A stretch of 64,000 bases of DNA, from assembly GCA_038217285.1 (NCBI GenBank), contig JBBQPO010000001.1, positions 5,841 through 69,840 on the forward strand, given 5' to 3'. Below the pieces are notes generated by a model. That model made no database searches. It had not been told where the DNA came from and saw only the letters and a program-made list of their open reading frames with translations. The position numbers and the translations under genes were made by a program. Numbering within the stretch: the stretch's first letter is position 1; the number at the start of each line of letters is the position of its first letter. Source of the DNA: Chthonomonadales bacterium (GTDB lineage: Bacteria; Armatimonadota; Chthonomonadetes; Chthonomonadales; Chthonomonadaceae). Below, one piece after another: positions 1 through 64,000 of this stretch.

Positions 1-618
1 GGCAAGTTCCGGTTCCCTGAATTTAAGGGGCAGGCATGGCGTGAAGCAAAATTGGGTGAGTTTTTGTCACAGATGTCAGAACGTTGTCCTGTTAATGAGA
101 CACCTGTCGTATTGTCCTGTTCGAAACTATACGGCATATTGTTACAGTCGGATCGCTTTTCAAAGCAAATGGCCTCGCACGACTTACGACGCTATAAGTT
201 CGTCGAGGCTGGCAATCTGGTATTCGACCCCATGCTTTTGTGGGACGCTTCCATCGCTTTCTCAGAATTACGCGGAGTTGTCTCACCTGCTTATTGTACT
301 CTGCAGTTTGTGTCCGAACAGGCCGACCGGCGCTTTTTTCGCTATCTTCTCTACACTGCCACTATGCGCTACAACTACAAGGCAATTTCAAAAGGAACCA
401 ACGCACGACGCAAAAAGGTCACAGCCTCTGATTTTCTCAAAATCGATGTTCGAATTCCTTCCCTGCTTGAGCAAAGCAAAATTGCAGAAGTACTGGAATT
501 GGTGGATTCCGAGATCGCATTGCTACGCCGGGAACTGGACGTGCTGAAAAAGCAGAAGCAGGAATTAATGCATCAGTTGCTGACCGGGCAGGTGCGCGTG
601 AAGGAGTTTCATCCATGA
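1..618 (+). CDS. hsdS: Type I restriction-modification specificity subunit HsdS, C-terminal part (5' end outside window)
   Basis: The frame is open from nt 1 (GKFRFPEFKGQAWREAKLGEF...). A target-recognition domain is followed by the conserved C-terminal helix LLEQSKIAEVLELVDSEIALLRRELDVLKKQKQELMHQLLTGQVRV, typical of HsdS. The stop overlaps the hsdR start (ATGA, 615-618). Confidence 0.85.
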   Translation, partial: GKFRFPEFKGQAWREAKLGEFLSQMSERCPVNETPVVLSCSKLYGILLQSDRFSKQMASHDLRRYKFVEAGNLVFDPMLLWDASIAFSELRGVVSPAYCTLQFVSEQADRRFFRYLLYTATMRYNYKAISKGTNARRKKVTASDFLKIDVRIPSLLEQSKIAEVLELVDSEIALLRRELDVLKKQKQELMHQLLTGQVRVKEFHP

Positions 619-3600
619 GCGCGACAATAGGCCCGGACGATGAGGAAGTTGGCTTCGAAGGGACGGAGCGGGAGCAGTCGCAGATGGCTGCGGTTGCCCT
701 ACTCTCTCGTCTTGGCTACCAGTATTTGACGCGGAAAGAGGCGCTGGAGATGCGCGGTGGGAAGGCGTCACGTATCCTGCTGACGGACATCCTGAGCGCC
801 CAACTTTCAAAACTGAATCGGATCCGCTACAAAGGCCGCGAGGAGTATTTCACTCAGGCGAACGTCCGGCGAGCGATCCAGGCTCTGGAGGATGTGCCGC
901 TGGTCGAGGGGATGCAGAGGGCGGGGGAGCAGGTTTACGATCTGCTGCGCCTGGGCAAGAGCCTGGAACAGACTATTGAAGGCGACAAGGGAGAGCGGGA
1001 TACTAAGAGCTTCACCATCCGCTATGTAGACTGGGAGAACCCGCAAAACAACGTCTATCATGTCACCACGGAGTACAGTCTGCTTCGGGCGAGCAGTCAG
1101 AAGATGTGCTTGCTCGACGTGGTTCTCTTCGTCAATGGCATTCCGTTCGTCGTGGTGGAGTGCAAAAATCGGGGTGTAGATGTTGCCGAAGCCATCTCCA
1201 ACATTCTGGCCTATCAGAGCGCCGATTTCGTGCCGGAACTGTTCAAATACATACAGGTCGTTCTCGCCACCAATGTCAACGAGGCGAAGTATGCGACGGT
1301 CGGAACCGAAGCGAAGTTCTGGGCGGTCTGGAGGAGCAGGGTAGATCCGGATGCGGAGATCGAGGCGCTGCTTCGAAAACCTCTCCCTGAGAAAGAGCGT
1401 GAGGCCGTTCTGAGTAACTTCGTCCATGAAGAGCGGCAGTTCTACGCCATCGAACAGCAGGGACGTAAAGCGACGGAACAGGACCGGGCACTCTATAACC
1501 TGTGCCGCCCGGAATGCTTGATCGAACTGACCGGAAAGTTCGTTCTGTACGATGGCGGCATCAAAAAGATCGCCCGGTATCACCAATACGACGCCGTCGA
1601 ACAGGCGCTCAAGCGAATTCTCACCCGCCAGAGCGATGGCAAACGACTTGGCGGCGTCATCTGGCACACGCAAGGCAGCGGCAAATCGCTGACGATGGTC
1701 ATGCTCGCAAATGCGATTGCCCTGTCGAAAGAGATCGAGAACCCCCGTATCATCCTCGTCACCGACCGCACCGACCTCGATAAACAGATTGCCGGAACCT
1801 TCTACCGCTGCGCTCTGGAGCCGAAACGCGCCACCAGCGGAGCCGATCTACGCCGGCTTGTCAGTGACAGCCGGGCGGGTGTCATTACCACGCTGGTACA
1901 GAAGTTTCAGGCGGCTATGACGCAGGGAGAGTTCACCGATGCTTCGCCGGACATCTTCGTACTCGTAGATGAAAGCCACCGCACCCAGTACGGCACGTTG
2001 CATGCACAGATGCGTCGTGTCTTCCCGAACGCCTGTTATCTGGGTTTCACCGGAACCCCGCTTCTACGCGACGACAAAAGTACGCTGACAAAGTTTGGCG
2101 GACTGATAGATGCTTATGACATGGAGCAGGCAGTGGAGGACAAGGCGGTCGTGCCGTTGCTCTACGAGCGCCGCCATGTCCCGCAGGATGTTCAGAGCGG
2201 GCCGATAGATCGCTGGTTCGAGCGTATCTGTGAGGGATTGACCGAAGAGCAGAAGAAGGATCTCAAAAAGAAGTATAGCCGTGCAGAGCCGCTTCTTAAG
2301 ACCGATGAGAGACTGCGCGAAATCGCCTACGATGTGTGGGGACACTACCGCACAAGTTGGCAGGGAGCGGACGGTTTCAAGGCGCAGTTGGTCGCGCCGG
2401 ATCGTCTCTCGGCTCTCAAACTGCACGACTACCTGGAAGACCTCGGCAAAACCGATGGCAAGACTATTTCATCCGCCGTCGTTATCTCGACCAATCGCGA
2501 TGATCGCGAAGGTTATGAAGAGACAAACGATCCGATCTCCAACCGGATTGCGGACTTTGGAAGGCAGATAGAGAAGGAGTACGGCTCTGAAGAGCAGTAC
2601 GATGAAAGCATTATAGATCGCTTCAAACACGCGGAGGAACCGGAAATTCTGATCGTGGTCGATAAATTACTGACGGGTTTCGATGCACCTTGCAACACCG
2701 TCCTCTACCTGGCTCGGCGTCTCGCCCACCATTCGCTGCTCCAGGCCATTGCGCGCGTCAATCGTCTCTACCCTGGCAAAGAGTTCGGCTTCATTCTGGA
2801 CTATGTCGGCGTGTTGGGGGAACTGGATCGCGCTTTGAATGAGTATGCCGCGCTAAAAGGCTACGATCTGTCCGACATCGAAGGCACCATCGATAGTATC
2901 CGAACGGAGCTCCAATCCTTACCGCAGCGCTATGCCGATCTGATAGATCTCTTCCGTTCCATTCAGAACAAGAGCGATGAGGAGGAATATGAACTCCTCC
3001 TTGCCGAGGAGGACGTTCGCAAGGAGTTTTATAGTGTGCTGGCAGCGTTCTCGAAATCCCTGAAGATAGCGCTCTCCACGGAACTGTTCTATGAAGAGAC
3101 GCCCCCAGAGGTCATCGAACGCTATAAGGTCGATCTACGCCGTTTCCAAAAACTACGTGCTTCCGTGCAGCGACGCTATGCGGATACCGTCGATATGAAG
3201 GCTTATGAACCGCAGATCGCCAAGCTGCTGGACACCTATGTCCATTCGGATGCCGTCGAAATCCTGACTGCCGGTCCTATCAATATTTTTGACGACAAAG
3301 CGATGGAAGCGGCGCTGGAGCAGTTGACATCCAAAACAGAGGCGGCGCAAGCGGACCTGATTGCCAGCAACACCGACAGGACGCTTATTGAGCGGATGGA
3401 CGAAGACCCGGCGCTCTATCGCAAGTTTTCCGAAATGATTCAGGAGACGATCAAGGCATTCCGTGATCGCCTGATAACCGAGACGGATTACCTGCAAAGA
3501 GTGCTCGACATTCGTGGGCAGGTCGTTTCGCGTTCGGGGAGCGATGTGCCGACCCGGCTTGCAGGGAACGATATCGCCCAGGCATACTATCGTCTAGTGC

Positions 3601-3860
3601 TGGAACGCCTGGATACTATCACAAAACAACCGGGAGATAACGAAGTTGCTGTCGATCTGGCCCTGATGATTGAAGAGGCTATCCGTAAAGAGGTTGTCGT
3701 CGATTGGCGGCAGAAGGAGGACATTATCAACCGGATGCGCTCCAACATCGACGATGGGTTTTTTGAACTATCTGAGCAGGGCAAACTGGAACTCAACTGG
3801 ATGGTACTGGACGAAATAGCCGGAGAAGCCTTGCGCGTTGCCAGGAGCAGACTGGAATGA
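615..3860 (+). CDS. hsdR: Type I restriction enzyme R subunit (HsdR), 1081 aa
   Basis: N-terminal PD-(D/E)xK motif (LLDVVLFVNGIPFVVVECK). SF2 motor motifs TQGSGKSLTM (Walker A), VLVDESHRTQ (DExH) and FTGTP. Length and domain order are typical of HsdR. ATGA overlaps link it to both neighbours. Confidence 0.92.
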   Translation: MSATIGPDDEEVGFEGTEREQSQMAAVALLSRLGYQYLTRKEALEMRGGKASRILLTDILSAQLSKLNRIRYKGREEYFTQANVRRAIQALEDVPLVEGMQRAGEQVYDLLRLGKSLEQTIEGDKGERDTKSFTIRYVDWENPQNNVYHVTTEYSLLRASSQKMCLLDVVLFVNGIPFVVVECKNRGVDVAEAISNILAYQSADFVPELFKYIQVVLATNVNEAKYATVGTEAKFWAVWRSRVDPDAEIEALLRKPLPEKEREAVLSNFVHEERQFYAIEQQGRKATEQDRALYNLCRPECLIELTGKFVLYDGGIKKIARYHQYDAVEQALKRILTRQSDGKRLGGVIWHTQGSGKSLTMVMLANAIALSKEIENPRIILVTDRTDLDKQIAGTFYRCALEPKRATSGADLRRLVSDSRAGVITTLVQKFQAAMTQGEFTDASPDIFVLVDESHRTQYGTLHAQMRRVFPNACYLGFTGTPLLRDDKSTLTKFGGLIDAYDMEQAVEDKAVVPLLYERRHVPQDVQSGPIDRWFERICEGLTEEQKKDLKKKYSRAEPLLKTDERLREIAYDVWGHYRTSWQGADGFKAQLVAPDRLSALKLHDYLEDLGKTDGKTISSAVVISTNRDDREGYEETNDPISNRIADFGRQIEKEYGSEEQYDESIIDRFKHAEEPEILIVVDKLLTGFDAPCNTVLYLARRLAHHSLLQAIARVNRLYPGKEFGFILDYVGVLGELDRALNEYAALKGYDLSDIEGTIDSIRTELQSLPQRYADLIDLFRSIQNKSDEEEYELLLAEEDVRKEFYSVLAAFSKSLKIALSTELFYEETPPEVIERYKVDLRRFQKLRASVQRRYADTVDMKAYEPQIAKLLDTYVHSDAVEILTAGPINIFDDKAMEAALEQLTSKTEAAQADLIASNTDRTLIERMDEDPALYRKFSEMIQETIKAFRDRLITETDYLQRVLDIRGQVVSRSGSDVPTRLAGNDIAQAYYRLVLERLDTITKQPGDNEVAVDLALMIEEAIRKEVVVDWRQKEDIINRMRSNIDDGFFELSEQGKLELNWMVLDEIAGEALRVARSRLE

Positions 3861-4558
3861 GCAGCGTCACCTACGGAAGCCGGACTATCTCCTATTCACT
3901 GAATCGTGCAGACCGCAAGACACTGGCCATCACCGTAAAGCCAGATATGTCCGTCGTAGTCTCCGCTCCACATGCCGCAGAACAAGAAGCCATCGAGTGC
4001 ATTCTGCGCAAGCGCTCTGCCTGGATAGTTCGTCAACAGCGTTTCTTCGCCCAGTTCTTGCCACGTACCCCTGCCCGGCAGTTTGTAAGCGGGGAGACCC
4101 ATCTTTACCTCGGGCGGCAGTATCGCCTGCGCCTCCGTCAAGCCGAAAATGAAGACGTCAAACTGATCGCCGGTTACCTCTATATCTATGTTGGAGACAC
4201 TTCCGATGGAGATAAAGTGAGAGAACTGCTCTGTCACTGGTACGCGACCCACGCCGAAGTGCGGTTCAACGAACGCTTAACAGCCTGTATGCAACAGATC
4301 GCAGGCTGGAACATTCCGATGCCCCAATTAGACCTCCGCAGTATGGCGCGTAGCTGGGGCAGTTGCAGTCCAACCGGACGTCTGACGCTCAATATCGATC
4401 TGGTACGCGCTCCGCGCGCCTGCATCGATTACGTGATCCTTCACGAATTCTGTCATCTTGTTCATCCCAACCATTCGAGAGAGTTCTACAAACTGCTCGC
4501 GACGGTCTTACCTGATTGGCGAAGCCGGAAAATGCGTTTGGAAAAGATACTGTCGTAG
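3857..4558 (+). CDS. YgjP-like (DUF45/M48-type) metal-dependent hydrolase
   Basis: 233 aa with an HExxH zinc motif near the C-terminus (HEFCHLVHPNHS). The start overlaps the hsdR stop (ATGA). This family commonly sits next to hsdR. Confidence 0.8.
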   Translation: MSSVTYGSRTISYSLNRADRKTLAITVKPDMSVVVSAPHAAEQEAIECILRKRSAWIVRQQRFFAQFLPRTPARQFVSGETHLYLGRQYRLRLRQAENEDVKLIAGYLYIYVGDTSDGDKVRELLCHWYATHAEVRFNERLTACMQQIAGWNIPMPQLDLRSMARSWGSCSPTGRLTLNIDLVRAPRACIDYVILHEFCHLVHPNHSREFYKLLATVLPDWRSRKMRLEKILS

Positions 4559-4626
4559 AGACATTATAGGCTACGGTTTTGTGACGCAGGCAGTAAGTCG
4601 GCGGTCCAGGTCGAGAAGCAGGAATA

Positions 4627-4665
4627 GACCCGTTCCGAAACAACATCGGAACGGGTCTTTCTCTC
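4627..4665 (+). terminator. Rho-independent terminator after the hsdR/M48 operon
   Basis: Perfect 12-bp stem GACCCGTTCCGA / TCGGAACGGGTC (4627-4638 and 4646-4657), a 7-nt loop, then TTTCT. Confidence 0.75.
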
Positions 4666-4896
4666 ATTCCAAGGAACCGGATTTCCTCGTCAGAGAAGTC
4701 TCTCACAACTCTGCCACATAATCCTCTTCCGAGCGCCTTCCAACGCATACTTCCACCGCGTCCGACGGTCTTGACGGCAGCCGTTTTCCCATAGCGAACG
4801 TTTTCTTGCAGGATATACGACGTTTACGTCGAACTTGGGATTACTGGCTTCGATGTCCGCTACAGAAGCAAATGCCAACCCTCCTGGATACGCCCG

Positions 4897-6933
4897 ATGC
4901 CGTTTTACAAAAACGCCAGTTATGCCGGTGAGACCATTACCCTACAGAATGCAGGCATGCGCGTAGAGTTTCATAAGCGCCTGACCGGTTGGGGCTGGGC
5001 CGAGATATTCAACGGGCAGGGTGAGCCAATCGCCGTCCTCGACCATCTGGGCGAGATCCTGTTGTGCGGTCAGGAGATCCCGATGCGCCTGGAGGCCGCC
5101 GAGGTGCGCCGGGAGGACGGGGAGTTCGGCAGCCGCCTCATCTGCGCCGTACGCTCCCTCATCGTGCGCGACAGTCTGCGTGGAACCTCCTTTCAGGACT
5201 GGATCGACTATCCCCTTGACAGACACATCCTGGAAGGTGAAGTGATCCTGACTCTCTCCCCGGACCGCTCGATCCTTTCCCTCTCGCATCGCTTTACGGC
5301 GAAAGGCAATGTCACGGCACGGTATATACGCGGGCCGTGGCTCAAAGTCGGGCAGGATGCGTTCGGCACGGAGAAAGACGACGCGCTCTTTCCGGGCGTG
5401 GAGTGGCTGGTCGGCGCGGAGTGGTCGAGCGGGACCGACTGGTTCAAAGATCCCTGGGCCAAACGCTGGATGCCGCATCCGAACAAAGTCACTGCGCCCG
5501 TGATGGCTGTCAGTCGGGGCGGAACGGCGATCGGCCTGACCTGGAACCCGGACGCCATGGCGACCGGCTGGTTCAACAACCGGCGCTGCCTCCCGCAGCC
5601 GGTCTTCGCCTCACCGAACTTCCTCGATCGCCGCAACAACCATCTGCTGGGCCTTATGGTTCCCGACGCCAGCAGTGAGGACCAGGAGAACCGGGTCGAA
5701 GCGGAGCCGCCGCTGGAGCTGCACCTCGATCAGCGCATCGCCTTCGACTCCGAGATTCTGCTGTGCGAGGGCAACAGCCTGGATATGATGGTCGCGTGGG
5801 CGCAGCGCACGGGGATGCCCCCGGTTCCTGTGCCGCGCCAGACCCTTCCGGAGGCGCTGCACCGTATCGCGACGGCCTACAACACACACCTGTGGCACGA
5901 AGGCAAGGGATTCGGTAATGGCCAGACACCCGACGACATCCGGGCCAGGGAGCCGCGTTTTGCCGCCCGCTATCTGCGGCAGTTCTCCGGCGCGGCGCCG
6001 GCGCGCGATTTGCAGGCGAAAATCGACTGGTGTCGCGGACAGTCGCCTCGGGAGGAGCGGGCGCCAGCCGAAGCGGAGATTGAGCGACGGCGGCAAGGCG
6101 AAGAGCTGCTTTCTCACCAGCGTCCGGACGGCTCGTTCGCCTTCGATCCCGATGGACGGCACTACCGTAAAGACGATTTCGTGATCGCCCGCGCCTTTCT
6201 GGAGCCGATGGGCCTGGCAGGCGATACCGCACTCGACATCACGATCCTGCCGGCCCTGGAGCTGCTCCGGCTCGCCGAGACGACAGAGGATGCGGACTTC
6301 CGGTCCGCAGCACAGCGGGCGCTCGACTACTGCCTGCCGATGCAGCGGCCCGAAGGCGGCGACTTCTGGGAGACGCCGCTGCACGCGCCCAATCTTCTGG
6401 CGGCCGGGCACGCCGCCTGCGCCTATCTGCTCGGCTCACGCGCCTTTCCCGACGATGATCGCTACCGCCGCAAAGCAGTCTACTGGATTCGCGCCCTGTT
6501 GCCGTTCACGCATCTCTGGGAGCCGCGCAGCCTGCCGATGCTCTATAACACCAAGCCGTGTCTCTGCTCCAGCGACTGGTATTTCGCGAACTGGGTGCGC
6601 GATCACGTGCAGTGGGAGGTCCTGGAGACGTTCGCCCTCTCCACGGAACTAGGTATCGACTGGCAGAGCGTAGACCCGGAATTGGAATGGCGCACCTACC
6701 ATTGGGGCATCACCGTAGCCTCTCTGCGCTGGATGCTCGATCACACCGACGGCAACTGGCTGCCGCACAACCTGCCCGACTCCTACGCCGCCTACCTGCG
6801 GGGCGACTTCGACGCCTGCTTCGCCGACACGCACAACAGCGTTACCGGGCACTACGGTGGTATGGCGATCCTGCCGGATGTCATCGCGCTCAATCTCATG
6901 GCCATTTTGGAGTACGGAGAGGAGGCTTCATGA
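4897..6933 (+). CDS. Hypothetical protein, 678 aa; the C-terminal half has Q-x-x-(D/E)G-type repeats reminiscent of alpha/alpha-toroid (prenyltransferase/terpene-cyclase-like) folds
   Basis: Long ORF at host-like GC. Contains the motifs HQRPDGSFAFD and MQRPEGGDFWE. The stop overlaps the next gene's start (ATGA, 6930-6933). No catalytic motif was recognised. Confidence 0.55.
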   Translation: MPFYKNASYAGETITLQNAGMRVEFHKRLTGWGWAEIFNGQGEPIAVLDHLGEILLCGQEIPMRLEAAEVRREDGEFGSRLICAVRSLIVRDSLRGTSFQDWIDYPLDRHILEGEVILTLSPDRSILSLSHRFTAKGNVTARYIRGPWLKVGQDAFGTEKDDALFPGVEWLVGAEWSSGTDWFKDPWAKRWMPHPNKVTAPVMAVSRGGTAIGLTWNPDAMATGWFNNRRCLPQPVFASPNFLDRRNNHLLGLMVPDASSEDQENRVEAEPPLELHLDQRIAFDSEILLCEGNSLDMMVAWAQRTGMPPVPVPRQTLPEALHRIATAYNTHLWHEGKGFGNGQTPDDIRAREPRFAARYLRQFSGAAPARDLQAKIDWCRGQSPREERAPAEAEIERRRQGEELLSHQRPDGSFAFDPDGRHYRKDDFVIARAFLEPMGLAGDTALDITILPALELLRLAETTEDADFRSAAQRALDYCLPMQRPEGGDFWETPLHAPNLLAAGHAACAYLLGSRAFPDDDRYRRKAVYWIRALLPFTHLWEPRSLPMLYNTKPCLCSSDWYFANWVRDHVQWEVLETFALSTELGIDWQSVDPELEWRTYHWGITVASLRWMLDHTDGNWLPHNLPDSYAAYLRGDFDACFADTHNSVTGHYGGMAILPDVIALNLMAILEYGEEAS

Positions 6934-8030
6934 GGCCTCCTGTGCGTGTGGCAGTGATCGGAACCGGCTGGTGGGCGACGGCCACCCACATTCCAGCGCT
7001 GCTTGAGGACCCCGCCGTCGAACTCGTCGCGCTGTGCGACCGGAGCGCGGAGCGGGTGCAGACGGCCGCGACCGCCTTCGGCATCGAACGTACCTACACC
7101 GACCACCGCGTGCTGCTGGCCGAGATGCGCCCGGACGCGGTCGTCGTCGCTACCACCCATGCGACGCACTTCACGGTCGCCGACGACTGCCTTGCGGCGG
7201 GGACGCACGTGCTTATCGAGAAGCCCATGACGCTCCTGGCAGCGGATGCACGCGCCCTGGTGGAGCATGCGGGACGAGTCGGTCGGGCCGTGATCGTCGG
7301 GTATCCGTGGAACTACCTCGCGCAGGTCCGACAGGTTCAGGCGCGGATCGCCTCCGGAACGCTCGGCCTGATCCAACTGGTGCAGTGCGTCTTCAACTCG
7401 TACAACGCCGATCTTATCGCTGGCAAGGACCGCTCGGCGCATCCCGGAGGTTATGCGGTGCATGGACCAGGCGATGTCTATAGTCGGCCGGAACACTCCG
7501 GCGGCGGGCACGGGCACCTCCAGATAACCCACGCGGCGGGACTGCTCTGCGCCGTCACCGGCCTGCGGGTCGCGCGGGTGCAGGCGCGCATGGCGAACCA
7601 CGGCCTGCCGCTCGATCTGGTCGATGTCATCCTTGTCGAGTTCGAGGGCGGCGCTCTGGGCACGGTGAGCGGAACCAGCAACGGCTTCCTTCCAAAAAGT
7701 ACTCTCTCCCTCGGCTGCGCACGCGGCAGTGTGGAGATGGATATTTTTACCGGAACAACCGTGATTAAGGCGGCAGACGCCGAACGCGAAGCGCTTCCGA
7801 CCGTGGAAGAGCCCGACACGCGGTTCGCGCCGGTGCGCCACTTGATCGCCATCGCCCAGGGCATAGAAGCGCTGCCTGCGCGCCCTGAAGTCGGCCTGCA
7901 CGCCGTGGAACTTCTCGATGCCGCATACCGCTCCGCCGCCGCGAACGGCGCGCCCGTCCGCGTGGAGGAGCTGTATCCACGGGATTTCAATCCCGACGAC
8001 CCTGGATTGTCAAAGAGGACAAACACATGA
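6930..8030 (+). CDS. Gfo/Idh/MocA family NAD(P)-dependent oxidoreductase
   Basis: I chose the internal start MRPPVRVAVIGTGWWA (Rossmann GxGxxA) at 6930, in frame with the 6558 ORF. The EKPM motif is present (VLIEKPMTL). ATGA coupling on both sides. Confidence 0.85.
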   Translation: MRPPVRVAVIGTGWWATATHIPALLEDPAVELVALCDRSAERVQTAATAFGIERTYTDHRVLLAEMRPDAVVVATTHATHFTVADDCLAAGTHVLIEKPMTLLAADARALVEHAGRVGRAVIVGYPWNYLAQVRQVQARIASGTLGLIQLVQCVFNSYNADLIAGKDRSAHPGGYAVHGPGDVYSRPEHSGGGHGHLQITHAAGLLCAVTGLRVARVQARMANHGLPLDLVDVILVEFEGGALGTVSGTSNGFLPKSTLSLGCARGSVEMDIFTGTTVIKAADAEREALPTVEEPDTRFAPVRHLIAIAQGIEALPARPEVGLHAVELLDAAYRSAAANGAPVRVEELYPRDFNPDDPGLSKRTNT

Positions 8031-9196
8031 AGATCACCGAGGTAAAGGCCGTACGGGTCCGGTTTCCGGGTCGGAACGAGCGGGAGGTCGGTCGCAGCAA
8101 GGCGTGGACGCACGACGCGGAGGTCGCCAACCCAATGTCGCGCTACCCCGCTTACAAGCGCCACCGCAGTCTCTGGACCCCGAAATGGGGCGAGGTCTGG
8201 TGCAAAGTAGTGCTTGAAGACGGGACGTGGGGCCTTGGTCAGACCGCCAACGGGCGTCCGGTCGCGGCGGTAATCGACGACCACCTCGGCCCACTGCTGG
8301 TGGGGCACGACGTGATGGCCGGCGAGAATATCGCCGATATGCTCTTCCGCCTGACGAAGCCGTACGGCTCGACGGGACTCGCGTCTTACGCTGTCAGCGC
8401 TATCGATCTGGCGCTCTGGGACGCGCGCGGCAAACACCTGGGTCAGCCGGTCTATGCCTTGCTCGGCGGGCTTCAAAAGGAGAAGATCCAGTGCTACGCC
8501 ACCGGTAACGATGTCGAATGGTACAAAGAACTCGGCTTTACGGCGTTCAAACTGGCCTGCCCCTACGGTCCTGCCGACGGCATCGAAGGGATTCGGAAGA
8601 ATGAGGATTTTGTGGCACGGGCGCGGGAGAGCATCGGCCCGCAGGCGGAACTGATGCTCGACTGCTGGATGGCGTTCGATGTCGAGTACACCGTGCGCCT
8701 CGCCGAAGCCCTGCGGCCCTATGGCCTCAAATGGATGGAGGAGTGCCTGATCCCCGAGGACACCGACGGCCATATCGCCCTTCGGCAGCGGCTGCCCTGG
8801 CAGACGCTCGCGACCGGCGAGCACTGGTATACCCACGTTCCGTTTCTGTGGGCCGCCTCGCACCGGGTCGCCGACATTCTGCAGCCCGACATCAACTGGT
8901 GCGGCGGAGCGACCGCCTGCCGCCGCATTGCAGACGCCGCCGATGCAGCCGGGATTGCCGTCATCCTCCACGCCGGAGGCAACACCGTCTTCGGCCAGCA
9001 CTTCAGTTTCGCGACACCCTGTGTGCCGTGGTGTGAGTTCTTCGTCGCCTCCGATCCGGGCGTTCCGCTCGAAAAAGGCTGGCGCTATCCCGGCCAGAGC
9101 CTGCCGGTCGACGGATGGATCACACCGAACGACGCCCCTGGCTTTGGTCTGGAGGTCGATCCGGCGTGGATCGAACCTTACTGGGGCGCAGAATGA
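8027..9196 (+). CDS. Enolase-superfamily (mandelate racemase/muconate lactonizing) enzyme, sugar-acid (rhamnonate-like) dehydratase candidate
   Basis: 389 aa. The N-terminal capping domain (MKITEVKAVRVRF...WGLGQT) and the barrel region (DCWMAFD, WMEECL, ATGEHW) resemble acid-sugar dehydratases of the enolase superfamily. Confidence 0.75.
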   Translation: MKITEVKAVRVRFPGRNEREVGRSKAWTHDAEVANPMSRYPAYKRHRSLWTPKWGEVWCKVVLEDGTWGLGQTANGRPVAAVIDDHLGPLLVGHDVMAGENIADMLFRLTKPYGSTGLASYAVSAIDLALWDARGKHLGQPVYALLGGLQKEKIQCYATGNDVEWYKELGFTAFKLACPYGPADGIEGIRKNEDFVARARESIGPQAELMLDCWMAFDVEYTVRLAEALRPYGLKWMEECLIPEDTDGHIALRQRLPWQTLATGEHWYTHVPFLWAASHRVADILQPDINWCGGATACRRIADAADAAGIAVILHAGGNTVFGQHFSFATPCVPWCEFFVASDPGVPLEKGWRYPGQSLPVDGWITPNDAPGFGLEVDPAWIEPYWGAE

Positions 9197-10743
9197 GAAC
9201 ACGGCGTCAGCCATCAAGACCGATTCGGCGTCGATCAAGAACCGTGCTCTGGCTGCTGTTGATGGGGTGGGCGCTGCTGGCGGGCGGGGATCGCGATCTG
9301 CGGGCGCAGACGCCGCCCGACTCGAAGGCGCACATCGTGCTCAGCACCGTCAGCGCGAACTACCGCGAGGGCCTGCTTCAACTGGCGCGAGAGTATGAGC
9401 AGAAACACCCTGACGTCTCGGTGACGATCCAGGTGCAGCCGGTCAACGGCTACGAGACGGTCCTGCGCACGCAGATCGAGAGCCACGCCGCCGGCGCGCC
9501 CGACATCTACAACGTCAACTATACCAACGGCTACTACGAGCGCGGACTGCTGGTGAACCTGACGCCGTTTCTCAAAGAGCGCAACCCCTCCACCGGCAAG
9601 CCGTGGCGTGACAACCTGGACGCGCAGTTCCTGGAGAAGTACAAGTCCGGCGGCGACGTCGCCACGATCCCCTTCGACTTCATCGAGGTCGCCTTCTTCT
9701 ACAACAGGCGTCTCTTCGACCGGCTCGGCCTGCAACCGCCCCGCACCTGGGAGGAGATGCTGGCGACGGCGGAGAAGATCCGGCAGGCGGGAATGATCCC
9801 GTTCGCGGTACCGGGCGACACCGACTCCTACTGGTCGGGCACGGTCGGATGGATCTTTCGCTTCTTTACCGACGCCTACCTGCGCGACACGGTACCGCAG
9901 GTGATGTCGCAGCCGGGTGACTGGGACTATGACCGCCGCAAGAATGGGTCTTTTCACCTGAATGTCGGAGACGCCTATAACGACGCGACGGTTGTCGTCA
10001 ACGCGGAGCGTCTGCTGGCCGCCGTGCGGGACCACAAGATCCGCATGGAGAGCCCGCGCTTCCGCGAAGCCTACACCAAAATCTTCGCGTTCGCGCAGTA
10101 CTGGCAGCCCGGCTTCAACGGCACCAGCGCGAACTCCGCGTACCAGTTGTTCCTCACCCAGAAAGCGGCGATGATGATCAACGCCTCGCCGACTATCGCG
10201 ACGCTGACACGCGACATGGACGATCTCTACCCACGGGACCGCTTCGACTGGGGGCTGTTCCCGGTGCCGCCCATGACGCAGTCGGCCTTCCACATTCCGC
10301 CGTTTCGAGGCGTGGGCGGCGCGGGCGTGGTGTTCGGGGTCGTGAAGAAGAGCGACGCGCAGACCCGGCGCGTCGTCGATTTCCTGATGTTCCTGACCTC
10401 GCCGCACGCCGCGCAGACCCTGGTGGCAGAGGCGACGAAGGCCCGGCAGCCGATCAACGGCCCCCTGCTGATTCCGGGCGCGGCGCTGCCGGAGGCGATC
10501 GCGCGCCGCTTCTCCGCCTTCGAACATCGGGGCTTCGAGAAGCTGAGCTTTCGCGGCCTGGCGGACGAACAGGAGTCGGTCTGGAAATGGACGGTCTGGG
10601 CGCAGCGCTATCTGGACGGCCGCATCTCCGTGGACGAGTGCCTGGCGCACTACCAGCAGGTGATGGACGAGGCGGCTCCCCGCGTCGCCCGTGAGATGAA
10701 CTACGATATGGACCCGCGGACGAAGGATCCGCCGAAGCCATGA
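9193..10743 (+). CDS. ABC transporter extracellular solute-binding protein (carbohydrate type)
   Basis: I chose the start MRTRRQPSRP... at 9193 (ATGA overlap with the upstream stop). A hydrophobic signal segment (VLWLLLMGWALLAGG) is followed by family-1 SBP-like sequence. Two permease genes follow. Confidence 0.8.
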   Translation: MRTRRQPSRPIRRRSRTVLWLLLMGWALLAGGDRDLRAQTPPDSKAHIVLSTVSANYREGLLQLAREYEQKHPDVSVTIQVQPVNGYETVLRTQIESHAAGAPDIYNVNYTNGYYERGLLVNLTPFLKERNPSTGKPWRDNLDAQFLEKYKSGGDVATIPFDFIEVAFFYNRRLFDRLGLQPPRTWEEMLATAEKIRQAGMIPFAVPGDTDSYWSGTVGWIFRFFTDAYLRDTVPQVMSQPGDWDYDRRKNGSFHLNVGDAYNDATVVVNAERLLAAVRDHKIRMESPRFREAYTKIFAFAQYWQPGFNGTSANSAYQLFLTQKAAMMINASPTIATLTRDMDDLYPRDRFDWGLFPVPPMTQSAFHIPPFRGVGGAGVVFGVVKKSDAQTRRVVDFLMFLTSPHAAQTLVAEATKARQPINGPLLIPGAALPEAIARRFSAFEHRGFEKLSFRGLADEQESVWKWTVWAQRYLDGRISVDECLAHYQQVMDEAAPRVAREMNYDMDPRTKDPPKP

Positions 10744-11633
10744 AGTGGCCCCTCCTGTTGTGGCGGCATCGCGCCTCCTATCTCTTTCTGCTGCCGACTT
10801 TTCTCTTTCTGGCGGTCTTCAACTATGTGCCTGCCCTCTCCGGGCTGGCCCACGCCTTTACGGAGTGGGAGACCGGCGGCACGGCGCACTGGATCGGCCT
10901 AGGCAACTTCCGGCAGATGGCGGGCGACGAGTTTCTGCGCCTGAGCATCGTCAACCAGCTCCTTCTGCTGATCGCCAATCTGGTCAAGACGCTGGTCTTT
11001 CCGCTGATCGCGGCGGAGATGCTGTTTCATCTGCGCTCGAAGCGCCTCCAGTATGCGCTGCGCACCGCGCTCCTGATTCCGATGGTGGTGCCCGGCATGG
11101 TAGGGGTGTTGCTCTGGGGGTTCATCTACGACCCGAACATCGGCCTGCTGAACCGGCTGCTGACGGCGGTCGGCCTCTCGTCGCTGACGCGGGCCTGGCT
11201 GGGGGACTGGCATACGGCGCTGCCAGCGGTCATCGGGGTAGGGTTTCCGTGGATCAGCGGGCTGGCGCTGCTGATCTATCTGGCGGGGCTGATCGCCATG
11301 CCGCAGGAGGTGCTCGACTCCAGCGCGGTGGACGGCGCGTCGGGGTTGCAGCGGATCTGGTCGGTGGACCTGCCGCTGATCCGGGGCCAGATGCGGCTGC
11401 TCGCGGCGCTGACCATCATCGGGACGCTCCAGGATTTCGGCAGCCTGCTGGTCCTGACCGGCGGTGGGCCGGGCCTGGCGACCCACGTTCCCGCCCTGCA
11501 CATGTACTACGAGGCGTTCCGCTTCGGGCACTATGGCTATGCGTCGGCCATCGGGTTCGTGCTGTTCCTGACGATTCTGGCGTTTACGGTCACGAACATG
11601 CGCTTCGGCCGTTCCACGGTCGAGAGGGGATAG
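10740..11633 (+). CDS. Carbohydrate ABC transporter permease (MalF/UgpA-like)
   Basis: Multi-TM protein with an EAA loop (LDSSAVDGASGLQRIWSVDLPLI). ATGA overlap with the SBP gene. Confidence 0.88.
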   Translation: MKWPLLLWRHRASYLFLLPTFLFLAVFNYVPALSGLAHAFTEWETGGTAHWIGLGNFRQMAGDEFLRLSIVNQLLLLIANLVKTLVFPLIAAEMLFHLRSKRLQYALRTALLIPMVVPGMVGVLLWGFIYDPNIGLLNRLLTAVGLSSLTRAWLGDWHTALPAVIGVGFPWISGLALLIYLAGLIAMPQEVLDSSAVDGASGLQRIWSVDLPLIRGQMRLLAALTIIGTLQDFGSLLVLTGGGPGLATHVPALHMYYEAFRFGHYGYASAIGFVLFLTILAFTVTNMRFGRSTVERG

Positions 11634-11646
11634 GGAGAGGCGCGTC

Positions 11647-12537
11647 GTGACCACAAAGATCAACTCAGTAAAGACGCGCAATGCGTTCGGTCAGGCCGCG
11701 CTCCTCGGCGGACTGCTGGCGCTGTTGGCGCTGGCGCTCGTGCCGTTCGTGATGATGGTGGGGATGTCTCTCAAGAGCAACGCGCAGATCTTCGCGCACT
11801 TCTGGGAGCCGCCCGCCCCGGCGCGCTGGGACTTCTACGGCAAAGCCTGGGATGCGCTGCACGGCTATATCTTCAACACCCTCGTCGTCGCGCTGGCGAC
11901 CGTGGCGGGCGTCCTGACGCTCTCCTCGCTCGCCGCGTACACCTTTGCACGGCACCGCTTTCCAGGGCGCGAAGCGCTCTACTACCTCATTCTCGCCCTG
12001 ATGATGATCCCCGGCGTCCTTACCCTGATCCCGACCTTTGCGCTGGTCAAATCGCTCGCCCTGCCGGAGATGCACCTCGGAAGCTGGTCTTTCGGTCCGT
12101 TCGCGCTCCTCAACACGCGCTGGGCGCTGATCCTGCCCTACATTTCGGGCGGACAGGTGCTGGGCATCGTCCTCTGCCGGGCCTTCCTACAGGGGCTGCC
12201 GGAGGAGATGTTCGAGGCCGCCCGCCTGGACGGGGCGAGCGAGTTCGAGATCTACCGCCGGATCGCCCTGCCTCTCTCCAAGCCCATCCTCGCTGCCCTC
12301 GCCATCACCACGACTCTGAGCGTCTACAACGACTACATATGGCCCCTCGTCACCCTCACCGACAACAACATCCAGACCTTCTCCGTCGGCGTCACCAAAT
12401 TCGCAGGCGAATACAATCTCGACTACGGCCCCACCCTCGCCGGATACGCCCTCGGCAGTCTGCCCCTCCTGCTCCTTTTCGCACTCGGCATGCGCCCCTA
12501 CCTCCAGGGCCTCACGGCCGGTGCCATCAAAGCCTGA
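11647..12537 (+). CDS. Carbohydrate ABC transporter permease (MalG/UgpE-like)
   Basis: GTG start. Multi-TM protein with the EAA loop MFEAARLDGASEFEIYRRIALPLSKP. Confidence 0.88.
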   Translation: MTTKINSVKTRNAFGQAALLGGLLALLALALVPFVMMVGMSLKSNAQIFAHFWEPPAPARWDFYGKAWDALHGYIFNTLVVALATVAGVLTLSSLAAYTFARHRFPGREALYYLILALMMIPGVLTLIPTFALVKSLALPEMHLGSWSFGPFALLNTRWALILPYISGGQVLGIVLCRAFLQGLPEEMFEAARLDGASEFEIYRRIALPLSKPILAALAITTTLSVYNDYIWPLVTLTDNNIQTFSVGVTKFAGEYNLDYGPTLAGYALGSLPLLLLFALGMRPYLQGLTAGAIKA

Positions 12538-12599
12538 CAGCCTTCCAACTCTATCCTTTCTCAAGCTTTCCGAAAGATCGAAAGAAGTTGACGATCCTG

Positions 12600-12912
12600 A
12601 GCGCGGAGGAAGTCGCGCTCACAGGCTCCGTTTTCCAGGTGGAGGATGAGAGGCTCGGGAAGATCTTGCGCGATCGCGGAGTAGCAGGAACCGCAGGCGA
12701 GGGCAATGGCAGCGACGGAAACCGCCACAATCACGACAACCTGCCCATTCTGCTGGCAGGCGGCGGGGCAAGGGCCATCAAACAGCAGGGCCAGCACCGC
12801 ACGTTCGCGCAGGACACGTTCCTCAACACTCTGTTCCTCTCTCCTGGACCGCATAGGCGTACACGCCGGATTGACAGGAGACAGCACAGGGCGCCTCATT
12901 ACCCTTATCTAA
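12600..12912 (+). pseudogene. Remnant of a DUF1552-family gene (C-terminal ~100 codons only, with a +1 frameshift)
   Basis: The frame containing 12711 reads SDGNRHNHDNLPILLAGGG...DTFLNTLFLS, the hallmark DUF1552 motif. The expected continuation LLDRIGVHAGLTGDSTGRLITLI* lies in the next frame after the CT-run at ~12838-12846. The ~330 N-terminal codons are missing. The 5' boundary is approximate. Confidence 0.55.
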
Positions 12913-14020
12913 GTACTGCTCCCAGCAATAGGGGATCGGAAATCATGCTGCCATCGGTAATGCTTCAGAAGCTGGCTCTGACTTCTGGCATTTCGCCAGG
13001 ATCTTCTCGAAAGACTTTTGCGTCCAGCGGAAGGGATGGGCACGTTCATTCCACTCGCGAATGAACGCTTGGATGCGCTCCGACAGAGCGGCTTTGTCCG
13101 CGAAATCCACAATGCGCAGCCGTTGACGCTTGAGAATGCCGGACCACTGCTCCACCTGGTTCAGCCACGAGCAATGCACCGGAGGGTGATACCAGACAAA
13201 ACGCGGGTGACGCGAAAGCCATTCTTGGACTTACTTGCCCGTGTGCATCGGCACATTGTCCAAAACCACGCGGATCATGCGGATATTCTGTGGGATCTGC
13301 TCCTCCAACTGGTTCAAGAAGGCGATCAACTCGATCTGACGTTTGCGCTCGACCAGGTACCCATATACCTGCCCTGTGCGCGTATCAAACGCCGCCAACA
13401 GATTAAGAGCGCCCGCCCGCTTGTATTCGTGCTCCAGACGCACCGGTTGGTCAAAACTCGCCGCCAGGGTAGGCGAGAGACGAGGTCTGGGTTGGAGGTT
13501 GGTGTTCTCATCCAGACATAAAACCATCTCGTCCTCTGCCAGGGGAGCCGTGTAGAGCCAACGAATCTGTTTTACTCGCTCGGCAAAAGCCTGGTCGCGC
13601 GGTACCTTCGCCGACAGCCACATCTTGACGATATAATCATCCACCAGAGGGGGGGAAGAGGGCTTTCGCCCTCGTCCCGGTCGATCATAAAGTCCCTGAA
13701 GTCTTTGCTCCAGAAAGCGTTTGCCCCATTGGCGGACATGGACTTCGGTGAGTCCGACCGCCTTGGCGGTATGACTAAGTGGCATGCCCTGTGCCACCAA
13801 CCAGACTGCTTGGGAGCGGGTGACCAGTCCTGCGGGCAGAGAGGTAGAACGGGACCAACGCAGGGGTTGCTCGCGTTCTGGGTCGGTTAAAACAACGACC
13901 AGTGAGGTTTTTCGGCCTTGCATCGACGGCTCCTTGGGACCGCAGTGCGGAAAGATGCCACTATTATATCCGAAAATCGAGACATTGACAATTCCGACCC
14001 CCTATTGCTGGGAGCGGTAC
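12912..14020. mobile_element. IS630-family insertion sequence (~1.1 kb) flanked by TA
   Basis: 29-bp terminal inverted repeats GTACTGCTCCCAGCAATAGGGGATCGGAA (12913-12941) and the reverse complement of 13992-14020 (GTACCGCTCCCAGCAATAGGGGGTCGGAA), with 2 mismatches. TA (or TAA) lies on both flanks (12910-12911, 14021-14022). It encodes a DDE transposase. Confidence 0.85.
12943..13923 (-). pseudogene. IS630-family DDE transposase interrupted by a single in-frame TAA (13231-13233)
   Basis: The two ORFs (13231-13923 and 12943-13179) are in the same frame. Read-through gives ...VLDNVPMHTGK*VQEWLSRHPRFVWYHPPVHCSWLNQVEQW.... DDE candidates are DENTNLQ, VLDNVPMH and WLNQVEQW. There is an N-terminal HTH region. 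Confidence 0.8.
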
Positions 14021-14186
14021 TAAGCGATTGAGGCGGCAAACTCAGGTACAGAGACCCCACAAGGTGCGCTGCCCGTGTGCCGAATCAGCCTGCCCGGTGA
14101 CAATGGAAGTTCGCTGGGGACTGGCATCCTTACCGGCCCTTTGATGGCCTGTTTTGAGTGATTCGCAGAACAGTTATCGCGTTTCC

Positions 14187-14226
14187 AAGAGCCGAACAAA
14201 AAATTTGTTCGGCTCTTGTATTTTTG
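14187..14226 (+). terminator. Rho-independent terminator (probably the original terminator of the DUF1552 gene, displaced by the IS)
   Basis: Perfect 14-bp stem AAGAGCCGAACAAA / TTTGTTCGGCTCTT (14187-14217), followed by GTATTTTTG. Confidence 0.7.
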
Positions 14227-14387
14227 CGCCTGTCTGTCTCTCTACTTGTTACGCAAGGGCCAGGTTGACACTTGCGCTGGACCAAAATCCCCACAAGCGT
14301 CGAACGCAGACCTAGTTGACGCTTCGTGGCATCGGGTCGATGGATCCCCTGCCTTTGTCAAAAAACTTCTCGAAGAAAGAGGTACTT

Positions 14388-15785
14388 ATGAAATTCGTGA
14401 ATCTGAACAAGACGAACACCACACTGGCGGTCACCGCGCTTGTTGCCCTGTCCCTGGCAATGGCACAGACGGCCCAGGCCCAGTACGTCGCGGTCGATCT
14501 AACCCCGGCACCCGGCGTGCTCATGGCGCCTGCACAAGCTTATGGAGCCGATAACGGCCAGCAGGTTGGTTTCGGGTCGCTTGCGAATGGCAACTCTCAT
14601 GCGCTGCTCTGGCCCAGCAGCGCCATCGGTTTCGTAGACCTGCACCCCGGAGGAATGGTCTCTTCGCTGGCAGTCGGCATCGGCGACGGGCAGCAGGCCG
14701 GCTACGGCCTACTTTCCAACGGCAACTTCCATGCCCTCCTCTGGACCGGAAGCGCTGCCAGTGCTATCGATCTCAATCCGCCGAGTTGGGCGAGTCAGGC
14801 GTTCGCCGCAGCAGGTGGGCAGCAGGTCGGCTTCGGCACGCTGCTGGGCCATGTGCAGGGCCGCACAACCCAGGCTCCAGACCACGCCCTCCTCTGGGCG
14901 AGCAGCGCCACCAGCGTCGTCGATCTGCATCCGAGCCAATATGTGGATTCGCGGGCTCGCGGCGTCTCTCAGGGAACGCAAGTCGGCTACGGCGATGTCT
15001 CTGGACTGGGTCAGATAGACCCGCATGCGCTGCTATGGTACGGCAGCGCTCAGAGCGTCGTCGACCTGCATCCCGCCGGTTTTATCAACTCGGAAGCCTG
15101 GGCCGTTTCCGGCTCGCAGCAGGTCGGCTTCGCGACCCTTCCCAACGGCTCCATCACGCATGCTCTCCTCTGGGCGGGGAGCGCCGCCAGCGTGGTCGAT
15201 CTGCATCCAAGCGCTTATGTCTACTCGGCGGCCAGCGCCATCAATGGGGGAAAACAGGCCGGCTACGGCTTCGTGGCCGATCCGAACGCTCCTGTCTTGA
15301 TGGCTTCGGTGGGATTGACCGGTTATACGCATGCCCTGATATGGTCCGGCAGTGCCAACAGCGTTATCGACCTTAACCAGTTCCTGCCAGCCGGCTACAC
15401 CGATGCGGTCGCGTCCGGCGTGGACGCGCAGGGCAATATTGTCGGGGCTGCCAGCGGCCCGGCAACGCAGGGGGTCGCCCATGCCTTTCTCTGGAAGCCG
15501 GGTTCCTCCAGCATCGCTGGCCCGCCCACTCCCTCGGATGCGGTGGCCGTCACCAGGGCGGAGTATACGCTCTCGACAAAGGTCTTACTGGTGCAGGCAA
15601 CCAGCACCAACGCTACCGCGACATTGACGGTCTCTGTCACGTCGACCGGAACGCAGATCGGAACGCTTACCAATGTGGGAGGCGGCAAATACCAGTTTCA
15701 GGGCAGTTGGTCCACCAACCCCCTGAACGTCACCGTTAAGAGCAGTTTAGGCGGCTCTGCCAGCCTTACCGTCACCCTCAAGTAA
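14388..15785 (+). CDS. Secreted HAF-family repeat protein
   Basis: I chose the start MKFVNLNKTNTTLAVTALVALSLAMAQTAQAQ (signal peptide; RBS GAAAGAGG upstream). About seven ~47-aa repeats follow the pattern G..G..HALLW.GSA.S.VDLHP; the last repeat reads HAFLW. Confidence 0.8.
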   Translation: MKFVNLNKTNTTLAVTALVALSLAMAQTAQAQYVAVDLTPAPGVLMAPAQAYGADNGQQVGFGSLANGNSHALLWPSSAIGFVDLHPGGMVSSLAVGIGDGQQAGYGLLSNGNFHALLWTGSAASAIDLNPPSWASQAFAAAGGQQVGFGTLLGHVQGRTTQAPDHALLWASSATSVVDLHPSQYVDSRARGVSQGTQVGYGDVSGLGQIDPHALLWYGSAQSVVDLHPAGFINSEAWAVSGSQQVGFATLPNGSITHALLWAGSAASVVDLHPSAYVYSAASAINGGKQAGYGFVADPNAPVLMASVGLTGYTHALIWSGSANSVIDLNQFLPAGYTDAVASGVDAQGNIVGAASGPATQGVAHAFLWKPGSSSIAGPPTPSDAVAVTRAEYTLSTKVLLVQATSTNATATLTVSVTSTGTQIGTLTNVGGGKYQFQGSWSTNPLNVTVKSSLGGSASLTVTLK

Positions 15786-15905
15786 GACATTCTCCCAGGA
15801 GTCGATGCTCAAAAAAGAGAGCGGGGGGACACATCCGTTACCCCCTCTACCCTTCAGGAAACGCCCGTTCTCTCGTTTGAGAGCGGCAACCCCGACTACA
15901 CTGCC

Positions 15906-15968
15906 CGTCCTTTCCTGGGCTACCGCAAGATGGTGCTGCATCTGCGCAAGCAAGGACATCCCGTCAAC
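15906..15968 (+). pseudogene. Very short IS3-family transposase (OrfB N-terminal region) scar
   Basis: Translation RPFLGYRKMVLHLRKQGHPVN resembles the conserved (H)P.(Y/W)GYRR(I/M)...L...G..VN(KRV) segment that precedes the rve domain. No further similarity on either side. Confidence 0.3.
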
Positions 15969-15975
15969 ATAACAC

Positions 15976-16016
15976 TTACAAAAAGGCCGCCTGCGAAACT
16001 GATGCAGGTGGCCTTG
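15976..16016 (-). terminator. Rho-independent terminator of the DUF1080 gene
   Basis: 12-bp stem with 1 mismatch (15983-15994 and 16004-16015). On the minus strand it is followed by TTTTTG (A-run 15980-15984). Confidence 0.65.
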
Positions 16017-16046
16017 TTGTGTGAACTGGCTGCGGTTGGCGATGGC

Positions 16047-16859
16047 TTACGGCATAGGTGGATCAGCAGGTTTCGGGGCGGTCGATGGCAGGGCCGAAGA
16101 GTCCACGACCTCGACACCGTTCGGGCCGTTAACCGTATACTTCGTCTTCACGTAGATGTTCTTGAAGGAGGCGATGGTGTTGTCGCCGTGGCAGAGTTGG
16201 AAGCCGAGGGGGCCGCTCGCGAAGCCGCCAGGATCGTCGCCTTCGGCGGTCTTGACGCCGTTGAGGAAGAGGACGATGTGCGGGCCGTGCATGCGGATAT
16301 AGTAGTGGTTCCAGTCGTCCTTATGGAGGATCTTGTCGGCCTGCGCCTCGGGGAAATCGAAAATCTTCTTCTGGCGATGATGCTCGTCCCACAGGCAACC
16401 CCAGTAGCCCTGCCCCATGTCTACCTGATAGCCGGGGACATCGTCGAAGTTGACAGGGTGTATGCGGGCACAGACGCCGCTGTTGTAGCCGATCATCTTG
16501 ACATCGATATGCATCTCGAAATCACGGTAATCTTTGGCGGAGAACATATAGTGGTGATGCGGCGTGCTGCCGCCCTTGTCACCGACGATCGCGCCGTCCT
16601 TGACCTGCCAGTACTCCTTTTCGAAGAGCCATCCGTTCAGAGTCTTCCCATCGAACAGCGAAACCCAGCCTTTGGTGACGGGCTTACCGCTGACCGTCAT
16701 GCCTTCCGCGCTGTCGCCCCACTGCACGGCGTTTTTCCGCATCTTAACGTTTGGCTTGTGCGCCTTCACGACGGTATCTTGCGCATGGGAGACCGCCCAT
16801 GTTCCGGCGACCGCCAGCAGGCCGACGCTCAGCCCGAGCAGTCTCAAATTTGTTTGCAT
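16047..16859 (-). CDS. DUF1080 (3-keto-disaccharide hydrolase-like) secreted protein
   Basis: I chose the start MQTNLRLLGLSVGLLAVAGTWAVSHAQ (signal peptide) at 16859. Hallmark sequence GWVSLFDGKTLNGW...WQVKDGAIVG. Confidence 0.8.
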   Translation of the reverse strand: MQTNLRLLGLSVGLLAVAGTWAVSHAQDTVVKAHKPNVKMRKNAVQWGDSAEGMTVSGKPVTKGWVSLFDGKTLNGWLFEKEYWQVKDGAIVGDKGGSTPHHHYMFSAKDYRDFEMHIDVKMIGYNSGVCARIHPVNFDDVPGYQVDMGQGYWGCLWDEHHRQKKIFDFPEAQADKILHKDDWNHYYIRMHGPHIVLFLNGVKTAEGDDPGGFASGPLGFQLCHGDNTIASFKNIYVKTKYTVNGPNGVEVVDSSALPSTAPKPADPPMP

Positions 16860-16998
16860 CTTCGAAGCTCCTATGTTCGTGGGAGTTGGGAGGGGCGCGT
16901 CAATGATCCCGGGACGACGTTCGCGGCAGGCCACAGCGCCCTCTCTACATCGGTTCCTCACGGTGACGTTTCCCTGCTGTCTGTCGGGAAAGACGGCT

Positions 16999-19272
16999 CT
17001 ATGTTTCGGCGGATGTGGTTAGTTTCGCCTCCTTCAGGGCAGAATCCTCCGTATCAACGAGAGCTGCGTAGAGGGGGCAGGCGCAGGAGACGGCGAAGAG
17101 GCCCGCCGCTGTCACGACGCCGGAGTCTTTGAATAGCAGCGCGGCGATGATCGTGGCGAGGGTGACTTTGAGCCCCCGCGTCGACCAGGGCCGACGTACC
17201 AGGGCCTGACGCAGAGGAGCGCCGATGAGTGCATGGCCCAGGCCAAGCGGCAGCAACGCGAGGGCGGCAAGCACCCAGAACGGCGGCGAGATCAGCAGCC
17301 GCAGGTTCATGCCGACCTTGCGTACGATGATCTCCGCGAGATAGCCGGGGCCGCGTCCACCCGCCGAGGCCTGGATCGCCGCCCCGAAGTGCGAGCTTGC
17401 GCCGCCGCTACGCGCGGCGTCCAGTACGCCGAAACCGAAGGCCAACGCGAGCCCAAAGCCGACGCAGAGCGCCGCGAGCCCGAACGTGACCCGACGCCCA
17501 CATAGCAGCGCCAGCCCTACGCCGAACCCCGCGCCGGTGCAGGCCAGACTGCCCGCGTTCGCGCCCCAGCCGGGCCAGCCGAGCGCCACCATCATACCCA
17601 GCCAGCCTACGCCGATCAGCAGGCGCAGTTTCCGCCCGGTCGCGTCCGGCGGAAACTTCAGACGGCGGTCGTCGAGCAGTGCGAACATGCCGCTCAGCGC
17701 CGAGGCCAGCAGCGGCCCCAGATACTCGTTGCCGATCCCATAGTAGCGCAGTCCGGAGATCGCGTCACTGCAGAGCGGAGAGTCCTTCTGCAGCGGCTGG
17801 CCCAGGCCGATGTCCACCATGAGCACGGCGATCAGGAGAAGTGACGCCCCGACAGGCGGCGACACGCGCAGTACGCGGGAGATCAGGTAACTGCCGACGG
17901 TCAGCGCGCCCATCCAGGCCGCGATGCGCAGGGCGTACTCCTCGGCCGTCGGTGGGATCAGAATCGGCGCGAGCAGGGTGGCGGCGGTCAGGCTCTGCAG
18001 GGTGACGATGGCCCAGGCGAGGCGTCGGGCAGACTGCGGCCCCTGCGTTCGCCGCAAGACCATGCCGACAACGATCAGCAGCAGGCAGAGGAGCGTCAGC
18101 GGCGCGAGGCCCCAGGTCTTGACCGCTTCGTTCAGCGCCGAGACGAACTCCTTGCGCGCCACCGTCGCCAGGCGCTCCTCGGCGGTACGCTCTGTCGCCG
18201 TCACCTGGAGTGGCCGTCCGACCATGGTGCTCGGAATCGGGGCGTGGAGGAGACGCAGTACGGTCGGGGCGATATCGACATTGGCGATCAGGCCGGCGGT
18301 GCGCGTCGTGGCGGAGGTGAGCAGCCCGGCACCAAAATTCGGCCCGGTGGCGATCACCGGCGTCAGGCGCGTCCAGGGCACAGGGTAGCGATGCGGTTCG
18401 GCGGGTGGGTAAGACGAGACGAGGAGCAGATCGGTGTGGGAATGCGCGCGCATCCAGGGCAGGAGCAGCGACAGCATCAGATCCAGGCGCTGGAGGGCGT
18501 CGTGTCGTGCCTGCCGATAGGCCAATGGCGAGAGCCGGGGCCGGGCCGCTTCTGCCCGCGTCAGATCCCCCAACTGCAGCACGACCAGCCCGGCGTCCGA
18601 TTCGGTGAGGGACTGCAGCAGCAGCAGCGGATCGTCCACGATGCCGAACGGACTGCCCGGATGTTCGCGTCTGCTCCCTACTCTGCCCGCGCCGATCCCG
18701 ACGGCATCAACCGTCAGCAGGGCCGCACGACGGTCAGGCGTATCGGTGTCGGCGTTTCCGTAAACCTCAGCGCGCACGGGCGGAATGGCCTGCGGCAGAG
18801 CCGCGCCCAGCCGCTCGGCCGCCAGCCCGCGCCGCTCCAGCCCCGCCATACCAAGATGCCAGACAGGGTTAGGCGGCAGGGCTTTGCCGGTCGGCAGGTC
18901 TCCCATGCGGCGCACATAGACCGCGCGCGCGGTGCCGTGTTCGCCCAGAACCATCTCGTTGTCATCGCCTGCCTGCGCGTCGGTCGGTTCGCTCCGGGCC
19001 TGCTCCCCGGTCGCCAGGGTCAAGGTGGCGGAGAGAGACGAGCGCGGTCCGGGCACGACATCATTCATCACTCCGATAGCGCCTAGTCCTGCCCAGGCCC
19101 GCAGCCCTGCGCCGTCCACGCCCTGCAGATCGTCCATCGTCAGCCCGTCGCAGAGTACCAACACGACCCTCGGTCGCTCCTGTGCAGGAGCGACCAAGGG
19201 CCAGACGAGCAGAGCCAGGAATAGCACAATGCGAAAGGCTCCGAGCGCCAGGAAGCAGGCGATGGAATGCAT
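16999..19272 (-). CDS. Large membrane protein: N-terminal extracytoplasmic domain (alkaline-phosphatase-superfamily-like?) plus a C-terminal polytopic region
   Basis: I chose the start MHSIACFLALGAFRIVLFLALLVWPLVAPAQ (signal/anchor) at 19272, codon 162 of the 918-aa ORF. The upstream 161 codons are translated repeats. The segment RVVLVLCDGLTMDD resembles the metal-binding start of AP-superfamily enzymes. The C-terminal ~350 aa are strongly hydrophobic. Confidence 0.55.
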   Translation of the reverse strand: MHSIACFLALGAFRIVLFLALLVWPLVAPAQERPRVVLVLCDGLTMDDLQGVDGAGLRAWAGLGAIGVMNDVVPGPRSSLSATLTLATGEQARSEPTDAQAGDDNEMVLGEHGTARAVYVRRMGDLPTGKALPPNPVWHLGMAGLERRGLAAERLGAALPQAIPPVRAEVYGNADTDTPDRRAALLTVDAVGIGAGRVGSRREHPGSPFGIVDDPLLLLQSLTESDAGLVVLQLGDLTRAEAARPRLSPLAYRQARHDALQRLDLMLSLLLPWMRAHSHTDLLLVSSYPPAEPHRYPVPWTRLTPVIATGPNFGAGLLTSATTRTAGLIANVDIAPTVLRLLHAPIPSTMVGRPLQVTATERTAEERLATVARKEFVSALNEAVKTWGLAPLTLLCLLLIVVGMVLRRTQGPQSARRLAWAIVTLQSLTAATLLAPILIPPTAEEYALRIAAWMGALTVGSYLISRVLRVSPPVGASLLLIAVLMVDIGLGQPLQKDSPLCSDAISGLRYYGIGNEYLGPLLASALSGMFALLDDRRLKFPPDATGRKLRLLIGVGWLGMMVALGWPGWGANAGSLACTGAGFGVGLALLCGRRVTFGLAALCVGFGLALAFGFGVLDAARSGGASSHFGAAIQASAGGRGPGYLAEIIVRKVGMNLRLLISPPFWVLAALALLPLGLGHALIGAPLRQALVRRPWSTRGLKVTLATIIAALLFKDSGVVTAAGLFAVSCACPLYAALVDTEDSALKEAKLTTSAET

Positions 19273-19453
19273 TGTTGAGCACGTGACGGACAGGCGTGAG
19301 CGACAGCAGGCAAGCGATGGAATGAATTCCGTTCGCATGTGACCCGCCCGACGGAATCGACAGCAGGCGAGCGATGGAATGAATTCCGTTCGCATGCGAC
19401 CCGTCCGACGGAAGCGACAGCAGGCGAGCGATGGAATGAATTCCTTCGCTAGG
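19258..19453. repeat. 57-bp tandem repeat, ~3.4 copies (19301, 19358, 19415, plus a degenerate copy overlapping the start codon at 19272)
   Basis: Copies 19301-19357 and 19358-19414 differ at 4 of 57 positions. The third copy is truncated at 19453. The unit contains the hairpin AGCGATGGAATGAATTCCGTTCGC. Confidence 0.9.
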
Positions 19454-19490
19454 AGCCTTCGGCTGAGTGACCGCCTTCGCGGGCACAAAG
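19427..19490. repeat. Dispersed two-hairpin element, copy 1 (second copy at 63927-63992)
   Basis: The 27-nt core AGCGATGGAATGAATTCCTTCGCTAGG is identical to 63927-63953. The tail GAGTGACCGCCTTCGCGGGCACAAAG matches 63967-63992 with 1 mismatch. Confidence 0.85.
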
Positions 19491-19536
19491 CACTGACTGC
19501 AACCCTGTCTCTCGTCCGTGAGGACGATCCGGCGGA

Positions 19537-19697
19537 GCCGTGTAGCGAGGGGTGATAACCCCTTGACCGCCCCAAGACGCTGGTGTCGCCTCGTCCGACG
19601 GGCTTCCTGCCGAACCCGCGTAGCGAGGGGTAACACCCCCTGGCTGCCGAACACGCGTGGCGAGGGGGAACACCCCTTGGCCTTCGCGGGCACAAAG
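19537..19697. repeat. Three GC-hairpin units (GCGAGGGG-loop-CCCCT) plus a second copy of CCTTCGCGGGCACAAAG
   Basis: Units start at ~19539, 19617 and 19654 (AGGGGTgataACCCCT, AGGGGtaacaCCCCT, AGGGGgaacaCCCCT). The 17-mer CCTTCGCGGGCACAAAG occurs at 19474-19490 and 19681-19697. Confidence 0.8.
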
Positions 19698-19767
19698 ACG
19701 TTGCATTTCGAAAAAGCAATGGCTCTGGAACCGATAGGCCGATCTCTCTCTTCATGGGTGGCGCGCT

Positions 19768-22485
19768 CTACTTGACGCCAGCGGCGCGCTGGGCGCGGAT
19801 CAGGCCGGGTACGGCGGTGAGGGCCTCGGTGAGTTTGCCGGGATCGCGTCCACCCGCCTGCGCAAAGTCGGCGCGCCCGCCTCCACCCCCGCCCGTCATC
19901 TTCGCGACCTCGCGCACCAGATTGCCCGCATGCAGGCCCTGGGCGATCAGGTCGGGCGTCACCTTGGCGGCGAACGAGACCTTGCCGGCGTTGACCGTGC
20001 CGAGCACGATGACCGCCGAATGGAGTTTCTGCGCCGTGCTGTCGGCGAGATTGGCGAGCATCTCGGGGTCGGCGTTGTCGAGCTGCTGAACGACGACCGC
20101 GATGCCGTCCAGGTTTTGTGGCGTCAGATCTGCCTCATGGGCCGAGCCGCCGCCCGCCCGAAGCTGCCGGTTCTGTTTCTCCAGCTCCTGGCGCTGCGCC
20201 AGCAGGCGCTCCGTCGCGGTGAGGACATCGTTGATGTTCGCTTTGAGCAGCCCGGCGAGTTGCGCCAGCGTCTCTTCTTGTCGCTGCACGAACTCATACG
20301 CGCCCACGCCGGTCACGGCCTCGATACGCCGTACCCCCGACGCCACGCCCGACTCCGAGACGATCTTGAACAGACCGACCTGGGAGGTGCGCGCCAGATG
20401 GATGCCTCCACACAGTTCCAAACTGAAGCCAGGGATCTCGACCATCCGCACAGAGTCGCCGTACTTCTCGCCGAAGAGGGCCATCGCCCCACGAGCACGC
20501 GCCTCTGCAATCGGGATGTCGGTAAAGATCGTCACTTCGGCGTCGTCCAGCACGTGCGCGTTGACCATCTCCTCGACGCGGCGAAGCTCGGCAGCGGTCA
20601 TCGGCTGGGTGTGGGTGAAGTCGAAGCGCAGACGCTCGGGCGCGACGAGCGAGCCTTTCTGATGCACATGGCCGCCCAGCGTCTGCCGGAGCGCAGCCTG
20701 GAGCAGGTGCGTCGCGGTATGGTTGCGCACGATGTGCCGCCGACGGGTGGCGTCCACGGTCGCGGTGACGGTCTGCCCGACGGTCGCCTCGCCTTCCAGC
20801 ACCTTACCGGTATGGAAGAAGACGCCGCCGGTCTTTTTGGTGTCGGTGACCTCGATCTTCAGGGTGCAGGTGGTGTCGCCGCCGGGAGCAGTGAGAAGGC
20901 CGGTGTCGCCGACCTGTCCGCCCGACTCCGCGTAGAAGGGGGTCCGGTCGAGGGCCACGGTGATGGTTTCGCCCGCCCGCGCGAAGCTGACCTGCTCGCC
21001 GCCGCTCAGCAGCGCGACGATCTTGCTCTCCGCCGTGGTCTGGCTGTAGCCGAGGAACTGCGTCGGCGCGTCGAGGGTCAACGGTGTGCCGCCAGAGGTG
21101 ACGAAGACCTCTTTCTCGCCGCCCGCCGCACGGGAGCGTTCCCGCTGCTCGGTCATGGCGGCTTCGAAGCCCGCCATGTCGAGAGCAAACCCGTGCTCCT
21201 GCGCTATCTCTTCCGTCAGGCGCAGGGGAAAACCGAAGGTGTCGTAGAGGGAGAAGATCTCGCGGCCAGGCAGGATCTTCGACGCCTGCAGCGCGGGGTT
21301 CGACAGCATCTCTTCCAGACGGCTCATGCCGTTGTCGAGGGTCTTGCGGAAGCCCTCTTCCTCGCGCTGGATCGTCTTGAGGATCAGTTCGCGACGCTCG
21401 TGGAGATCGGGATAGAAGTCGCCCATCTGCGCGATGATCTTCGGCGCGACCTCGTGCAGGAACGGCGCGTCGAAGCCCAGTACCGACTTGCCGTAGCGAA
21501 TGGCGCGGCGCATGATGTAGCGCAGCACGTAGCCGCGACCTTCGTTGGACGGCAGGATGCCATCGGCGATACAGAAGGTCATCGAGCGCGTATGCTCCGC
21601 CACCACCCGGAACGCGAAATCGACAGGATCCATCGTGCCGCCATAGGGCTTGCCGGAGAGGGTCGCGATCTGCTCCAGCGTCGGGCCGAACAGGTCGGTT
21701 TCGAAGACGCTGCTCTTCTGCTGGGAGACCAGCGCGATCCGGTCGAGGCCAGCGCCGGTGTCGTTGTTCTTCTTCGGCAGGGGGGTCAGCAGGGGCGCAC
21801 CGCTCGGCTCCTCGCTGCGGTCGAACTGGGTGAAAACGTTGTTCCAGACCTCGAGCCAGCGGCCCGCGCTGTCATCGACGAGGTAGCGCTCGGTGGGAGT
21901 CAGCGCGGGATCGGATGTCATCTCCTCCAGCGGCGCGACGCGATAGAAGACTTCGGAGCAGGGCCCGCACGGCCCGTTCGGCCCCTCGATGATGGCGTTG
22001 GCGGGCCAGAAATTCTTGTCCGCACCCAGCCGATGGATGCGATCCTCGGGCAGCCCAATGACTTCGTTCCAAATCTTAAACGCCTCGTCGTCCTCGACAT
22101 AGACCGTGACGCAGAACCGGTCCTTGTCCAGCCCGACCACCTCCGTCAAAAACTCCCAGGTCCACGGGATTACTTCCGCCTTGAAGTAGTCGCCGAAGCT
22201 GAAGTTGCCAAGCATCTCGAAGAGCGTGCAGTGTGAGTAGTCACCGACGCTGTCGATATCGTTCGTGCGCAGGCACTTCTGCACCGTCACAACACGGGAC
22301 TGCGGCGGCGTGGCGGCTCCCGTGAAGAAGGGCTTGAACTGCTGCATGCCCGCACTGGTAAAGAGGGTCGAGGTATCGGGGTTGCCGAGCGCATCCACCG
22401 GGGTCAACGGCGCGCCCGGCAGAGGCAGATGTCCCCTGCTCTGAAAAAACTCGATATACTTCTGGCGTATCTCATGCGCTAACAT
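19768..22485 (-). CDS. alaS: Alanine--tRNA ligase
   Basis: I chose the start MLAHEIRQKYIEFFQSRGH at 22485. Class II motifs are present (GMQQFKPFF, WNNVFTQFDR). The editing domain shows HTATHLL and CGGIH. There is a C-terminal DHHA1-like region. Confidence 0.95.
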   Translation of the reverse strand: MLAHEIRQKYIEFFQSRGHLPLPGAPLTPVDALGNPDTSTLFTSAGMQQFKPFFTGAATPPQSRVVTVQKCLRTNDIDSVGDYSHCTLFEMLGNFSFGDYFKAEVIPWTWEFLTEVVGLDKDRFCVTVYVEDDEAFKIWNEVIGLPEDRIHRLGADKNFWPANAIIEGPNGPCGPCSEVFYRVAPLEEMTSDPALTPTERYLVDDSAGRWLEVWNNVFTQFDRSEEPSGAPLLTPLPKKNNDTGAGLDRIALVSQQKSSVFETDLFGPTLEQIATLSGKPYGGTMDPVDFAFRVVAEHTRSMTFCIADGILPSNEGRGYVLRYIMRRAIRYGKSVLGFDAPFLHEVAPKIIAQMGDFYPDLHERRELILKTIQREEEGFRKTLDNGMSRLEEMLSNPALQASKILPGREIFSLYDTFGFPLRLTEEIAQEHGFALDMAGFEAAMTEQRERSRAAGGEKEVFVTSGGTPLTLDAPTQFLGYSQTTAESKIVALLSGGEQVSFARAGETITVALDRTPFYAESGGQVGDTGLLTAPGGDTTCTLKIEVTDTKKTGGVFFHTGKVLEGEATVGQTVTATVDATRRRHIVRNHTATHLLQAALRQTLGGHVHQKGSLVAPERLRFDFTHTQPMTAAELRRVEEMVNAHVLDDAEVTIFTDIPIAEARARGAMALFGEKYGDSVRMVEIPGFSLELCGGIHLARTSQVGLFKIVSESGVASGVRRIEAVTGVGAYEFVQRQEETLAQLAGLLKANINDVLTATERLLAQRQELEKQNRQLRAGGGSAHEADLTPQNLDGIAVVVQQLDNADPEMLANLADSTAQKLHSAVIVLGTVNAGKVSFAAKVTPDLIAQGLHAGNLVREVAKMTGGGGGGRADFAQAGGRDPGKLTEALTAVPGLIRAQRAAGVK

Positions 22486-22720
22486 GGTGTCTGGTTGCTC
22501 CGATAAGGTGATCTGTTGCCGTATAAGACAGAGGCGAGGCCAGTATAGTATACACGACAACGTCAAATCGAAGACAGCGCCGGTTTCAGGCCAAGGGCTG
22601 TTTGAGCTTCTTTTGGAAGAACCAACCTGCCGTTCGGCTCAACCGTCGCGTGATACTGTAATGTTGCCATGCTTTATGCCTCTTGTAGTTAAACTGCACC
22701 CTCTCTGTTCACGACATCAT

Positions 22721-25700
22721 TTATACACCGGATGCGATGACGCTGTGGAGCATTGTAGAAATGTATGACGTTTTGTCTTCGACCTGGAAGAGAACGTTGC
22801 GACTTGCAAACTCCGCTTTCTCATCGGCGGCCCACCAGCCGACTGACTTGAATGGAGTTGTCGAGACGATGAAGGAGTTCAGGACGACACTGGGGTCGCC
22901 CAGACGTGCCTCCAGCTCTTTGATGGTCTTGTAGAAGGCGATCTTCGGATCGTTTAGCCCGGCAAGATTGCGAATTCCTTTGGGGTCGATGAAGGTCACG
23001 AACTGTCGGTCGCCTTCGACAAGCCAGAGGATAAAGTCGGGATAGAAGTTGCCCGCCTCGAAGAAGCCGATGCCTCGGCCACGGCTCATATTGCGGAGAA
23101 GGTAGAGTTCGCGCCCCTGGAAGAACTCGCTATGGCTCTCATAGAACTTACGAAGGTCTTCGACGAAGTCGCGCTCGCCGACATTCAGTGGAACCGGCGT
23201 GATCTCCAGCAGTTTGTTCTTGAGATGCAGCAACGGTCTGTAGAGATGTCGGGAGAACCCGAGCGCCACAAGCGAATCGAAACTCCAGCCATCCTCGCGG
23301 AGTTGTCCGGAGGTAACCAGTGATTTCAGTTCCGTCAGTTTGGCGACGACCTCCTCCCGTTCCTGGTCTACCCAGATTCGGTACTGCTGGATGAAGTTCG
23401 GGTCGTCGGGAGCAATCTCTCGGTACTGCGTATGGGGCCGTTCGAACTCCGCTTTGCGGTAGAGATAGAGCCTTTCCACGTATTTCTTGAGCAGGGCGAC
23501 AGCGATCTCCTGCCAGCGACGCACCTTACCGAAATCGGTAAAATCCAGTTCCGCTGCCGGAATGTAGAGCGTATACCAGTCGTCGCGTTGGAGTATCTCA
23601 GAGACAGCCTCTCGGGAGAGGTTCAGGTTATACCAGGAACGCTCCGCCTTGTAGTTCTGCAGCGCAAACCAGATTTCGTCCCAATTGAAGAACGCCGTAT
23701 GGAGAGGCGTCAACTTGTGCGTCTCCAGAGCGCTCTCATCCGCTGGACGGCCTGTTCCCTTGCTCTGTTGCGCTTGAATCCTGGGATACCAGTTCAATGA
23801 AACCGGCGGCAATCCTCCGGCTGGGGGCTCCAGATTCGGTTTCGTTCCCTGCCGCTTAAAATCAACATCCTTCGGAACGTCCAGCACTTTTAATCTCCTT
23901 GATCCAAGGTTGTTGATGACCGGAAGTTCGAAAACGTCTTCTGAATCGCCAGGGGGAACACCCTCCTCTTCAAGCATCTCCTTAAACTGGGTCATGTAGT
24001 CGGCACGAACGCCGAACACATTCAGGGTTTCCAGGAAACGAAGGGACTTCGGCGGTTTGGGATTCAGTTCTAGCATGGACGAGCGTTTCAAGCTCATCTC
24101 ATGCCCCTTCAGGCGCACGCCACGCCCGAAAAGCTGAATGATCTGCGATCCTTCCGAGCGCCCGATGTTCATCAGTCCCATCGTCGAGACCCGCCAACTG
24201 TTCCAGCCTTCTGTAAACTTACGAGAACCGATGAGGATGTTGACCCTGGAATCTTTATCGTTGAGGCGTGCGAAGACCGAACCGCTAAACTGCTTCTCCC
24301 CGGTTATTAGCCCGGCCGCTTCGCAAAGCGCGTGTAGCCTCGGAGCGTCGCCGACGTTGATGACGCCAAAAGCCTCATTGTCGCCCAGACGCAGAGTCAA
24401 CTCGCCGTTCGAGCCTTTGAGCAGATCCACATGGAGAGCGGCCTGGAAGGGAGCATTGCATACCAGATCCAGGATACCTTCGTAGGCTTGCTGACCGGTC
24501 ATCCCCGACGTGTTCAAGTAATCGAAGGCGCCGGAGCCAAAAACGGAGCGGCCCTTCTGATCTCGCAAAGAGCCATCGTAGTTCAGGAGCCTCTGCAAGC
24601 GAACAACCGATTTCGCGCCTGCATTCGCAATGAACTCTTTGAAGAAGAGCAGCACCGTGGTGACGTCCGAGACTTCGCGTTTGTCCTCTGTGCGAACGGC
24701 ATTCACGCTGCCGCCGACGAAGATGGCGAGAGGCTTTTCCAGCAGGAACTTCGCAAATTCGGCACCCTTATCTTTGTATAAGCGGATCTGCTGATAGAAG
24801 GAGAGCAGGCAGGCGGTCAGGTAGAGATTCCGTATCTCGGCATCCTGGTCCTCTACGAGGTTCAGGATGCGATACTCTTTCCCGTAGCCGTCGCGATAGA
24901 AATACTTGTAGGAGTAGTCGAACAAGATACACCGCGCATACTCCTGCTCTAGTTTCCGTTGCGTGGCTCCGGCAGCGGCACGGACGACCTGGCCGAAAGT
25001 CGCAGAGTATTCAAAGGAAAAGCCCTGCTCGGCGAGCCTGTCACGCATCGACTTCCAGACTTCGCCGCTTGCACCGCGATGGCCTTCGTCTACCAGCACC
25101 AGGTTGTTACCTTCGAAGGCTTCGATAGCGACCGCCTTATCGCCCATCTCTTCCTTGAGTTTGGTGATCTCGATGACCTCGACAGCCTTGCCGGAGAAGA
25201 GCGATGCGCCGTCCTTCCGGAAGATGTCGGCTTCGATACCGGACTTCGCGAACTCCTCCAGGTGCTGCCGTGACAGCCCTTCGTTCGGCGTCAACAGGAT
25301 GATTCGGTTCAGGTCGCGCCCGCGCCCATGAGAGTTCAGATAGTGCTTGTACTGGAGGATATTGACGTGCATGAGCAGCGTTTTGCCGGAACCGGTGGCG
25401 CTCCAAAACGCGATTTTCCGCAGGTCTTCCAGTTTGTAAAGCTCAATGCCCGCAGCGTTGTCTCGATTGAACTCCCTGGAGAATGTATTCAAGTCAGCCA
25501 GCAAGCCGTTGAGATCCCGGAAATAGCGGTCGAGATAGATCTCGGCAAAAAGCAGGCTGAGATACTGGAAATACTTCCACTGCATCGGCTCGGGGCGACT
25601 TGCACTGATCGTCTGCGTATGCCGGACGATATTGTTGTCGTAGCGCAGGAGGTCGTCGTCCCGCAAATTGGCGCGTTCGACCGTCCGGTTGACCAACTGT

Positions 25701-25897
25701 TTGTGCAGGTGCGAGACGTTATCAACGTCAAGCCCTTCCAACTCCGGTCGCTTCAACTCCGAGGCAAGGTCTTCAAACCGCTCGACTTCGAAAAGCGACA
25801 GCATCCAGCGCACAAGAACCAGCTTCTGGTCGAAGCGCAAGGCAGGAGCAAGCATCTGCGGTTGCCCCGCATAGACCTGGGTGCGAGCGCGCCGCAT
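22721..25897 (-). CDS. SF2 helicase fused to a C-terminal PD-(D/E)xK nuclease, type III Res-like (1058 aa)
   Basis: Walker A SATGSGKT (25379-25399), DEGH (25079-25090), YSATF, and motif VI QLFGRGVRL. C-terminal nuclease signature YPDF...FIDPKG (22979-23041). The start ATG shares one nucleotide with the RhuM stop (TGATG). Confidence 0.8.
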   Translation of the reverse strand: MRRARTQVYAGQPQMLAPALRFDQKLVLVRWMLSLFEVERFEDLASELKRPELEGLDVDNVSHLHKQLVNRTVERANLRDDDLLRYDNNIVRHTQTISASRPEPMQWKYFQYLSLLFAEIYLDRYFRDLNGLLADLNTFSREFNRDNAAGIELYKLEDLRKIAFWSATGSGKTLLMHVNILQYKHYLNSHGRGRDLNRIILLTPNEGLSRQHLEEFAKSGIEADIFRKDGASLFSGKAVEVIEITKLKEEMGDKAVAIEAFEGNNLVLVDEGHRGASGEVWKSMRDRLAEQGFSFEYSATFGQVVRAAAGATQRKLEQEYARCILFDYSYKYFYRDGYGKEYRILNLVEDQDAEIRNLYLTACLLSFYQQIRLYKDKGAEFAKFLLEKPLAIFVGGSVNAVRTEDKREVSDVTTVLLFFKEFIANAGAKSVVRLQRLLNYDGSLRDQKGRSVFGSGAFDYLNTSGMTGQQAYEGILDLVCNAPFQAALHVDLLKGSNGELTLRLGDNEAFGVINVGDAPRLHALCEAAGLITGEKQFSGSVFARLNDKDSRVNILIGSRKFTEGWNSWRVSTMGLMNIGRSEGSQIIQLFGRGVRLKGHEMSLKRSSMLELNPKPPKSLRFLETLNVFGVRADYMTQFKEMLEEEGVPPGDSEDVFELPVINNLGSRRLKVLDVPKDVDFKRQGTKPNLEPPAGGLPPVSLNWYPRIQAQQSKGTGRPADESALETHKLTPLHTAFFNWDEIWFALQNYKAERSWYNLNLSREAVSEILQRDDWYTLYIPAAELDFTDFGKVRRWQEIAVALLKKYVERLYLYRKAEFERPHTQYREIAPDDPNFIQQYRIWVDQEREEVVAKLTELKSLVTSGQLREDGWSFDSLVALGFSRHLYRPLLHLKNKLLEITPVPLNVGERDFVEDLRKFYESHSEFFQGRELYLLRNMSRGRGIGFFEAGNFYPDFILWLVEGDRQFVTFIDPKGIRNLAGLNDPKIAFYKTIKELEARLGDPSVVLNSFIVSTTPFKSVGWWAADEKAEFASRNVLFQVEDKTSYISTMLHSVIASGV

Positions 25898-26919
25898 CAG
25901 TTGTTCTCCTCGGACGAGCGCCCCTGAATCCGCTTTACTTCCCGCTCGAAATCGCTTTCGAACGCTCTGTCCTGCTTGACCCGAAATTCGGCATATTGCG
26001 CTTCGGCAAGCTGCTTTGCCACTTCCCTGGATACTTCGCCCGGGTTCGTCAAGACTTCGTATTCGTTGAACTTGAGGAACGCGTCGAGACGGGCGACCCA
26101 GTCGGTCATTCGCATAGGAATATGGCGGGCAGCCTGATTTTCGGCATAGTCAAGGTACATGCCGACGATGCGTTCGAGTTCTTTGATCTCCTGCTCGATG
26201 AGATAGTTCTTCGCCACGCAGACGTCGGCTTTCAGGATCTTTCCGTCCGGCCCGTTCTTCCAGTGGGTCAGTCCCATGCTCGGCCTGGAAGCGTCCGCAC
26301 GAGAAGCGATGATCTCTGCCGCCGTCTGTCCTGTGACAGCCCAGTGAAGCTTGTTCTGCACCGTGGCGAAGAATGTCTTCGTGATCTCGGCGTCTTTGTC
26401 GTAGTCTATGCTCGCCTGCTCATAGATGTCCGTGATCTTGAGGTAGAACCGTCGTTCGCTGGCGCGAATTTCGCGTATCCGCTCCAGCAACTGGTCGAAG
26501 AAGTCTTTCCCAAAGCGTGTGTTCAGTTTCAGACGCTCATCATCGAGGACAAAGCCCTTTACGACAAACTCTTTGAGCGTTTGCGTCGCCCAGATGCGAA
26601 ACTGCGTCGCCTGGAGACTATTGACCCGGTAGCCAACGGAGATAACCGCATCGACACTGTAGAACTGCACCTGATATGTCTTTCCGTCATCGGCAGTATG
26701 TGCAAATTTTGCACATACTGCCTCGCTGTCCAGTTCGCCCTCGTCAAAGATGTTAGACAAATGCTTGGTGATGACACTGCGATCAACCGCAAATAGTTCG
26801 GCCATTCGCTTTTGTGTCAGCCAAAACGTGTCCTCGTCAAAGAGAACCTCTACCTTTACCGTTCCGTCATGCGACCGGTAGAGAATGACGTCACCCCGCT
26901 TGAGTTCCGGCTGATCCAT
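25897..26919 (-). CDS. RhuM-family protein (340 aa)
   Basis: [43 protein letters not shown]...YSVDAVISVGYRVNSLQATQFRIWATQTLKEF is a close match to my memory of the RhuM family. I chose the ATG at 26919 because it overlaps the MTase TAA by 1 nt. The alternative start at 26940 would overlap by 22 nt. Confidence 0.8.
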   Translation of the reverse strand: MDQPELKRGDVILYRSHDGTVKVEVLFDEDTFWLTQKRMAELFAVDRSVITKHLSNIFDEGELDSEAVCAKFAHTADDGKTYQVQFYSVDAVISVGYRVNSLQATQFRIWATQTLKEFVVKGFVLDDERLKLNTRFGKDFFDQLLERIREIRASERRFYLKITDIYEQASIDYDKDAEITKTFFATVQNKLHWAVTGQTAAEIIASRADASRPSMGLTHWKNGPDGKILKADVCVAKNYLIEQEIKELERIVGMYLDYAENQAARHIPMRMTDWVARLDAFLKFNEYEVLTNPGEVSREVAKQLAEAQYAEFRVKQDRAFESDFEREVKRIQGRSSEENN

Positions 26920-29900
26920 TAAATGTTCTCCACATCCCACATCAGACGATGGAAATCTTCTTCAATGAGGCGGACTTTCCATGTCTGGTCGTCCCTCTTA
27001 AAATTTTGCAGGTTGTTGTCGCCATTGACATAGATGACATCGAACTCCTGGTCGAGCGTATTATAGGTCTGCTTGCGGAAAAACTCGTCGAGCTTATCGT
27101 TCGGGTTCTCCACTGTATCCCGCCAGATGATAAGGGCCTTCTCCCCATTTTCGCTGTTGCCCGGACCAGGCAAGCGACCGGTGACCACATGGAAACCGCG
27201 AATGACGTCCATCGTCTGCACACGAAGCCCAAGCAGCCAGTTGAATGTCTCGGCAAGGTCAACATTTACTTCCTTTGTCTCACCAATCGTGTCCGTAGCA
27301 ACTTTGAGTTTGTACTGGAATGGGTGGGCGAATTCCTGGATATTGAGCATCGCCTGACTGCCCGCCGTTGCATCCTCTAGAACGTAGTGGAGCATATAAT
27401 CTTCGCGCAACGTGTCATTTGATGCCAACAAGTCGGTTTGAAGGCTATTTGGCTTGTTGATTTCCAAGTTAGTGAGGGCATCTTCGTAGGATTCGAGACG
27501 AAGAACCTTAATGATCCGTGGGCTACGTTCTACCTCTTTGACAGTAGCACGACGTTTGGGCTTTCCGTCCTTCCATTCCGGAGCATATGTTACTTTTTTA
27601 ATGCGAGGTACTAGCACGGTGTCAAAGTATGTCCCCATTTCAACAAGGGAGAATTTACGCCGCCCTCCATCGTCGCGATTGAGGTTGATTACGGCATGTC
27701 CTGTGGTCCCAGAGCCTCCAAAAAAGTCTAAGATAAGTGGCTCCTCATATTGATAGCTCATTGCCTCAACGGCATCAAGGACTGTATAGATTGACTTCGG
27801 ATAAGAAAATGCCTCGCGGTTGCCAAGGATTTCTGCAACGAGAGCAGTGCCGTGTGGACCAGCGTTATACCTACTGTCAGTCCAATTGCTCATAAGACTA
27901 CTTCGCTTGCCCTGAGTATCGACGACAAGTTTTATTGAGCCACCTTCGGTCATCACAATTTCTCCTGTTGCGAGACCTTTGACGGCTGATTCGTATGCTC
28001 TGCACCACACTTTTTCTTCGCCATTAGGACTAATGGGATAGCGTCTCGTATATCCCTCAGCAGTTTTGGCCGTTGGGTATGGTCCGGATGGGCCTGGCGA
28101 CGGTTCAATTCCAACAATCTTGTTGGAATCATCTACAAGTAGTGCATAAAAACTGTTTGAGCGTCCTGCTCGGGCCTTGTTATCGCCAGGTCCACTCAAC
28201 ATAAAACTTCGGTATTCGATGTCTCCAGATTTAGCTTTTCCCTTGAGAATGTCATTGCCTGACGGAGTCAGCATAAGCATATATTCGTGAGTCCGTGAAA
28301 CGTTATGGCTCATGCCTCCTTGAGGATGATGATTTACGACTACCATGTTGCGATCATAGTCAGTAAAGATACTGTCAACCAATTCACACAGGCGAGCCAA
28401 TTCCAGGTCGTCGATCGCAATTGCATAGCATGCGTCCTTGTGCAAAAGATGTAACGATCTGTAAAGTCGATCATTCATAAGCGATAACCAAGACGCATCG
28501 CGGTACGAGTTTTTATAGATGATCTCAGATTGGCCAGTATTGTAGGGAGGATCAATGTAAATACATTGCACTTGTGATCTATATCGTTGGTCCATGACGC
28601 CAAGCGCTTGGAAGTTCTCGCTTCTGAACATCAAGCCATCAGTCAATTCGTTTAGATCACCCAGTACTCTTAGCAACGAATCAGTAAAGGCTTCATTGTA
28701 ATGACGTGTATCTACTACCAATGTAGGATTCGCGTTCAGGAAATCCAATGTCAGCGGAATCGTATATCCAGGCTGTTCGAGATCCTGCTCTATTTCATCT
28801 ATAGCACACAGGTTTATCCACTCTAAACGTTGGGCATCGTTCGCCATAATGTCGTTATATAGCAACTTTGGCACACAGTTGAGAGTGACCAAGTATTGCG
28901 TTTCGACGACAAACTTCTTCTTGAGCCAGAGACGTTTCTGGAAGTCCTCAAGTTGGGCCAGAAATTCGATAATTTTGCTGGCGACCCGGCGAATTGCGCG
29001 CACTTTCGCCAAATACTGTTCGACCTTGGGAGCGGAGGCGTCTTCGATGTCATCGAGGTGCATGACCTCGTTCTTGATGTAGAAATCGAGTTCCCGCCGC
29101 AGGAAGCCGCCAAGGTCTTTGTGGATGAAATAGTCGAAGGTATTTCGAGCGGTATAGTCTGTTAGGTGCTTAGCCAGGACGGTTCGGGTAGGCTCTTTCG
29201 CGGTCGGAGCCGTCGCGTTGAGCAGTCCCTTCCACTCAGCAGGAGCCAAGGACAAGATCGCTTCTTCTGCCACGCCGTTCAGGTCTTTCTGCTTGCGCTT
29301 GGAGGCATCGTTGCGATATTCGAAGCGGAGGAATAGCTCGCCGTTCTCCTCTATGATCGGGTCCGCTTCGACCAGGATGAAGACGCGTTTCTCCGTCTCC
29401 TTATTGTTGTCTCGCTCCGTCTGAGCGTCGGCCAGTTTGAAGTGAACGCGTTTTTCGCCGCCTGCTTTGAATGTGTAGTCGCGGAAGTGTTCGGCAGTCT
29501 TGATGTAGTACTGGTCGGCGTTCGCCCAGTGGAGTTTGACTTCCTCGCCTTCATAGGGGATAGCATAGACGCCCTCTTTATAACGGCGCAGGCTGAGAAA
29601 GTCCCCTTCGTCGTAGTAGCGGCGGAAGAAGTTGTAAAGGTGGTTGAAGACTTCCTGCTCCAGCGCGCCCAGATCGCCCGCACCTGCATAGTTCGCGCGG
29701 AGTTCACGGACTTTGGGGCTGTCGTCGGGATTCATGCCCGCATTCCGAATCTGATTCTCCAGAGTTTCGAGTTCGTGCAGTCCGGCGCTGCCGATATCGC
29801 CCTGGGCGGCGTGCAGCACTTGTTTGACCTGTGGCAGCAGGTCGCGTTCGAGGAAGCGGACGATCTCATCTCGCTTTGAGTTCATAATTCGGTAGATGCC

Positions 29901-29972
29901 GAAGTCGAGATCCGCCTGGTCGAGTTGAAATATCTCGGTCAGTTTGGAAAGCAGTTTATCGTAGTTCGTCAT
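26919..29972 (-). CDS. Site-specific DNA methyltransferase, beta-class amino-MTase (N6-adenine/N4-cytosine family), type III Mod-like but 1017 aa
   Basis: Motif [12 protein letters not shown] (DPPY at 28542-28553) precedes motif [15 protein letters not shown] (27693-27725). The N-terminal extension is ~470 aa. The start shares 1 nt with the SNF2 stop (TAATG). Confidence 0.88.
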
Positions 29973-32833
29973 TAGATGATCCTCCAGCGGATCGTGAAAA
30001 GGTTGTCGGAATAGGTTTTCTGTTGCATGCGTTTCTCAAGAGCGCCGATGAGCAGGTTGCGCTTTTCGATGATTTCGTCTTCGATCTCAAATATCCGTTG
30101 CCGTTGTCGGCGCTGCCTTTGCTCCAGGTCGCGGATTTTGCTCTGAAAGGCGATCTGTTCTTCCGTGGTGGGAGCCTGCCGCGCCTGCCGATTGGCCTCC
30201 CGGAGCTGACCTTTAATGTCTTTCAACTCTTTTTCGGCCGCAAGGATCATGTCATCCGCCCACTTCTCCAGGCGTTCACGCTCCTCATTCATAAAGCGAT
30301 TGTTGGCTTCGAAGGATTGATGCATCGTCGCCTTTTGATGCTGCGCTGATTCGGCGGTCAGTCGCTCGGGCAGCGCCGAGCCATCGACCAGAGCGGTGAC
30401 TGCGCCTCCGCACAAGAACACCTTTTCCAGAACTTCCTGATCTACCGATGCACCGCTATCGGTAAAGCCAGACAGCAAAATGTACTCTTCACGCTCGAAC
30501 GCGTCGATGACAAGCTTATTGAGCGTCATCCAGCCAGCCTGCCCTTGCAAGCCTTCGACCACACTCAGGCGACCACGATGACTTGTGACGTCGAAGGTCA
30601 CCTCTGCCAATGGGGTCGGGCACGCCTTCGCGCGGTCGATCACATGCTCTCCAAGTGGATGAGAAAGCCGATACAGGAAATCGCCATCGATATTCTCTTT
30701 GCTCTTCGAGATGAGATGGTAGGTTCCTGTTGGGATGTCCGAGATCGGCGGACTGTTGAGATCGAAAGCCAGCGCATCGTCATCGAACACGGCGGCATCT
30801 CCGATGATATGCTCGGTAAGCCACCAGAACTGCTTTCCAAATCGGTCGAGTTGCTGCTGCGCGCCTTCTAGTTGCAGGCGCAGGCGCTGATGGATCTCTT
30901 CGTCAAAAAACTCCAACAGCATCTGTCGCGTTGAGGCCATGCGGGCCTTGATGCTGGCATCGAGTTGTTGCCGCAATTCGCGAAAGGCGACCTCGATCTG
31001 CGCGTTTGTTCGACAGGACTGATAGATGTCGTAAATCCGCTTTTCGAAATCGACCCCGGATTCTATGCTTCCGAGGACTTCATCGGACGCGCCGAAAACA
31101 CCATCGAACAGTTGAAACTTCTCCTCCAGGAGTTCAAAGGTGCGCTGATCGGCAGCGTTGCGCTCATTGACGAAGTTGATGACCACAACGTCGTGCTTCT
31201 GCCCATACCGATGACAGCGCCCGATTCGTTGCTCGATCCGTTGTGGGTTCCACGGCAGGTCGTAGTTCACGACCAGGCTGCAAAACTGAAGGTTCACGCC
31301 CTCGGCCGCCGCTTCCGTAGCAATAAGGATCTCGGCGTGATTCTTGAACTCCTCGATGATAGCGGAGCGCGCATCGACATCTCGCGAGCCTGTGACTTTG
31401 CCGGAGCCTTTATTGGCAGCGACCCAGCGATCGGTAAGCTTCCGAGCCTCCTCGTCGTTATTCGAGCCGTTGAAGCGAACGACTTTGCCCGCGTACCCAT
31501 TGGCATCGAGGAAGTTGCGAAGGTAGGACTGGGTGCGCCGCGACTCCGTGAAGATGAGCGCCTTTCGTGCAGCGCCGTTCTCCTGCATCTTCGTGAAGCC
31601 GATTTCGAGCGCGTTCAAAAGCGTGCGAGACTTGGAGTCTACTCCGATGCTCCGCGCCCACCGAATGTAGTGATCCAGCTCTTGTATCTCGGCGTCGAGC
31701 TTTGCAACGTCGATGGCGGGAGCGTTCTCACTCTCCTCTTCGACGTCGATGGCGCCCTCAAAGAGGTCGTCGTCCTCAAGATCCTCCCCGGCGATGATTT
31801 TGTCGACAATGTCGCCCTCGGGCATACCTGACTTCAGGTCCATGAGCCGCTGTTTGATGATCTCCAGCGTTCCCGCGATGGCCGGAGAGGACGAGGCGAG
31901 GATCTTCCTCAACCGGAGAGTCAAAAGTACGCGCTGGCGTTTGGGAATGCTGAAGGTCTCCGCGCGTTGGAGGAAGGTTGAAATAGCCTCGTAGAGAGTA
32001 TGCTCTTCATCGGTAGGGTGGAACGGGCGAGTGACGGCCTGGCGCTTTGTATACTGGACGTATTCCAGCACATCCTTCCGCAGCGTCCGCTTGCAGAACC
32101 CTTTGAGGCGCGTCTTCAGATCGTCCAGGTCGGCATCCGCACCGACATAGAGCGCACGAAAGACGGACGGCTCTCCGAACATATACTCGTCGATGATGGA
32201 GGACATGCCGTAGAACTCCATTAAGGAGTTCTGGAGCGGGGTCGCCGTCAGGAGAATCTTCTTAGGCCCTTCAACGGCGAGACGAATAGCCTGTCCTGTT
32301 TTGTTGCTTGGCTGGTGGGCATTGCGCAGCTTATGCGCCTCGTCGATAACGACCAGATTCCAACCGACCGCGCGAATCTCGTCCTTCATTTTTGCGGCGA
32401 AATTGTACGAACAGATGACGACCTTACCGCCTTCGAACGGACTGGCGGCGCCACCGTTCTTCACCTGGTTGTAGGCACGAGCATCCAGAATGATCGAAGG
32501 CAGATTGAACTTCTCTTCAAGTTCTGTCGCCCACTGCTTGCGAATCGAGGCCGGACAGATGACGAGAAGCCTGCGCTTACGCTCCGCCCAGAGTTGACAA
32601 AGAACAAGGCTTGCTTCGATGGTCTTGCCAAGACCGACTTCATCGGCAAGAAGGACGCCCTTGGAGACCGGCGACCGCAGCGCAAAAAGAGCGGCTTCAA
32701 TTTGGTGGGGGTTCAGATCTACATTGGCATCGAATAAGGCCATTGAAAGCCTTTCGAGTCCCTCCCGCGATGCTTGCCGAGTCAGATCATGAGCGAAGTA
32801 CTTCGCATGGTAGTCGGTAACGAGCAACGCCAT
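29972..32833 (-). CDS. SNF2-family ATPase/helicase (953 aa) with an uncharacterised C-terminal region
   Basis: Motifs LLADEVGLGKTIEA (Walker A, 32621-32635), VVIDEAHKLRN (DEAH, 32333-32344), LLTATPLQNS, LPWNPQRIEQRIGRCHRYGQ. N-terminal YHAKYFAHDLTR. RBS GGGAG upstream. Confidence 0.9.
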   Translation of the reverse strand: MALLVTDYHAKYFAHDLTRQASREGLERLSMALFDANVDLNPHQIEAALFALRSPVSKGVLLADEVGLGKTIEASLVLCQLWAERKRRLLVICPASIRKQWATELEEKFNLPSIILDARAYNQVKNGGAASPFEGGKVVICSYNFAAKMKDEIRAVGWNLVVIDEAHKLRNAHQPSNKTGQAIRLAVEGPKKILLTATPLQNSLMEFYGMSSIIDEYMFGEPSVFRALYVGADADLDDLKTRLKGFCKRTLRKDVLEYVQYTKRQAVTRPFHPTDEEHTLYEAISTFLQRAETFSIPKRQRVLLTLRLRKILASSSPAIAGTLEIIKQRLMDLKSGMPEGDIVDKIIAGEDLEDDDLFEGAIDVEEESENAPAIDVAKLDAEIQELDHYIRWARSIGVDSKSRTLLNALEIGFTKMQENGAARKALIFTESRRTQSYLRNFLDANGYAGKVVRFNGSNNDEEARKLTDRWVAANKGSGKVTGSRDVDARSAIIEEFKNHAEILIATEAAAEGVNLQFCSLVVNYDLPWNPQRIEQRIGRCHRYGQKHDVVVINFVNERNAADQRTFELLEEKFQLFDGVFGASDEVLGSIESGVDFEKRIYDIYQSCRTNAQIEVAFRELRQQLDASIKARMASTRQMLLEFFDEEIHQRLRLQLEGAQQQLDRFGKQFWWLTEHIIGDAAVFDDDALAFDLNSPPISDIPTGTYHLISKSKENIDGDFLYRLSHPLGEHVIDRAKACPTPLAEVTFDVTSHRGRLSVVEGLQGQAGWMTLNKLVIDAFEREEYILLSGFTDSGASVDQEVLEKVFLCGGAVTALVDGSALPERLTAESAQHQKATMHQSFEANNRFMNEERERLEKWADDMILAAEKELKDIKGQLREANRQARQAPTTEEQIAFQSKIRDLEQRQRRQRQRIFEIEDEIIEKRNLLIGALEKRMQQKTYSDNLFTIRWRII

Positions 32834-33060
32834 GAAGGCAGATCTCCCTACTCTGGAAAACTTAAACTGCTTCCAACATAACTGAACGCCCCGGCGAGGC
32901 TGGCCCCGATTGGGCTTCTACCGGTCGAGATAGGAAGAGGATAAATCAGTATACACGAAAACAGGCAAGTGATGATCCTGCCCTTCACGCGTCAACAACC
33001 ATTGTGTACGAAGCGTCCGTGTTGCCGGAGCAGCGCAAGTCGGCGGTAAGTGACCGCCCT

Positions 33061-34323
33061 CTAAGCAGGGTCCGCGCCTTGCCAGAGCGCGGAGAGCGGC
33101 ACGGCGAAGAGCTTTGCTCCGAACGGCACCACGCGCTCACCTGTATAGAGCACGATGCCACGCACAAAGCGCTCCGCTGTCAGCGCTTCCAACGCGCGCA
33201 GGCCCTTGAAGTCCTCTGCCCCTACCGTGCTGGACGCTTTCACTTCTATGCCGACCAGGGTGCCATCGCGCTTTTCCAGCAGCAGATCTACTTCTTCTCG
33301 GTTGGCGGTATGCCAATGGTAGAGCGTTGGGCGTGTTTCGCTCCAGCCGATGTCTTTTAGCACCTCCATGACCACAAAATTTTCGAGAAGGCCGCCCAGA
33401 TGCGTCGGTTCCTGCAAGAGTCTCGCTTCCGAGACACCGAGCAGATGCGCTGCAAGCCCGGTATCCGTCAATACGATTTTCGGCGATTTAATAAGACGGG
33501 TCGTCAGGTTTCCACTCCACGCTGGCACCGTGCGGACAAGATAGGTGGTTTCGAGCAGAGTCAGGTAGCGCGTGAGCGTGGAGTAAGGCACGTTGGCGGT
33601 GCGAGAAATGTCTGCAGCGTTCAGGAGCGAAGCGGTCCGAGCCGCAAGCAGTGCCAGGAGGCGCGGCATCTGAGTAAGGCCTTCAATGTTAGCCAGATCT
33701 CTGACATCCCGCTGCAGAATGGTTGCGATATACGATTCAAACCAGTTCTGTCGCCTTCTCGCGGGACGAGTCATCGGTTCGGGGTAGCCTCCCCGCACAA
33801 CACGTCCTATAATATCTTCGCGTGATGTCACAGGCGCGGAGGCAAAGGCGTTCAGAGGCGAGGCGAAAGCAAACAGTCTGTCGACAAAACTCACACTTAC
33901 CCCTTCGATCTCCGCTTGCGCGAGAGGCCACAGGGTCAGAATCTCCATACGGCCAGCCAGAGATTCAGAGAGCCTGGGAAGCAAGAGAACATTGGTCGAT
34001 CCAGTCAGCAAAAAGCGTCCGGGCCGCCTGTCTCGATCCACGCTGGCTTTGATCACAGGAAATAGTCCGGGCACGCGCTGTACTTCGTCCAGAATGACCG
34101 GTTCACCCGAAGCACTCAAGCTTGCGATAAATCCCGTCGGATCCGAAATAGCCGCCGAAAGGACATCGAGATCATCGAGCGTAGCATAGGTGGCAGAATT
34201 CGATGTTATTTCCTGCGCGCGTACAAGAGTTGTTTTCCCGGTCTGGCGGGCACCACCCAGAAGCACGACAGGAGTGTCGGCCAGTGCATCCCGCATTTGC
34301 TCGGCTACATTTCGTCGGTACAT
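33061..34323 (-). CDS. AAA+ ATPase with a C-terminal DUF4143 (restriction-endonuclease-like) domain
   Basis: Walker A LLGGARQTGKTTLV. C-terminal EVDLLLEKRDGTLVGIEVKAS (a D/E...ExK-like motif), characteristic of COG1373/DUF4143 proteins. Confidence 0.82.
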   Translation of the reverse strand: MYRRNVAEQMRDALADTPVVLLGGARQTGKTTLVRAQEITSNSATYATLDDLDVLSAAISDPTGFIASLSASGEPVILDEVQRVPGLFPVIKASVDRDRRPGRFLLTGSTNVLLLPRLSESLAGRMEILTLWPLAQAEIEGVSVSFVDRLFAFASPLNAFASAPVTSREDIIGRVVRGGYPEPMTRPARRRQNWFESYIATILQRDVRDLANIEGLTQMPRLLALLAARTASLLNAADISRTANVPYSTLTRYLTLLETTYLVRTVPAWSGNLTTRLIKSPKIVLTDTGLAAHLLGVSEARLLQEPTHLGGLLENFVVMEVLKDIGWSETRPTLYHWHTANREEVDLLLEKRDGTLVGIEVKASSTVGAEDFKGLRALEALTAERFVRGIVLYTGERVVPFGAKLFAVPLSALWQGADPA

Positions 34324-34436
34324 GGGTATATATTACCCACACTGTGGTGATTTTGCATAGGTTTCTTTTAGCCGCTATGGTCAACGTCCCACCAAAAGCG
34401 AATGGGCCTCTTGATCCCAATGTTAGGCTTCCATCC

Positions 34437-34465
34437 TTGACAGCCTCTGCTACATCGTGTACAAT
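34437..34465 (+). promoter_or_regulatory. Sigma70-type promoter of the TA pair
   Basis: TTGACA (34437-34442), exactly a 17-nt spacer, TACAAT (34460-34465). A second TACAAT lies at 34469-34474. Flanking 6-nt inverted repeat CTACAT/ATGTAG (34450-34455 and 34473-34478). RBS GAGGAGGAG precedes the ATG at 34504. Confidence 0.7.
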
Positions 34466-34503
34466 CCTTACAATGTAGTGCGGGTAGAGGAGGAGAGAAT
34501 CCT

Positions 34504-34947
34504 ATGTCTCAGGTCGTCAGTTTGCGCCTGCCGGATGCGACGGCGGAACGCCTGAAGATGAATGCGCGGCGAACCGGAAGAACCGTCAACGAAACTGCCG
34601 CACGCTCTCTCGAAGAGTGGCTGCGACAGGAAGAGTTCGCCGACATCGAGTTTCGCAGCTTCAATGGCGAGCGCCATGCCTGCCTCAAAGGCGCGCTTCC
34701 GGTCTGGCAGTTCATTATGGTCGCAAAAGACCACGACATGGACGCGGACAGGACGGCGGCCTATTTCCGATTTCCGATCCCTCGGGTGAAAGCGGCTTTT
34801 CATTACTATGAAGCCTATCCGCACGAGATCGATTCGGTGATTGCCGACAACGACGCCATGACATTCGACAAACTCAAGCGCCTTCTGCCGCAGTTGGAAG
34901 GCATCGCGGTACCGCCGTCGGTGTTGGATGGCGAGAGCGCCGCGTAG
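34504..34947 (+). CDS. Putative antitoxin: ribbon-helix-helix (CopG-like) N-terminus fused to a DUF433 domain
   Basis: SLRLPDATAERLKMNARRTGRTVNETAARSLEEWL is RHH-like. The central and C-terminal part (GERHACLKGALPVWQFIMV...PRVKAAFHYYEAYPHEID) is DUF433-like. The stop overlaps the downstream GTG (TAGTG). Confidence 0.7.
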   Translation: MSQVVSLRLPDATAERLKMNARRTGRTVNETAARSLEEWLRQEEFADIEFRSFNGERHACLKGALPVWQFIMVAKDHDMDADRTAAYFRFPIPRVKAAFHYYEAYPHEIDSVIADNDAMTFDKLKRLLPQLEGIAVPPSVLDGESAA

Positions 34948-35327
34948 TGTTGTCGCTGTTGCTGGACCAGCATATCTCCGTGGAGATCGCCGAACAGGTG
35001 CGGGCAAAACGGCCGGAGATTCCGATTCGGAGCCTTTATGAGTGGCGCAACGGCGCGTTTATAGGGGCCGCCGATCCGATTATTCTGCAGGCGGCTGCAG
35101 CCGAGAGTCTCACGCTGGTCACCTACGACCGCCAGACTATTCCGCCGGTTCTACGGGAATGGGGAATCTCGGGCATCGCTCATGGCGGTGTGCTCTTTGT
35201 GGACAACCGTACGATAGCTACCAACGATTTCGGACGGCTGATTCGCGCACTGATCTACTACTGGGACCGTGAACAGAACAACGGTTGGGCGAATCGGATC
35301 GGGTTTCTGCCTGCTCCTCTCGGATAA
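34947..35327 (+). CDS. DUF5615-family PIN-like (Mut7-C-like) putative toxin
   Basis: 126 aa. The N-terminal LLLDQHIS acidic motif and overall size fit DUF5615. Pairing with DUF433 is a recurrent predicted TA arrangement. Confidence 0.65.
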   Translation: MLSLLLDQHISVEIAEQVRAKRPEIPIRSLYEWRNGAFIGAADPIILQAAAAESLTLVTYDRQTIPPVLREWGISGIAHGGVLFVDNRTIATNDFGRLIRALIYYWDREQNNGWANRIGFLPAPLG

Positions 35328-35417
35328 TCGGCATAGACCAGGGCGTTGCAGGGAAGAGGGCAGAGGCGCCTGTGTGTACCGCGTGTACGGAGGCACAGGC
35401 ACATCTGCCCGTGCGGC

Positions 35418-37343
35418 TCACCGGTAGGCGGCGGCCTGGAGATCGAAGAGTTCGGCGTAGGTGCCGCCCAGGGCGAGTAGCTCCTCGTGGGTGCCGTTCT
35501 CCTTGATACTGCCGTCCTCCAGCACGAGGATTCGATCCGCGAGTCGGACGGTTCCGAAGCGGTGGCTGATGAAGAGCGCCATCTTCCCGGTGGTCAGTTG
35601 CTGCATCTGCGCGAAGATCTCGGCTTCGGCGCGTGCATCCAGGCTGGCGGTCGGCTCGTCGAGGATCAGCACCTCCGCATCCCGCATGAAGGCGCGGGCC
35701 AGCGCCACCTTCTGCCACTCGCCCCCGGAGAGCTGGACGCCCTCGTCGAACCAGCGGCCGAGCGTGGTGTCGTAGCCGCTCGGCAGCCGCGCGATCATCT
35801 CCGCCGCTCCGCTCTTGTCCGCCGCCTCCTCTATCCGCACGCGATCCTCGACATCGCGGATCCGCCCCACCCCGATATTCTCCGCCGCGCTGAAGAAGTA
35901 GGTCACGTAGTCCTGAAAGATCACGCCGACCGCCAGCCGCAGCGACTCCAGGTCGTACTCGCGAATGTCGCGGCCGTTCAGGAAGATCACGCCCTCGCCG
36001 GGGTCGTAGAGGCGCGTGAGCAGCTTGACGATCGTCGTCTTACCCGCTCCGTTGCGCCCTACCAGCGCGATCGTCTCGTCCAGAGCAAGGGTAAAGCTGA
36101 CATCGTTCAGGGCAGGCGCGCTCTTATTCGGGTAGGTAAAGCTGACGTTGCGGAACTCGATGCCCGATTCGAGGACGGGCGGAAGCGCGAGGGCGTCGGG
36201 TCGATTGCGGATCCTGGGCTCATAGTCGAGGTAAGAGAAGAGGTTGTTGAGATAGAGCCCGCCCTCGTAGAGCGAGGAGAAGCTGCCGAGGATGCTCTGA
36301 AAGCTGGACTGTACGCTGCTCACGGCCTGCGTGTAGAGGGTCAGATCCCCAAGCGTCAGGCGGCGCGAGATCGCCTGCAGAGCGACATAGAGAAACGTGC
36401 TGCTGGTCACCAGGGTCGTGAGGTTTCCCCAGAGGAAGCCCATCAGGGCGCGGCGGGTGAACAGCGCCTGATTCTCGCGGTAGAAGCGATCCGCGATCTC
36501 TTTCCAGCGCTTCAGAAAATGACGGCCCAGTCCGAAGAGCTTGATCTCCTTGTTGTAGGTGTCTTTGGTCAGCAGGTCGAGGAAGTAGCCCATACGGCGG
36601 CGGTCCGGTGACTGTCGGCGAGCCTGCATGAAGCCGCGCCAGCCGTAACGTGTGCTCGCGATGAAGCTGGGGATCGGAGCCACCAGCGCCATGGCGGCGA
36701 CACCCGGCCCGAGCCGAGCCATCAGCACGATCATCGAGAGGAAGGTGATCAGCGAGCGCACCAGGCTCAGGAGTTGCTGCACCATGCCGATAGGGCGGTA
36801 CGACGCCTCGCTCTGCGCCTGCTGGAGGGTGTCGTAAAACTTGGGATCTTCGAAGAAGGCGAGGTCGAGCCGGTTCGCATGCTCCATGATCGTGAGCTGG
36901 ACGCGGATGCCGGTCAGCTCCTGCAGACCCTGCTGCACGATACTCTGTGTCACCTGCAGCAGCGCACTCGCCAGCAGCAGCGCCAACTGCGTACCGACCA
37001 GGACCATGACCCAATGGACCTCCGCCGTGCGCCCTCCGACGCTCGTGGCGGCGACCACCGCATCGATCAGCAGCTTGGTGACCCAGGCGGTAGCGGTGGG
37101 GATAGCGCCCCCAATAACTGCCATCAACGCCAACCCGACCGTGAAGCCCCGATGCGCTCCCCAGACCAGCCCGAACGCGCGCGGCAGCCCCGAGAGGATC
37201 ACGCGCACATTCTCCCGAGATCGCTTCCACTGCTCCCGTAACGACAGCGGAGCCACTTCTTCCGGTCCTGCCTTGGGCGGCGGCGCGCCCTCTCCGCGCC
37301 CGACGAACTGCGGACCCTCCTCACCCCCTCTGCGTTGACGCAT
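35418..37343 (-). CDS. ABC exporter, fused permease/ATPase (MsbA-like type I exporter)
   Basis: N-terminal 6-TM domain. Walker A GRNGAGKTT, signature LSGGEWQKV, Walker B LILDEPTASLD. Confidence 0.88.
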   Translation of the reverse strand: MRQRRGGEEGPQFVGRGEGAPPPKAGPEEVAPLSLREQWKRSRENVRVILSGLPRAFGLVWGAHRGFTVGLALMAVIGGAIPTATAWVTKLLIDAVVAATSVGGRTAEVHWVMVLVGTQLALLLASALLQVTQSIVQQGLQELTGIRVQLTIMEHANRLDLAFFEDPKFYDTLQQAQSEASYRPIGMVQQLLSLVRSLITFLSMIVLMARLGPGVAAMALVAPIPSFIASTRYGWRGFMQARRQSPDRRRMGYFLDLLTKDTYNKEIKLFGLGRHFLKRWKEIADRFYRENQALFTRRALMGFLWGNLTTLVTSSTFLYVALQAISRRLTLGDLTLYTQAVSSVQSSFQSILGSFSSLYEGGLYLNNLFSYLDYEPRIRNRPDALALPPVLESGIEFRNVSFTYPNKSAPALNDVSFTLALDETIALVGRNGAGKTTIVKLLTRLYDPGEGVIFLNGRDIREYDLESLRLAVGVIFQDYVTYFFSAAENIGVGRIRDVEDRVRIEEAADKSGAAEMIARLPSGYDTTLGRWFDEGVQLSGGEWQKVALARAFMRDAEVLILDEPTASLDARAEAEIFAQMQQLTTGKMALFISHRFGTVRLADRILVLEDGSIKENGTHEELLALGGTYAELFDLQAAAYR

Positions 37344-37503
37344 CGTGAACCCCCTCGCCGTAAACGTGGTCAGGACTCTATGGAGCCGGACCTTCTCCTG
37401 TCATCCGAAAAGAGCCGTCTTTTTGTGTACAGGGATAGATATTACCACGGCACGGTGTTTTCGCCTGAGTATCCGTGATTTGATGCAGTCAGAGGAAGGA
37501 GGT

Positions 37504-37920
37504 TCAAGAGGGAAGATGCAGGACAACGTTGCCGGACTGAACGGTGACCGGGAATGTCTCGACGACTGCCTCCGTTTCGGCGCTTTCGAGAGGATCGACG
37601 GTCACCTCGTAGGCACGCACGCGTACCTTCTGGGGGCTGCAGACCGAGCGCCCTGTGGTCACATCGAACTCCCAGCCGTGCCAGGGGCAGCGGAGTATCT
37701 CGCCTTCGCGGGCCCAGATATATTCGCCGGGCTGCGACGGCAGGGCCGTTCCCTTCACGCTTCCCAAGCAGAGCGGAGCGCCCTGATGCGGGCAGCGGTT
37801 CCGCAGCGCGTAGTAGACGCCGTTCACATTGAACACGCCTATGGAGATCCCGTTCACCGCGACGATCTTGCGCTGTCCGGGCCCGATCTCCGCCGTCGAG
37901 CCCACCACATATTTTGCCAT
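37504..37920 (-). CDS. Rieske [2Fe-2S] ferredoxin-type protein
   Basis: CPHQGAPL...CPWHGWEF. I chose the start MAKYVVG at 37920 (RBS AAGGGAG). Confidence 0.85.
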   Translation of the reverse strand: MAKYVVGSTAEIGPGQRKIVAVNGISIGVFNVNGVYYALRNRCPHQGAPLCLGSVKGTALPSQPGEYIWAREGEILRCPWHGWEFDVTTGRSVCSPQKVRVRAYEVTVDPLESAETEAVVETFPVTVQSGNVVLHLPS

Positions 37921-37934
37921 CTGTCCCGGCTCCC

Positions 37935-39023
37935 TTATAGTCCGTACCACTCACGTGCATTGGCTTCGAAGATGCGATGATGCAGGGCTTCCGGCAGCTT
38001 CGGAAAGGCGTGCGACGGCGAATCGAAATCCCAGTGTGGATAGTCGGACGAAAACATCAGCAGATTTTCGGCATCCATCATCTCCAGCATCTGCAGGAAA
38101 TGTCTGTCATCCTCGGGCCGTTCCAGTGGCTGTGTGGTAAAGCGAACATGATCTCGCAGGTAGGCAGACGGGGGCCGCTTCACCCAGGGAACCTCCGTGC
38201 GCAGCGCTTTCCACTCCGCATCCAGCCGCCACATCAAGCCGGGAATCCACGCGGTGCCCCCTTCCGTCAGCACCACGCGGAACTTCGGAAACTTTTCGAA
38301 GACGCCTTCGGTGAGCAGAGAGACCAGATGCGCCTGGAAGGCCAACGAGAGACAGGTGTGCCACTCGATATAGTGCGTCGGAAAGCCGGGCGAGGGCTGC
38401 ACATTGATCCCCATCCCGTCTGTACCGGGATGGATCGCGAACGGCAGATCGTGTTTCGCGCAGGCTTCGTAGATCGGATGGTACTGGCGCTGGCCGAAGG
38501 GAGCGCGTGCGCCCGAGTCCGTCATGACCTGCACGAAGTGCGGGTGGCCCGCCCAGCGCTCGATCTCCCGTGCGGCCGCGTGAGGGTCCTGATGAGCCAC
38601 GGTGATCGAGCCTTTGAACACGCCATCCGCATTGTATTTGTCCAGCCAGGTCTCCGCCAGCCAGTCGTTGAAGGCCGCAGCAATGGCCGTGCCGAAATCG
38701 GGATCGGGGTGCAGATTACAGAAGGAGCGCGGCAGTAAGATGGCATGGGCCATGCCGTGCTCCTCCACGAGTTGTGTGCGCAGGAAGTCCGGGTCGCTTC
38801 CCGCCCCTCCCCCGCCCGGCGGGTTCGAATCCAGTCGCGCGCCATGCACAGGATTGCCGAAGAAGCCGCGCCCGCCCCCGTTCCAGCGGTCCCGAAACGG
38901 CATCGGCATATGCGCCTTGATCTCCGCCACGCTCCTCGGGCCGGGATGCACATCGCAGTCGATGATCCCGACACGGCGCTCGCGCGTCGGGCGCGCCTCA
39001 CGTTCCGACAAAAATGTGGTCAT
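37935..39023 (-). CDS. Amidohydrolase-2 (ACMSD-like) family metal-dependent hydrolase/decarboxylase
   Basis: I chose the start MTTFLSEREA at 39023 (RBS AGGAG; ATGA overlap with the upstream gene). IIDCDVHPG metal-binding motif. Confidence 0.75.
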   Translation of the reverse strand: MTTFLSEREARPTRERRVGIIDCDVHPGPRSVAEIKAHMPMPFRDRWNGGGRGFFGNPVHGARLDSNPPGGGGAGSDPDFLRTQLVEEHGMAHAILLPRSFCNLHPDPDFGTAIAAAFNDWLAETWLDKYNADGVFKGSITVAHQDPHAAAREIERWAGHPHFVQVMTDSGARAPFGQRQYHPIYEACAKHDLPFAIHPGTDGMGINVQPSPGFPTHYIEWHTCLSLAFQAHLVSLLTEGVFEKFPKFRVVLTEGGTAWIPGLMWRLDAEWKALRTEVPWVKRPPSAYLRDHVRFTTQPLERPEDDRHFLQMLEMMDAENLLMFSSDYPHWDFDSPSHAFPKLPEALHHRIFEANAREWYGL

Positions 39024-39937
39024 GGTTCCCTGACTCCTCTTTCCGAATGGGCTTTTGTGGCCTGCTCGTCCGCCTCTTTGTAGATTCCAGCGGTGCGCAG
39101 AGGAATCGCGGACAGGTCGAAGTCCGGCTTGAACTCCTCTGCCAGACGCACGTTTCGGGTGATCTCCTCCGGCCAGCGCGCGCCCACCAGCGCGGTATGT
39201 ACACGGGGATCGGATAGCACGAAGCGCAGGCAGACCTCGTAGGGATCCTGCGCCGCCAGCCATGCGGGCGCCAGGTCGCGAAGTATACGCTGCAGAATAC
39301 CGCTGGTCATCGGACGCATGATCGCCACGCCCAGATCCCCCTCTTTCGCTTTCGGCAGCGCCTGTTCCGCCGCCTGATGATTGAGAAGGTTATAGCGCAA
39401 CTGCACCACATCGAAAAGGCCGGAGGCCATCAGCGGCAAGGCAGTGAAGGGCTCCTCGCAGGTGAAGCCCACAAAGCGCACTTTGCCCTCGTCCCGAAGA
39501 TTGGTCAGCGCCTCCAGCGGGCCATTCTCCAGAATGTGGCGTGTATCGGCCTCCGTAAACATGCCGCCGTGGAACTGGACGATATCGACGGTGTCGCGCC
39601 GCAGTCGCCGCAGCGAAGCCTCCACACTGGCACGCACCTCCGTCGCGCCGACTCCCTGCCAGGGGCATTTGGTCGCCAGCGTGTAGGCCGCCTGAACGCC
39701 TTCCAGGGCCTCGCCAAAGATGCTCTCGGAGTTCCCGTCTCCGTAGCCGGGCGCGGTATCGAAGTAGTCGATCCCACACTCCACGGCCGTTCGGATCGTT
39801 GTCAGCGCCATCGCGCGTCCCTCGGGCGTGAAAGGGTTCCATCCCGACGCTTCGTTCACGCCGCCGAACGGAAAACCGCCCAGGCCCAGGCGCGTCACTT
39901 GCAGATTAGTTTTACCGAATCGGTTCGTTGGCAGCAT
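39020..39937 (-). CDS. Aldo/keto reductase
   Basis: 305 aa. GIDYFDTAPGYGDGNSE and overall AKR pattern. Confidence 0.85.
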   Translation of the reverse strand: MLPTNRFGKTNLQVTRLGLGGFPFGGVNEASGWNPFTPEGRAMALTTIRTAVECGIDYFDTAPGYGDGNSESIFGEALEGVQAAYTLATKCPWQGVGATEVRASVEASLRRLRRDTVDIVQFHGGMFTEADTRHILENGPLEALTNLRDEGKVRFVGFTCEEPFTALPLMASGLFDVVQLRYNLLNHQAAEQALPKAKEGDLGVAIMRPMTSGILQRILRDLAPAWLAAQDPYEVCLRFVLSDPRVHTALVGARWPEEITRNVRLAEEFKPDFDLSAIPLRTAGIYKEADEQATKAHSERGVREP

Positions 39938-39963
39938 GTTTCCTCGTCTCTGTTCCGTGGCAC

Positions 39964-40590
39964 CTAGCGGGCGGCCAAAAAGTAGTTGTCGTGTCCGGGA
40001 ATCACGATATCGGCGATCTGTGCGAGGGCTTCTATGGAGCGGGTGGCGAGCTCGAAATCTGCGGAGTTGAAGTAGCCACGCCGGTCGTTCCAGAAGTCAC
40101 GGTTCATCGCGGCATCGGCGGCGATCACGACGGAGCGCCCCTCGCAGTCGAAGCGCAGGCTGTGATGGCTGAGACTGTGTCCCGGAGTAGGGAGGATCTC
40201 TACAGCGTCGTAGAGCAGACCGGTCTGCGCTTCGACCGCCCTGTCATACTGTCCGGAACGATTCAGGATGTCGGCGACAGGAGGAGCGGCCCACCATTTT
40301 GCGTGCGGAAAGTGCTTCAGGCCGAAGTGATGATCGCCATGTTCATGGGTCATGAAGACCGCATCTATCTCTTCCAGCTTGCACCCGGTGCGCCGATCCA
40401 ACTCCGCGCGCATCTGCGCTTCATCCTGTAAAGAGGGGTCTACCAGCAGTCGGAAGCCATCGCCGGTCACCAGCGTACAGGTGCAGATTGCGGATCGATA
40501 CGCCTGTTCGTCTCGCTCGCCCCAGTACCGGTTTCGAGAGATGTTGCCGATGGTCACGATGTCCCAGCGAACGATGTCAACGTGGCTCAT
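39964..40590 (-). CDS. MBL-fold metallo-hydrolase
   Basis: HEHGDHH motif; 208 aa. Confidence 0.85.
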   Translation of the reverse strand: MSHVDIVRWDIVTIGNISRNRYWGERDEQAYRSAICTCTLVTGDGFRLLVDPSLQDEAQMRAELDRRTGCKLEEIDAVFMTHEHGDHHFGLKHFPHAKWWAAPPVADILNRSGQYDRAVEAQTGLLYDAVEILPTPGHSLSHHSLRFDCEGRSVVIAADAAMNRDFWNDRRGYFNSADFELATRSIEALAQIADIVIPGHDNYFLAAR

Positions 40591-40660
40591 TATATCTCCT
40601 CATGGTGGGATAGTGTCCGTCAAATGTCTGAGAAAAACTCTGCCCTGGCAGGCTGGTCGA

Positions 40661-42811
40661 TCAGGCTTTGAGGCCGTTGGGCGCCAGGGGCAGGGTATAC
40701 AGCGGCTGGCCGGTCGCATTGAAGAGGGCGTTGCGGATGGCGGGCGCGATGACGACGATGGGCGTCTCCCCTGCCCCCTGTGAGGGCAGGTCTTTGCGAT
40801 CCACGAGCACGATCTCGATGGGCGGCACGTCGGCGAAACGCGGGACGCGGTAGGCGGCCAGGTGCGGATTGAGAATTTTGCCCTGCTCGAACTGAATGGC
40901 CTCGAACAGCGCACCCCCCATGCCCATCACGAGCGAACCCTCCACCTGATTTTGCAGATGCAGCGGGTTGACGATCGCGCCGCACTCGAAAGCCGCGACG
41001 ATCCGTGTCACCTGCACTTTGCCGGTAACTCTCTCGACCATAACCTCCACACAGCCGGCGACATAGCTTCCCTTTTCCGTGCCACAGGCCAGACCATAGC
41101 CACGCCCAGGGGCAGCGCGCCGCTTGTCCCAGCCAAAGTGCGTTGCAGCCGCTTCCAGCACGGCGCGCAAACGCGGATCTTCGAGATTCTTGAGGCGAAA
41201 GGCGAGCGGATCGAGCTTGACGGCATGGGCCAGGTCGTCGATATGCGATTCGCGCGCGAAGTGGTTGGCGGTGGCGGCCAGACCACGATAGGAGCCTTCG
41301 CGCAGCGGCGCCTGAGTCCGATGGAAATCGGCGCGCTGATCGGGAACGGCGTAAGGGGCGCGAATGCCGGACGGCCCGGAATTGTAGTTGTCGAACTCCC
41401 AGTGCGTCAGGGTTCCATCGGCCTGCGCCGTTGCCTTGACGTCGATGACCCCTGCCGGCCGGAAGTAGGCCCAGGTGAACTCCTCTTCCCGCGTCCAGAC
41501 CAGTTTGACGGGTTTGCCCGCCGCACGGGCGAGCCGCGCCGCTTCGATGGCGACCTCGCCGGTATGCTTGCCGCCATAGCCCGACCCAGTATCCGGAACG
41601 ATCACGCGCACACTGCTTTCCGGCACTTTGAGCGCTGTCGCCAGGTCGCTGCGCACACCGAAGGGACGCTGAGTGCCGGTCCAGACCGTGAGACGATCAT
41701 CCTTCCACTCCGCGACCGCCGCGCGCGGTTCGAGCGGGGTGTGCGCGATATAGGCGACCGTGTACGTCGCCGCTATGGTGGAACCGGTCGCAGCAGGATC
41801 GGACGCCTTCGCCTCTCCCGTTTTCCCTGCCTTCGCGCCCGGTCGTAGCTGCTCGTAGAGAGTCTGACCGGACGGCTGGGCAACGGTCTGCCAGTCGGCT
41901 TTGAGCGCCTCCAGCGCGGCGACCGCTTCGTGCATCGAGGGCGCCGTGATGCCCACGAAGTCGCCCTCCTGCACGACGGTGACGCCGGGCATCGCTTTCG
42001 CGGCCTGCGCGTCGAGGGAGTTCAGCGTGGCATGAAAGGCCGCAGGGCGCAGGATCTTGCCGTACAGCATTCCGGCACGTTTGACGTCGGTCGTATACTG
42101 GTGGCGGCCGGTGACGAAGGCGCGGCCGTCCGCTTTGGGCGTGGATACTCCCATCACCTTCCACTCGGCAGTCGGAGTCAGCGCGATGTCGGCAGGGATC
42201 GTCTGCGTCAGCTTCTGGCCTTTGACCAGCTCCCCATACGTGACGGTGCGATTCGTGGCGACATGATGGATCTTGCCTCCTCTGGCCGTGAGGGCGCTGC
42301 GGTCGACCTGCCACTGGGCGGCGGCAAGATCGAGAAGCGTCTCGCGCGCGGCGGCGGCGGCTTTGCGTAACTGGGGGATCATGGTCGGCGTGGTTCGACT
42401 GCCGAAGGTGCCCATATCGTAGGGCGTGAGGTCGGTATCTCCCAGCACCATCTGCACGGAGCCAAAAGGTACGCGCAGCTCCTCGGCCACAGCCTGCGCC
42501 AGGGAGGTGCGGGCGTTCTGCCCGACCTCGACCTTACCGCTATAGACCGTCACCTCGCCATTGGCCGCAATGTGCAGCCAGGCTCCAATGGTCTGCGGAG
42601 TGGACGGCCCCTGTCGGCGACTGCCGCCGCCGGACTCCTGGGCCTCTGCATCGGGCAGGGCGACCAGCAGCAGAAGGCCCGCGCCCACCGTACGCAACAG
42701 CTCTCGGCGAGACAGAAGCGAAGGCGCATTCGGACTCGGGCGACCGGCGGCGGACAGAGCCACTGCCTCCTGCGGCTCCGGTTCCGGCAGTAGTAGCGGT
42801 CGGCGGCTCAT
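40661..42811 (-). CDS. Molybdopterin-dependent hydroxylase large subunit (xanthine dehydrogenase family, IorB-like)
   Basis: I chose the start MSRRPLLL...SRRELLRTVGAGLLLL (Tat-like) at 42811, with ATGA overlap to the 2Fe-2S subunit. Aldehyde-oxidase/XDH-like sequence throughout. Confidence 0.8.
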   Translation of the reverse strand: MSRRPLLLPEPEPQEAVALSAAGRPSPNAPSLLSRRELLRTVGAGLLLLVALPDAEAQESGGGSRRQGPSTPQTIGAWLHIAANGEVTVYSGKVEVGQNARTSLAQAVAEELRVPFGSVQMVLGDTDLTPYDMGTFGSRTTPTMIPQLRKAAAAARETLLDLAAAQWQVDRSALTARGGKIHHVATNRTVTYGELVKGQKLTQTIPADIALTPTAEWKVMGVSTPKADGRAFVTGRHQYTTDVKRAGMLYGKILRPAAFHATLNSLDAQAAKAMPGVTVVQEGDFVGITAPSMHEAVAALEALKADWQTVAQPSGQTLYEQLRPGAKAGKTGEAKASDPAATGSTIAATYTVAYIAHTPLEPRAAVAEWKDDRLTVWTGTQRPFGVRSDLATALKVPESSVRVIVPDTGSGYGGKHTGEVAIEAARLARAAGKPVKLVWTREEEFTWAYFRPAGVIDVKATAQADGTLTHWEFDNYNSGPSGIRAPYAVPDQRADFHRTQAPLREGSYRGLAATANHFARESHIDDLAHAVKLDPLAFRLKNLEDPRLRAVLEAAATHFGWDKRRAAPGRGYGLACGTEKGSYVAGCVEVMVERVTGKVQVTRIVAAFECGAIVNPLHLQNQVEGSLVMGMGGALFEAIQFEQGKILNPHLAAYRVPRFADVPPIEIVLVDRKDLPSQGAGETPIVVIAPAIRNALFNATGQPLYTLPLAPNGLKA

Positions 42812-43290
42812 CGCTTTGCCTCCTTCGGCTGGGCCTCGGCGGCCGCTCGCACGGCGTGCACAATGCGGCGGTAGGTGCCGCAGCGGCAGACGTTGCCGTT
42901 CATACCGCGAATGATGTCCTGATCGGTCGGATGGGGCGTTTTGCGCAGCAGGCCGACGGCGGACAGGATCATGCCGGAGGTGCAGTAGCCGCACTGGAGA
43001 GCGTCGGCATCGAGGAACGCCTGCTGCACCGGATGGAGGCTGCCCCCGTGTTCGAGGCCTTCGATGGTCAGCACCTGCTTCTTGGCGACGGAACCGATGG
43101 GGGTGATGCAGGATCGGGTGGGCTGTCCGTCGATCAGGACGGTGCAGGCGCCGCACTGGCCTTCGCCGCAACCGTAGTGCGCGCCGGTCAGGTCGAGATC
43201 GTCGCGCAGGACGCTGAGCAGACTGCGCTCCGGAGCGGCTTCAACGGGATGAACGCTCCCGTTGACGTGAAGTTCGTGTCGGGCAAGCAT
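42808..43290 (-). CDS. (2Fe-2S)-binding small subunit of the molybdenum hydroxylase (IorA-like)
   Basis: CGEGQCGAC and CGYCTSG...CRCGTY motifs; 160 aa. Confidence 0.88.
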   Translation of the reverse strand: MLARHELHVNGSVHPVEAAPERSLLSVLRDDLDLTGAHYGCGEGQCGACTVLIDGQPTRSCITPIGSVAKKQVLTIEGLEHGGSLHPVQQAFLDADALQCGYCTSGMILSAVGLLRKTPHPTDQDIIRGMNGNVCRCGTYRRIVHAVRAAAEAQPKEAKR

Positions 43291-43402
43291 GGAGTGCTCC
43301 CTTCAGCAGGGCGGAGAGACGAATTAGCCGAAGGTCAGGCTTACTCTATAGACGAACTCCACGGCACAAAGTTAGCACTTCGCCCCCAAATTTGACGCCT
43401 CG

Positions 43403-45592
43403 CTATTGCGCCGTGGGAAGCACGGGGTCCGCTTTGGAGAGGCGGCAGGCGCAGGCTTTGTACTCCGGGATTTTGGAGACAGGATCGAGCGCCGGGTTCG
43501 TCAGCAGATTGGCCGATTTCTCGTCGCCCCAATGGTAGGGAATGAACACCGTATCCTCGCGAATTGTCGCCACGATGCTCGCTTTCAGCGTCACCTGCCC
43601 CCGGCGGGTTTCCACCTTCACCCAGTCGCCGGGAACGAGGCCCAGTGGCTCCGCTAGCTTCGGGTGGATCTCCACGAGTGGCTCGGGGTACTGGTCCACC
43701 AGGCTGCCGATGCGCCGGGTCTGGGTGCCGCTCAGATACTGGCTGACGACGCGGCCCGTCGTGAGGACGACGGGATACTCCTCATCCGGCACCTCGGCAG
43801 GCGGACGAAATTCGACGGCGTTGAAATGCGCTTTTTTGTCCGGAGTGAAGAACTTACGGTCTTCAAAGAGGCGCGGGGTGCCGGGATGATCCAGATCTGG
43901 ACAAGGCCAGAAGACCCCCTGTGTGCGCTCGATCTTGTCGTAGGTGATGCCGTAGTAGTCCGCCGTCCCGCCTTTGGAAGCCACTCGCAACTCGTTGAAC
44001 ATATCCTCGGCGGTCTTGTAGGGGAAGTACTGCCCGCGGCCCAGACGGTTCGCGATGTCGAGCAGGATGTGCCAGTCTACCCGCGCCTCCCCCGGCGGGT
44101 CTACGGCTTTGCGGATGCGAATGACACGCCCCTCCGCGCTCGTAGAGGTGCCTTCGTCCTCTTCGTGCAGGGAGCCCGGCAGGACAATATCGGCGTGACG
44201 GGCTGTCTCACTCATAAAGAAGTCGATGATCGTGTAGTGTTCGAGACGGTTGAACGCCTCCTTGGTGAAATCGGCGTCCGGAAGAGAGACGACGGGGTTG
44301 AAGCAGAGCGACAGCAGGCCCTTGATCTCCCCGGCATGCATCAACTGGATGATCTCCTGGGCGGTCGCGCCCTTGTGCGGCATCTCCGACTCGGCGATCT
44401 TCCAGACTTCGGCGATATAGCGACGATGCTCCATATTCTCGATGTCGCGATTGCCGGGCAACTGATCGCACTTGTGCCCGTGCTCGCGGCCGCCCTGACC
44501 GTTGCCCTGCCCGGTGATGGTGGCATAACCGCATCCCGGCCTGCCGAGGCGCCCGGTCGCCAGCACCAGATTGATGCACGACAAGACGTTCTCGACACCT
44601 TTCGTGTGGTGTTCGATGCCGCGCGCGTGGAGCAGAAAACTGGTCTTCGCCGGTCCCCACATCTCGGCCGCCCGGACGATGAGGGCCGGATCTACGCCGG
44701 AGAGTTCGCCCGCGAACTCCGGGGTGTATTTCTCGACCGCCTTTTTGACCTCTTCAAAGCCGCTCGTGCAGTTGTCGATAAACTCCTGGTCGATCCACCC
44801 ACGGGCGATGACGACGTGCAGAATGCCGTTCATAAGCGCGGAGTCGCCGCCGGGACGAACGGGAATATAAAGGTCGGCGGTGCGGGCCATGGGCGTCATG
44901 CGGGGATCGATCATGATGAGCTTCGCGCCCCGATCCCGCGCCCGCCAGATGTAGTCGGTCGTGATGGGCGCGCACTCCGCCACGTTCGCCCCGGTCACGA
45001 GGATGACATCGGCCAGGGGAATATCGTCCCAGGAGTTCGCCGCGCGGTCTATCCCGAACGCCTTCTTGTTGCCTGCGCCGGCCGAAACCATGCAGAGGCG
45101 GCCGTTATAGTCCAGATGTTTCGTCTGCAGGGCGACACGGGCGAACTTGCCCGCCAGATACGATTTCTCATTCGTGAGGGAGACGCCGGAGAGCATAGCG
45201 AACGCGTCTTTACCGAACTGCTGCTGGATGCGCTTGATCTCCGAGACGGTCGTATCGAGCGCTTCGTCCCAGGAGATCGGCTTGAAACCGGCGTCCGTGC
45301 GCTTCAATGGGTGCAGCAGACGGTCAGGATGCTCGTTCTGGAGATAGCGCTTGATGCCCTTGGGGCAGAGTTTGCCCTGGTTGAAGGGGAAATCTTCGCG
45401 CGGCTCGAAGCCGATGACCTTGTTGTTCTTGACTTTGAGGTTGATGCCGCACTGCTGCCCGCAGAAGCAGCAGTGGGTCGCGACGAGCTTATCCGGCTCC
45501 CCCTGATACTGCCAGCCGCCGGGCGGCGTATAGTTCAGGGTCGGGCCGTACTCCCGAATCAGTTCCTTTACGGACAACGGCGGTTTCGCCAT
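43403..45592 (-). CDS. Molybdopterin (bis-PGD) oxidoreductase catalytic subunit, NarB/NasA/formate-dehydrogenase-like, cytoplasmic (no Tat signal)
   Basis: I chose the start [10 protein letters not shown] at 45592. N-terminal 4Fe-4S motif CCFCGQQCG...CPKG. C-terminal molybdopterin dinucleotide-binding domain ([26 protein letters not shown]). Confidence 0.82.
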
Positions 45593-45707
45593 AGTTCCCA
45601 CGACCTTTCTACTCTTGGGAGGCAGGCGGCTGAAACCGGCTCCGCCTTGCACGAACCTGTCGGGAAATCGAGAACCATCCTATCGACGTCCCGCTTCCCA
45701 CTGCGAC

Positions 45708-46748
45708 CTATAAAAAGCCTGGACCGCCGATGGCTTCCAACTGATTGACGGCGAGCATTTTACGCCGGCAGGTCGGGCAGATGTCCTGATAATGCGTTCC
45801 GTCTTCGTAGGTATAGTCCATTCCCAGTTCACCGAGCACCTGTTTCAGATCGGTAACCTGCAGCAGGGAGGCGAACGTCTCCCCGCACCGCCCGCACGGC
45901 GCCTGCGCCGTCTCCGCGCCCTCCTCCTTGTAGTACTGCACTCCCAGATTGGCGGGACGCTGGAAGATATGGAAGAACTTGCCGAACGGCAGATAGAGCA
46001 GCAGCAGGATGACGCTGTAGGCATGGAGCAGGGAGATGAAACTGTAGGAGTGACCGCGCATCCAGGTGGCGCTGGCCGTCATCATCAGCCCAGTGATACA
46101 GACCGCAACGAGCAGGATAAGCGGCAGGAAGTCCATCGAGAACGACTGCAGGGTCATCGCGCCCTTGTCGTACATACGACGCCGAAACACCAGCGCCATG
46201 CCGACGATGATGGCGATGGCGCAGAAGTCCAGAATATGGAAGGTGACCCAGCCGACCAGCGAGTCCGCCGGGAAGACGCCTGCCGGAATCCCGAAGACCA
46301 TCGCCTGATACATGGCGGGATCGCTTGGAGAGGCTTCGAAGTGGATCCAGCCGAAGACCAGTGGGAACGTCACCGCGAACGCGATGAGGCAGCCCCACGA
46401 CATCAAGAAGTGCGCCGCCCAACGCAGATGGCTGCGCCGCGCAATGAAGAGCTGCAGCACGAAATTGGTGACGAACATCTTCATCAGGTGCTGCAGGTTT
46501 TTCGGCAGGTGGGCGGGCCGCAGGAAAAGCTGCCAGCCACGCCGCCAGTAGAGCCGGGTCGGCGGCTTTTGCAGCCAGATCGAATAGCGGTAGACGATCC
46601 CGAAGGTCGCAAAAACGGTCGCGCTGGTATAGGCGATCAAGGCAGGATCGAAGTACCGAAGCCTGCCGGAGCCGAAGTAGATGCCCAGGACCAGTAACAA
46701 CGAGGCGATGATTCCATTGAGGATGGCTTTACGATCCAGGGGGTGCAT
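45708..46748 (-). CDS. Polytopic membrane protein, NarI/DsrM-like (putative b-haem quinol-interacting subunit) with a C-terminal CxxC...CxxC tail
   Basis: About 8 hydrophobic segments. YLPFGKFFHIFQRP resembles the NarI-family helix end. C-terminal CGRCGETF...CPTCRRK. Confidence 0.55.
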   Translation of the reverse strand: MHPLDRKAILNGIIASLLLVLGIYFGSGRLRYFDPALIAYTSATVFATFGIVYRYSIWLQKPPTRLYWRRGWQLFLRPAHLPKNLQHLMKMFVTNFVLQLFIARRSHLRWAAHFLMSWGCLIAFAVTFPLVFGWIHFEASPSDPAMYQAMVFGIPAGVFPADSLVGWVTFHILDFCAIAIIVGMALVFRRRMYDKGAMTLQSFSMDFLPLILLVAVCITGLMMTASATWMRGHSYSFISLLHAYSVILLLLYLPFGKFFHIFQRPANLGVQYYKEEGAETAQAPCGRCGETFASLLQVTDLKQVLGELGMDYTYEDGTHYQDICPTCRRKMLAVNQLEAIGGPGFL

Positions 46749-47847
46749 CAGGACGGCCTAACCCTTTCTTGACATCTCCCAACGCCGCCGGGAGCGTCCA
46801 CGACTGCCCTATCCCGCGCACAAGCGAGCGGACCAGGCCAAACATGGTGATCGCCCAGGCCGTCAGCGCTAGCCAGGCAAAGACGGCTGAAATCTGCTGC
46901 AGCGGCGCAATATGCATGACGACGGACACCCGGTAGGTGGCCACAGAGTACATTCCCAGAGGAAAGACCAGGCTCCAGTAGGCCGGATGATAGGTCACCG
47001 GAACTCTACATATCAGATGACGCCATATCCCATAGATGACAAGCATCGGCACCCACCAACTGCTCCAGGCCAGGAGAAGCAGAGAGACGCCTCTCAGCAT
47101 AGGCTCCAGCGACGCGAGCAGCGGCGAGGAGGGTGCGGCCGCCAGGAGATTGACGCCTGCCAGCGTGCTGATCGCGGTAGCGCCCAGAATGATCCAGTTG
47201 GGTGGCAGCATCTCGCCCAGATCGAGATGGGCAAAGAAGAGGCGGTAGACAATCAGCGTGATAAAGATGCTATAGAGTGCCACGCCGATCCCCCAGAGTC
47301 CGTACAGCAAAAGGAGGACCATCTCCGTGTTTCCACCAAAACCCGGAGCCAACAGTGCGCCAAGGACCGTGACGGACTGCATTCCGACGATCAGGATCAG
47401 CCAGCTTGAGTTCACCGCTTCCGCCAGGGGCCGGGTGTTGACGAATGTCAGAGTGCTGAAACAGAAGTATGCCAGAACCATACTGCCTACGAAGGCAACG
47501 ATCCAGAGCGTCAGCGCGGGCGCCCTATAGCCTCGCAACAGGAACTGAATACCCAGCACATCGCTCGCTGCCACAAAGGTAAAAAACGTAAACATCGTCG
47601 GCGCACCGATCAGATCTGCCCACAGTTTCGCCCCGAAGCGGAGGGCGCGGTACACGGTAGCGGCAATCAGCACGGGGTACAGGATCAGATTGATCCAGAA
47701 GAGCCATTGCGAGATGTCGCGCATTTTGAGAAAAAAGAGCGCGGTGGACACAATTCCGGTCGCCATGACCATCGAAAAGTAACTGGAATTCATCTTTTCG
47801 TTCGCGGCGGAGGCCCTGTCGGTCAGGCGTTGAATCAAAGCAGTCAC
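46729..47847 (-). CDS. TDT (TehA/Mae1/Ssu1-type) anion transporter family protein
   Basis: 372 aa with ~10 TM segments. N-terminal SYFSMVMATGIVS is typical of the tellurite-resistance/dicarboxylate transporter family. Confidence 0.7.
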   Translation of the reverse strand: MTALIQRLTDRASAANEKMNSSYFSMVMATGIVSTALFFLKMRDISQWLFWINLILYPVLIAATVYRALRFGAKLWADLIGAPTMFTFFTFVAASDVLGIQFLLRGYRAPALTLWIVAFVGSMVLAYFCFSTLTFVNTRPLAEAVNSSWLILIVGMQSVTVLGALLAPGFGGNTEMVLLLLYGLWGIGVALYSIFITLIVYRLFFAHLDLGEMLPPNWIILGATAISTLAGVNLLAAAPSSPLLASLEPMLRGVSLLLLAWSSWWVPMLVIYGIWRHLICRVPVTYHPAYWSLVFPLGMYSVATYRVSVVMHIAPLQQISAVFAWLALTAWAITMFGLVRSLVRGIGQSWTLPAALGDVKKGLGRPDAPPGS

Positions 47848-47860
47848 GTGTTTGCGTTCC

Positions 47861-48103
47861 TCATCTGTCGCTGCGATCCAGGTGGACCAGGTAGTGGAGC
47901 AGCCAGAGGTTCAGGAGGAAGCAGACGCCGGAGGCGCCGAATGTGGGCAGCGCCAGCGCGGTATGCGCCGCCATAAACTCCTCCAGCGCGATGTTCAGCA
48001 GCCAGAGCTGGATCAGCAGAACGGCGAGGATGAGCGCCATCAGGGTCAGGATACCCTGGGTGCGCTGCTCCAGTTTCGCCAGGCGGGGATCGATCCGTCT
48101 CAT
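47861..48103 (-). CDS. Small two-TM membrane protein (80 aa)
   Basis: [36 protein letters not shown].... The ATG overlaps the Rieske stop (ATGA at 48100-48103). Confidence 0.5.
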   Translation of the reverse strand: MRRIDPRLAKLEQRTQGILTLMALILAVLLIQLWLLNIALEEFMAAHTALALPTFGASGVCFLLNLWLLHYLVHLDRSDR

Positions 48104-48594
48104 GCGCCCTGTACTCCTACGGCAAAAATCTGCTCGCCCTCGGTCTTCAGCAGAATGCGCGGCAGCGGTCGCGGCGGCGGGCCTTCCAGAACGTTCCCGG
48201 TCGTCGCATCGAAGGCCCCGTTGTGGCAGGGGCACTCCAGGCGATTGGTATTGGCGGCGAAATGGACGGGGCAACTGAGATGCGTACAGCGCTGCAGATA
48301 GGCGACATGCTCTCCACTCGCGAGACGGATGAGGAGGGCGGGTGAGTCCGCATCCGGGTAGCGAAACAGTTTAACCTGACCGGCCGTCAGCTCATCTGTC
48401 CGTGCAATCGGCTGCCGTGCGAACTTTTCCAGGTGCTGCCGATAGTGCTGCAGGACGAAGTAGCCGTTGCCCAGGAAGGTCGCGCCAGAGATCAGCACCA
48501 GAAATTTGGTAAACTCGCGGCGCGTGACGTAGTTGTCCGCGCCCCATTCGATGGGGAAATCTTCGCGCCATTTCGGCGTCATCTCGTCGCTCAC
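48100..48594 (-). CDS. Membrane-anchored Rieske [2Fe-2S] protein
   Basis: N-terminal TM segment [21 protein letters not shown], then CTHLSCPV...CPCHNGAF. Confidence 0.85.
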
Positions 48595-49202
48595 AGCGCA
48601 TTCTCCTTCCGCTCCGTCGTCCGAATGTCCGTCAGGCGAATATCTATCTGGGGCCTGGCGCTGCTTCCGGCGGCATCCGCGCTCTCCGGCATCACCATGT
48701 AGACGTTGGTACGGACGGTCTGCCTGCCGAACTTCCAGGTGTTGACCGGTGTGCCGCGCCGACGCTTTTTGAACTCCTCCGGCGACCCAAAATAGAGGGC
48801 CTCAGACGGGCAGACGGTCGCGCACATGGGCCGTTTCCCAACGGAAGTGCGGTCGTAACACATATCGCACTTCATCATCTGATCGGGCTCGGCGAGGTAC
48901 TTGGGGACTCCGAAGGGGCAGGCAAGCACACAGTTCTGGCAGCCGATGCAGCGCGGCTTGAGGGAGGACTGCACAACGCCGTCGGGCATCTGCTTGATCG
49001 CATCTGCCGGGCAGACCTGGGCGCATGTCGGATTTTCACAGTGCATGCAGACCTGCGGGGTAGTCTGCACGGTTTCCGCGCGGTTGATATATTCCAGATG
49101 GATCAGAGAGACACCACGATGCGTGTCACACTCGCCACACGCATGCACACACGCCTGACAACCGATGCAGCGAGCGGGATCGATGATAAAGACATTCTCC
49201 AA
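48591..49202 (-). CDS. Four-cluster 4Fe-4S protein (DmsB/PsrB-type electron-transfer subunit)
   Basis: Four Cys groups: [37 protein letters not shown] and CDMC...CATVCP. ATGA overlap with the Rieske gene. Confidence 0.88.
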
Positions 49203-49423
49203 CGCGTCACCTCTTTATGGCGCTGACGGCTCCAGGTTTCATCCTGCCGGGATGCCTGCGGAAAAGATATCAGACTGCTTAAAGGCAGCCCTTGTTCTAT
49301 AACCTTAGATATACCCCATTTTCCTCCTTATTATAACCTTCAATGGTCCCGCACCGCATCCCCTAAATGGCGGGTTGTGCTTCAAACCGGCTGCATTTCA
49401 CCCCATTTCGATTGCCAAATCCA

Positions 49424-49454
49424 GGCCGCTCCTTGATCTCCTTGAGGAGCGGCC
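49424..49454 (-). terminator. Hairpin downstream of ric (possible terminator)
   Basis: Perfect 10-bp stem GGCCGCTCCT / AGGAGCGGCC. No clear T-tract. Confidence 0.4.
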
Positions 49455-49474
49455 GTGGGGGTGCGATACCCGTA

Positions 49475-50218
49475 TCAATTTCCGCGCTTCTGTGCGGGGC
49501 AGGCTGTGGACAGTTCTGCTTCGCGCGCCTCCGCTCTGGGAAACAGGATACTGTTCTCTTTATGCACGTGCCGGTGCGTATCGGCTTCCAACTCGGCAAG
49601 CCCATCGAGCATCACGCGGTAAGTGGCGCAGCCGCCTTCGGGAAGTGTGAATCCGTTGGTCAGGCGACGCATGGTCTCCAGCGCCGCTCCTGCCGCCTCG
49701 TGTTCCTTTTCCAACACGCGGATCGAACTGCCTATTGCGGCAGAAGGGGAGGCAGGCAGCGTCTCTACCCGTTCCAGACGATCAATGTAGGGAAAGAACA
49801 CCTTCTCTTCCTCTTGCGTATGCGACTCCATTTCGGCCCGAAACCCCGCGAAAATAGTGGCGAGTTCGACCAGTTCCGGATGTCGCTGTGCATGGACATC
49901 GCGGACCTTTTGAGTCAGGAAGCTCAGGCGCGGGAGCGCTTCGCGCAGATAGGCATGATGGGTCGTGAGGATGTCTGCGATGAGTTCGGAAAGCCGCGCC
50001 GTCCTCCAGTCCCTGCGGTCACCGCGTTCTTCCGTGCCTTCGGCCTGGAGATCACGCAGGATGGCGTCGAGGGCGCCCGACTTGCCCACACAGGCCGCTT
50101 CCAGCCGTTGTTTGCCTCCACAGCAGTAGTCGATCCCCCAGTGTTCAAACAGACGGGCGCGAGACGGGCGCTCCGCGACCAGACCTCCCACCGTTTGCTG
50201 CAATAGTTCGGCGTTCAT
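49475..50218 (-). CDS. ric: Iron-sulfur cluster repair di-iron protein (RIC/ScdA/YtfE family)
   Basis: I chose the start MNAELLQQT at 50218. ScdA_N motif WGIDYCCGG. The remainder is a histidine/glutamate-rich hemerythrin-like domain. Confidence 0.8.
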   Translation of the reverse strand: MNAELLQQTVGGLVAERPSRARLFEHWGIDYCCGGKQRLEAACVGKSGALDAILRDLQAEGTEERGDRRDWRTARLSELIADILTTHHAYLREALPRLSFLTQKVRDVHAQRHPELVELATIFAGFRAEMESHTQEEEKVFFPYIDRLERVETLPASPSAAIGSSIRVLEKEHEAAGAALETMRRLTNGFTLPEGGCATYRVMLDGLAELEADTHRHVHKENSILFPRAEAREAELSTACPAQKRGN

Positions 50219-50392
50219 TAGACTCTCTTCTCTGTTCCAGGAATCCAGGAATTCCCGCCGGAACGTTAATTGGATATACATGTCCAATTAACGATACTGT
50301 ACCGCTCGTCTTTCTCGACTGTCAAGCCAAATGCCGTAAAGCAGGCCACAATCCGCCATTCGGGGGATAAAACAGACCTCTTTTCCTGAGAC

Positions 50393-50426
50393 AAAAAAAG
50401 AACCTACAGCCTGTGACTGTAGGTTC
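50393..50426 (-). terminator. Rho-independent terminator of tRNA-Asn
   Basis: 10-bp perfect stem (50400-50409 and 50417-50426). On the minus strand it is followed by T7 (A-run 50393-50399). Confidence 0.85.
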
Positions 50427-50453
50427 TCGATCATGGCCATTTTATGGCCTATA

Positions 50454-50525
50454 CTCCCTGTGATGGGCTCGAACCATCAACATTTCGGTTAACAGCCGAA
50501 CGCTCTACCATTGAGCTAACAGGGA
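50454..50525 (-). tRNA. tRNA-Asn (anticodon GTT), 72 nt, no encoded CCA
   Basis: Hand-folded cloverleaf: acceptor TCCCTGT/ACAGGGA, D-arm GCTC-AATGGTA-GAGC, anticodon arm TTCGG-CTGTTAA-CCGAA, variable loop ATGTT, T-arm GATGG-TTCGAGC-CCATC, discriminator G. Confidence 0.9.
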
Positions 50526-50567
50526 TCACGCATTAGAAAAGGAGTCGTTAACTCCTCCAACACACCA

Positions 50568-50596
50568 ATTATACTCAAAACATGCCAACCTGTCAA
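50568..50596 (-). promoter_or_regulatory. Consensus sigma70 promoter for tRNA-Asn
   Basis: The minus strand reads TTGACA (50596-50591), a 17-nt spacer, then TATAAT (50573-50568). This lies ~40 nt upstream of the tRNA 5' end. Confidence 0.8.
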
Positions 50597-50868
50597 GGCT
50601 TCTGCCTGCTCTTTAAGCCGCTTTTCCACATTTGCCCATCGGCCTGCCTTTTACCAGAGAAGACATGCCAAGGGGGACTGCACCTAATGCTCTTTGACAT
50701 TCTATTTCGGTAACTCTAATGGCACCGCCGAACTGGCATGGAATGTTGAGCCGCAGAGGATAACTTCCTTTCTGCCTGACTCCTTGCATATTCGAGAGAA
50801 AGTAGAAAATTCCTCCTAAAGAACAGAAATTATTTCAGCGGATGATCAGAAGGTTGAGACGCACGTTC

Positions 50869-51567
50869 CTACTCCGCGCGCATGGCATTGAACAGCGTCT
50901 CCAGGAGCGTGTCGTCGAGGCGGTTCCGCATCTGTGGCGCGATGCAGGGCATACCGTAAGAGAGGGTCGCGTCGCCGTACCCGTTGACGGCGCGCACGTC
51001 CAGGTTCAGGTCGGCAAACGCGATGCCATCGTCCGCAGTCTCCGCCAGAATCGCGCCGATCAAACCGATGATCATGCTTGGCGGGGTGATCGAAGCCGCG
51101 ACGAAGTAGAGGCCATTGTCGAGCGCGCGCGTCCGCCAGGTGATCGGTTTGCCGCCGGCGACCGGCAGGAACAGAATTTCGGCGCCCTGGTGCGCGAAGC
51201 TGCGCGCCACTTCAGGGAAAAACTCGTCGTAGCAGATGTGAATTGCGATGCGCCCGAAGTCGAGATCGAAGAGAGGATAGGCGCTGCCGCAGGAGAAGCC
51301 CTGCTGCAGTTCGCCGAACGTGGGGTGCGTCTTGTCGTACTGCCCCAGGAACCGGCCCTCGCGGTCGAAGAGGACGGCCGTATTGAACAGGTAGTCTCCC
51401 CGCCGCTCGATTACGCCTGCCAGGACGTACATTCGATGCTGTCGCGCCTTCTTGGAGAGGAGCGCGCCTGTCGGCCCGCCCGGAACGGCTTCGGCGACCT
51501 CCCAGTAGGATCCGTACACGTCGCGCGCAACACCGATGATCGGACTGTACTCTAAACGGAACCGCAT
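50869..51567 (-). CDS. Carbon-nitrogen hydrolase (nitrilase superfamily) protein, apparently N-terminally short
   Basis: Catalytic Lys (YDKTH) and Cys (IAIHICYDEFFPE) motifs. A candidate Glu lies in RLEYS at residue 6, so ~35-40 N-terminal residues of the fold appear to be missing. See the finding on a possible frameshift. Confidence 0.65.
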   Translation of the reverse strand: MRFRLEYSPIIGVARDVYGSYWEVAEAVPGGPTGALLSKKARQHRMYVLAGVIERRGDYLFNTAVLFDREGRFLGQYDKTHPTFGELQQGFSCGSAYPLFDLDFGRIAIHICYDEFFPEVARSFAHQGAEILFLPVAGGKPITWRTRALDNGLYFVAASITPPSMIIGLIGAILAETADDGIAFADLNLDVRAVNGYGDATLSYGMPCIAPQMRNRLDDTLLETLFNAMRAE

Positions 51568-51827
51568 GTGCCAGATGCTTGTCCCAGTCGCATCCCTGAA
51601 TAAATCCGATGTCTACCTTCTCCGCCAACTCCTCGACGGTCCCACAACGGGCTTCCAGATCGTGATGGCGAAGGAACGCCTCCACTTCGTCGTCGCCGCG
51701 AAAGCCGTCGTTGTAGACGGCGACATAGCGTGCCCGGCCGCCCTGTTCCAGCGTGCGGGCGAAAGCCAGAGGATGCGAGGTATCCAGGTTGACAACGCCG
51801 ATGCGAATCACGGGGCTGAACTCCTCG

Positions 51828-52619
51828 TCACGGTGCGGCTGGCTCGTCTAAATCGGTGCAGTTCGCCAGCGAGGTTCCATAGGCGTCCCCGATCCCCAGC
51901 AGTTGTTGCATCACACGGGTTTTCGCTTGTGCGAGCGTCTGCTCGGTAGGGGCGTAGCCGGTCCATACCTTCATCCAGAAGTGGCCATAGTTATAGATCA
52001 GGGCGCGACGCGGGGATTCGGTGCGGTTATTGAGCGCGGCGTGATAGATGCGCCCATTGAACAGATAGGCCGTTCCCGCAGAATAGGCCAAACTGACATG
52101 GCCCGGCATCTCGTCGGGATTTTCGACATTGGGCAGCGCGAAATCGTTGGGGAAGCGGTGCGAGCCGGGAATTACGGCGGTTCCACCCCCTCCTTCCGGC
52201 ACATCGCTGAGCAGATAGAAGGCTTTGACCATCAGCGTAGAACGTGGATGATAGACACCCGCCTGCCCGACATCGTGATGCCAATGGGCATGGCTCCGGG
52301 TCTGGGGCAGAGTAATGAAATAGTCGTTGTCGATCATGGAGATGTCATCGCCGAGCAGCTCCCACGCGATGGGGAAGACCTTCGGATGCGCCAGAAGGTT
52401 GAGCAGGACCGGATCGTACTCGATGGGAGCCAGCACCTGTTCGAGATTGGGTCCGCGACTGCCGGGTCGGGTCGGGTCGGCGCGCCAGAGCGCCTCGGCG
52501 CGATCCGCAGCCTTGCGCACGGCTGTCAGCTCCACCGGCGAAAGCGCGTTCGGGATCACAAGATAGCCGTTCGCCTCAAAGCAAAGCCGCTGCTCGTCGG
52601 TCATTACGCGGACAGGCAT
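51828..52619 (-). CDS. Phytanoyl-CoA dioxygenase (PhyH) family Fe(II)/2-oxoglutarate oxygenase
   Basis: I chose the start MPVRVMTDEQRLCFEANGYLVI at 52619 (RBS GGAGG). The HxD motif HWHHDVG is present. Confidence 0.8.
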   Translation of the reverse strand: MPVRVMTDEQRLCFEANGYLVIPNALSPVELTAVRKAADRAEALWRADPTRPGSRGPNLEQVLAPIEYDPVLLNLLAHPKVFPIAWELLGDDISMIDNDYFITLPQTRSHAHWHHDVGQAGVYHPRSTLMVKAFYLLSDVPEGGGGTAVIPGSHRFPNDFALPNVENPDEMPGHVSLAYSAGTAYLFNGRIYHAALNNRTESPRRALIYNYGHFWMKVWTGYAPTEQTLAQAKTRVMQQLLGIGDAYGTSLANCTDLDEPAAP

Positions 52620-52648
52620 CGATTCTCTCCTTCCTCCGGAACTCGGCA

Positions 52649-55078
52649 TCACCAGCCGACGGAGTCTACGTAACAGACGCCTGTCCAGACGCCGTTCGTC
52701 TGGAACTGAACTCCAAGCTGAGACAAGGGCGTGGCTGCGGTGGCGGGAACCGTGACGGTCAGGGTATTCCAGGCGCCTGCCGCCAGGCTTGCAATCGGCT
52801 GCCAGTTGCCGGTCCAGGTCCAGTTGCCTCCCGCTCCCTGCTGCACGAAGGGCTGGATAGATGTCAGGGTGCTGCCGGACGGGATCCAGATATGGAAGGT
52901 GACCGTCGCGCCCGCCGGTGTCGCTGGGGAGCCGACATAGGCCGTCTGGGCGCCTCCGGCGGAGGGGCTGTTGATCGATACGGCCAGGGAGTGCGACCCG
53001 GCATAGGCTTTCACCGTGCTGCCGGCCACGCCGGTGAGGATGCCGCCGGAAGAGACCCAACCCTGCGCACCGCTCTCGAAGTTGTACTGGGCGGAGTCAC
53101 CGGCGGTAACGGTCACGGTCGCCGCCGCGCCGTTCCAGTAGTAGTTGACCCCCCACGTCGAATTGAACACACCAACCTTCACCGTATAGGTGCCCACCGT
53201 GGAAGGCACCACCCAGGCCCATGAATAGGGGCGGGACTGATTGGCGGTAAAGTTCTGGCCGGTATAGGCTTGCTGACCGACTTTGGTCCCGGCCAAATTA
53301 TAGACCTCCAGATCTACGATTCCGTTGGAGAGCGCGCCGCCCGCGTCGGTGACGGTCGTGGAGATGGTCGCGGTCGCTCCCGGAGCGACGGAAGACGGGG
53401 AGACGCTCGTGGAACTCGTGAAGGTCGGCGTCTTACCGGCGGATTTGGGCAGGACGAACAGCGTGATGCTCTGCGCGGGCGCGGTGAAACCAAGGCTGCT
53501 GCCACTGACGGTGATGTCGCTCAGGCGGTTGATGGCGTTGGCGGAGGTGAGCTGCCAGACCTGCGCCGTGCCGGTGCTGGTGAAGTTGGCAAGGTTCAGG
53601 GTGACGGCGGTCGTGCCCGACAGGTACTTGCTGATAACCATGACGGTGAGCGCGCCGTCGATGGTTCGCTGGGCGGCGAAGGCGGAGACATTGTCCGGGT
53701 TCGGAACGGTCGCAGACACGCTGGTATCGCCGAACGTGGACTTGCTGCCGTCGTAGTTGCGATACATCTTGATCGCTTTGTAGGTCGGCGTCGTGTTGCC
53801 CGGCGTCGTCCACCGGGTGGCCAAGTCCAGCCCTTCCCGCCCAAAGATGCCGAGGATATCCGCCTGCGTGGTCGCGCCGTTGATATGCCCTTCGGCTCCC
53901 CAGTTGTATTCGGTAATGCCGGTGAAGGTGCCCGGATAGTAGGTGTTCACCCAGCCCTTGATGCGGGGGATGAGTTGAACCTGGCTATTGATCCACGACT
54001 GGTCTACATAGCTCGGATCCCACAGCGAGCGCGTGGACTGATTGCGTTTGGTCTGCATCGCCGTCGTCACATCGTTGCTGAACTCTCCGCCTTGCGGATA
54101 GTAGTGGACGCTGAACACGTCCAGGATCCGCTTGCCGGTAGAGGCATTGTTCTGACGCAACTGATCGAGCAGCCAGGGCAGATAGTCCCAGTTGCCGTTT
54201 GCGGCTCTATCCGGGATCGTGCTCCATCCATGTATTCCGGTGTACTGCTGGTCGTAGCCGCTGTAGAAGTAACCGCTCCAACCCCACTCTTCCGGCCCAA
54301 CCACCAGGGCGGAACTGTCGTTCGCCTTGACCTTCCCGCCATAATCGAGGATCTTATTGCGGATCTCGGCCATCGTGGCGCCGGTGGGATGGACATCGCG
54401 GTGGGTGCTATGCCAGAGGCTCGGCTCATTGTCCATGAGGTAGTATCGGAGCCCTCCGCTGTTGGCGGGACCCCACTTCGCGACAAGATGCTGCATCCAG
54501 CTATTCTGAAAAGTCGAATCGGAGAGGACATTGGCATCGTTCGGATCGTTGCCCGTCACGTTCTGCCCTGTGCTGCTCAGAACACCGTTGCCGGCATCCG
54601 GAAACCACTGAAAATCATTACCCGTCTGTGCGCCGTATTTGGCGATGGAGAAGCTGGCGAGTTTGCTGCGGTTGGCCCCTACCCTGGCGACCCAGCCGAC
54701 CATCGGGATCGTGAGCAGGGCTTGCGCCCCGCCGCTCTTGCTGTTGGAGATAAACGTGTCGCCCCGCTCCCCAGCGACAGCGCTGGTGTCGCCGATGCTC
54801 TCGAAATAGTAGTCGCTGCCGCGATTGTCGGCGTTCACATTCCAGTTGTAGCGGCTGGTGTTGTTGCCGCCATTGCGATTGAGAAGGATATTCAGGTCTG
54901 ACAGGGTAGGAGTATCCGCGTATGCCATCCCGTAGATGTTGGGGTTGATAGCGCGGCGGTTCGCATTCGCGTCGACGTTGACGGTGACGGCAGGATTTTG
55001 CCCCAGAGCAGGGCCTTCGAATGCGGTGATGGTGAGAAATAGGGCGGCGAAAGTCGCTGCAGGGTTGATTCGTACCAT
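52649..55078 (-). CDS. Secreted glycoside hydrolase family 44-like enzyme with C-terminal beta-sandwich/CBM-like domains
   Basis: Signal peptide MVRINPAATFAALFLTITAFEGPALG. NRNGGNNTSRYNWNVNADNRGSDYYFESI resembles the GH44 N-terminal signature. The C-terminal ~300 aa are Thr/Ser/Gly-rich Ig-like repeats. Confidence 0.6.
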   Translation of the reverse strand: MVRINPAATFAALFLTITAFEGPALGQNPAVTVNVDANANRRAINPNIYGMAYADTPTLSDLNILLNRNGGNNTSRYNWNVNADNRGSDYYFESIGDTSAVAGERGDTFISNSKSGGAQALLTIPMVGWVARVGANRSKLASFSIAKYGAQTGNDFQWFPDAGNGVLSSTGQNVTGNDPNDANVLSDSTFQNSWMQHLVAKWGPANSGGLRYYLMDNEPSLWHSTHRDVHPTGATMAEIRNKILDYGGKVKANDSSALVVGPEEWGWSGYFYSGYDQQYTGIHGWSTIPDRAANGNWDYLPWLLDQLRQNNASTGKRILDVFSVHYYPQGGEFSNDVTTAMQTKRNQSTRSLWDPSYVDQSWINSQVQLIPRIKGWVNTYYPGTFTGITEYNWGAEGHINGATTQADILGIFGREGLDLATRWTTPGNTTPTYKAIKMYRNYDGSKSTFGDTSVSATVPNPDNVSAFAAQRTIDGALTVMVISKYLSGTTAVTLNLANFTSTGTAQVWQLTSANAINRLSDITVSGSSLGFTAPAQSITLFVLPKSAGKTPTFTSSTSVSPSSVAPGATATISTTVTDAGGALSNGIVDLEVYNLAGTKVGQQAYTGQNFTANQSRPYSWAWVVPSTVGTYTVKVGVFNSTWGVNYYWNGAAATVTVTAGDSAQYNFESGAQGWVSSGGILTGVAGSTVKAYAGSHSLAVSINSPSAGGAQTAYVGSPATPAGATVTFHIWIPSGSTLTSIQPFVQQGAGGNWTWTGNWQPIASLAAGAWNTLTVTVPATAATPLSQLGVQFQTNGVWTGVCYVDSVGW

Positions 55079-55364
55079 AGATTACACCTCCGGGTGTCTC
55101 CGTGGGCGCCGTGCCCATCGTGGGATCTGTCAGCCTCTCCAAGCCCCGGTTCCGTCGGCTCCCGAGAACGGGCAACCTATGTTTGAGTTGCATATCGCGA
55201 ATTCTGGCAATCACAATCGTTTTGAAAACAGATTATGGGCTTAGGAGGGCTCATCGCGTGCACGTCTCATGCAATATCACACGTTAGATACAGCATTGTC
55301 GTTCCAAAGACCTGCTTCGAACGGGCCTAGTTTTTCCTGAGGCATACAGTGCGTGGCCAAAGCA

Positions 55365-55396
55365 GCAAAATGGCCGTCGCGGGACGGCCATTTTGC
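55365..55396 (-). terminator. Strong hairpin downstream of purD (bidirectional terminator candidate)
   Basis: Perfect 14-bp stem GCAAAATGGCCGTC / GACGGCCATTTTGC with loop GCGG. It is flanked by CCAAAG / CTTTGG, which extends the pairing. Confidence 0.6.
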
Positions 55397-55480
55397 TTTG
55401 GCGCAACTCCTTCATGAACGTGGTTTTCAGTCTTGCCGGCAATGAAAGTGGCTCAGTGGATTCCGGGAGGCTCGTTTGCC

Positions 55481-56776
55481 CTATGTAGTGACCTGGAGGG
55501 CGCGGGCGGCGATGTCGCGGCGGTAGGTGATGCCATCGAAGTTCAGGCGGGCCATACCTTTGTAGGCGCGGGTAACGGCCGTGCCGAGGTCTTCGGCGAG
55601 GCCGGTGACGCTCAGGACGCGGCCCCCATCGGTCACGGTCTGGCCGTCGGCGAGGCGGGTTCCGGCGTGGAAGACGAGGCAGTCCTCCTGCGTTCCGAAC
55701 GTCTCCAGGCCGGTGATGACTTTGCCTGTCTCATAGTCGTCGGGATAGCCGCCCGAGGCCGCCACGACGGTCGCGGAGGCGCCACCGCGCCAGCGCACCT
55801 CCTGCTGCTCCAGCGTACAGTCCGTCACGCCCAACAGCAGGGGAACCAAATCGCTCGCCAGCAGGGGCAGGACCGCCTGCGTCTCCGGATCGCCGAGGCG
55901 ACAGTTGAACTCGATGCACTTCGGGCCTTCAGCAGTGATAATGATACCGGCGTAGAGGACGCCCTTATAGGGGATGCCCAGTTCGCGCACCGCCCGAATA
56001 GCGGGCCGCAGAATGCGCTCCATCGCAATGTTCACCGTATCTGCGGGGATCGTGGGAACAGGCGCGTAGGCGCCCATACCGCCCGTATTCGGGCCGGTGT
56101 CGCCCTCCCCTATCCGCTTGTGATCCTGCGACGGCACCAGCGGAATGATCGTCTCGCCGTCTGTGATCGCCATGATCGACGCCTCTTCGCCGTAGAGCCG
56201 CTCCTCGATCACCACCACATCTCCGGCCTGTCCGAAGACCCTCTCGCCCATGATACGGATCAGGCCTGCCTCGGCCTCGGCCTGGTTGTTCGCGACGATC
56301 ACGCCTTTGCCTGCCGCAATCCCATCCGCCTTTATGACGATTCCGACATCCGGAGCGTTCTGCGCGTAGTAGGCCCGCAGGATCGCCTGCGCTTCCGCGA
56401 GCGAACGGCATGTCCAGAAGGCGGCCGTGGGAATGCCTGCCGACTGCATCAGCTCCTTGGCGAAAGTCTTACTGCCTTCCAGCCGGGCCGGATCGGTGGA
56501 GGGGCCAAAGATCGGCAGCCCTCGCGCCTCGAACTTATCGACGATCCCGGCGATAAGCGGCGCTTCCGGCCCCACAACGGTCAGGCCCACGCCGTTCCTC
56601 TCGGCGAAATCCGCCAGGAGAGAGATATCCGTCGCCTGGATCGGCACGCACTCCGCCATCTGCGCGATGCCCGCATTGCCCGGCGCACAGAAGATCTTCT
56701 CCACCAGCGGACTCTGGGCGATCTTCCAGACCAGCGCGTGTTCGCGCCCGCCCCCGCCTACGACCAGTACACGCAT
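55481..56776 (-). CDS. purD: Phosphoribosylamine--glycine ligase
   Basis: I chose the start MRVLVVGGGGREHALVWKIAQSP at 56776. ATP-grasp pattern throughout. Confidence 0.93.
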   Translation of the reverse strand: MRVLVVGGGGREHALVWKIAQSPLVEKIFCAPGNAGIAQMAECVPIQATDISLLADFAERNGVGLTVVGPEAPLIAGIVDKFEARGLPIFGPSTDPARLEGSKTFAKELMQSAGIPTAAFWTCRSLAEAQAILRAYYAQNAPDVGIVIKADGIAAGKGVIVANNQAEAEAGLIRIMGERVFGQAGDVVVIEERLYGEEASIMAITDGETIIPLVPSQDHKRIGEGDTGPNTGGMGAYAPVPTIPADTVNIAMERILRPAIRAVRELGIPYKGVLYAGIIITAEGPKCIEFNCRLGDPETQAVLPLLASDLVPLLLGVTDCTLEQQEVRWRGGASATVVAASGGYPDDYETGKVITGLETFGTQEDCLVFHAGTRLADGQTVTDGGRVLSVTGLAEDLGTAVTRAYKGMARLNFDGITYRRDIAARALQVTT

Positions 56777-56890
56777 GCCCTTACGCTCCTTCCGTCTACT
56801 CCCCGAAATCAAAAATCTCTCCTTCTGCCAACGCCCTGAATTCAAAATCGTATCTCTCCACTCCTCGACATTCCGAAATCAAAAATGGCT

Positions 56891-58321
56891 TCATTCTCCG
56901 CTGTCGCCAGGGTCATAGTAGCCGGGCGCGAGGTTTTCGAACCGGGCGTAGTGCGGCAGGAAGCCGACCTTGACCGGTCCGGTCGGGCCGTTACGCTGCT
57001 TGGCGATGATCAGCTCCGCCACTTCCAGTTTTTCCCGGTCCCGCTCGTCCCGGTCGCCCGACTGCTGCTCCCGGTCATCCGCCGCTGAGCTCGCCTCTTT
57101 CATTTTGTAGTAGGCTTCGCGGTAGATAAACATGACGATGTCCGCCTCCGCCTCGATCGCGCCGGATTCGCGAAGGTCGGAGAGCATCGGGCGTTTGTCG
57201 GGGCGCGATTCGACGGCGCGGCTGAGCTGCGACAGCGCGATCACCGGGACTTCCAACTCGCGCGCCATCTGCTTGGTGGAGCGGGCGATCTCAGAGATCT
57301 CCTGGTTGCGGTTCTCGGTGCGTTTATGGGAGCGCATCAGTTGCAGATAGTCGATGACGACCATGCCCAGGCCCTTCTGCTCTGCCTTCAGTCGGCGGCA
57401 TTTGGCGCGGATCTCCAGCGCGGAGATGTCGGGCGAATCGTCGATGAAGATCGGGGCCTCGGCCAGCCGCTGGATTCCCTCGCCGACCCGCTGCCAGTCG
57501 TCGCTCTGCAGGAATCCGGTACGCAGCTTATGCGCGTCTACCCGCGACTCGGAACAGATCATACGCGTGACCAACTGCTCCGCCGACATCTCCAGGCTGA
57601 AGATCGCCACCGGCAGCTTCTCGTTCAAGGCCACGTACTGTGCCAGTTGGACGGTCAGGGCGGTCTTGCCCATACTCGGTCGGGCGGCGACGATGATGAG
57701 GTCGGAGGGCTGAAAACCGGCGGTCTTGTAGTTGAGGTCGTCGAAGGGGGTTTTGCGGCCCGTCGGAGCGCCACGATTGGAGTCCAGACTGTCGAGGCGA
57801 TCCAGCTCTTTGTCGAGCAGGGGGCGAAGCTGTTTGAAGAACTGGCCGGCGCGCCTGCGACCGATCTCGAAAACGATCTGTTCCGCCCGGTCCACCACTT
57901 CACTGATATTGTTGAACTCGGAATAGGCCAGTCCCTGCACCTGCGTCCCGGCATCGAGCAGGCGGCGCAGAATCGATTTCTCTTCGACCAGGCGGGCGTA
58001 GTACTCGATATTGGCGGCAGTCGAGGGCGCCTCCATCAGGTTCTGAAGGTAGATCAAACCTCCGACCGAGTCGTACTGCCCACGCGCTCTCAGTTCGTTG
58101 GTCAGGGTGATCAGATCGACAGGCTCGTCCCGCTGGGTGAGGGCTAGCATGCCCTCGAAGACGAAGCGGTGGGCGTCGCGATAGAAGTCTTCCGGGCGCA
58201 GGATCTCCGCGCCGCGCTCGACCGCTGTCCGCTCGATCAGCATCGAGCCCAGCACGGCCTGCTCCGCTTCCAGGTTCTGCGGGGGAACACGATCAAACGA
58301 ACCCGGATAGTCCGATGCCAC
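56891..58321 (-). CDS. dnaB: Replicative DNA helicase DnaB
   Basis: PPQNLEAEQAVLGSML N-terminal signature. Walker A ARPSMGKTAL. I chose the GTG at 58321 (RBS GGGGAGGG 6 nt upstream). The longest ORF would start at TTG 58426. Confidence 0.9.
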   Translation of the reverse strand: MASDYPGSFDRVPPQNLEAEQAVLGSMLIERTAVERGAEILRPEDFYRDAHRFVFEGMLALTQRDEPVDLITLTNELRARGQYDSVGGLIYLQNLMEAPSTAANIEYYARLVEEKSILRRLLDAGTQVQGLAYSEFNNISEVVDRAEQIVFEIGRRRAGQFFKQLRPLLDKELDRLDSLDSNRGAPTGRKTPFDDLNYKTAGFQPSDLIIVAARPSMGKTALTVQLAQYVALNEKLPVAIFSLEMSAEQLVTRMICSESRVDAHKLRTGFLQSDDWQRVGEGIQRLAEAPIFIDDSPDISALEIRAKCRRLKAEQKGLGMVVIDYLQLMRSHKRTENRNQEISEIARSTKQMARELEVPVIALSQLSRAVESRPDKRPMLSDLRESGAIEAEADIVMFIYREAYYKMKEASSAADDREQQSGDRDERDREKLEVAELIIAKQRNGPTGPVKVGFLPHYARFENLAPGYYDPGDSGE

Positions 58322-58427
58322 GATAGCGCCCTCCCCTGGATTAGGATGCACAGGATAAACTGGATGAAACGGTGAGTAGAAGTACTGAATCGCGAAACGG
58401 GTTTGAAAACGAGCGGATGGAAGCAAA

Positions 58428-58532
58428 ATAGACAGGATCTACAAGATTTACAGGAGGAACAAGGGTTCGGCGTCTGCACCGCACCCTCCATTGACCTCTA
58501 GCTTACCTGTAAATCCTGGAAATCCTGTCTAT
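58428..58532. repeat. Long imperfect inverted repeat between rplI and dnaB
   Basis: Arms are 58428-58454 (ATAGACAGGATCTACAAGATTTACAGG) and 58506-58532 (reverse complement ATAGACAGGATTTCCAGGATTTACAGG): 11 + 9 identical end positions, and 23 of 27 positions identical overall. They enclose ~51 nt. Confidence 0.75.
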
Positions 58533-58553
58533 ATTCCCGCAGCGGGGAAAGAA

Positions 58554-59213
58554 CTAACCTTCGGCGTCGGGAGCCTCGTCGAGCAGGGAGTAGTTGCGGC
58601 GCGGGCGGCGCTCACGGGGCGGCTCATCGCCACGGGCTTCCTGCGCGGCGGCGCGGGCTTCGGCAGCGGCCTGAGCCGCGACTTCGGCGGCAGCAAGGCG
58701 GGCCGCTTCGCGCTCGGCGGCGAGTTCGGCAGCGACGCGGGCTTTCTCTTTGGCTTCGATAATTTCTGGGGTGACCACTTCCACCTTGAACGGGACCGTG
58801 ACTTCCGGATGCAGGCGGGCGGTCAGGTCGTAGGTGCCGGTCACTTTGATCGGGTCGATCAGGCTGACGCGGCGCTTGTCGACTTCCACTCCGAGGGTCT
58901 TCTGAATAATTTCGACTACGTCCGCCTCGGTCACGGCGCCGAAGAGACGATTGGACTTCGGGTTGGAACGGGCCATGATCTGGAACGACTGGTCGCGCAG
59001 TTTCTCCGCGTTGGCCTGCGCGTTCGCAAGCAGCGCCGCCGTCTTGGCGACTTCGCGGTTGATGCGGTTTTCGTGGTTCTTGAGCGCCGAACCCTTGGCG
59101 ACGACAGCGAGTTGGCGGGGGAACAGATAGTTACGCGCATAACCGTCCGCAACGGCGAGAATCTCTCCGTCCTTGCCGACCTTCGGCACATCGCGGGTTA
59201 AAATCACTTTCAT
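58554..59213 (-). CDS. rplI: 50S ribosomal protein L9 with a ~70-aa Ala/Glu/Arg-rich C-terminal extension
   Basis: MKVILTRDVPKVGKDGEILAVADGYARNYLFPRQLA is canonical L9. The total length is 219 aa, versus ~150 aa typical. Confidence 0.92.
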   Translation of the reverse strand: MKVILTRDVPKVGKDGEILAVADGYARNYLFPRQLAVVAKGSALKNHENRINREVAKTAALLANAQANAEKLRDQSFQIMARSNPKSNRLFGAVTEADVVEIIQKTLGVEVDKRRVSLIDPIKVTGTYDLTARLHPEVTVPFKVEVVTPEIIEAKEKARVAAELAAEREAARLAAAEVAAQAAAEARAAAQEARGDEPPRERRPRRNYSLLDEAPDAEG

Positions 59214-59250
59214 CGAGAGGATCTCCTGTATCGGTAAAAATAGGTGCAGA

Positions 59251-60732
59251 TTACTGTTTTATCTGAAAGCCGATAATCGGAACGGGGGTGCGGAGAAGGT
59301 TGTCTGCGCCCAGCCAAACCGAAGCGTTCTGTTTTACCCTAAAAAGGGCCTTCGCGTCAAGGCGTGGACGGTTCGTATCCCATAAATCGACGCGAAAACC
59401 GAGGCCACGCTTCGACTCGTAATCGAGTCCGGCCCCAAGGCGTGAGGCATAGAGCCCATAACGGAGCAGGAGGCTGTCGGCGGTTTCACCGGGACGCAGG
59501 TTGGCGACAGGGAGCATGTACGTGCCCGCCTGCAGGTTCAGGCGCGTGTTCTGCCCCAGATCGTAGAAGCCGACGTCTACAAGTCCCGTGCGACTGGTGG
59601 GAATGCGGGCATCCACATCGATGCGCAGTCGCGTCGGGTCGAGCGATTCGGAGACGTTGCCGATCACCTCGATCTTGGGCACACGCGGCCCATGCGACCC
59701 TGGGCTCGTCAGTTTGTTGAGCAGCGTGTCCACCTTCTCCGCCACCCCGCGCCCTCGGTCGGTGATCTCCTGCAGGTTGGCGACGCTGGTCTTCAGATTG
59801 GTCTGAAGGTTCGGATCGCCGGAAATCTCATGAATGTCGGAGGCGATCTGGTTGAAACGAGCGAGCGTCGTCCGGGCGAGATCGGCCGTCTCCTGCAGCG
59901 TGTTTTGCAGGCGCGGGTCGGTGACCTGTTCCGTCAGCTTCTTCACGATCGTGTTCGTGTCGTCGATGGTGGTATCGACATGGTCGAGCACTTCGTTGAC
60001 TTTGGCGGTCAGCTTGTCCAGGTTGCCGCGGCTGCCCTTGATCGTCTCGGTCAACTGGACTCGCAGACTATCCGAGGCTTTCTTGGCGTTGGCCGAGGTG
60101 TCTTGAAAGTTCTGAAGCGTGCTCAAGAGCCTGTTTTTTAGCACCGGATCCCCGATGAAGCTCTGCGTGGAGGCGACGGTCTTATTGGTCGTATCGAGCA
60201 GTGTCTTGGTCCGGTCGAGCACGTCATTGAGCTTTCCGGACGTACTCTTCAGGGTGAGTTGGAGGTCGTTGACGAGTTTCGTACTGTTCTGCACGGCCTC
60301 TTCCAGCTTCGGGTCGAGACTGGCGAGGGCTCCCTGCGGCTTGTCGCCATCGGCGACAGCAGAGTTGTCGGTCAGCAGGTAGGTCGCCTTATCCGAGGGC
60401 TTGACCAGAATCTGCGGCGTGGTGATGAGCAGGCCAGAGACGATGACGAAGTGCGATCCTTCGGGAATCGTGTACTTGTTGTTGATGGCAAGCGTCACGA
60501 TAGGCAGCGGGGGATGCTGCGTCTGATCCAGGGTGACATTGGCCACCTCGCCGATGGCGACACCCTGCATCCGCACGACGCTCTGCCGCTGGACTCCCAG
60601 CGTATCCTCGAAACGTACTTTGATTTTATAGGTGTTCGGGTTGATATGCGAAAGGTAGAGGTAGAGCACTCCAAACACGGCCAGCGCCAGCAACACCATG
60701 CTTCCAACCTTCGTAACTGTTCTCGATTCCAT
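59251..60732 (-). CDS. MCE/MlaD-family protein with a long helical C-terminal region
   Basis: N-terminal TM segment plus an MCE domain (YKIKVRFEDTLGVQRQSVVRMQGVAIGEVANV). 493 aa. Confidence 0.8.
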   Translation of the reverse strand: MESRTVTKVGSMVLLALAVFGVLYLYLSHINPNTYKIKVRFEDTLGVQRQSVVRMQGVAIGEVANVTLDQTQHPPLPIVTLAINNKYTIPEGSHFVIVSGLLITTPQILVKPSDKATYLLTDNSAVADGDKPQGALASLDPKLEEAVQNSTKLVNDLQLTLKSTSGKLNDVLDRTKTLLDTTNKTVASTQSFIGDPVLKNRLLSTLQNFQDTSANAKKASDSLRVQLTETIKGSRGNLDKLTAKVNEVLDHVDTTIDDTNTIVKKLTEQVTDPRLQNTLQETADLARTTLARFNQIASDIHEISGDPNLQTNLKTSVANLQEITDRGRGVAEKVDTLLNKLTSPGSHGPRVPKIEVIGNVSESLDPTRLRIDVDARIPTSRTGLVDVGFYDLGQNTRLNLQAGTYMLPVANLRPGETADSLLLRYGLYASRLGAGLDYESKRGLGFRVDLWDTNRPRLDAKALFRVKQNASVWLGADNLLRTPVPIIGFQIKQ

Positions 60733-60815
60733 GCTGACTCCTCATGCCCGACAGGGGGCTACCGACAGCGAAGGGCCTATGGCCCGCCTTCGTGGGCACA
60801 ACGCCTTCCTTGACG

Positions 60816-61577
60816 TTATGGCCCGCTTACGCCCGCGACCATGTGTGTTTCCGGGTGCAGAAACTCCTGCACGATAGGGTTGGGTGAGGCACGCACTTCG
60901 TCGGGGGTGCCGTAGATGACTATCTTGCCCTTGTGCAGCATCGCCACATGATCGGATATACGAAAGATCGAAGGCAGATGATGTGAAACGACCACAGAGG
61001 TGACTCCGGTGCGTTCCCGCGTCTGCATGATAAGATTGTCGATCGTGTTGGCCGTGATCGGATCGAGGCCGCTGGTCGGCTCATCATAAAAGACGATGGA
61101 CGGCTCCATTGCCAGCGCGCGCGCCAGCCCGACCCGCTTTTGCATGCCGCCGGAGAGCTCCGAAGGAAAGCGTTTCTCCACGCCCGGCAACTCCACTTCA
61201 GCCAGTCGATCCCGCACCATTTTTTCCAACTCCGCCTTCGGAACCCGGTGGCGGTGGCGCACCACGCCGAACACGATGTTATCGAAGACACTGAGGGAGT
61301 CGAAGAGTGCGGAGTACTGAAAGACGAGGCCGATCTTCAGGCGCATCTTGTCCAGTTCCGACTCTTTCAGGGCGGCGATGTCCTGCTCGTCGATAAGAAT
61401 CTGCCCGGAGGTCGGCCGGATCAGCCCGGTCAGCAGCTTCAGCAGGGTCGTCTTACCGCTGCCGGACTGCCCCATGATGGAGACGATCTCACCTTTGGCG
61501 ATGTCGAGGTCGATGTCGTTCAGGATGCGTTTATGCGGGACTTCGTAGACCACATTTCGGACGGATACTGCGCTCAT
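60816..61577 (-). CDS. ABC transporter ATP-binding protein (MlaF-like)
   Basis: Walker A GQSGSGKTTLLK, signature LSGGMQKRV, Walker B VFYDEPTSGLD. Confidence 0.9.
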   Translation of the reverse strand: MSAVSVRNVVYEVPHKRILNDIDLDIAKGEIVSIMGQSGSGKTTLLKLLTGLIRPTSGQILIDEQDIAALKESELDKMRLKIGLVFQYSALFDSLSVFDNIVFGVVRHRHRVPKAELEKMVRDRLAEVELPGVEKRFPSELSGGMQKRVGLARALAMEPSIVFYDEPTSGLDPITANTIDNLIMQTRERTGVTSVVVSHHLPSIFRISDHVAMLHKGKIVIYGTPDEVRASPNPIVQEFLHPETHMVAGVSGP

Positions 61578-61596
61578 AGCCTTGCCTCTCCCCGAC

Positions 61597-62448
61597 TCAT
61601 TTCGTCAGTATCTGCGCCAGGAAGAAGTCGGTGATAAAGATCAGCACGACACACAGCACCACAGAACTGGTGGTGGCGCGGCCCACGCCGGTGGCGCCGC
61701 CCTTCGTGCGCAGTCCTTGCTGGCAGGCGACCAGCCCGATCAGAAAGCCGAACACGACCGACTTCAAGAGGCCGTGCAGGAGGTCCGACGATTTCGTATA
61801 GGTATGCACCGATGTCCAGTACGATTCCGCCGAGACGCCCGCTCCCAGCGAAAACAGATAGCCGCCGCAGAGCCCGGCGATGTCGGCCAGCACCGTCAGC
61901 AAGGGGAGCATGATGACGGCGGCGAGTACGCGTGGCACGACCAGATAGCGGATGGGGGAGACCGCCATAGCCCGCAGGGCATCGACCTGCTCCGTGACGA
62001 CCATAGAGCCGATCTCGGCGGCGATGGCGGCTCCCGACCGCGCCGCCAGTCCGACCCCCCCCAGTGTCGGGCCGAGCTCGTTCAAAAAGCTGTAGCTGAC
62101 GGTCCCACCAAGAAACTGATTGAACCCGCTGCCGAACTGACTCGTCAGTGTGGCGATATAGAAGGCGAAGACCGCGCCCGTCGCACCGGTGATGATGAGC
62201 ACGATCCAGACGGAATCGACGCCAATGGAGGCCATCTGATGGATGAGATCGCGCATCTCGAAGCCGCCGTGCAGGATCGAGGTGAAGGCTTGACCGGCGA
62301 GAATGGTCACCTCACCGACGAAATCCACCATGTTATGCAGCATACGGAGCAGACGGCGCACCGCTCCCCGAGGCGGATCGTCCGGAGACTCCACGTCGGA
62401 GGTTGGAGTCTCGACGCCTTTTTTCGGTTGTGCTGCCTGATCCACCAT
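61597..62448 (-). CDS. MlaE-family ABC transporter permease
   Basis: I chose the start MVDQAAQPKK at 62448, 16 nt downstream of the M20 stop. The rest is MlaE-like polytopic sequence. Confidence 0.8.
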   Translation of the reverse strand: MVDQAAQPKKGVETPTSDVESPDDPPRGAVRRLLRMLHNMVDFVGEVTILAGQAFTSILHGGFEMRDLIHQMASIGVDSVWIVLIITGATGAVFAFYIATLTSQFGSGFNQFLGGTVSYSFLNELGPTLGGVGLAARSGAAIAAEIGSMVVTEQVDALRAMAVSPIRYLVVPRVLAAVIMLPLLTVLADIAGLCGGYLFSLGAGVSAESYWTSVHTYTKSSDLLHGLLKSVVFGFLIGLVACQQGLRTKGGATGVGRATTSSVVLCVVLIFITDFFLAQILTK

Positions 62449-62464
62449 GCTCTCAGTATACCCT

Positions 62465-63859
62465 TTAGTTGCTGCGCGCTTCTTCGATTCGGGCGAGCAG
62501 GTGGGCCAGATGGCGTGTACCCAGGAGGAAATCCGGCAGGCGGATATGCTCATTGGGGGCGTGCACACGAACGCCGGGATACTCGATTCCGGGGCTGGTG
62601 ACGGGCAGCCCAAGCCTGCCGCTGAACCACCACATGGGGCCGGAGCCGCCGACGATGGGCGTGATGCGGGCCGGTTTGCCGTAGACCGCTTCGGCGGTCC
62701 GGGCGGCGAGCTGGATCAGGGGATGGTCTGGATCGACGCGCGCGGGGCGCTGTCCGCCCAGGTATCGGATCTCGATGTCGGCAAAGCCGTGCCTATCGAG
62801 ATGGGTGCGGAGCGCGGCGTACACCGTCTCCGGATCCTGATCGGGCACGAGCCGAAAGTCCATCTTGGCCTTCGCTTCCGACGGCAGGACCGTCTTCGCC
62901 CCTGCTCCCTGCCAGCCGCTGTCGAGGCCGCAGATCGTCAGCGTCGGCTCGAACACAGCGCGGCGTTTCAGCTCCAGCCCCGTGGTCTGCGCTCCGCCCA
63001 GAAAGCCGCCTTCCGGCAGCCCGAACTGGCTGCGCAGATACGCCTCGTCGTCCGGCAGCGCGTCCAGCAGCTCCAGATCCCGTACCGTGGCCAGCCGGGC
63101 CGTATCGTAATGTCCCGGCAGCAGAATGCGCTCGTTCCGGTCTTTGAGTGTGGCCAGCGCCCAGACGAGCCTCCACGCGGCGTTCGGCAACAGCGAGCCG
63201 CCCTGGCCGGAGTGGGCGTCGTAGGCGATGGTCCGGACGCTCAGCTCGAAATAGGCGATTCCGCGCATGCCACAATAGAGAAATGGGTTGCCGTCGTTGT
63301 CGGTGCCGCCCTCTTCCCATATGCAGAAGTCGGCGCGCAGCAGCTCCGTGTTCCGCTCGATCCAGGCCCCAAGATGGGGGCTGCCGATCTCCTCTTCGCC
63401 CTCCACCAGAAACTTGACGTGAAAGGGGTAGCGGCCGCCGTTCGCCTCGCGAATGGCCCGCAGCGCCAGCAGGCGGGAGATGATATGCCCTTTGTCGTCC
63501 GCAACCCCCCGCGCAAAAGCTTTGCCGTCCCGCACCGTCAGTTGAAACGGCGGACTGTCCCAAAGCTCCAGCGGCTCAGCGGGCTGCACATCGTAGTGGT
63601 TGTAGAACAGGACGGTCGGCGCGTCGGCACGGTCGGCACCCGCCTCCCCAAAAGCGACCGGCGGCCCGCCTGGAACATCGAGCACCTGGGCAGTCAGCCC
63701 CTCCGCGCGCATAAACGCCGCGACCTGTTCGGCGCACGGCTCCAGCGCCTCCCCTTTGGCCGAGACGCTCGGCAGCGCGCAGAGCGTGGCGAGGTCCGCC
63801 AATGCGCCCTCGTTTCCAGCGGCGATGATGGCATCCAGTTGTTCGGGTTTAATCAGCAT
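62465..63859 (-). CDS. M20-family metallopeptidase (dipeptidase/ArgE-DapE-like)
   Basis: 464 aa. VLFYNHYDVQP and DDKGHI metal-binding motifs. Confidence 0.85.
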   Translation of the reverse strand: MLIKPEQLDAIIAAGNEGALADLATLCALPSVSAKGEALEPCAEQVAAFMRAEGLTAQVLDVPGGPPVAFGEAGADRADAPTVLFYNHYDVQPAEPLELWDSPPFQLTVRDGKAFARGVADDKGHIISRLLALRAIREANGGRYPFHVKFLVEGEEEIGSPHLGAWIERNTELLRADFCIWEEGGTDNDGNPFLYCGMRGIAYFELSVRTIAYDAHSGQGGSLLPNAAWRLVWALATLKDRNERILLPGHYDTARLATVRDLELLDALPDDEAYLRSQFGLPEGGFLGGAQTTGLELKRRAVFEPTLTICGLDSGWQGAGAKTVLPSEAKAKMDFRLVPDQDPETVYAALRTHLDRHGFADIEIRYLGGQRPARVDPDHPLIQLAARTAEAVYGKPARITPIVGGSGPMWWFSGRLGLPVTSPGIEYPGVRVHAPNEHIRLPDFLLGTRHLAHLLARIEEARSN

Positions 63860-63926
63860 GGGATCTCTTTCATAGGGCGTAAGGAAGCGATGCTAAGTCG
63901 TGCCGAACGATAGCAACAGTGGTGCT

Positions 63927-63992
63927 AGCGATGGAATGAATTCCTTCGCTAGGGGCGCTCTGCGCCGAGTGACTGCCTTCGCGGGCACAAAG
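63927..63992. repeat. Dispersed two-hairpin element, copy 2 (see 19427-19490)
   Basis: The 27-nt core is identical to 19427-19453. The 26-nt tail has 1 mismatch. It lies ~70-130 nt upstream of the M20 peptidase start on the minus strand. Confidence 0.85.
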
Positions 63993-64000
63993 GTGCTCGT

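Follow-up and report, generated by a model that had tools for sequence, protein, structure and literature searches.

A predicted type III-like restriction-modification operon with an SNF2-family ATPase gene and a RhuM cargo gene in a Chthonomonadales bacterium

Type III restriction-modification (R-M) enzymes hemimethylate an asymmetric site and cleave DNA in an ATP-dependent reaction that requires two inversely oriented sites and cuts approximately 25–27 bp away, and they are the standard example of how an ATP-triggered sliding switch lets distant sites on DNA communicate. RapA, another motor protein relevant here, frees stalled RNA polymerase from DNA. A second kind of methylation-based defence, class 1 DISARM, combines the core proteins DrmA (helicase), DrmB (DUF1998) and DrmC (PLD) with the SNF2 ATPase DrmD and the methylase DrmMI, which is described as a PF13659 protein (bioRxiv 10.1101/2021.12.28.474362). 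SNF2 helicases act in other defence systems as well, such as HmaA, ZorD and the ietAS-associated helicase ietH (PMC11232893, PMC13069673), and RhuM genes inside R-M operons have been noted earlier (PMC3710099, PMC9881135). In this study, we analysed a four-gene locus in a 64-kb stretch of DNA from a Chthonomonadales bacterium, the whole of which is called the window below. A sequence-only reading had taken the locus for an unclassified hybrid, in which a DISARM-like SNF2 ATPase and methylase are joined to a type III Res-like helicase-nuclease with an integrated RhuM gene. The explanation that we favour, and that we consider quite probable from the comparisons below, is a horizontally acquired type III-like R-M operon that also encodes an accessory motor and carries a passenger gene.

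Layout and surroundings of the operon

The ORF listing confirmed four head-to-tail ORFs on the minus strand, at 29972-32833 (953 aa), 26919-29972 (1017 aa), 25897-26940 (347 aa) and 22721-25897 (1058 aa). The features of the locus, in the direction of transcription, are as follows.

32948-32962, minus strand: direct repeat, upstream copy, 15 nt, GTTTTCGTGTATACT, with the exact core TCGTGTATACT
32834-33060, minus strand: 227-nt intergenic leader preceding the SNF2 gene, the presumed operon promoter region
29972-32833, minus strand: SNF2-family ATPase, 953 aa, first gene of the operon
30914-32740: SNF2 motor, approximately residues 32-640
29975-30841: family-specific C-terminal module of the SNF2 protein, approximately residues 665-953, a beta-rich domain with a coiled-coil hairpin of about 60 residues
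26919-29972, minus strand: type III-like Mod methyltransferase, 1017 aa
28653-29972: N-terminal module of Mod, residues 1-440, no Pfam or PDB match
27573-28652: beta-class N6-adenine methyltransferase core and target-recognition region of Mod, approximately residues 441-800
Residues 801-1017 of Mod: C-terminal extension, no Pfam or PDB match
25897-26919, minus strand: RhuM-family protein, 340 aa with the ATG at 26919 as start (347 aa with the first GTG, 26940)
22721-25897, minus strand: Res-like SF2 ATPase-nuclease, 1058 aa
24098-25429: helicase-like motor of Res, approximately residues 157-600
22724-23200: C-terminal PD-(D/E)xK nuclease domain of Res, approximately residues 900-1058
22547-22561, minus strand: direct repeat, downstream copy, GTTGTCGTGTATACT, between the res stop codon and alaS

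The SNF2/mod, mod/rhuM and rhuM/res junctions are overlapping stop and start codons (TAATG, TAATG and TGATG, respectively), as would be expected of one translationally coupled operon. The G+C content falls from approximately 0.65 to 0.47–0.56 over roughly 22–35 kb of the window, a drop which indicates that the operon sits in acquired DNA; the closest named relatives belong to a Fimbriimonadaceae MAG (81–82% identity). The flanks carry alaS and the genes of a DUF4143 ATPase, an ABC transporter and metabolic enzymes. We considered the upstream DUF4143/AAA_14 ATPase (33061-34323) as a fifth component and rejected it, since it is missing from 80 of 80 genome loci. The 227-nt leader contains at 32963-32983 a terminator-like hairpin of the upstream gene, and a search of the leader for an HTH or controller ORF found none; in the versions on enterobacterial plasmids a small HTH gene overlaps the start of the SNF2 gene, and an HTH-SNF2-Mod-Res set lies at 29496-39248 of E. 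coli pEC316_2 (NZ_CP018955.1). Exactly two copies of the 11-nt repeat core TCGTGTATACT are present in the 64 kb, one on either side of the operon and both on the minus strand, with a distance of 10,401 nt between the two repeat copies, and the pair may represent a cassette boundary mark or a common regulatory element.

Domains and relatives of the SNF2, Mod and Res proteins

The gene and domain calls of the sequence-only reading proved right, as every motif it quoted is present, each at one position in its protein, and the profile matches are far above chance. The SNF2 protein carries DEVGLGKT at residue 64, DEAH at 164, LTATP at 195 and QRIGRCHRYGQ at 535, and it matches the Pfam models SNF2-rel_dom (5e-36) and Helicase_C (5e-21); its Walker A, DEAH and motif VI sequences are invariant among 47 homologues. 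RapA is the best match among solved structures both in sequence and in fold. The AF2 model (mean pLDDT 76.8, and 85–94 in the C-terminal module) has RapA as its top fold match, with approximately 1050 columns aligned at E 4e-24 over the whole length. These features of comparative genomics point to an ATPase that is probably catalytically intact and RapA-like. Neither an N-terminal Tudor-like domain nor a nuclease domain is present in the protein. Its C-terminal module falls into 853 clusters at 50% identity, and it is always C-terminal, in proteins of approximately 920–1000 aa.

In Mod, the DPPY sequence (motif IV, residue 474) precedes motif I (residue 750), which is the beta-class order, and both DPPY and FxGxG are conserved in homologues. 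N6_N4_Mtase (PF01555, 3.7e-18) is its sole Pfam match, and the PADLOC model MTase_III PDLC03646 matches at 3.3e-246. A profile built from 29 homologues matches the Helicobacter Mod (6k0w), Mbo45V (7dsu) and the EcoP15I Mod (4zcf_A) at 7e-55 to 3e-54, over profile positions 445-854. The N-terminal 440 residues gave no match in Pfam, NCBIfam or PDB; this module is also found as separate ORFs of approximately 420–480 aa and is hence separable. Phase-variable repeats were looked for in mod and none were found.

Res carries ATGSGKT at residue 167, DEGH at 270, SAT at 298, QLFGRGVRL at 588, YPDF at 952 and IDPKG at 970, and GSGKT, DEGH, SAT, QxxGRGxR and P953-D954...D971-P972-K973 are invariant in 42 homologues. 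It matches ResIII (4e-11) and SWI2_SNF2 (PF18766, 1.7e-8) in Pfam and REase_III PDLC03654 (3.6e-223) in PADLOC. A search of PDB for a solved Res, with the sequence (phmmer) and with the profile, gave no match, and Foldseek with the AF2 model, which is of modest quality (pLDDT 72, pTM 0.43), returned nothing below E 0.01. By hhalign, only 49 columns around motifs V–VI align to an EcoP15I-like Res (probability 50%), and against the other Res classes the motor motifs alone align. The label type III therefore rests on Mod, on the architecture and on the PADLOC model, and Res resembles the EcoP15I Res in its SF2 motifs only. Taken in this sense, Mod and Res appear to be a divergent "long" type III-like R-M pair. 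To call the locus an unclassified hybrid was an overstatement, because the PADLOC type III models fit both proteins at E of 1e-223 or lower. EcoP15I-type systems, too, have members of this SNF2 family as partners.

Co-conservation, cargo and the possible role of the second motor

Among 54 testable genome loci from many phyla, in which the SNF2 gene is complete and followed by at least 8 kb of sequence, 53 hold the SNF2 homologue, a type III Mod and a Res in one same-strand cluster, and the lone locus without Mod and Res, L041, has a broken SNF2 gene. The gene order in 57 complete genome trios is SNF2-mod-res in 54 and mod-res-SNF2 in three; the SNF2 gene usually abuts mod and is always on the same strand. 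The trio layout recurs in 31 of 33 loci on IMG/VR (viral-catalogue) contigs and on IncF conjugative plasmids of E. coli, Klebsiella and Salmonella, and SNF2 homologues occur in at least 596 species representatives among the matches listed, from at least 15 phyla. The Mod/Res partners of the family belong to at least three classes, among them one with an EcoP15I-like Res (1.3e-54 to 4zcf_C). With its SNF2 protein of approximately 950 aa, ending in the beta-domain and coiled-coil module, and with Mod and Res on the same strand, the operon in the window has the features of this SNF2-linked type III family. When the survey is started from Res, SNF2 lies directly upstream in 41 of 47 testable long-class loci (34 full-length and seven cut at the contig end). 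The other six, of which three are clear (L097, L136 and L142), are long Mod-Res pairs with no SNF2 seen upstream, and they indicate that the motor is not strictly required.

These neighbourhoods bear on the simplest alternative, that is, a plain type III R-M system adjoining unrelated defence genes, with SNF2 and RhuM as independent single-gene systems in a shared defence island. RhuM is indeed a PADLOC candidate single-gene system (PDC-S05), SNF2 helicases serve several other defence systems (HmaA, ZorD and ietH, cited above), and the neighbour-joining tree of SNF2 is incongruent with the Mod/Res classes. Such incongruence fits a portable module, but it makes a tight physical complex less convincing. 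For SNF2, however, co-occurrence in 53 of 54 and 31 of 33 loci, the constant strand, the mostly abutting position and the stop/start overlap with mod in the window all stand against independence, as does the broken gene at the only genome locus that lacks Mod and Res. The neighbourhood survey has thus largely refuted this alternative for SNF2, and as an account of the whole locus it is very unlikely. We take the SNF2 ATPase for an accessory part dedicated to the restriction system, and not for a mere neighbour, because its family hardly occurs away from type III mod and res genes and its gene is here coupled to mod translationally. The sequence-only reading had likewise placed it with the Mod/Res pair. 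Fusions of SNF2 with Mod or Res were also sought; the longer proteins P0379, P0396 and P0089 were rejected, as their extra regions have neither Pfam domains nor similarity to Mod or Res, and evidence for interaction of SNF2 with Mod or Res was, like gene fusions, not found.

For RhuM, on the other hand, independence is accepted and is shared by our main explanation. The protein matches PF13310 at 1.6e-109 (365.5 bits against a cut-off of 33.7, profile positions 1-249 of 252) and PDC-S05 at 4e-149, and its gene is interposed between mod and res, overlapping the stop and start codons of both neighbours. A RhuM gene between Mod and Res is nevertheless found in only about 10 of about 220 related loci (L009, L015, L033, L052, L064, L071, L078, L116, L182 and L185), and elsewhere the same slot holds AIPR, AAA_21+DUF4276 or Schlafen/AlbA_2 genes or is empty; a second cargo slot in related operons lies between the SNF2 gene and mod. 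Since it is rare and is replaced by these other genes, RhuM is one of several swappable cargo genes and no core component. The four-gene system first proposed, in which both SNF2 and RhuM should be co-conserved with Mod and Res, is therefore reduced to the SNF2-Mod-Res trio. As to its novelty, our search of the literature, with subscription journals and REBASE outside it, found no description of SNF2 and type III R-M as a system, in agreement with the sequence-only reading, which knew of no characterised system with this composition.

From what is known of the protein families, Mod would methylate host DNA at a short asymmetric site, on one of the two strands, and Res, complexed with Mod, would cut incoming DNA that lacks the mark, once sites far apart have communicated in an ATP-dependent manner. 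By analogy with RapA, the SNF2 protein would spend ATP to travel along DNA or to remodel DNA-protein complexes. It might remove roadblocks and phage proteins bound to the DNA, which would allow communication between Mod-Res complexes, or it might recycle Mod-Res complexes left bound after switching or cutting, and either activity would raise the efficiency of restriction. RhuM, as independent cargo in the slot between mod and res, would add a proposed toxin-like second line of defence.

The same motor could also act in the opposite direction and guard against self-restriction, by stripping Mod-Res from host chromosomal sites that lack the modification when the DNA has been replicated or repaired or the operon has been newly acquired. 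A toxic system would in this way be tolerated and could be passed on, comparable to the part of ClpXP for type I enzymes. Several features agree with such a guard: the SNF2 gene comes first in the operon and would be made before Res, the system is highly mobile (many phyla, conjugative plasmids and IMG/VR contigs), RapA-like enzymes, to judge from the fold match and established knowledge of RapA, release proteins from DNA, and some Mod-Res pairs persist without SNF2, as expected of a non-essential safety factor. Classical type III enzymes, however, are already spared self-cleavage, because cutting requires two inversely oriented unmodified sites. In addition, once a safety factor had disappeared, selection should favour losing res as well, but Res is still full-length at the loci that lack SNF2. 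Help and restraint are indistinguishable from sequences, and we regard the guard as unlikely. A bolder reading can be put forward tentatively, as less likely than not: SNF2-Mod-Res may be a distinct and very widespread three-component restriction class, whose cleavage needs two different motors, with SNF2 supplying the long-range step or sensing phage interference. Such a class might follow rules unlike those of classical type III enzymes, e.g., in its dependence on site orientation or roadblocks, and SNF2 plus Mod might be the shared ancestral module that gave DISARM-type systems their DrmD.

The layout of three genes is widespread in hundreds of bacterial species, including on antibiotic-resistance plasmids of Klebsiella, E. 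coli and Salmonella, and a large fraction of natural type III-like operons appear to carry a dedicated SNF2 motor that is, as far as its conserved motifs tell, catalytically intact. What this second motor does (removal of roadblocks, recycling, prevention of self-damage or countering of phage inhibitors) is testable in E. coli with existing plasmids, and the answer could also explain the equally obscure helicases DrmD, BrxHII and ArmA of DISARM, BREX and ARMADA. For genome annotation, an "SNF2-related protein" adjoining mod and res belongs to the R-M system, and RhuM and similar genes within such operons are interchangeable cargo.

Comparison with described defence systems

Class 1 DISARM resembles the operon in that an SNF2 ATPase motor close to DrmD is paired with an adenine methyltransferase, and both systems are found in defence islands. 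We also weighed a degenerate or minimal class 1 DISARM, in which DrmD and the methylase remain and Res stands in place of the DrmABC effector module. The top PADLOC and NCBIfam matches of the SNF2 protein are in fact DrmD models, and L211, a genuine DISARM locus, has genes for a type III-like Mod and for a ResIII helicase directly upstream of DrmMII-DrmD-DrmA-DrmB-DrmC, so that DISARM and type III-like systems do meet in nature. However, the similarity is confined to the motor: PDLC02619 (4.8e-202) is covered at profile positions 25-654 of 872 only, DISARM_DrmD_b at 22-651 of 868 only and with 679.6 bits against an equivalog cut-off of 950, and the DrmD of L211 aligns to SNF2 residues 32-640 only (42% identity over 612 aligned positions), while the C-terminal third is a different module. 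The methylase, which had been called DISARM-like together with the SNF2 protein, is a type III Mod of PF01555 that matches the EcoP15I, Mbo45V and Helicobacter Mods at about 1e-54, and not a DrmMI of the PF13659 type. A tblastn search of the 64-kb window with DrmA, DrmB (DUF1998) and DrmC (PLD) of L211 gave nothing at E <0.5, and the effector of the operon is a Res-type helicase-nuclease. The SNF2-Mod-Res trio is also far too uniform and widespread for a decay product. Membership in DISARM was rejected on these grounds, and the minimal form is very improbable.

The sequence-only reading had seen no canonical DISARM or BREX effectors, and in this it was borne out, as neither PglZ nor BrxC is present among the proteins scanned: the PADLOC models gave no match on the four proteins and five neighbours, and Pfam none on eight more flanking ORFs. 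BREX and MADS were rejected, since the four proteins have no PglZ, BrxC or mad model matches; the mad3/mad8 matches of the ABC transporter are generic ATPase similarity. The operon is nonetheless like BrxHII of BREX type 3 and ArmA of ARMADA, both RapA-like, in adding an SNF2 motor to a methylation-based defence (PMC12839542, PMC12458937). Its SNF2 protein differs from RapA and BrxHII in lacking the N-terminal Tudor-like domain(s) by which they are described (PMC12839542), and from RapA in lacking the N-terminal RNA-polymerase-binding domains, and its partners are a type III Mod and Res, not PglX-type methylases.

Type I R-M systems with an embedded RhuM, Fic/DOC, PrrC or Abi gene offer a parallel for the cargo, as they too hold an accessory toxin-like gene just upstream of the restriction-subunit gene (PMC3710099, PMC9881135), and the related type III operons hold AIPR, AAA_21+DUF4276 or Schlafen/AlbA_2 genes in the same slots. 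Here, however, the host operon is type III, and a second slot, between SNF2 and mod, also takes cargo.

Among the closest described systems are the classical type III enzymes EcoP1I and EcoP15I (Mod2Res, PDB 4ZCF). The operon differs from both in being headed by a third conserved gene, the SNF2 ATPase, and in carrying a cargo gene between mod and res; compared with EcoP15I, its Mod is longer by approximately 400 aa at the N-terminus and 200 aa at the C-terminus, and its Res has no detectable similarity beyond the motor motifs to this or any other characterised or solved Res. It shares with them a co-oriented arrangement in which mod lies upstream of res and no separate specificity gene is present, and with EcoP15I a homologous beta-class N6-adenine Mod and a Res with SF2 ATPase motifs and, at its C-terminus, a PD-(D/E)xK motif. 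In other genomes, the same SNF2 family accompanies Res proteins that match the EcoP15I Res itself at 1.3e-54.

Operon layout and genomic setting

The operon is made up of four minus-strand ORFs, which an ORF listing recovered at the coordinates of the earlier sequence-only reading. Each motif quoted in that reading is present once, at a sensible position, and profile searches agree with its domain calls for all four proteins; its RhuM length of 340 aa corresponds to the start at ATG 26919.

Features of the operon and its surroundings
29972-32833, minus strand: SNF2, ORF of 953 aa
26919-29972, minus strand: Mod, ORF of 1017 aa
25897-26940, minus strand: RhuM, 347 aa from the first GTG, 340 aa from ATG 26919
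22721-25897, minus strand: Res, ORF of 1058 aa
33061-34323, minus strand: AAA_14 and DUF4143 ATPase directly upstream of the operon, PADLOC candidate PDC-S01 (2e-168)
32948-32962, minus strand: upstream repeat copy, 115 nt upstream of the SNF2 start
22547-22561, minus strand: downstream repeat copy, immediately ahead of alaS and 160 nt past the res stop
22586-22693, minus strand: 35-codon ORF between res and alaS, reading MATLQYHATVEPNGRLVLPKEAQTALGLKPALSSI
16999-19755, minus strand: 918-aa ORF in a stretch of 0.69 G+C adjoining alaS

The gene junctions read TAATG, TAATG and TGATG, so that the stop codon overlaps the next start at all three, the usual sign of translational coupling in one operon. 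G+C content drops from ~0.65 in the flanks, where the genes are alaS, metabolic enzymes and an ABC transporter, to 0.47-0.56 over roughly 22-35 kb, and the operon therefore lies in acquired DNA. The DUF4143 ATPase shares this low-G+C stretch; a homologue was found in none of the 80 related genome loci and it is therefore a separate passenger of the island. There are exactly two copies of the 11-mer TCGTGTATACT in the 64 kb, both on the minus strand, each within a 15-nt near-repeat GTT[G/T]TCGTGTATACT and 10,401 nt apart (two or more matches arose in 5 of 100 shuffles). The repeat could mark a cassette boundary (target duplication) or act as a shared regulatory element, a promoter or operator. 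The 35-codon ORF, a very short fragment with no match in Pfam, resembles by eye the first half of an AbrB/SpoVT-type antitoxin and may be what is left of a toxin-antitoxin pair at the site of insertion. The 918-aa ORF, with no match in Pfam, PADLOC or NCBIfam, is either an unannotated family or one of the spurious long ORFs common in high-G+C DNA.

Association of SNF2 with Mod and Res

The decisive result is the neighbourhood survey, which shows the SNF2-Mod-Res architecture to be common and conserved. SNF2 homologues were aligned and the alignment searched against a single genome for each species, with matches in more than 596 of them; 80 loci were fetched, their ORFs being classed by phmmer against PADLOC-identified type III Mod and Res seeds of several classes. 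The full same-strand trio was present in 57 loci, ordered SNF2-Mod-Res in 54 and Mod-Res-SNF2 in three. Where a full SNF2 gene was followed by at least 8 kb of sequence, Mod and Res were found at 53 of 54 genome loci, and they accompany SNF2 on 31 of 33 IMG/VR contigs, which bears out the co-conservation of SNF2 that the sequence-only reading had proposed to check. The one exception among the 54 has a split SNF2 gene. This locus (L041, a Mesocricetibacter MAG) is the only genome locus with ~10 kb downstream of SNF2 yet without Mod and Res, and its SNF2 gene lies in two ORFs of 297 and 633 aa, which would fit a motor gene decaying after the loss of its partners.

By record titles, the hosts belong to Nitrospirota, Planctomycetota, Proteobacteria, Bacillota, Bacteroidota, Acidobacteriota, Verrucomicrobiota, Chloroflexota, Gemmatimonadota, Elusimicrobia and Patescibacteria, as well as to further phyla. 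In E. coli and Klebsiella the operon is also carried on conjugative IncF plasmids, with a small HTH gene in front, as in E. coli pEC316_2 (L081; NZ_CP018955.1 29496-39248; HTH-SNF2-Mod of 1046 aa-Res of 1120 aa), a variant present in 2 of 5426 complete E. coli genomes. On pEC316_2 the leading-region genes ssb/psiB lie a few kb upstream of the operon; on Salmonella pR18.1595_113k (L082) the SNF2 gene is separated from mod by an IS256 and an Abi gene. Both plasmids, conjugative IncF from clinical Enterobacteriaceae, offer ready-made experimental material.

SNF2 is partnered by at least three Mod/Res classes: the long class, as in the window; one with Mod of ~550 aa and Res of ~890-900 aa; and an EcoP15I-like class whose Res matches 4zcf_C at 1.3e-54. 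These classes are interspersed across the SNF2 neighbour-joining tree, and therefore the motor gene is a portable partner for type III systems generally. In a metagenome scan made from Res, 47 long-class loci had 3 kb or more of sequence ahead of mod; the SNF2 gene lay directly upstream in 41 (34 full length, seven cut at the contig end), while six showed none, three of them clearly lacking it. The SNF2 family is thus almost never without Mod and Res, whereas Mod and Res occasionally stand alone, and because of this asymmetric dependence SNF2 is regarded as an accessory component.

RhuM, a typical PF13310 protein (365 bits) that matches the PADLOC candidate single-gene system PDC-S05, is cargo. 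The sequence-only reading had counted it in a four-gene system, but its homologues occur in only ~10 of roughly 220 related loci, of both long and short classes, always in the mod-res slot immediately before the restriction gene. Elsewhere this slot and that between SNF2 and mod are empty or filled by other genes, namely AIPR (Abi-like), AAA_21 ATPase with DUF4276, Schlafen/AlbA_2 with HATPase_c_4, and SMC-like ATPases (noted at L001, L004, L005, L011, L018, L042, L044 and L057). The cargo mirrors type I R-M operons, in which embedded RhuM, Fic/DOC and PrrC are known, RhuM likewise standing before the restriction gene and being proposed to act as a second, toxin-like line of defence (PMC3710099; see also PMC9881135).

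Protein families and a possible role for the motor

Mod carries an N6_N4_Mtase domain and is matched at 3.3e-246 by the PADLOC model for type III methyltransferases. A profile built from 29 homologues matches the solved type III Mods (Helicobacter 6k0w, Mbo45V, EcoP15I) at ~1e-54 over its central 400 residues, and Mod is firmly type III. Neither Pfam, NCBIfam nor the PDB has a match to the N-terminal 440 or the C-terminal ~200 residues of Mod. The N-terminal part is a module that can stand apart, found elsewhere as a free-standing ORF of ~420-480 aa (P0294, P0313, P0355, P0284 and P0339 are the proteins behind the module observations). In Neisseria spp. (L034, L037) its ~430 aa form a 437-aa ORF followed by an MTase of 646-661 aa; Pyrinomonadaceae MAGs and Burkholderia multivorans have ORFs of 426-484 aa, and two database proteins have a GIY-YIG or DUF559 nuclease domain inserted within it.

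Res has a ResIII domain and matches the PADLOC type III restriction-enzyme model at 3.6e-223; its SF2 motifs and the C-terminal P953-D954...D971-P972-K973 are invariant across 42 homologues. Only the motor motifs align with other Res classes in profile-profile comparison, and no relative among solved structures was detectable by sequence, profile or fold (the AF2 model being moderate, pLDDT 72). Judged by architecture, motifs and the PADLOC model, Res is a predicted type III enzyme on a distant branch.

SNF2 contains SNF2-rel_dom and Helicase_C, and every ATPase motif is invariant among homologues. Its last ~290 residues are confidently predicted as a beta-rich domain with a long coiled-coil hairpin, a module that falls into 853 clusters at 50% identity and is always C-terminal in ~950-aa proteins. 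Over the whole length, RapA is the best structural analogue; N-terminal Tudor-like domains are described for RapA and BrxHII (PMC12839542), whereas SNF2 here is without them.

An intact SNF2 motor is genetically tied to the Mod-Res machinery. From what is known of the family, Mod would hemimethylate an asymmetric site, complexes of Mod and Res on sites lacking the mark would communicate along DNA using ATP, and the PD-(D/E)xK domain of Res would then cut. By analogy with RapA, the SNF2 motor may remodel DNA-protein complexes, either clearing obstacles for communicating Mod-Res or recycling complexes still bound; slow dissociation of type III enzymes during and after the reaction is reported (PMC3413136). 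The main rival, with which the sequence data agree just as well, is that SNF2 would shield the host, taking Mod-Res complexes off unmodified chromosomal sites. The role of SNF2 in a type III operon is a clear, testable mechanistic question.

Comparison with DISARM, BREX and type III R-M

The sequence-only reading had proposed a DISARM-like hybrid while seeing neither DISARM effectors nor PglZ or BrxC, and both absences hold in the sequences scanned. BREX membership was rejected, since PglZ and BrxC models match none of the nine proteins scanned with PADLOC. Class 1 DISARM was likewise rejected: DrmA, DrmB and DrmC are absent across the 64-kb window, the methylase is of the wrong family, and DrmD falls below its cut-off (NCBIfam DISARM_DrmD_b, 679.6 bits against 950). 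What stands of the DISARM link is a close relationship of the motors. The top library matches of SNF2 are DrmD models, in the motor region alone, and the genuine DrmD of L211 aligns to residues 32-640 only, with 42% identity. L211 itself, a verified DISARM locus (DrmD-DrmA-DrmB-DrmC), also carries type III-like genes.

L211, IMG/VR contig IMGVR_UViG_3300037455_001397
3703-18375, all on the same strand: Mod-Res-DrmMII-DrmD-DrmA-DrmB-DrmC

Here a 695-aa type III-like Mod and a 947-aa helicase with a ResIII domain lie directly upstream of the DISARM genes, an arrangement suggesting that a type III and SNF2 unit is the base of some DISARM systems. DrmD- or RapA-like SNF2 add-ons are also reported for ietAS, BREX type 3 and ARMADA (PMC13069673, PMC12839542, PMC12458937). 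In the full-text literature outside subscription journals and REBASE, SNF2 with type III R-M was not found as a defined system, the sole mention being a gene list naming both in one island (PMC12757443). The core of the operon is an R-M system, and the reading as a four-gene hybrid does not stand. Judged from sequence, the operon is best filed beside type III R-M, and would be expected to work like it.

Follow-up and report, generated by a model that had tools for sequence, protein, structure and literature searches.

Does the AT-rich center of a long methyltransferase gene record the recent arrival of a new DNA specificity, and what is the role of the several hundred residues that precede its catalytic motifs? 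Both questions are raised by a minus-strand ORF (positions 26919 to 29972; 1,017 aa by ORF translation) in a 64,000-nt stretch of a Chthonomonadales bacterium (contig JBBQPO010000001.1, assembly GCA_038217285.1), which was analyzed as a whole and is here called the window. A preliminary description of this DNA had suggested that the target recognition domain (TRD) and the catalytic cassette were exchanged recently from a lower-GC donor, and that the N-terminal extension recruits the neighboring SNF2 or Res protein. We consider it likely (probability of about 0.8) that the gene encodes the modification subunit (Mod) of a long-form, type III-like restriction-modification (RM) system, consisting of a conserved frame and an exchanged core.

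Assignment to type III Mod enzymes

In the beta-class Mod subunits of type III RM systems, the catalytic DPPY motif lies upstream of the SAM-binding FxGxG motif, with the TRD in between. The same circularly permuted order was found here, with DPPY (motif IV) at aa 474 to 477 (positions 28542 to 28553, minus strand), an approximate TRD at aa ~571 to 715 (27828 to 28262, minus strand), and FGGSGTT (motif I, SAM binding) at aa 751 to 757 (27702 to 27722, minus strand). The TRD, running from motif VIII to motif X, was delimited as the least conserved stretch of the protein, flanked by stretches that align to solved Mods. Residues D474, P475, and P476, as well as F751 and G753, were invariant in 120 sequences. 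Motif IV thus sits where it had first been placed (residue ~474), and 260 residues follow motif I, close to the 250 or so initially estimated.

PF01555 matched aa 468 to 767, and the PADLOC MTase_III profile PDLC03646 (~1,057 positions) matched with an E value of 3.3e-246 and a best-scoring stretch of aa 209 to 1013. Canonical type III Mods, which share the beta-class order of DPPY before FxGxGTT, were the closest matches in both sequence and structure: phmmer recovered the solved Mods of H. pylori (6k0w), Mbo45V (7dsu), and EcoP15I (4zcf) with E values of 2e-20 to 8e-16, and these three were also the best Foldseek matches of the AF2 model (pLDDT 86.6; E values of 9e-20 to 8e-15), with type II beta-class enzymes ranking behind. 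Judged by its translation, the gene is intact and, with its catalytic motifs complete, is that of an RM methylase, predicted to modify adenine at N6.

The matching solved Mods are 567 to 644 aa long, and the window Mod exceeds them by ~370 to 450 aa (the first estimate was 350 to 400 aa), with ~350 of the extra residues in an additional N-terminal domain of ~358 aa and with a longer C terminus. This size is not peculiar to the gene but a family trait: all 119 full-length homologues among the matches listed have 994 to 1,130 aa and PADLOC already classes such long homologues as type III Mods with its 1,057-position profile. Proteins of 500 to 890 aa among the matches to a core search might have represented a shorter architecture; they proved to be incomplete gene calls of the long family. 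There are at least 8,000 Mod homologues, and thousands are 1,000 to 1,130 aa long. The long Mod/Res family is common, spanning phyla and at least 586 species genomes; Klebsiella and E. coli carry it on conjugative IncF plasmids. Literature searches returned nothing specific on an SNF2/long Mod/Res system, no study of the family, and no methylation, restriction, or protein interaction data on any member.

The N-terminal domain (aa 1 to 358; 28899 to 29972, minus strand) appears to be specific to this family. No Pfam or NCBIfam family matched the first ~360 aa, and a fold search with the first 365 aa (model pLDDT 75.7) gave no PDB match (best E value, 1.7). A profile of the domain matched 3,206 cluster representatives; among the 150 of these that were listed, nearly all have the domain starting within their first ~30 residues. 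Two blocks, LDFGIYR and GEEVKLHW, lie within this domain in the window Mod, and L22, D23, F24, G25, G142, E143, E144, and W149 are invariant among the 120 sequences. The domain closes with a conserved 11-residue anchor.

Organization of the operon

The Mod gene is flanked by genes on the same strand that overlap it. Upstream lies a gene for a 953-aa SNF2-family helicase (29972 to 32833, minus strand; PF00176 and PF00271), whose stop codon overlaps the Mod start codon (ATGA). Downstream, as in canonical type III systems, is a Res gene (22721 to 25897, minus strand), the product of which is long (1,058 aa) and combines an SF2 ATPase (PF04851) with a C-terminal PD-(D/E)xK nuclease motif. It matched the PADLOC REase_III profile PDLC03654 (~1,154 positions) with an E value of 3.6e-223 and a best stretch of aa 318 to 1051, and its motifs ATGSGKT, DEGH, QxxGRGxR, and PDF...IDPKG are 82 to 100% conserved across 67 loci. 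The slot between Mod and Res is occupied by a passenger gene of the RhuM family (25897 to 26940, minus strand; 347 aa; PF13310, E = 1.6e-109; PADLOC PDC-S05). By its listed start, this ORF overlaps the end of Mod, and at its other end the stop codon overlaps the start of Res; in other loci the slot holds other genes. A 15-nt direct repeat brackets the four genes (positions 22547 and 32948), with no longer similarity around it; by our estimate, about four such pairs are expected by chance in 13.5 kb.

Res was found downstream of Mod in every locus whose contig reaches far enough. Unlike canonical type III systems, about half of the long-Mod loci add an SNF2 helicase, which lies upstream of Mod in 46 of 84 related loci; ~24 of the 84 have no SNF2 gene on either strand despite ~9 kb of upstream sequence. 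The N-terminal extension is kept in all 84. Because the loci without SNF2 all retain it, the extension is not an SNF2-specific surface, and we rejected SNF2 recruitment as its sole role; a role with Res is taken up below.

Base composition of the Mod gene

Mean GC content of the window is 0.602, and its minimum fell inside the Mod gene at every window size tried (300 nt, 28431 to 28730, GC 0.417; 1,000 nt, 27931 to 28930, GC 0.448; 1,500 nt, 27381 to 28880, GC 0.457). The preliminary description had counted single 60-nt lines by hand, and its five values were exact (0.383 at 28201, 0.40 at 28321, 0.417 at 28621, 0.517 at 30001, and 0.70 at 20101). It was right that this gene holds the minimum but not in placing it in the TRD interval at ~27.8 to 28.5 kb: GC content is lowest at 28200 to 28950 (aa ~340 to 590), a region that takes in motifs IV to VIII and the helical linker ahead of them, and the TRD proper has 46 to 49% GC. 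AT richness extends over the entire methylase core (aa ~359 to 883) and not the TRD alone, with the GC minimum near motif IV.

The shift sits at third codon positions, so that the dip cannot be put down to amino acid composition. GC3 was 0.70 for aa 1 to 360, 0.45 for aa 361 to 880 (core GC, 0.461), and 0.65 for aa 881 to 1017, compared to 0.67 to 0.70 in the other operon genes and 0.78 to 0.85 in host genes. The dip is significant (Fisher P = 7e-14), and none of the other island genes contains a 100-codon window with GC3 as low. Maximum-likelihood breakpoints in GC3 fell at codons 380 and 831, with a log-likelihood gain of 32 compared to at most 8.7 in 200 permutations.

Ancestries of core and frame

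Sliding identity and junction alignments against relatives divide the protein at similar places. The window Mod is 80 to 100% identical to one group of relatives (group 1) up to aa ~358 and 78 to 96% identical beyond aa ~881, with identity breakpoints at aa 358 to 365 and aa 878 to 884, so that GC3 and identity breakpoints roughly coincide. We refer to the N-terminal 358 aa and the C-terminal 134 aa (aa 884 to 1017 plus stop; 26919 to 27323, minus strand) as the frame and to aa ~359 to 883 (27324 to 28898, minus strand), comprising the linker, motifs IV to VIII, the TRD, and motifs X and I to III, as the core. The right edge of the core is soft, since its GC3 and identity breakpoints (codon 831 and aa ~880) lie ~50 codons apart and neither group of relatives is close at aa 800 to 880; the core itself may be a patchwork.

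The closest relatives of the frame are not those of the core. Frame relatives are 80 to 85% identical to the window Mod in both parts of the frame (aa 1 to 360 and 871 to 1017) but only 15 to 45% in the core (~40% at aa 361 to 570 and 15 to 25% at aa 571 to 745). Conversely, TRD identity (aa 571 to 745) is 76% for homologue P0002, whose frame is 58 to 62% identical, and P0088, P0095, and P0111 are 70 to 71% identical in the TRD and 51 to 54% in the frame. Sliding identity within the TRD was 8 to 30% to frame relatives and 49 to 88% to core relatives. The neighboring genes go with the frame: in the loci whose Mod ends are most similar (L001 and L004), SNF2 and Res are 82% and 81% identical to those of the window, compared to 59% and 55% in L002, which has the closest core. 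By these identities, the core has a different ancestry from the frame and the rest of the operon. The earlier proposal of an exchanged center thus stands as regards a different history, though the discordant unit is larger than the TRD between the motifs.

The same pattern extends across the family. In 67 loci (2,211 pairs), frame identity was correlated with Res identity (r = 0.94) and SNF2 identity (r = 0.76), and TRD identity was correlated with neither Res (r = -0.02) nor the frame (r = 0.02). Pairs that are 85 to 94% identical in the N terminus are often just 17 to 49% identical at aa 500 to 745; one TRD type occurs on distant frames, and identical N-terminal lineages carry unrelated TRDs. 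Exact runs of 20 to 38 nt common to the window and distant loci cluster at aa 140 to 160, 260 to 307, and 340 to 355 and are sparser at aa 820 to 834 and 960 to 1000; such runs are possible recombination anchors. The co-inheritance of frame and Res fits, but does not prove, a role of the N-terminal extension in docking Res, as linkage alone could produce it.

Alternative explanations

A single recent import of the TRD/catalytic cassette, with the dip as its un-ameliorated footprint, would account for the contrast between core GC3 and that of the frame, operon, and host genes. The nearest TRD relatives reside in loci of 41 to 54% GC, and the window falls toward the low end of what the family shows, 3 of 80 loci being as low, or 4 of 73 when SNF2/Res neighbors are the reference. 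However, a central GC3 dip is the norm in the family: it was present in 77 of 81 loci, core GC3 follows frame GC3 closely (GC3 core = 0.77 x GC3 frame; r = 0.94), and the window departs from this line by a residual of only -0.078 (z = -1.44). Related TRDs adopt the composition of the locus that carries them, with GC3 from 0.31 to 0.68. A lower-GC donor is therefore not established, and neither is a recent exchange: a donor search with the core alone (aa 365 to 875) gave no match above 68% identity, no TRD relative exceeds 76%, and third-codon-position identity between the window and every comparator was only 0.27 to 0.57, with synonymous sites near saturation. We regard a recent import as unlikely; AT richness appears to be mostly a family-wide property of the variable module and not a timestamp. 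No close donor and no close relative of the frame turned up. The opposite explanation, in which nothing was exchanged and the core simply evolves faster under diversifying selection on specificity, with AT-biased mutation and weak codon selection, draws on the core being less conserved than any other part of the alignment and on a proportional dip that shows no reversal even where the host is AT rich, which resembles an in-place process rather than free mixing. Fast divergence is nevertheless insufficient because it cannot render a TRD more similar than its frame, as in the four homologues above, and the low TRD identity of frame relatives, the reassortment of TRD types among frames, and the lack of correlation with frame and Res also speak against it. 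An absence of exchange is thus extremely improbable, though fast, AT-biased evolution of the core may contribute to the AT richness itself.

The SNF2 gene raises the question of whether the operon is instead a DISARM- or BREX-like multigene defense system, driven by SNF2 as its central motor, in which the long Mod would be the subunit for self-marking. Class 1 DISARM comprises the SNF2 helicase DrmD, a methylase, the helicase DrmA, DrmB (DUF1998), and DrmC (PLD), and BREX is characterized by a PglX-type methylase, the phosphatase PglZ, and the ATPase BrxC. The operon resembles class 1 DISARM in having a DrmD-type SNF2 gene beside an adenine methylase in a defense island; the best PADLOC and NCBIfam matches of SNF2 are DrmD-like, with weaker matches to BrxHI/BrxHII. 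Yet SNF2 scored only 679.6 against DrmD_b (NF038318), for which the cutoff is 950, and the match spanned aa 32 to 664 only. No DUF1998 or PLD domain was found by Pfam in the five operon proteins, no DrmA-, DrmB-, or DrmC-type gene is present in the operon, and neither Pfam nor PADLOC matched PglX, PglZ, or BrxC there, leaving the secondary BrxHI/BrxHII match as the only BREX-like trait. Moreover, the methylase is a PF01555 beta-class enzyme with a Mod-like predicted structure, Res bears the type III profile and motifs, and ~24 related loci do without SNF2, all of which make a DISARM- or BREX-like system very unlikely. A bolder possibility is that long Mod and long Res, with or without SNF2, constitute a mechanistically distinct RM class and not a decorated type III system, in which the frame would dock Res and SNF2 and accept any beta-class core, and the proportional AT enrichment of the core would stem from a dedicated directional exchange; we consider this unlikely.

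Comparison with known exchange systems

Swapping of modules is itself already known from shorter Mod relatives. The modA/mod genes of Haemophilus and Neisseria have conserved 5' and 3' ends and an exchangeable central DNA recognition domain, and according to published reports, the center is replaced en bloc by horizontal transfer and has significantly lower GC content than the 5' and 3' regions (PMC3311624; PMC1557822). The long Mod resembles modA in its conserved ends, its hypervariable, lower-GC center, and a Res that stays constant while the center varies. It differs in that the discordant unit is the whole core, including the catalytic motifs, whereas those reports name the recognition domain as the variable unit, and in that exchange spans phyla, compared to two genera for modA. 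A phase-variable Mod (phasevarion) was rejected because no simple-sequence or tandem repeats were found at positions 22500 to 33100 (minimum score of 30).

In H. pylori, specificity modules shift as units between RM methyltransferase genes, and the movement described takes place within one genome, between nonorthologous genes (PMC3467074). The window differs from that account in having no second copy or silent cassette; a tblastn search of its 64 kb with the core and the frame returned the gene itself as the sole match. The hallmarks of an hsdS-type shufflon are partial gene copies that are silent, inverted repeats, and a recombinase close by. A local shufflon of this kind was rejected, with no silent copies and one weak inverted pair. 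This pair (22 nt, 27023 to 27044 and 29043 to 29064; 82% complementary) is taken as chance, since inversion would break the ORF.

Proposed mode of action and implications

Type III RM enzymes hemimethylate a short, asymmetric sequence and need two unmodified sites in inverse orientation for their ATP-dependent cleavage. By analogy to EcoP15I, a Mod dimer of the present system would read an asymmetric site and methylate one adenine, and the long Res would use ATP to cut unmodified DNA. The system would consist of Mod and Res, here with SNF2 upstream as an optional, accessory helper and with the RhuM gene as a passenger between Mod and Res. The frame is inherited with Res and, where present, SNF2; the core, a beta-class N6-adenine methylase of ~525 aa that includes the TRD, is exchanged between lineages, probably by homologous recombination at conserved flanking blocks. 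Such a swap would alter the target that is methylated and restricted and keep the surfaces that hold Res.

For genome scanning, a GC dip within a mod gene of the long family is a regular mark of the variable module and on its own is no proof of recent import. If the design of a conserved frame plus an exchanged core is true, the family would provide a natural chassis for altering RM specificity, in which new targets could be acquired through the swap of one ~1.6-kb block while the nuclease contacts stay fixed.

Compositional anomaly and mosaic ancestry of Mod

The 1,017-aa type III-like methylase gene Mod (26919-29972, minus strand) contains the lowest-GC DNA of the window at scales of 300, 500, 1000, and 1500 nt, as the preliminary description had proposed from five 60-nt counts, all five of which proved exact on recount. 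The 1500-nt minimum lies at 27381-28880 (GC = 0.457). This dip is located at synonymous sites: GC3 was 0.45 in Mod aa 361-880, 0.70 in aa 1-360, and 0.65 in aa 881-1017. GC3 of the operon genes SNF2, RhuM, and Res was 0.68, 0.67, and 0.70, respectively, and that of host genes was 0.78-0.85. The Fisher P value for the dip was 7e-14, and the two-breakpoint likelihood gain was 32, versus at most 8.7 in permutations. The AT-rich segment had been equated with the target recognition domain (TRD, aa ~571-715). Low GC is indeed central in Mod, but the minimum at nt 28200-28950 corresponds to aa ~340-590, i.e., the linker preceding the methylase and motifs IV-VIII, and the TRD proper has a GC content of 46-49%.

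Alignment of the family (120 members) revealed two kinds of relatives of Mod. Group 1, closest to Mod in its ends (homologues P0009, P0011, P0015, P0007, P0021, and others), is 78-85% identical in aa 1-360 and 871-1017, 33-45% identical in aa 361-570, and 14-25% identical in aa 571-745. Group 2, closest in the TRD region (P0002, P0088, P0095, P0111, and others), is 51-62% identical in the ends and 70-76% identical in aa 571-745. No tree-like history can place the TRD above the frame in similarity for one set of relatives and far below it for the other. Exchange must therefore have taken place, and the core (aa ~359-883) has an ancestry separate from that of the frame (aa 1-358 and 884-1017). 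Mod and group 1 are almost identical at the left junction through a conserved 11-residue block (aa ~358), and identity returns at another 11-residue block (aa ~884); the breakpoints in GC3, at codons 380 and 831, are close to these junctions, the right one less so. By sequence identity, the operon partners follow the frame and not the core: SNF2 and Res of the group 1 loci L001 and L004 are 82% and 81% identical to those of the window, versus 59% and 55% in L002, the locus carrying P0002.

Core exchange is a family-wide habit. Within group 1, most pairs with an N-terminal identity of 85-94% share just 17-49% identity in aa 500-745. Across 67 loci (2,211 pairs), frame identity was correlated with Res identity (r = 0.94) and SNF2 identity (r = 0.76), while TRD identity was correlated with neither Res (r = -0.02) nor frame (r = 0.02). 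Exact nucleotide runs of 20-38 nt common to the window and distant loci are concentrated in conserved blocks on the left side of the core (at aa 140-160, 260-307, and 340-355) and are sparser to its right (aa 820-834 and 960-1000); such runs could serve as recombination anchors.

The low GC of the core had been read as a possible mark of a recent exchange from a lower-GC donor. The window dip is deep relative to the SNF2/Res neighbors (-0.24; family mean, -0.11; standard deviation, 0.07), with only 4 of 73 loci showing one as strong. However, core GC3 lies below frame GC3 in 77 of 81 related loci (mean, -0.14), and across 80 loci in the L001-L084 range, core GC3 equals 0.77 × frame GC3 + 0.00 (r = 0.94, residual standard deviation = 0.054), which predicts 0.532 for the window core against the observed 0.454 (z = -1.44; 3 of 80 loci as low). 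This rule spans hosts of 27-70% GC, with the core almost never GC-richer than the frame, even in AT-rich hosts; the GC bumps that free mixing would predict there were not seen. Cores with TRDs 63-76% identical to that of the window range in GC3 from 0.31 to 0.68, varying with the carrier locus and each lower than its own frame. Therefore, about two-thirds of the window dip is the family norm. A lower-GC source is possible, if not demonstrable; whether the exchange was recent cannot be assessed, since the best match in a core-alone search is 68% identical and the third-position identity to every comparator is 0.27-0.57.

A widespread long-form Mod/Res family

Mod carries DPPY at residues 474-477 and FGGSGTT at 751-757, and its AF2 model is confident (pLDDT 86.6, pTM 0.83). 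The closest PDB structures are the Mod subunits of EcoP15I, Helicobacter pylori, and Mbo45V, with type II beta-class methylases ranking below. Motifs and model together indicate an intact beta-class adenine methylase with a Mod-like fold. The protein is unusually large compared with the solved Mods it matches (567-644 aa), but this size is a family trait: among at least 8,000 homologues found by database search, all 119 listed are 994-1130 aa long, with the query fully covered in nearly all. The PADLOC profiles MTase_III (1,057 positions) and REase_III (1,154 positions) fit Mod (E = 3e-246) and Res (E = 4e-223), respectively.

Scanning a single genome for each species recovered relatives in at least 586 genomes, including Planctomycetota, Pseudomonadota, Bacillota, Bacteroidota, Chloroflexota, cyanobacteria, a Saccharibacteria MAG, and a Methanospirillum MAG. 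The family is also plasmid borne, with 11 matches on Klebsiella plasmids in PLSDB and a module in the same order, HTH-SNF2-Mod-Res, at 3751-13503 of the conjugative IncFIB/IncFII Escherichia coli plasmid pEC316_2 (L085, NZ_CP018955.1), whose Mod is 37% identical to that of the window over its full length. IS26, IS30, and ISKpn8 elements lie near this module. The window Mod belongs to a catalogued yet apparently unstudied long-form type III-like restriction-modification (RM) family.

Operon organization and accessory genes

The minus-strand operon comprises SNF2 helicase (29972-32833), Mod, a RhuM-family gene (25897-26940), and Res (22721-25897). By sequence it is tightly packed: an ATGA overlap joins the stop codon of SNF2 to the start codon of Mod, and another does so for RhuM and Res. 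The predicted Res retains ATPase and nuclease motifs (ATGSGKT, DEGH, QxxGRGxR, and the C-terminal nuclease motif PDF...IDPKG; 82-100% conserved in 67 loci). The block has a GC content of 54% versus about 61.5% for the genome outside it, and alaS adjoins. A 15-nt direct repeat, AGTATACACGA[C/A]AAC, brackets the block in the flanking intergenic regions (22547-22561 and 32948-32962); by our estimate, about four such pairs are expected by chance in 13.5 kb, and the surroundings of the two copies share no longer similarity. Just upstream lies an AAA_14/DUF4143 ATPase gene (33061-34323, minus strand; PADLOC candidate PDC-S01, E = 2e-168). Such a gene also occurs near Mod in locus L069, and L039 has a tblastn match to the window ATPase (42%) near Mod.

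Elsewhere in the window, a second defense locus, a type I RM system (52-4558, plus strand), opens at the edge of the window with a fragment of hsdS (52-618), followed by hsdR (615-3860) and a gene for a YgjP-like metallopeptidase (3857-4558), with a GC content of 53-56% versus 61-66% in most of the remaining window. The sole tRNA gene, tRNA-Asn (GTT) at 50454-50525 (minus strand), lies where GC dips locally, to 0.46 across 50361-50860.

The N-terminal 365 aa of Mod, modeled alone (pLDDT 75.7), had no structural match in a PDB fold search (best E = 1.7) and no family in Pfam or NCBIfam. A profile of this region matched 3,206 cluster representatives, with an N-terminal location in almost every one of the 150 listed. 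The extension had been proposed as a surface recruiting SNF2 or Res. SNF2 lies upstream of Mod in 46 of 84 related loci, and about 24 of the 84 have none on either strand, although some 9 kb of sequence upstream of Mod was available; all retain the long Mod and Res. Two of the loci without SNF2 were inspected. In L013, TPR and ATPase genes lie upstream, and a Fic/DOC gene (11949-13361) separates Mod from Res; in L069, an M78/HTH gene lies upstream, and the Mod-Res slot holds a gene with an AbiJ N-terminal domain (12171-13118). The extension is thus not an SNF2-specific surface, since SNF2-less loci keep the long Mod; a role in Res docking would fit its tight coinheritance with Res.

The gene in the Mod-Res slot differs by locus. 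RhuM occupies it in the window, L028, and L065; an unknown 388- to 402-aa protein does so in L001 (13171-14379) and L004 (13036-14202); and L086 (11332-12869) has a Ser/Thr kinase gene there together with a small open reading frame. In L001 and L004, SNF2 and Mod are also separated by a GmrSD_N (DUF262) gene.

Implications for the family

Overall, the observation that motivated this analysis was confirmed, and its interpretation was supported in part. Module exchange of this kind is already known from modA. As described for modA (PMC3311624; PMC1557822), the ends are conserved and the central recognition domain is replaced en bloc, with lower GC there, the same phenomenon of conserved ends and an exchanged lower-GC center as in the long Mod family. 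By analogy with EcoP15I-type enzymes, a Mod dimer would read an asymmetric site via its TRD and methylate one adenine, and Mod-bound Res would hydrolyze ATP and cut unmodified DNA. SNF2 and RhuM are probably accessory. Replacement of the core would change the target, while the frame would retain the partner contacts.
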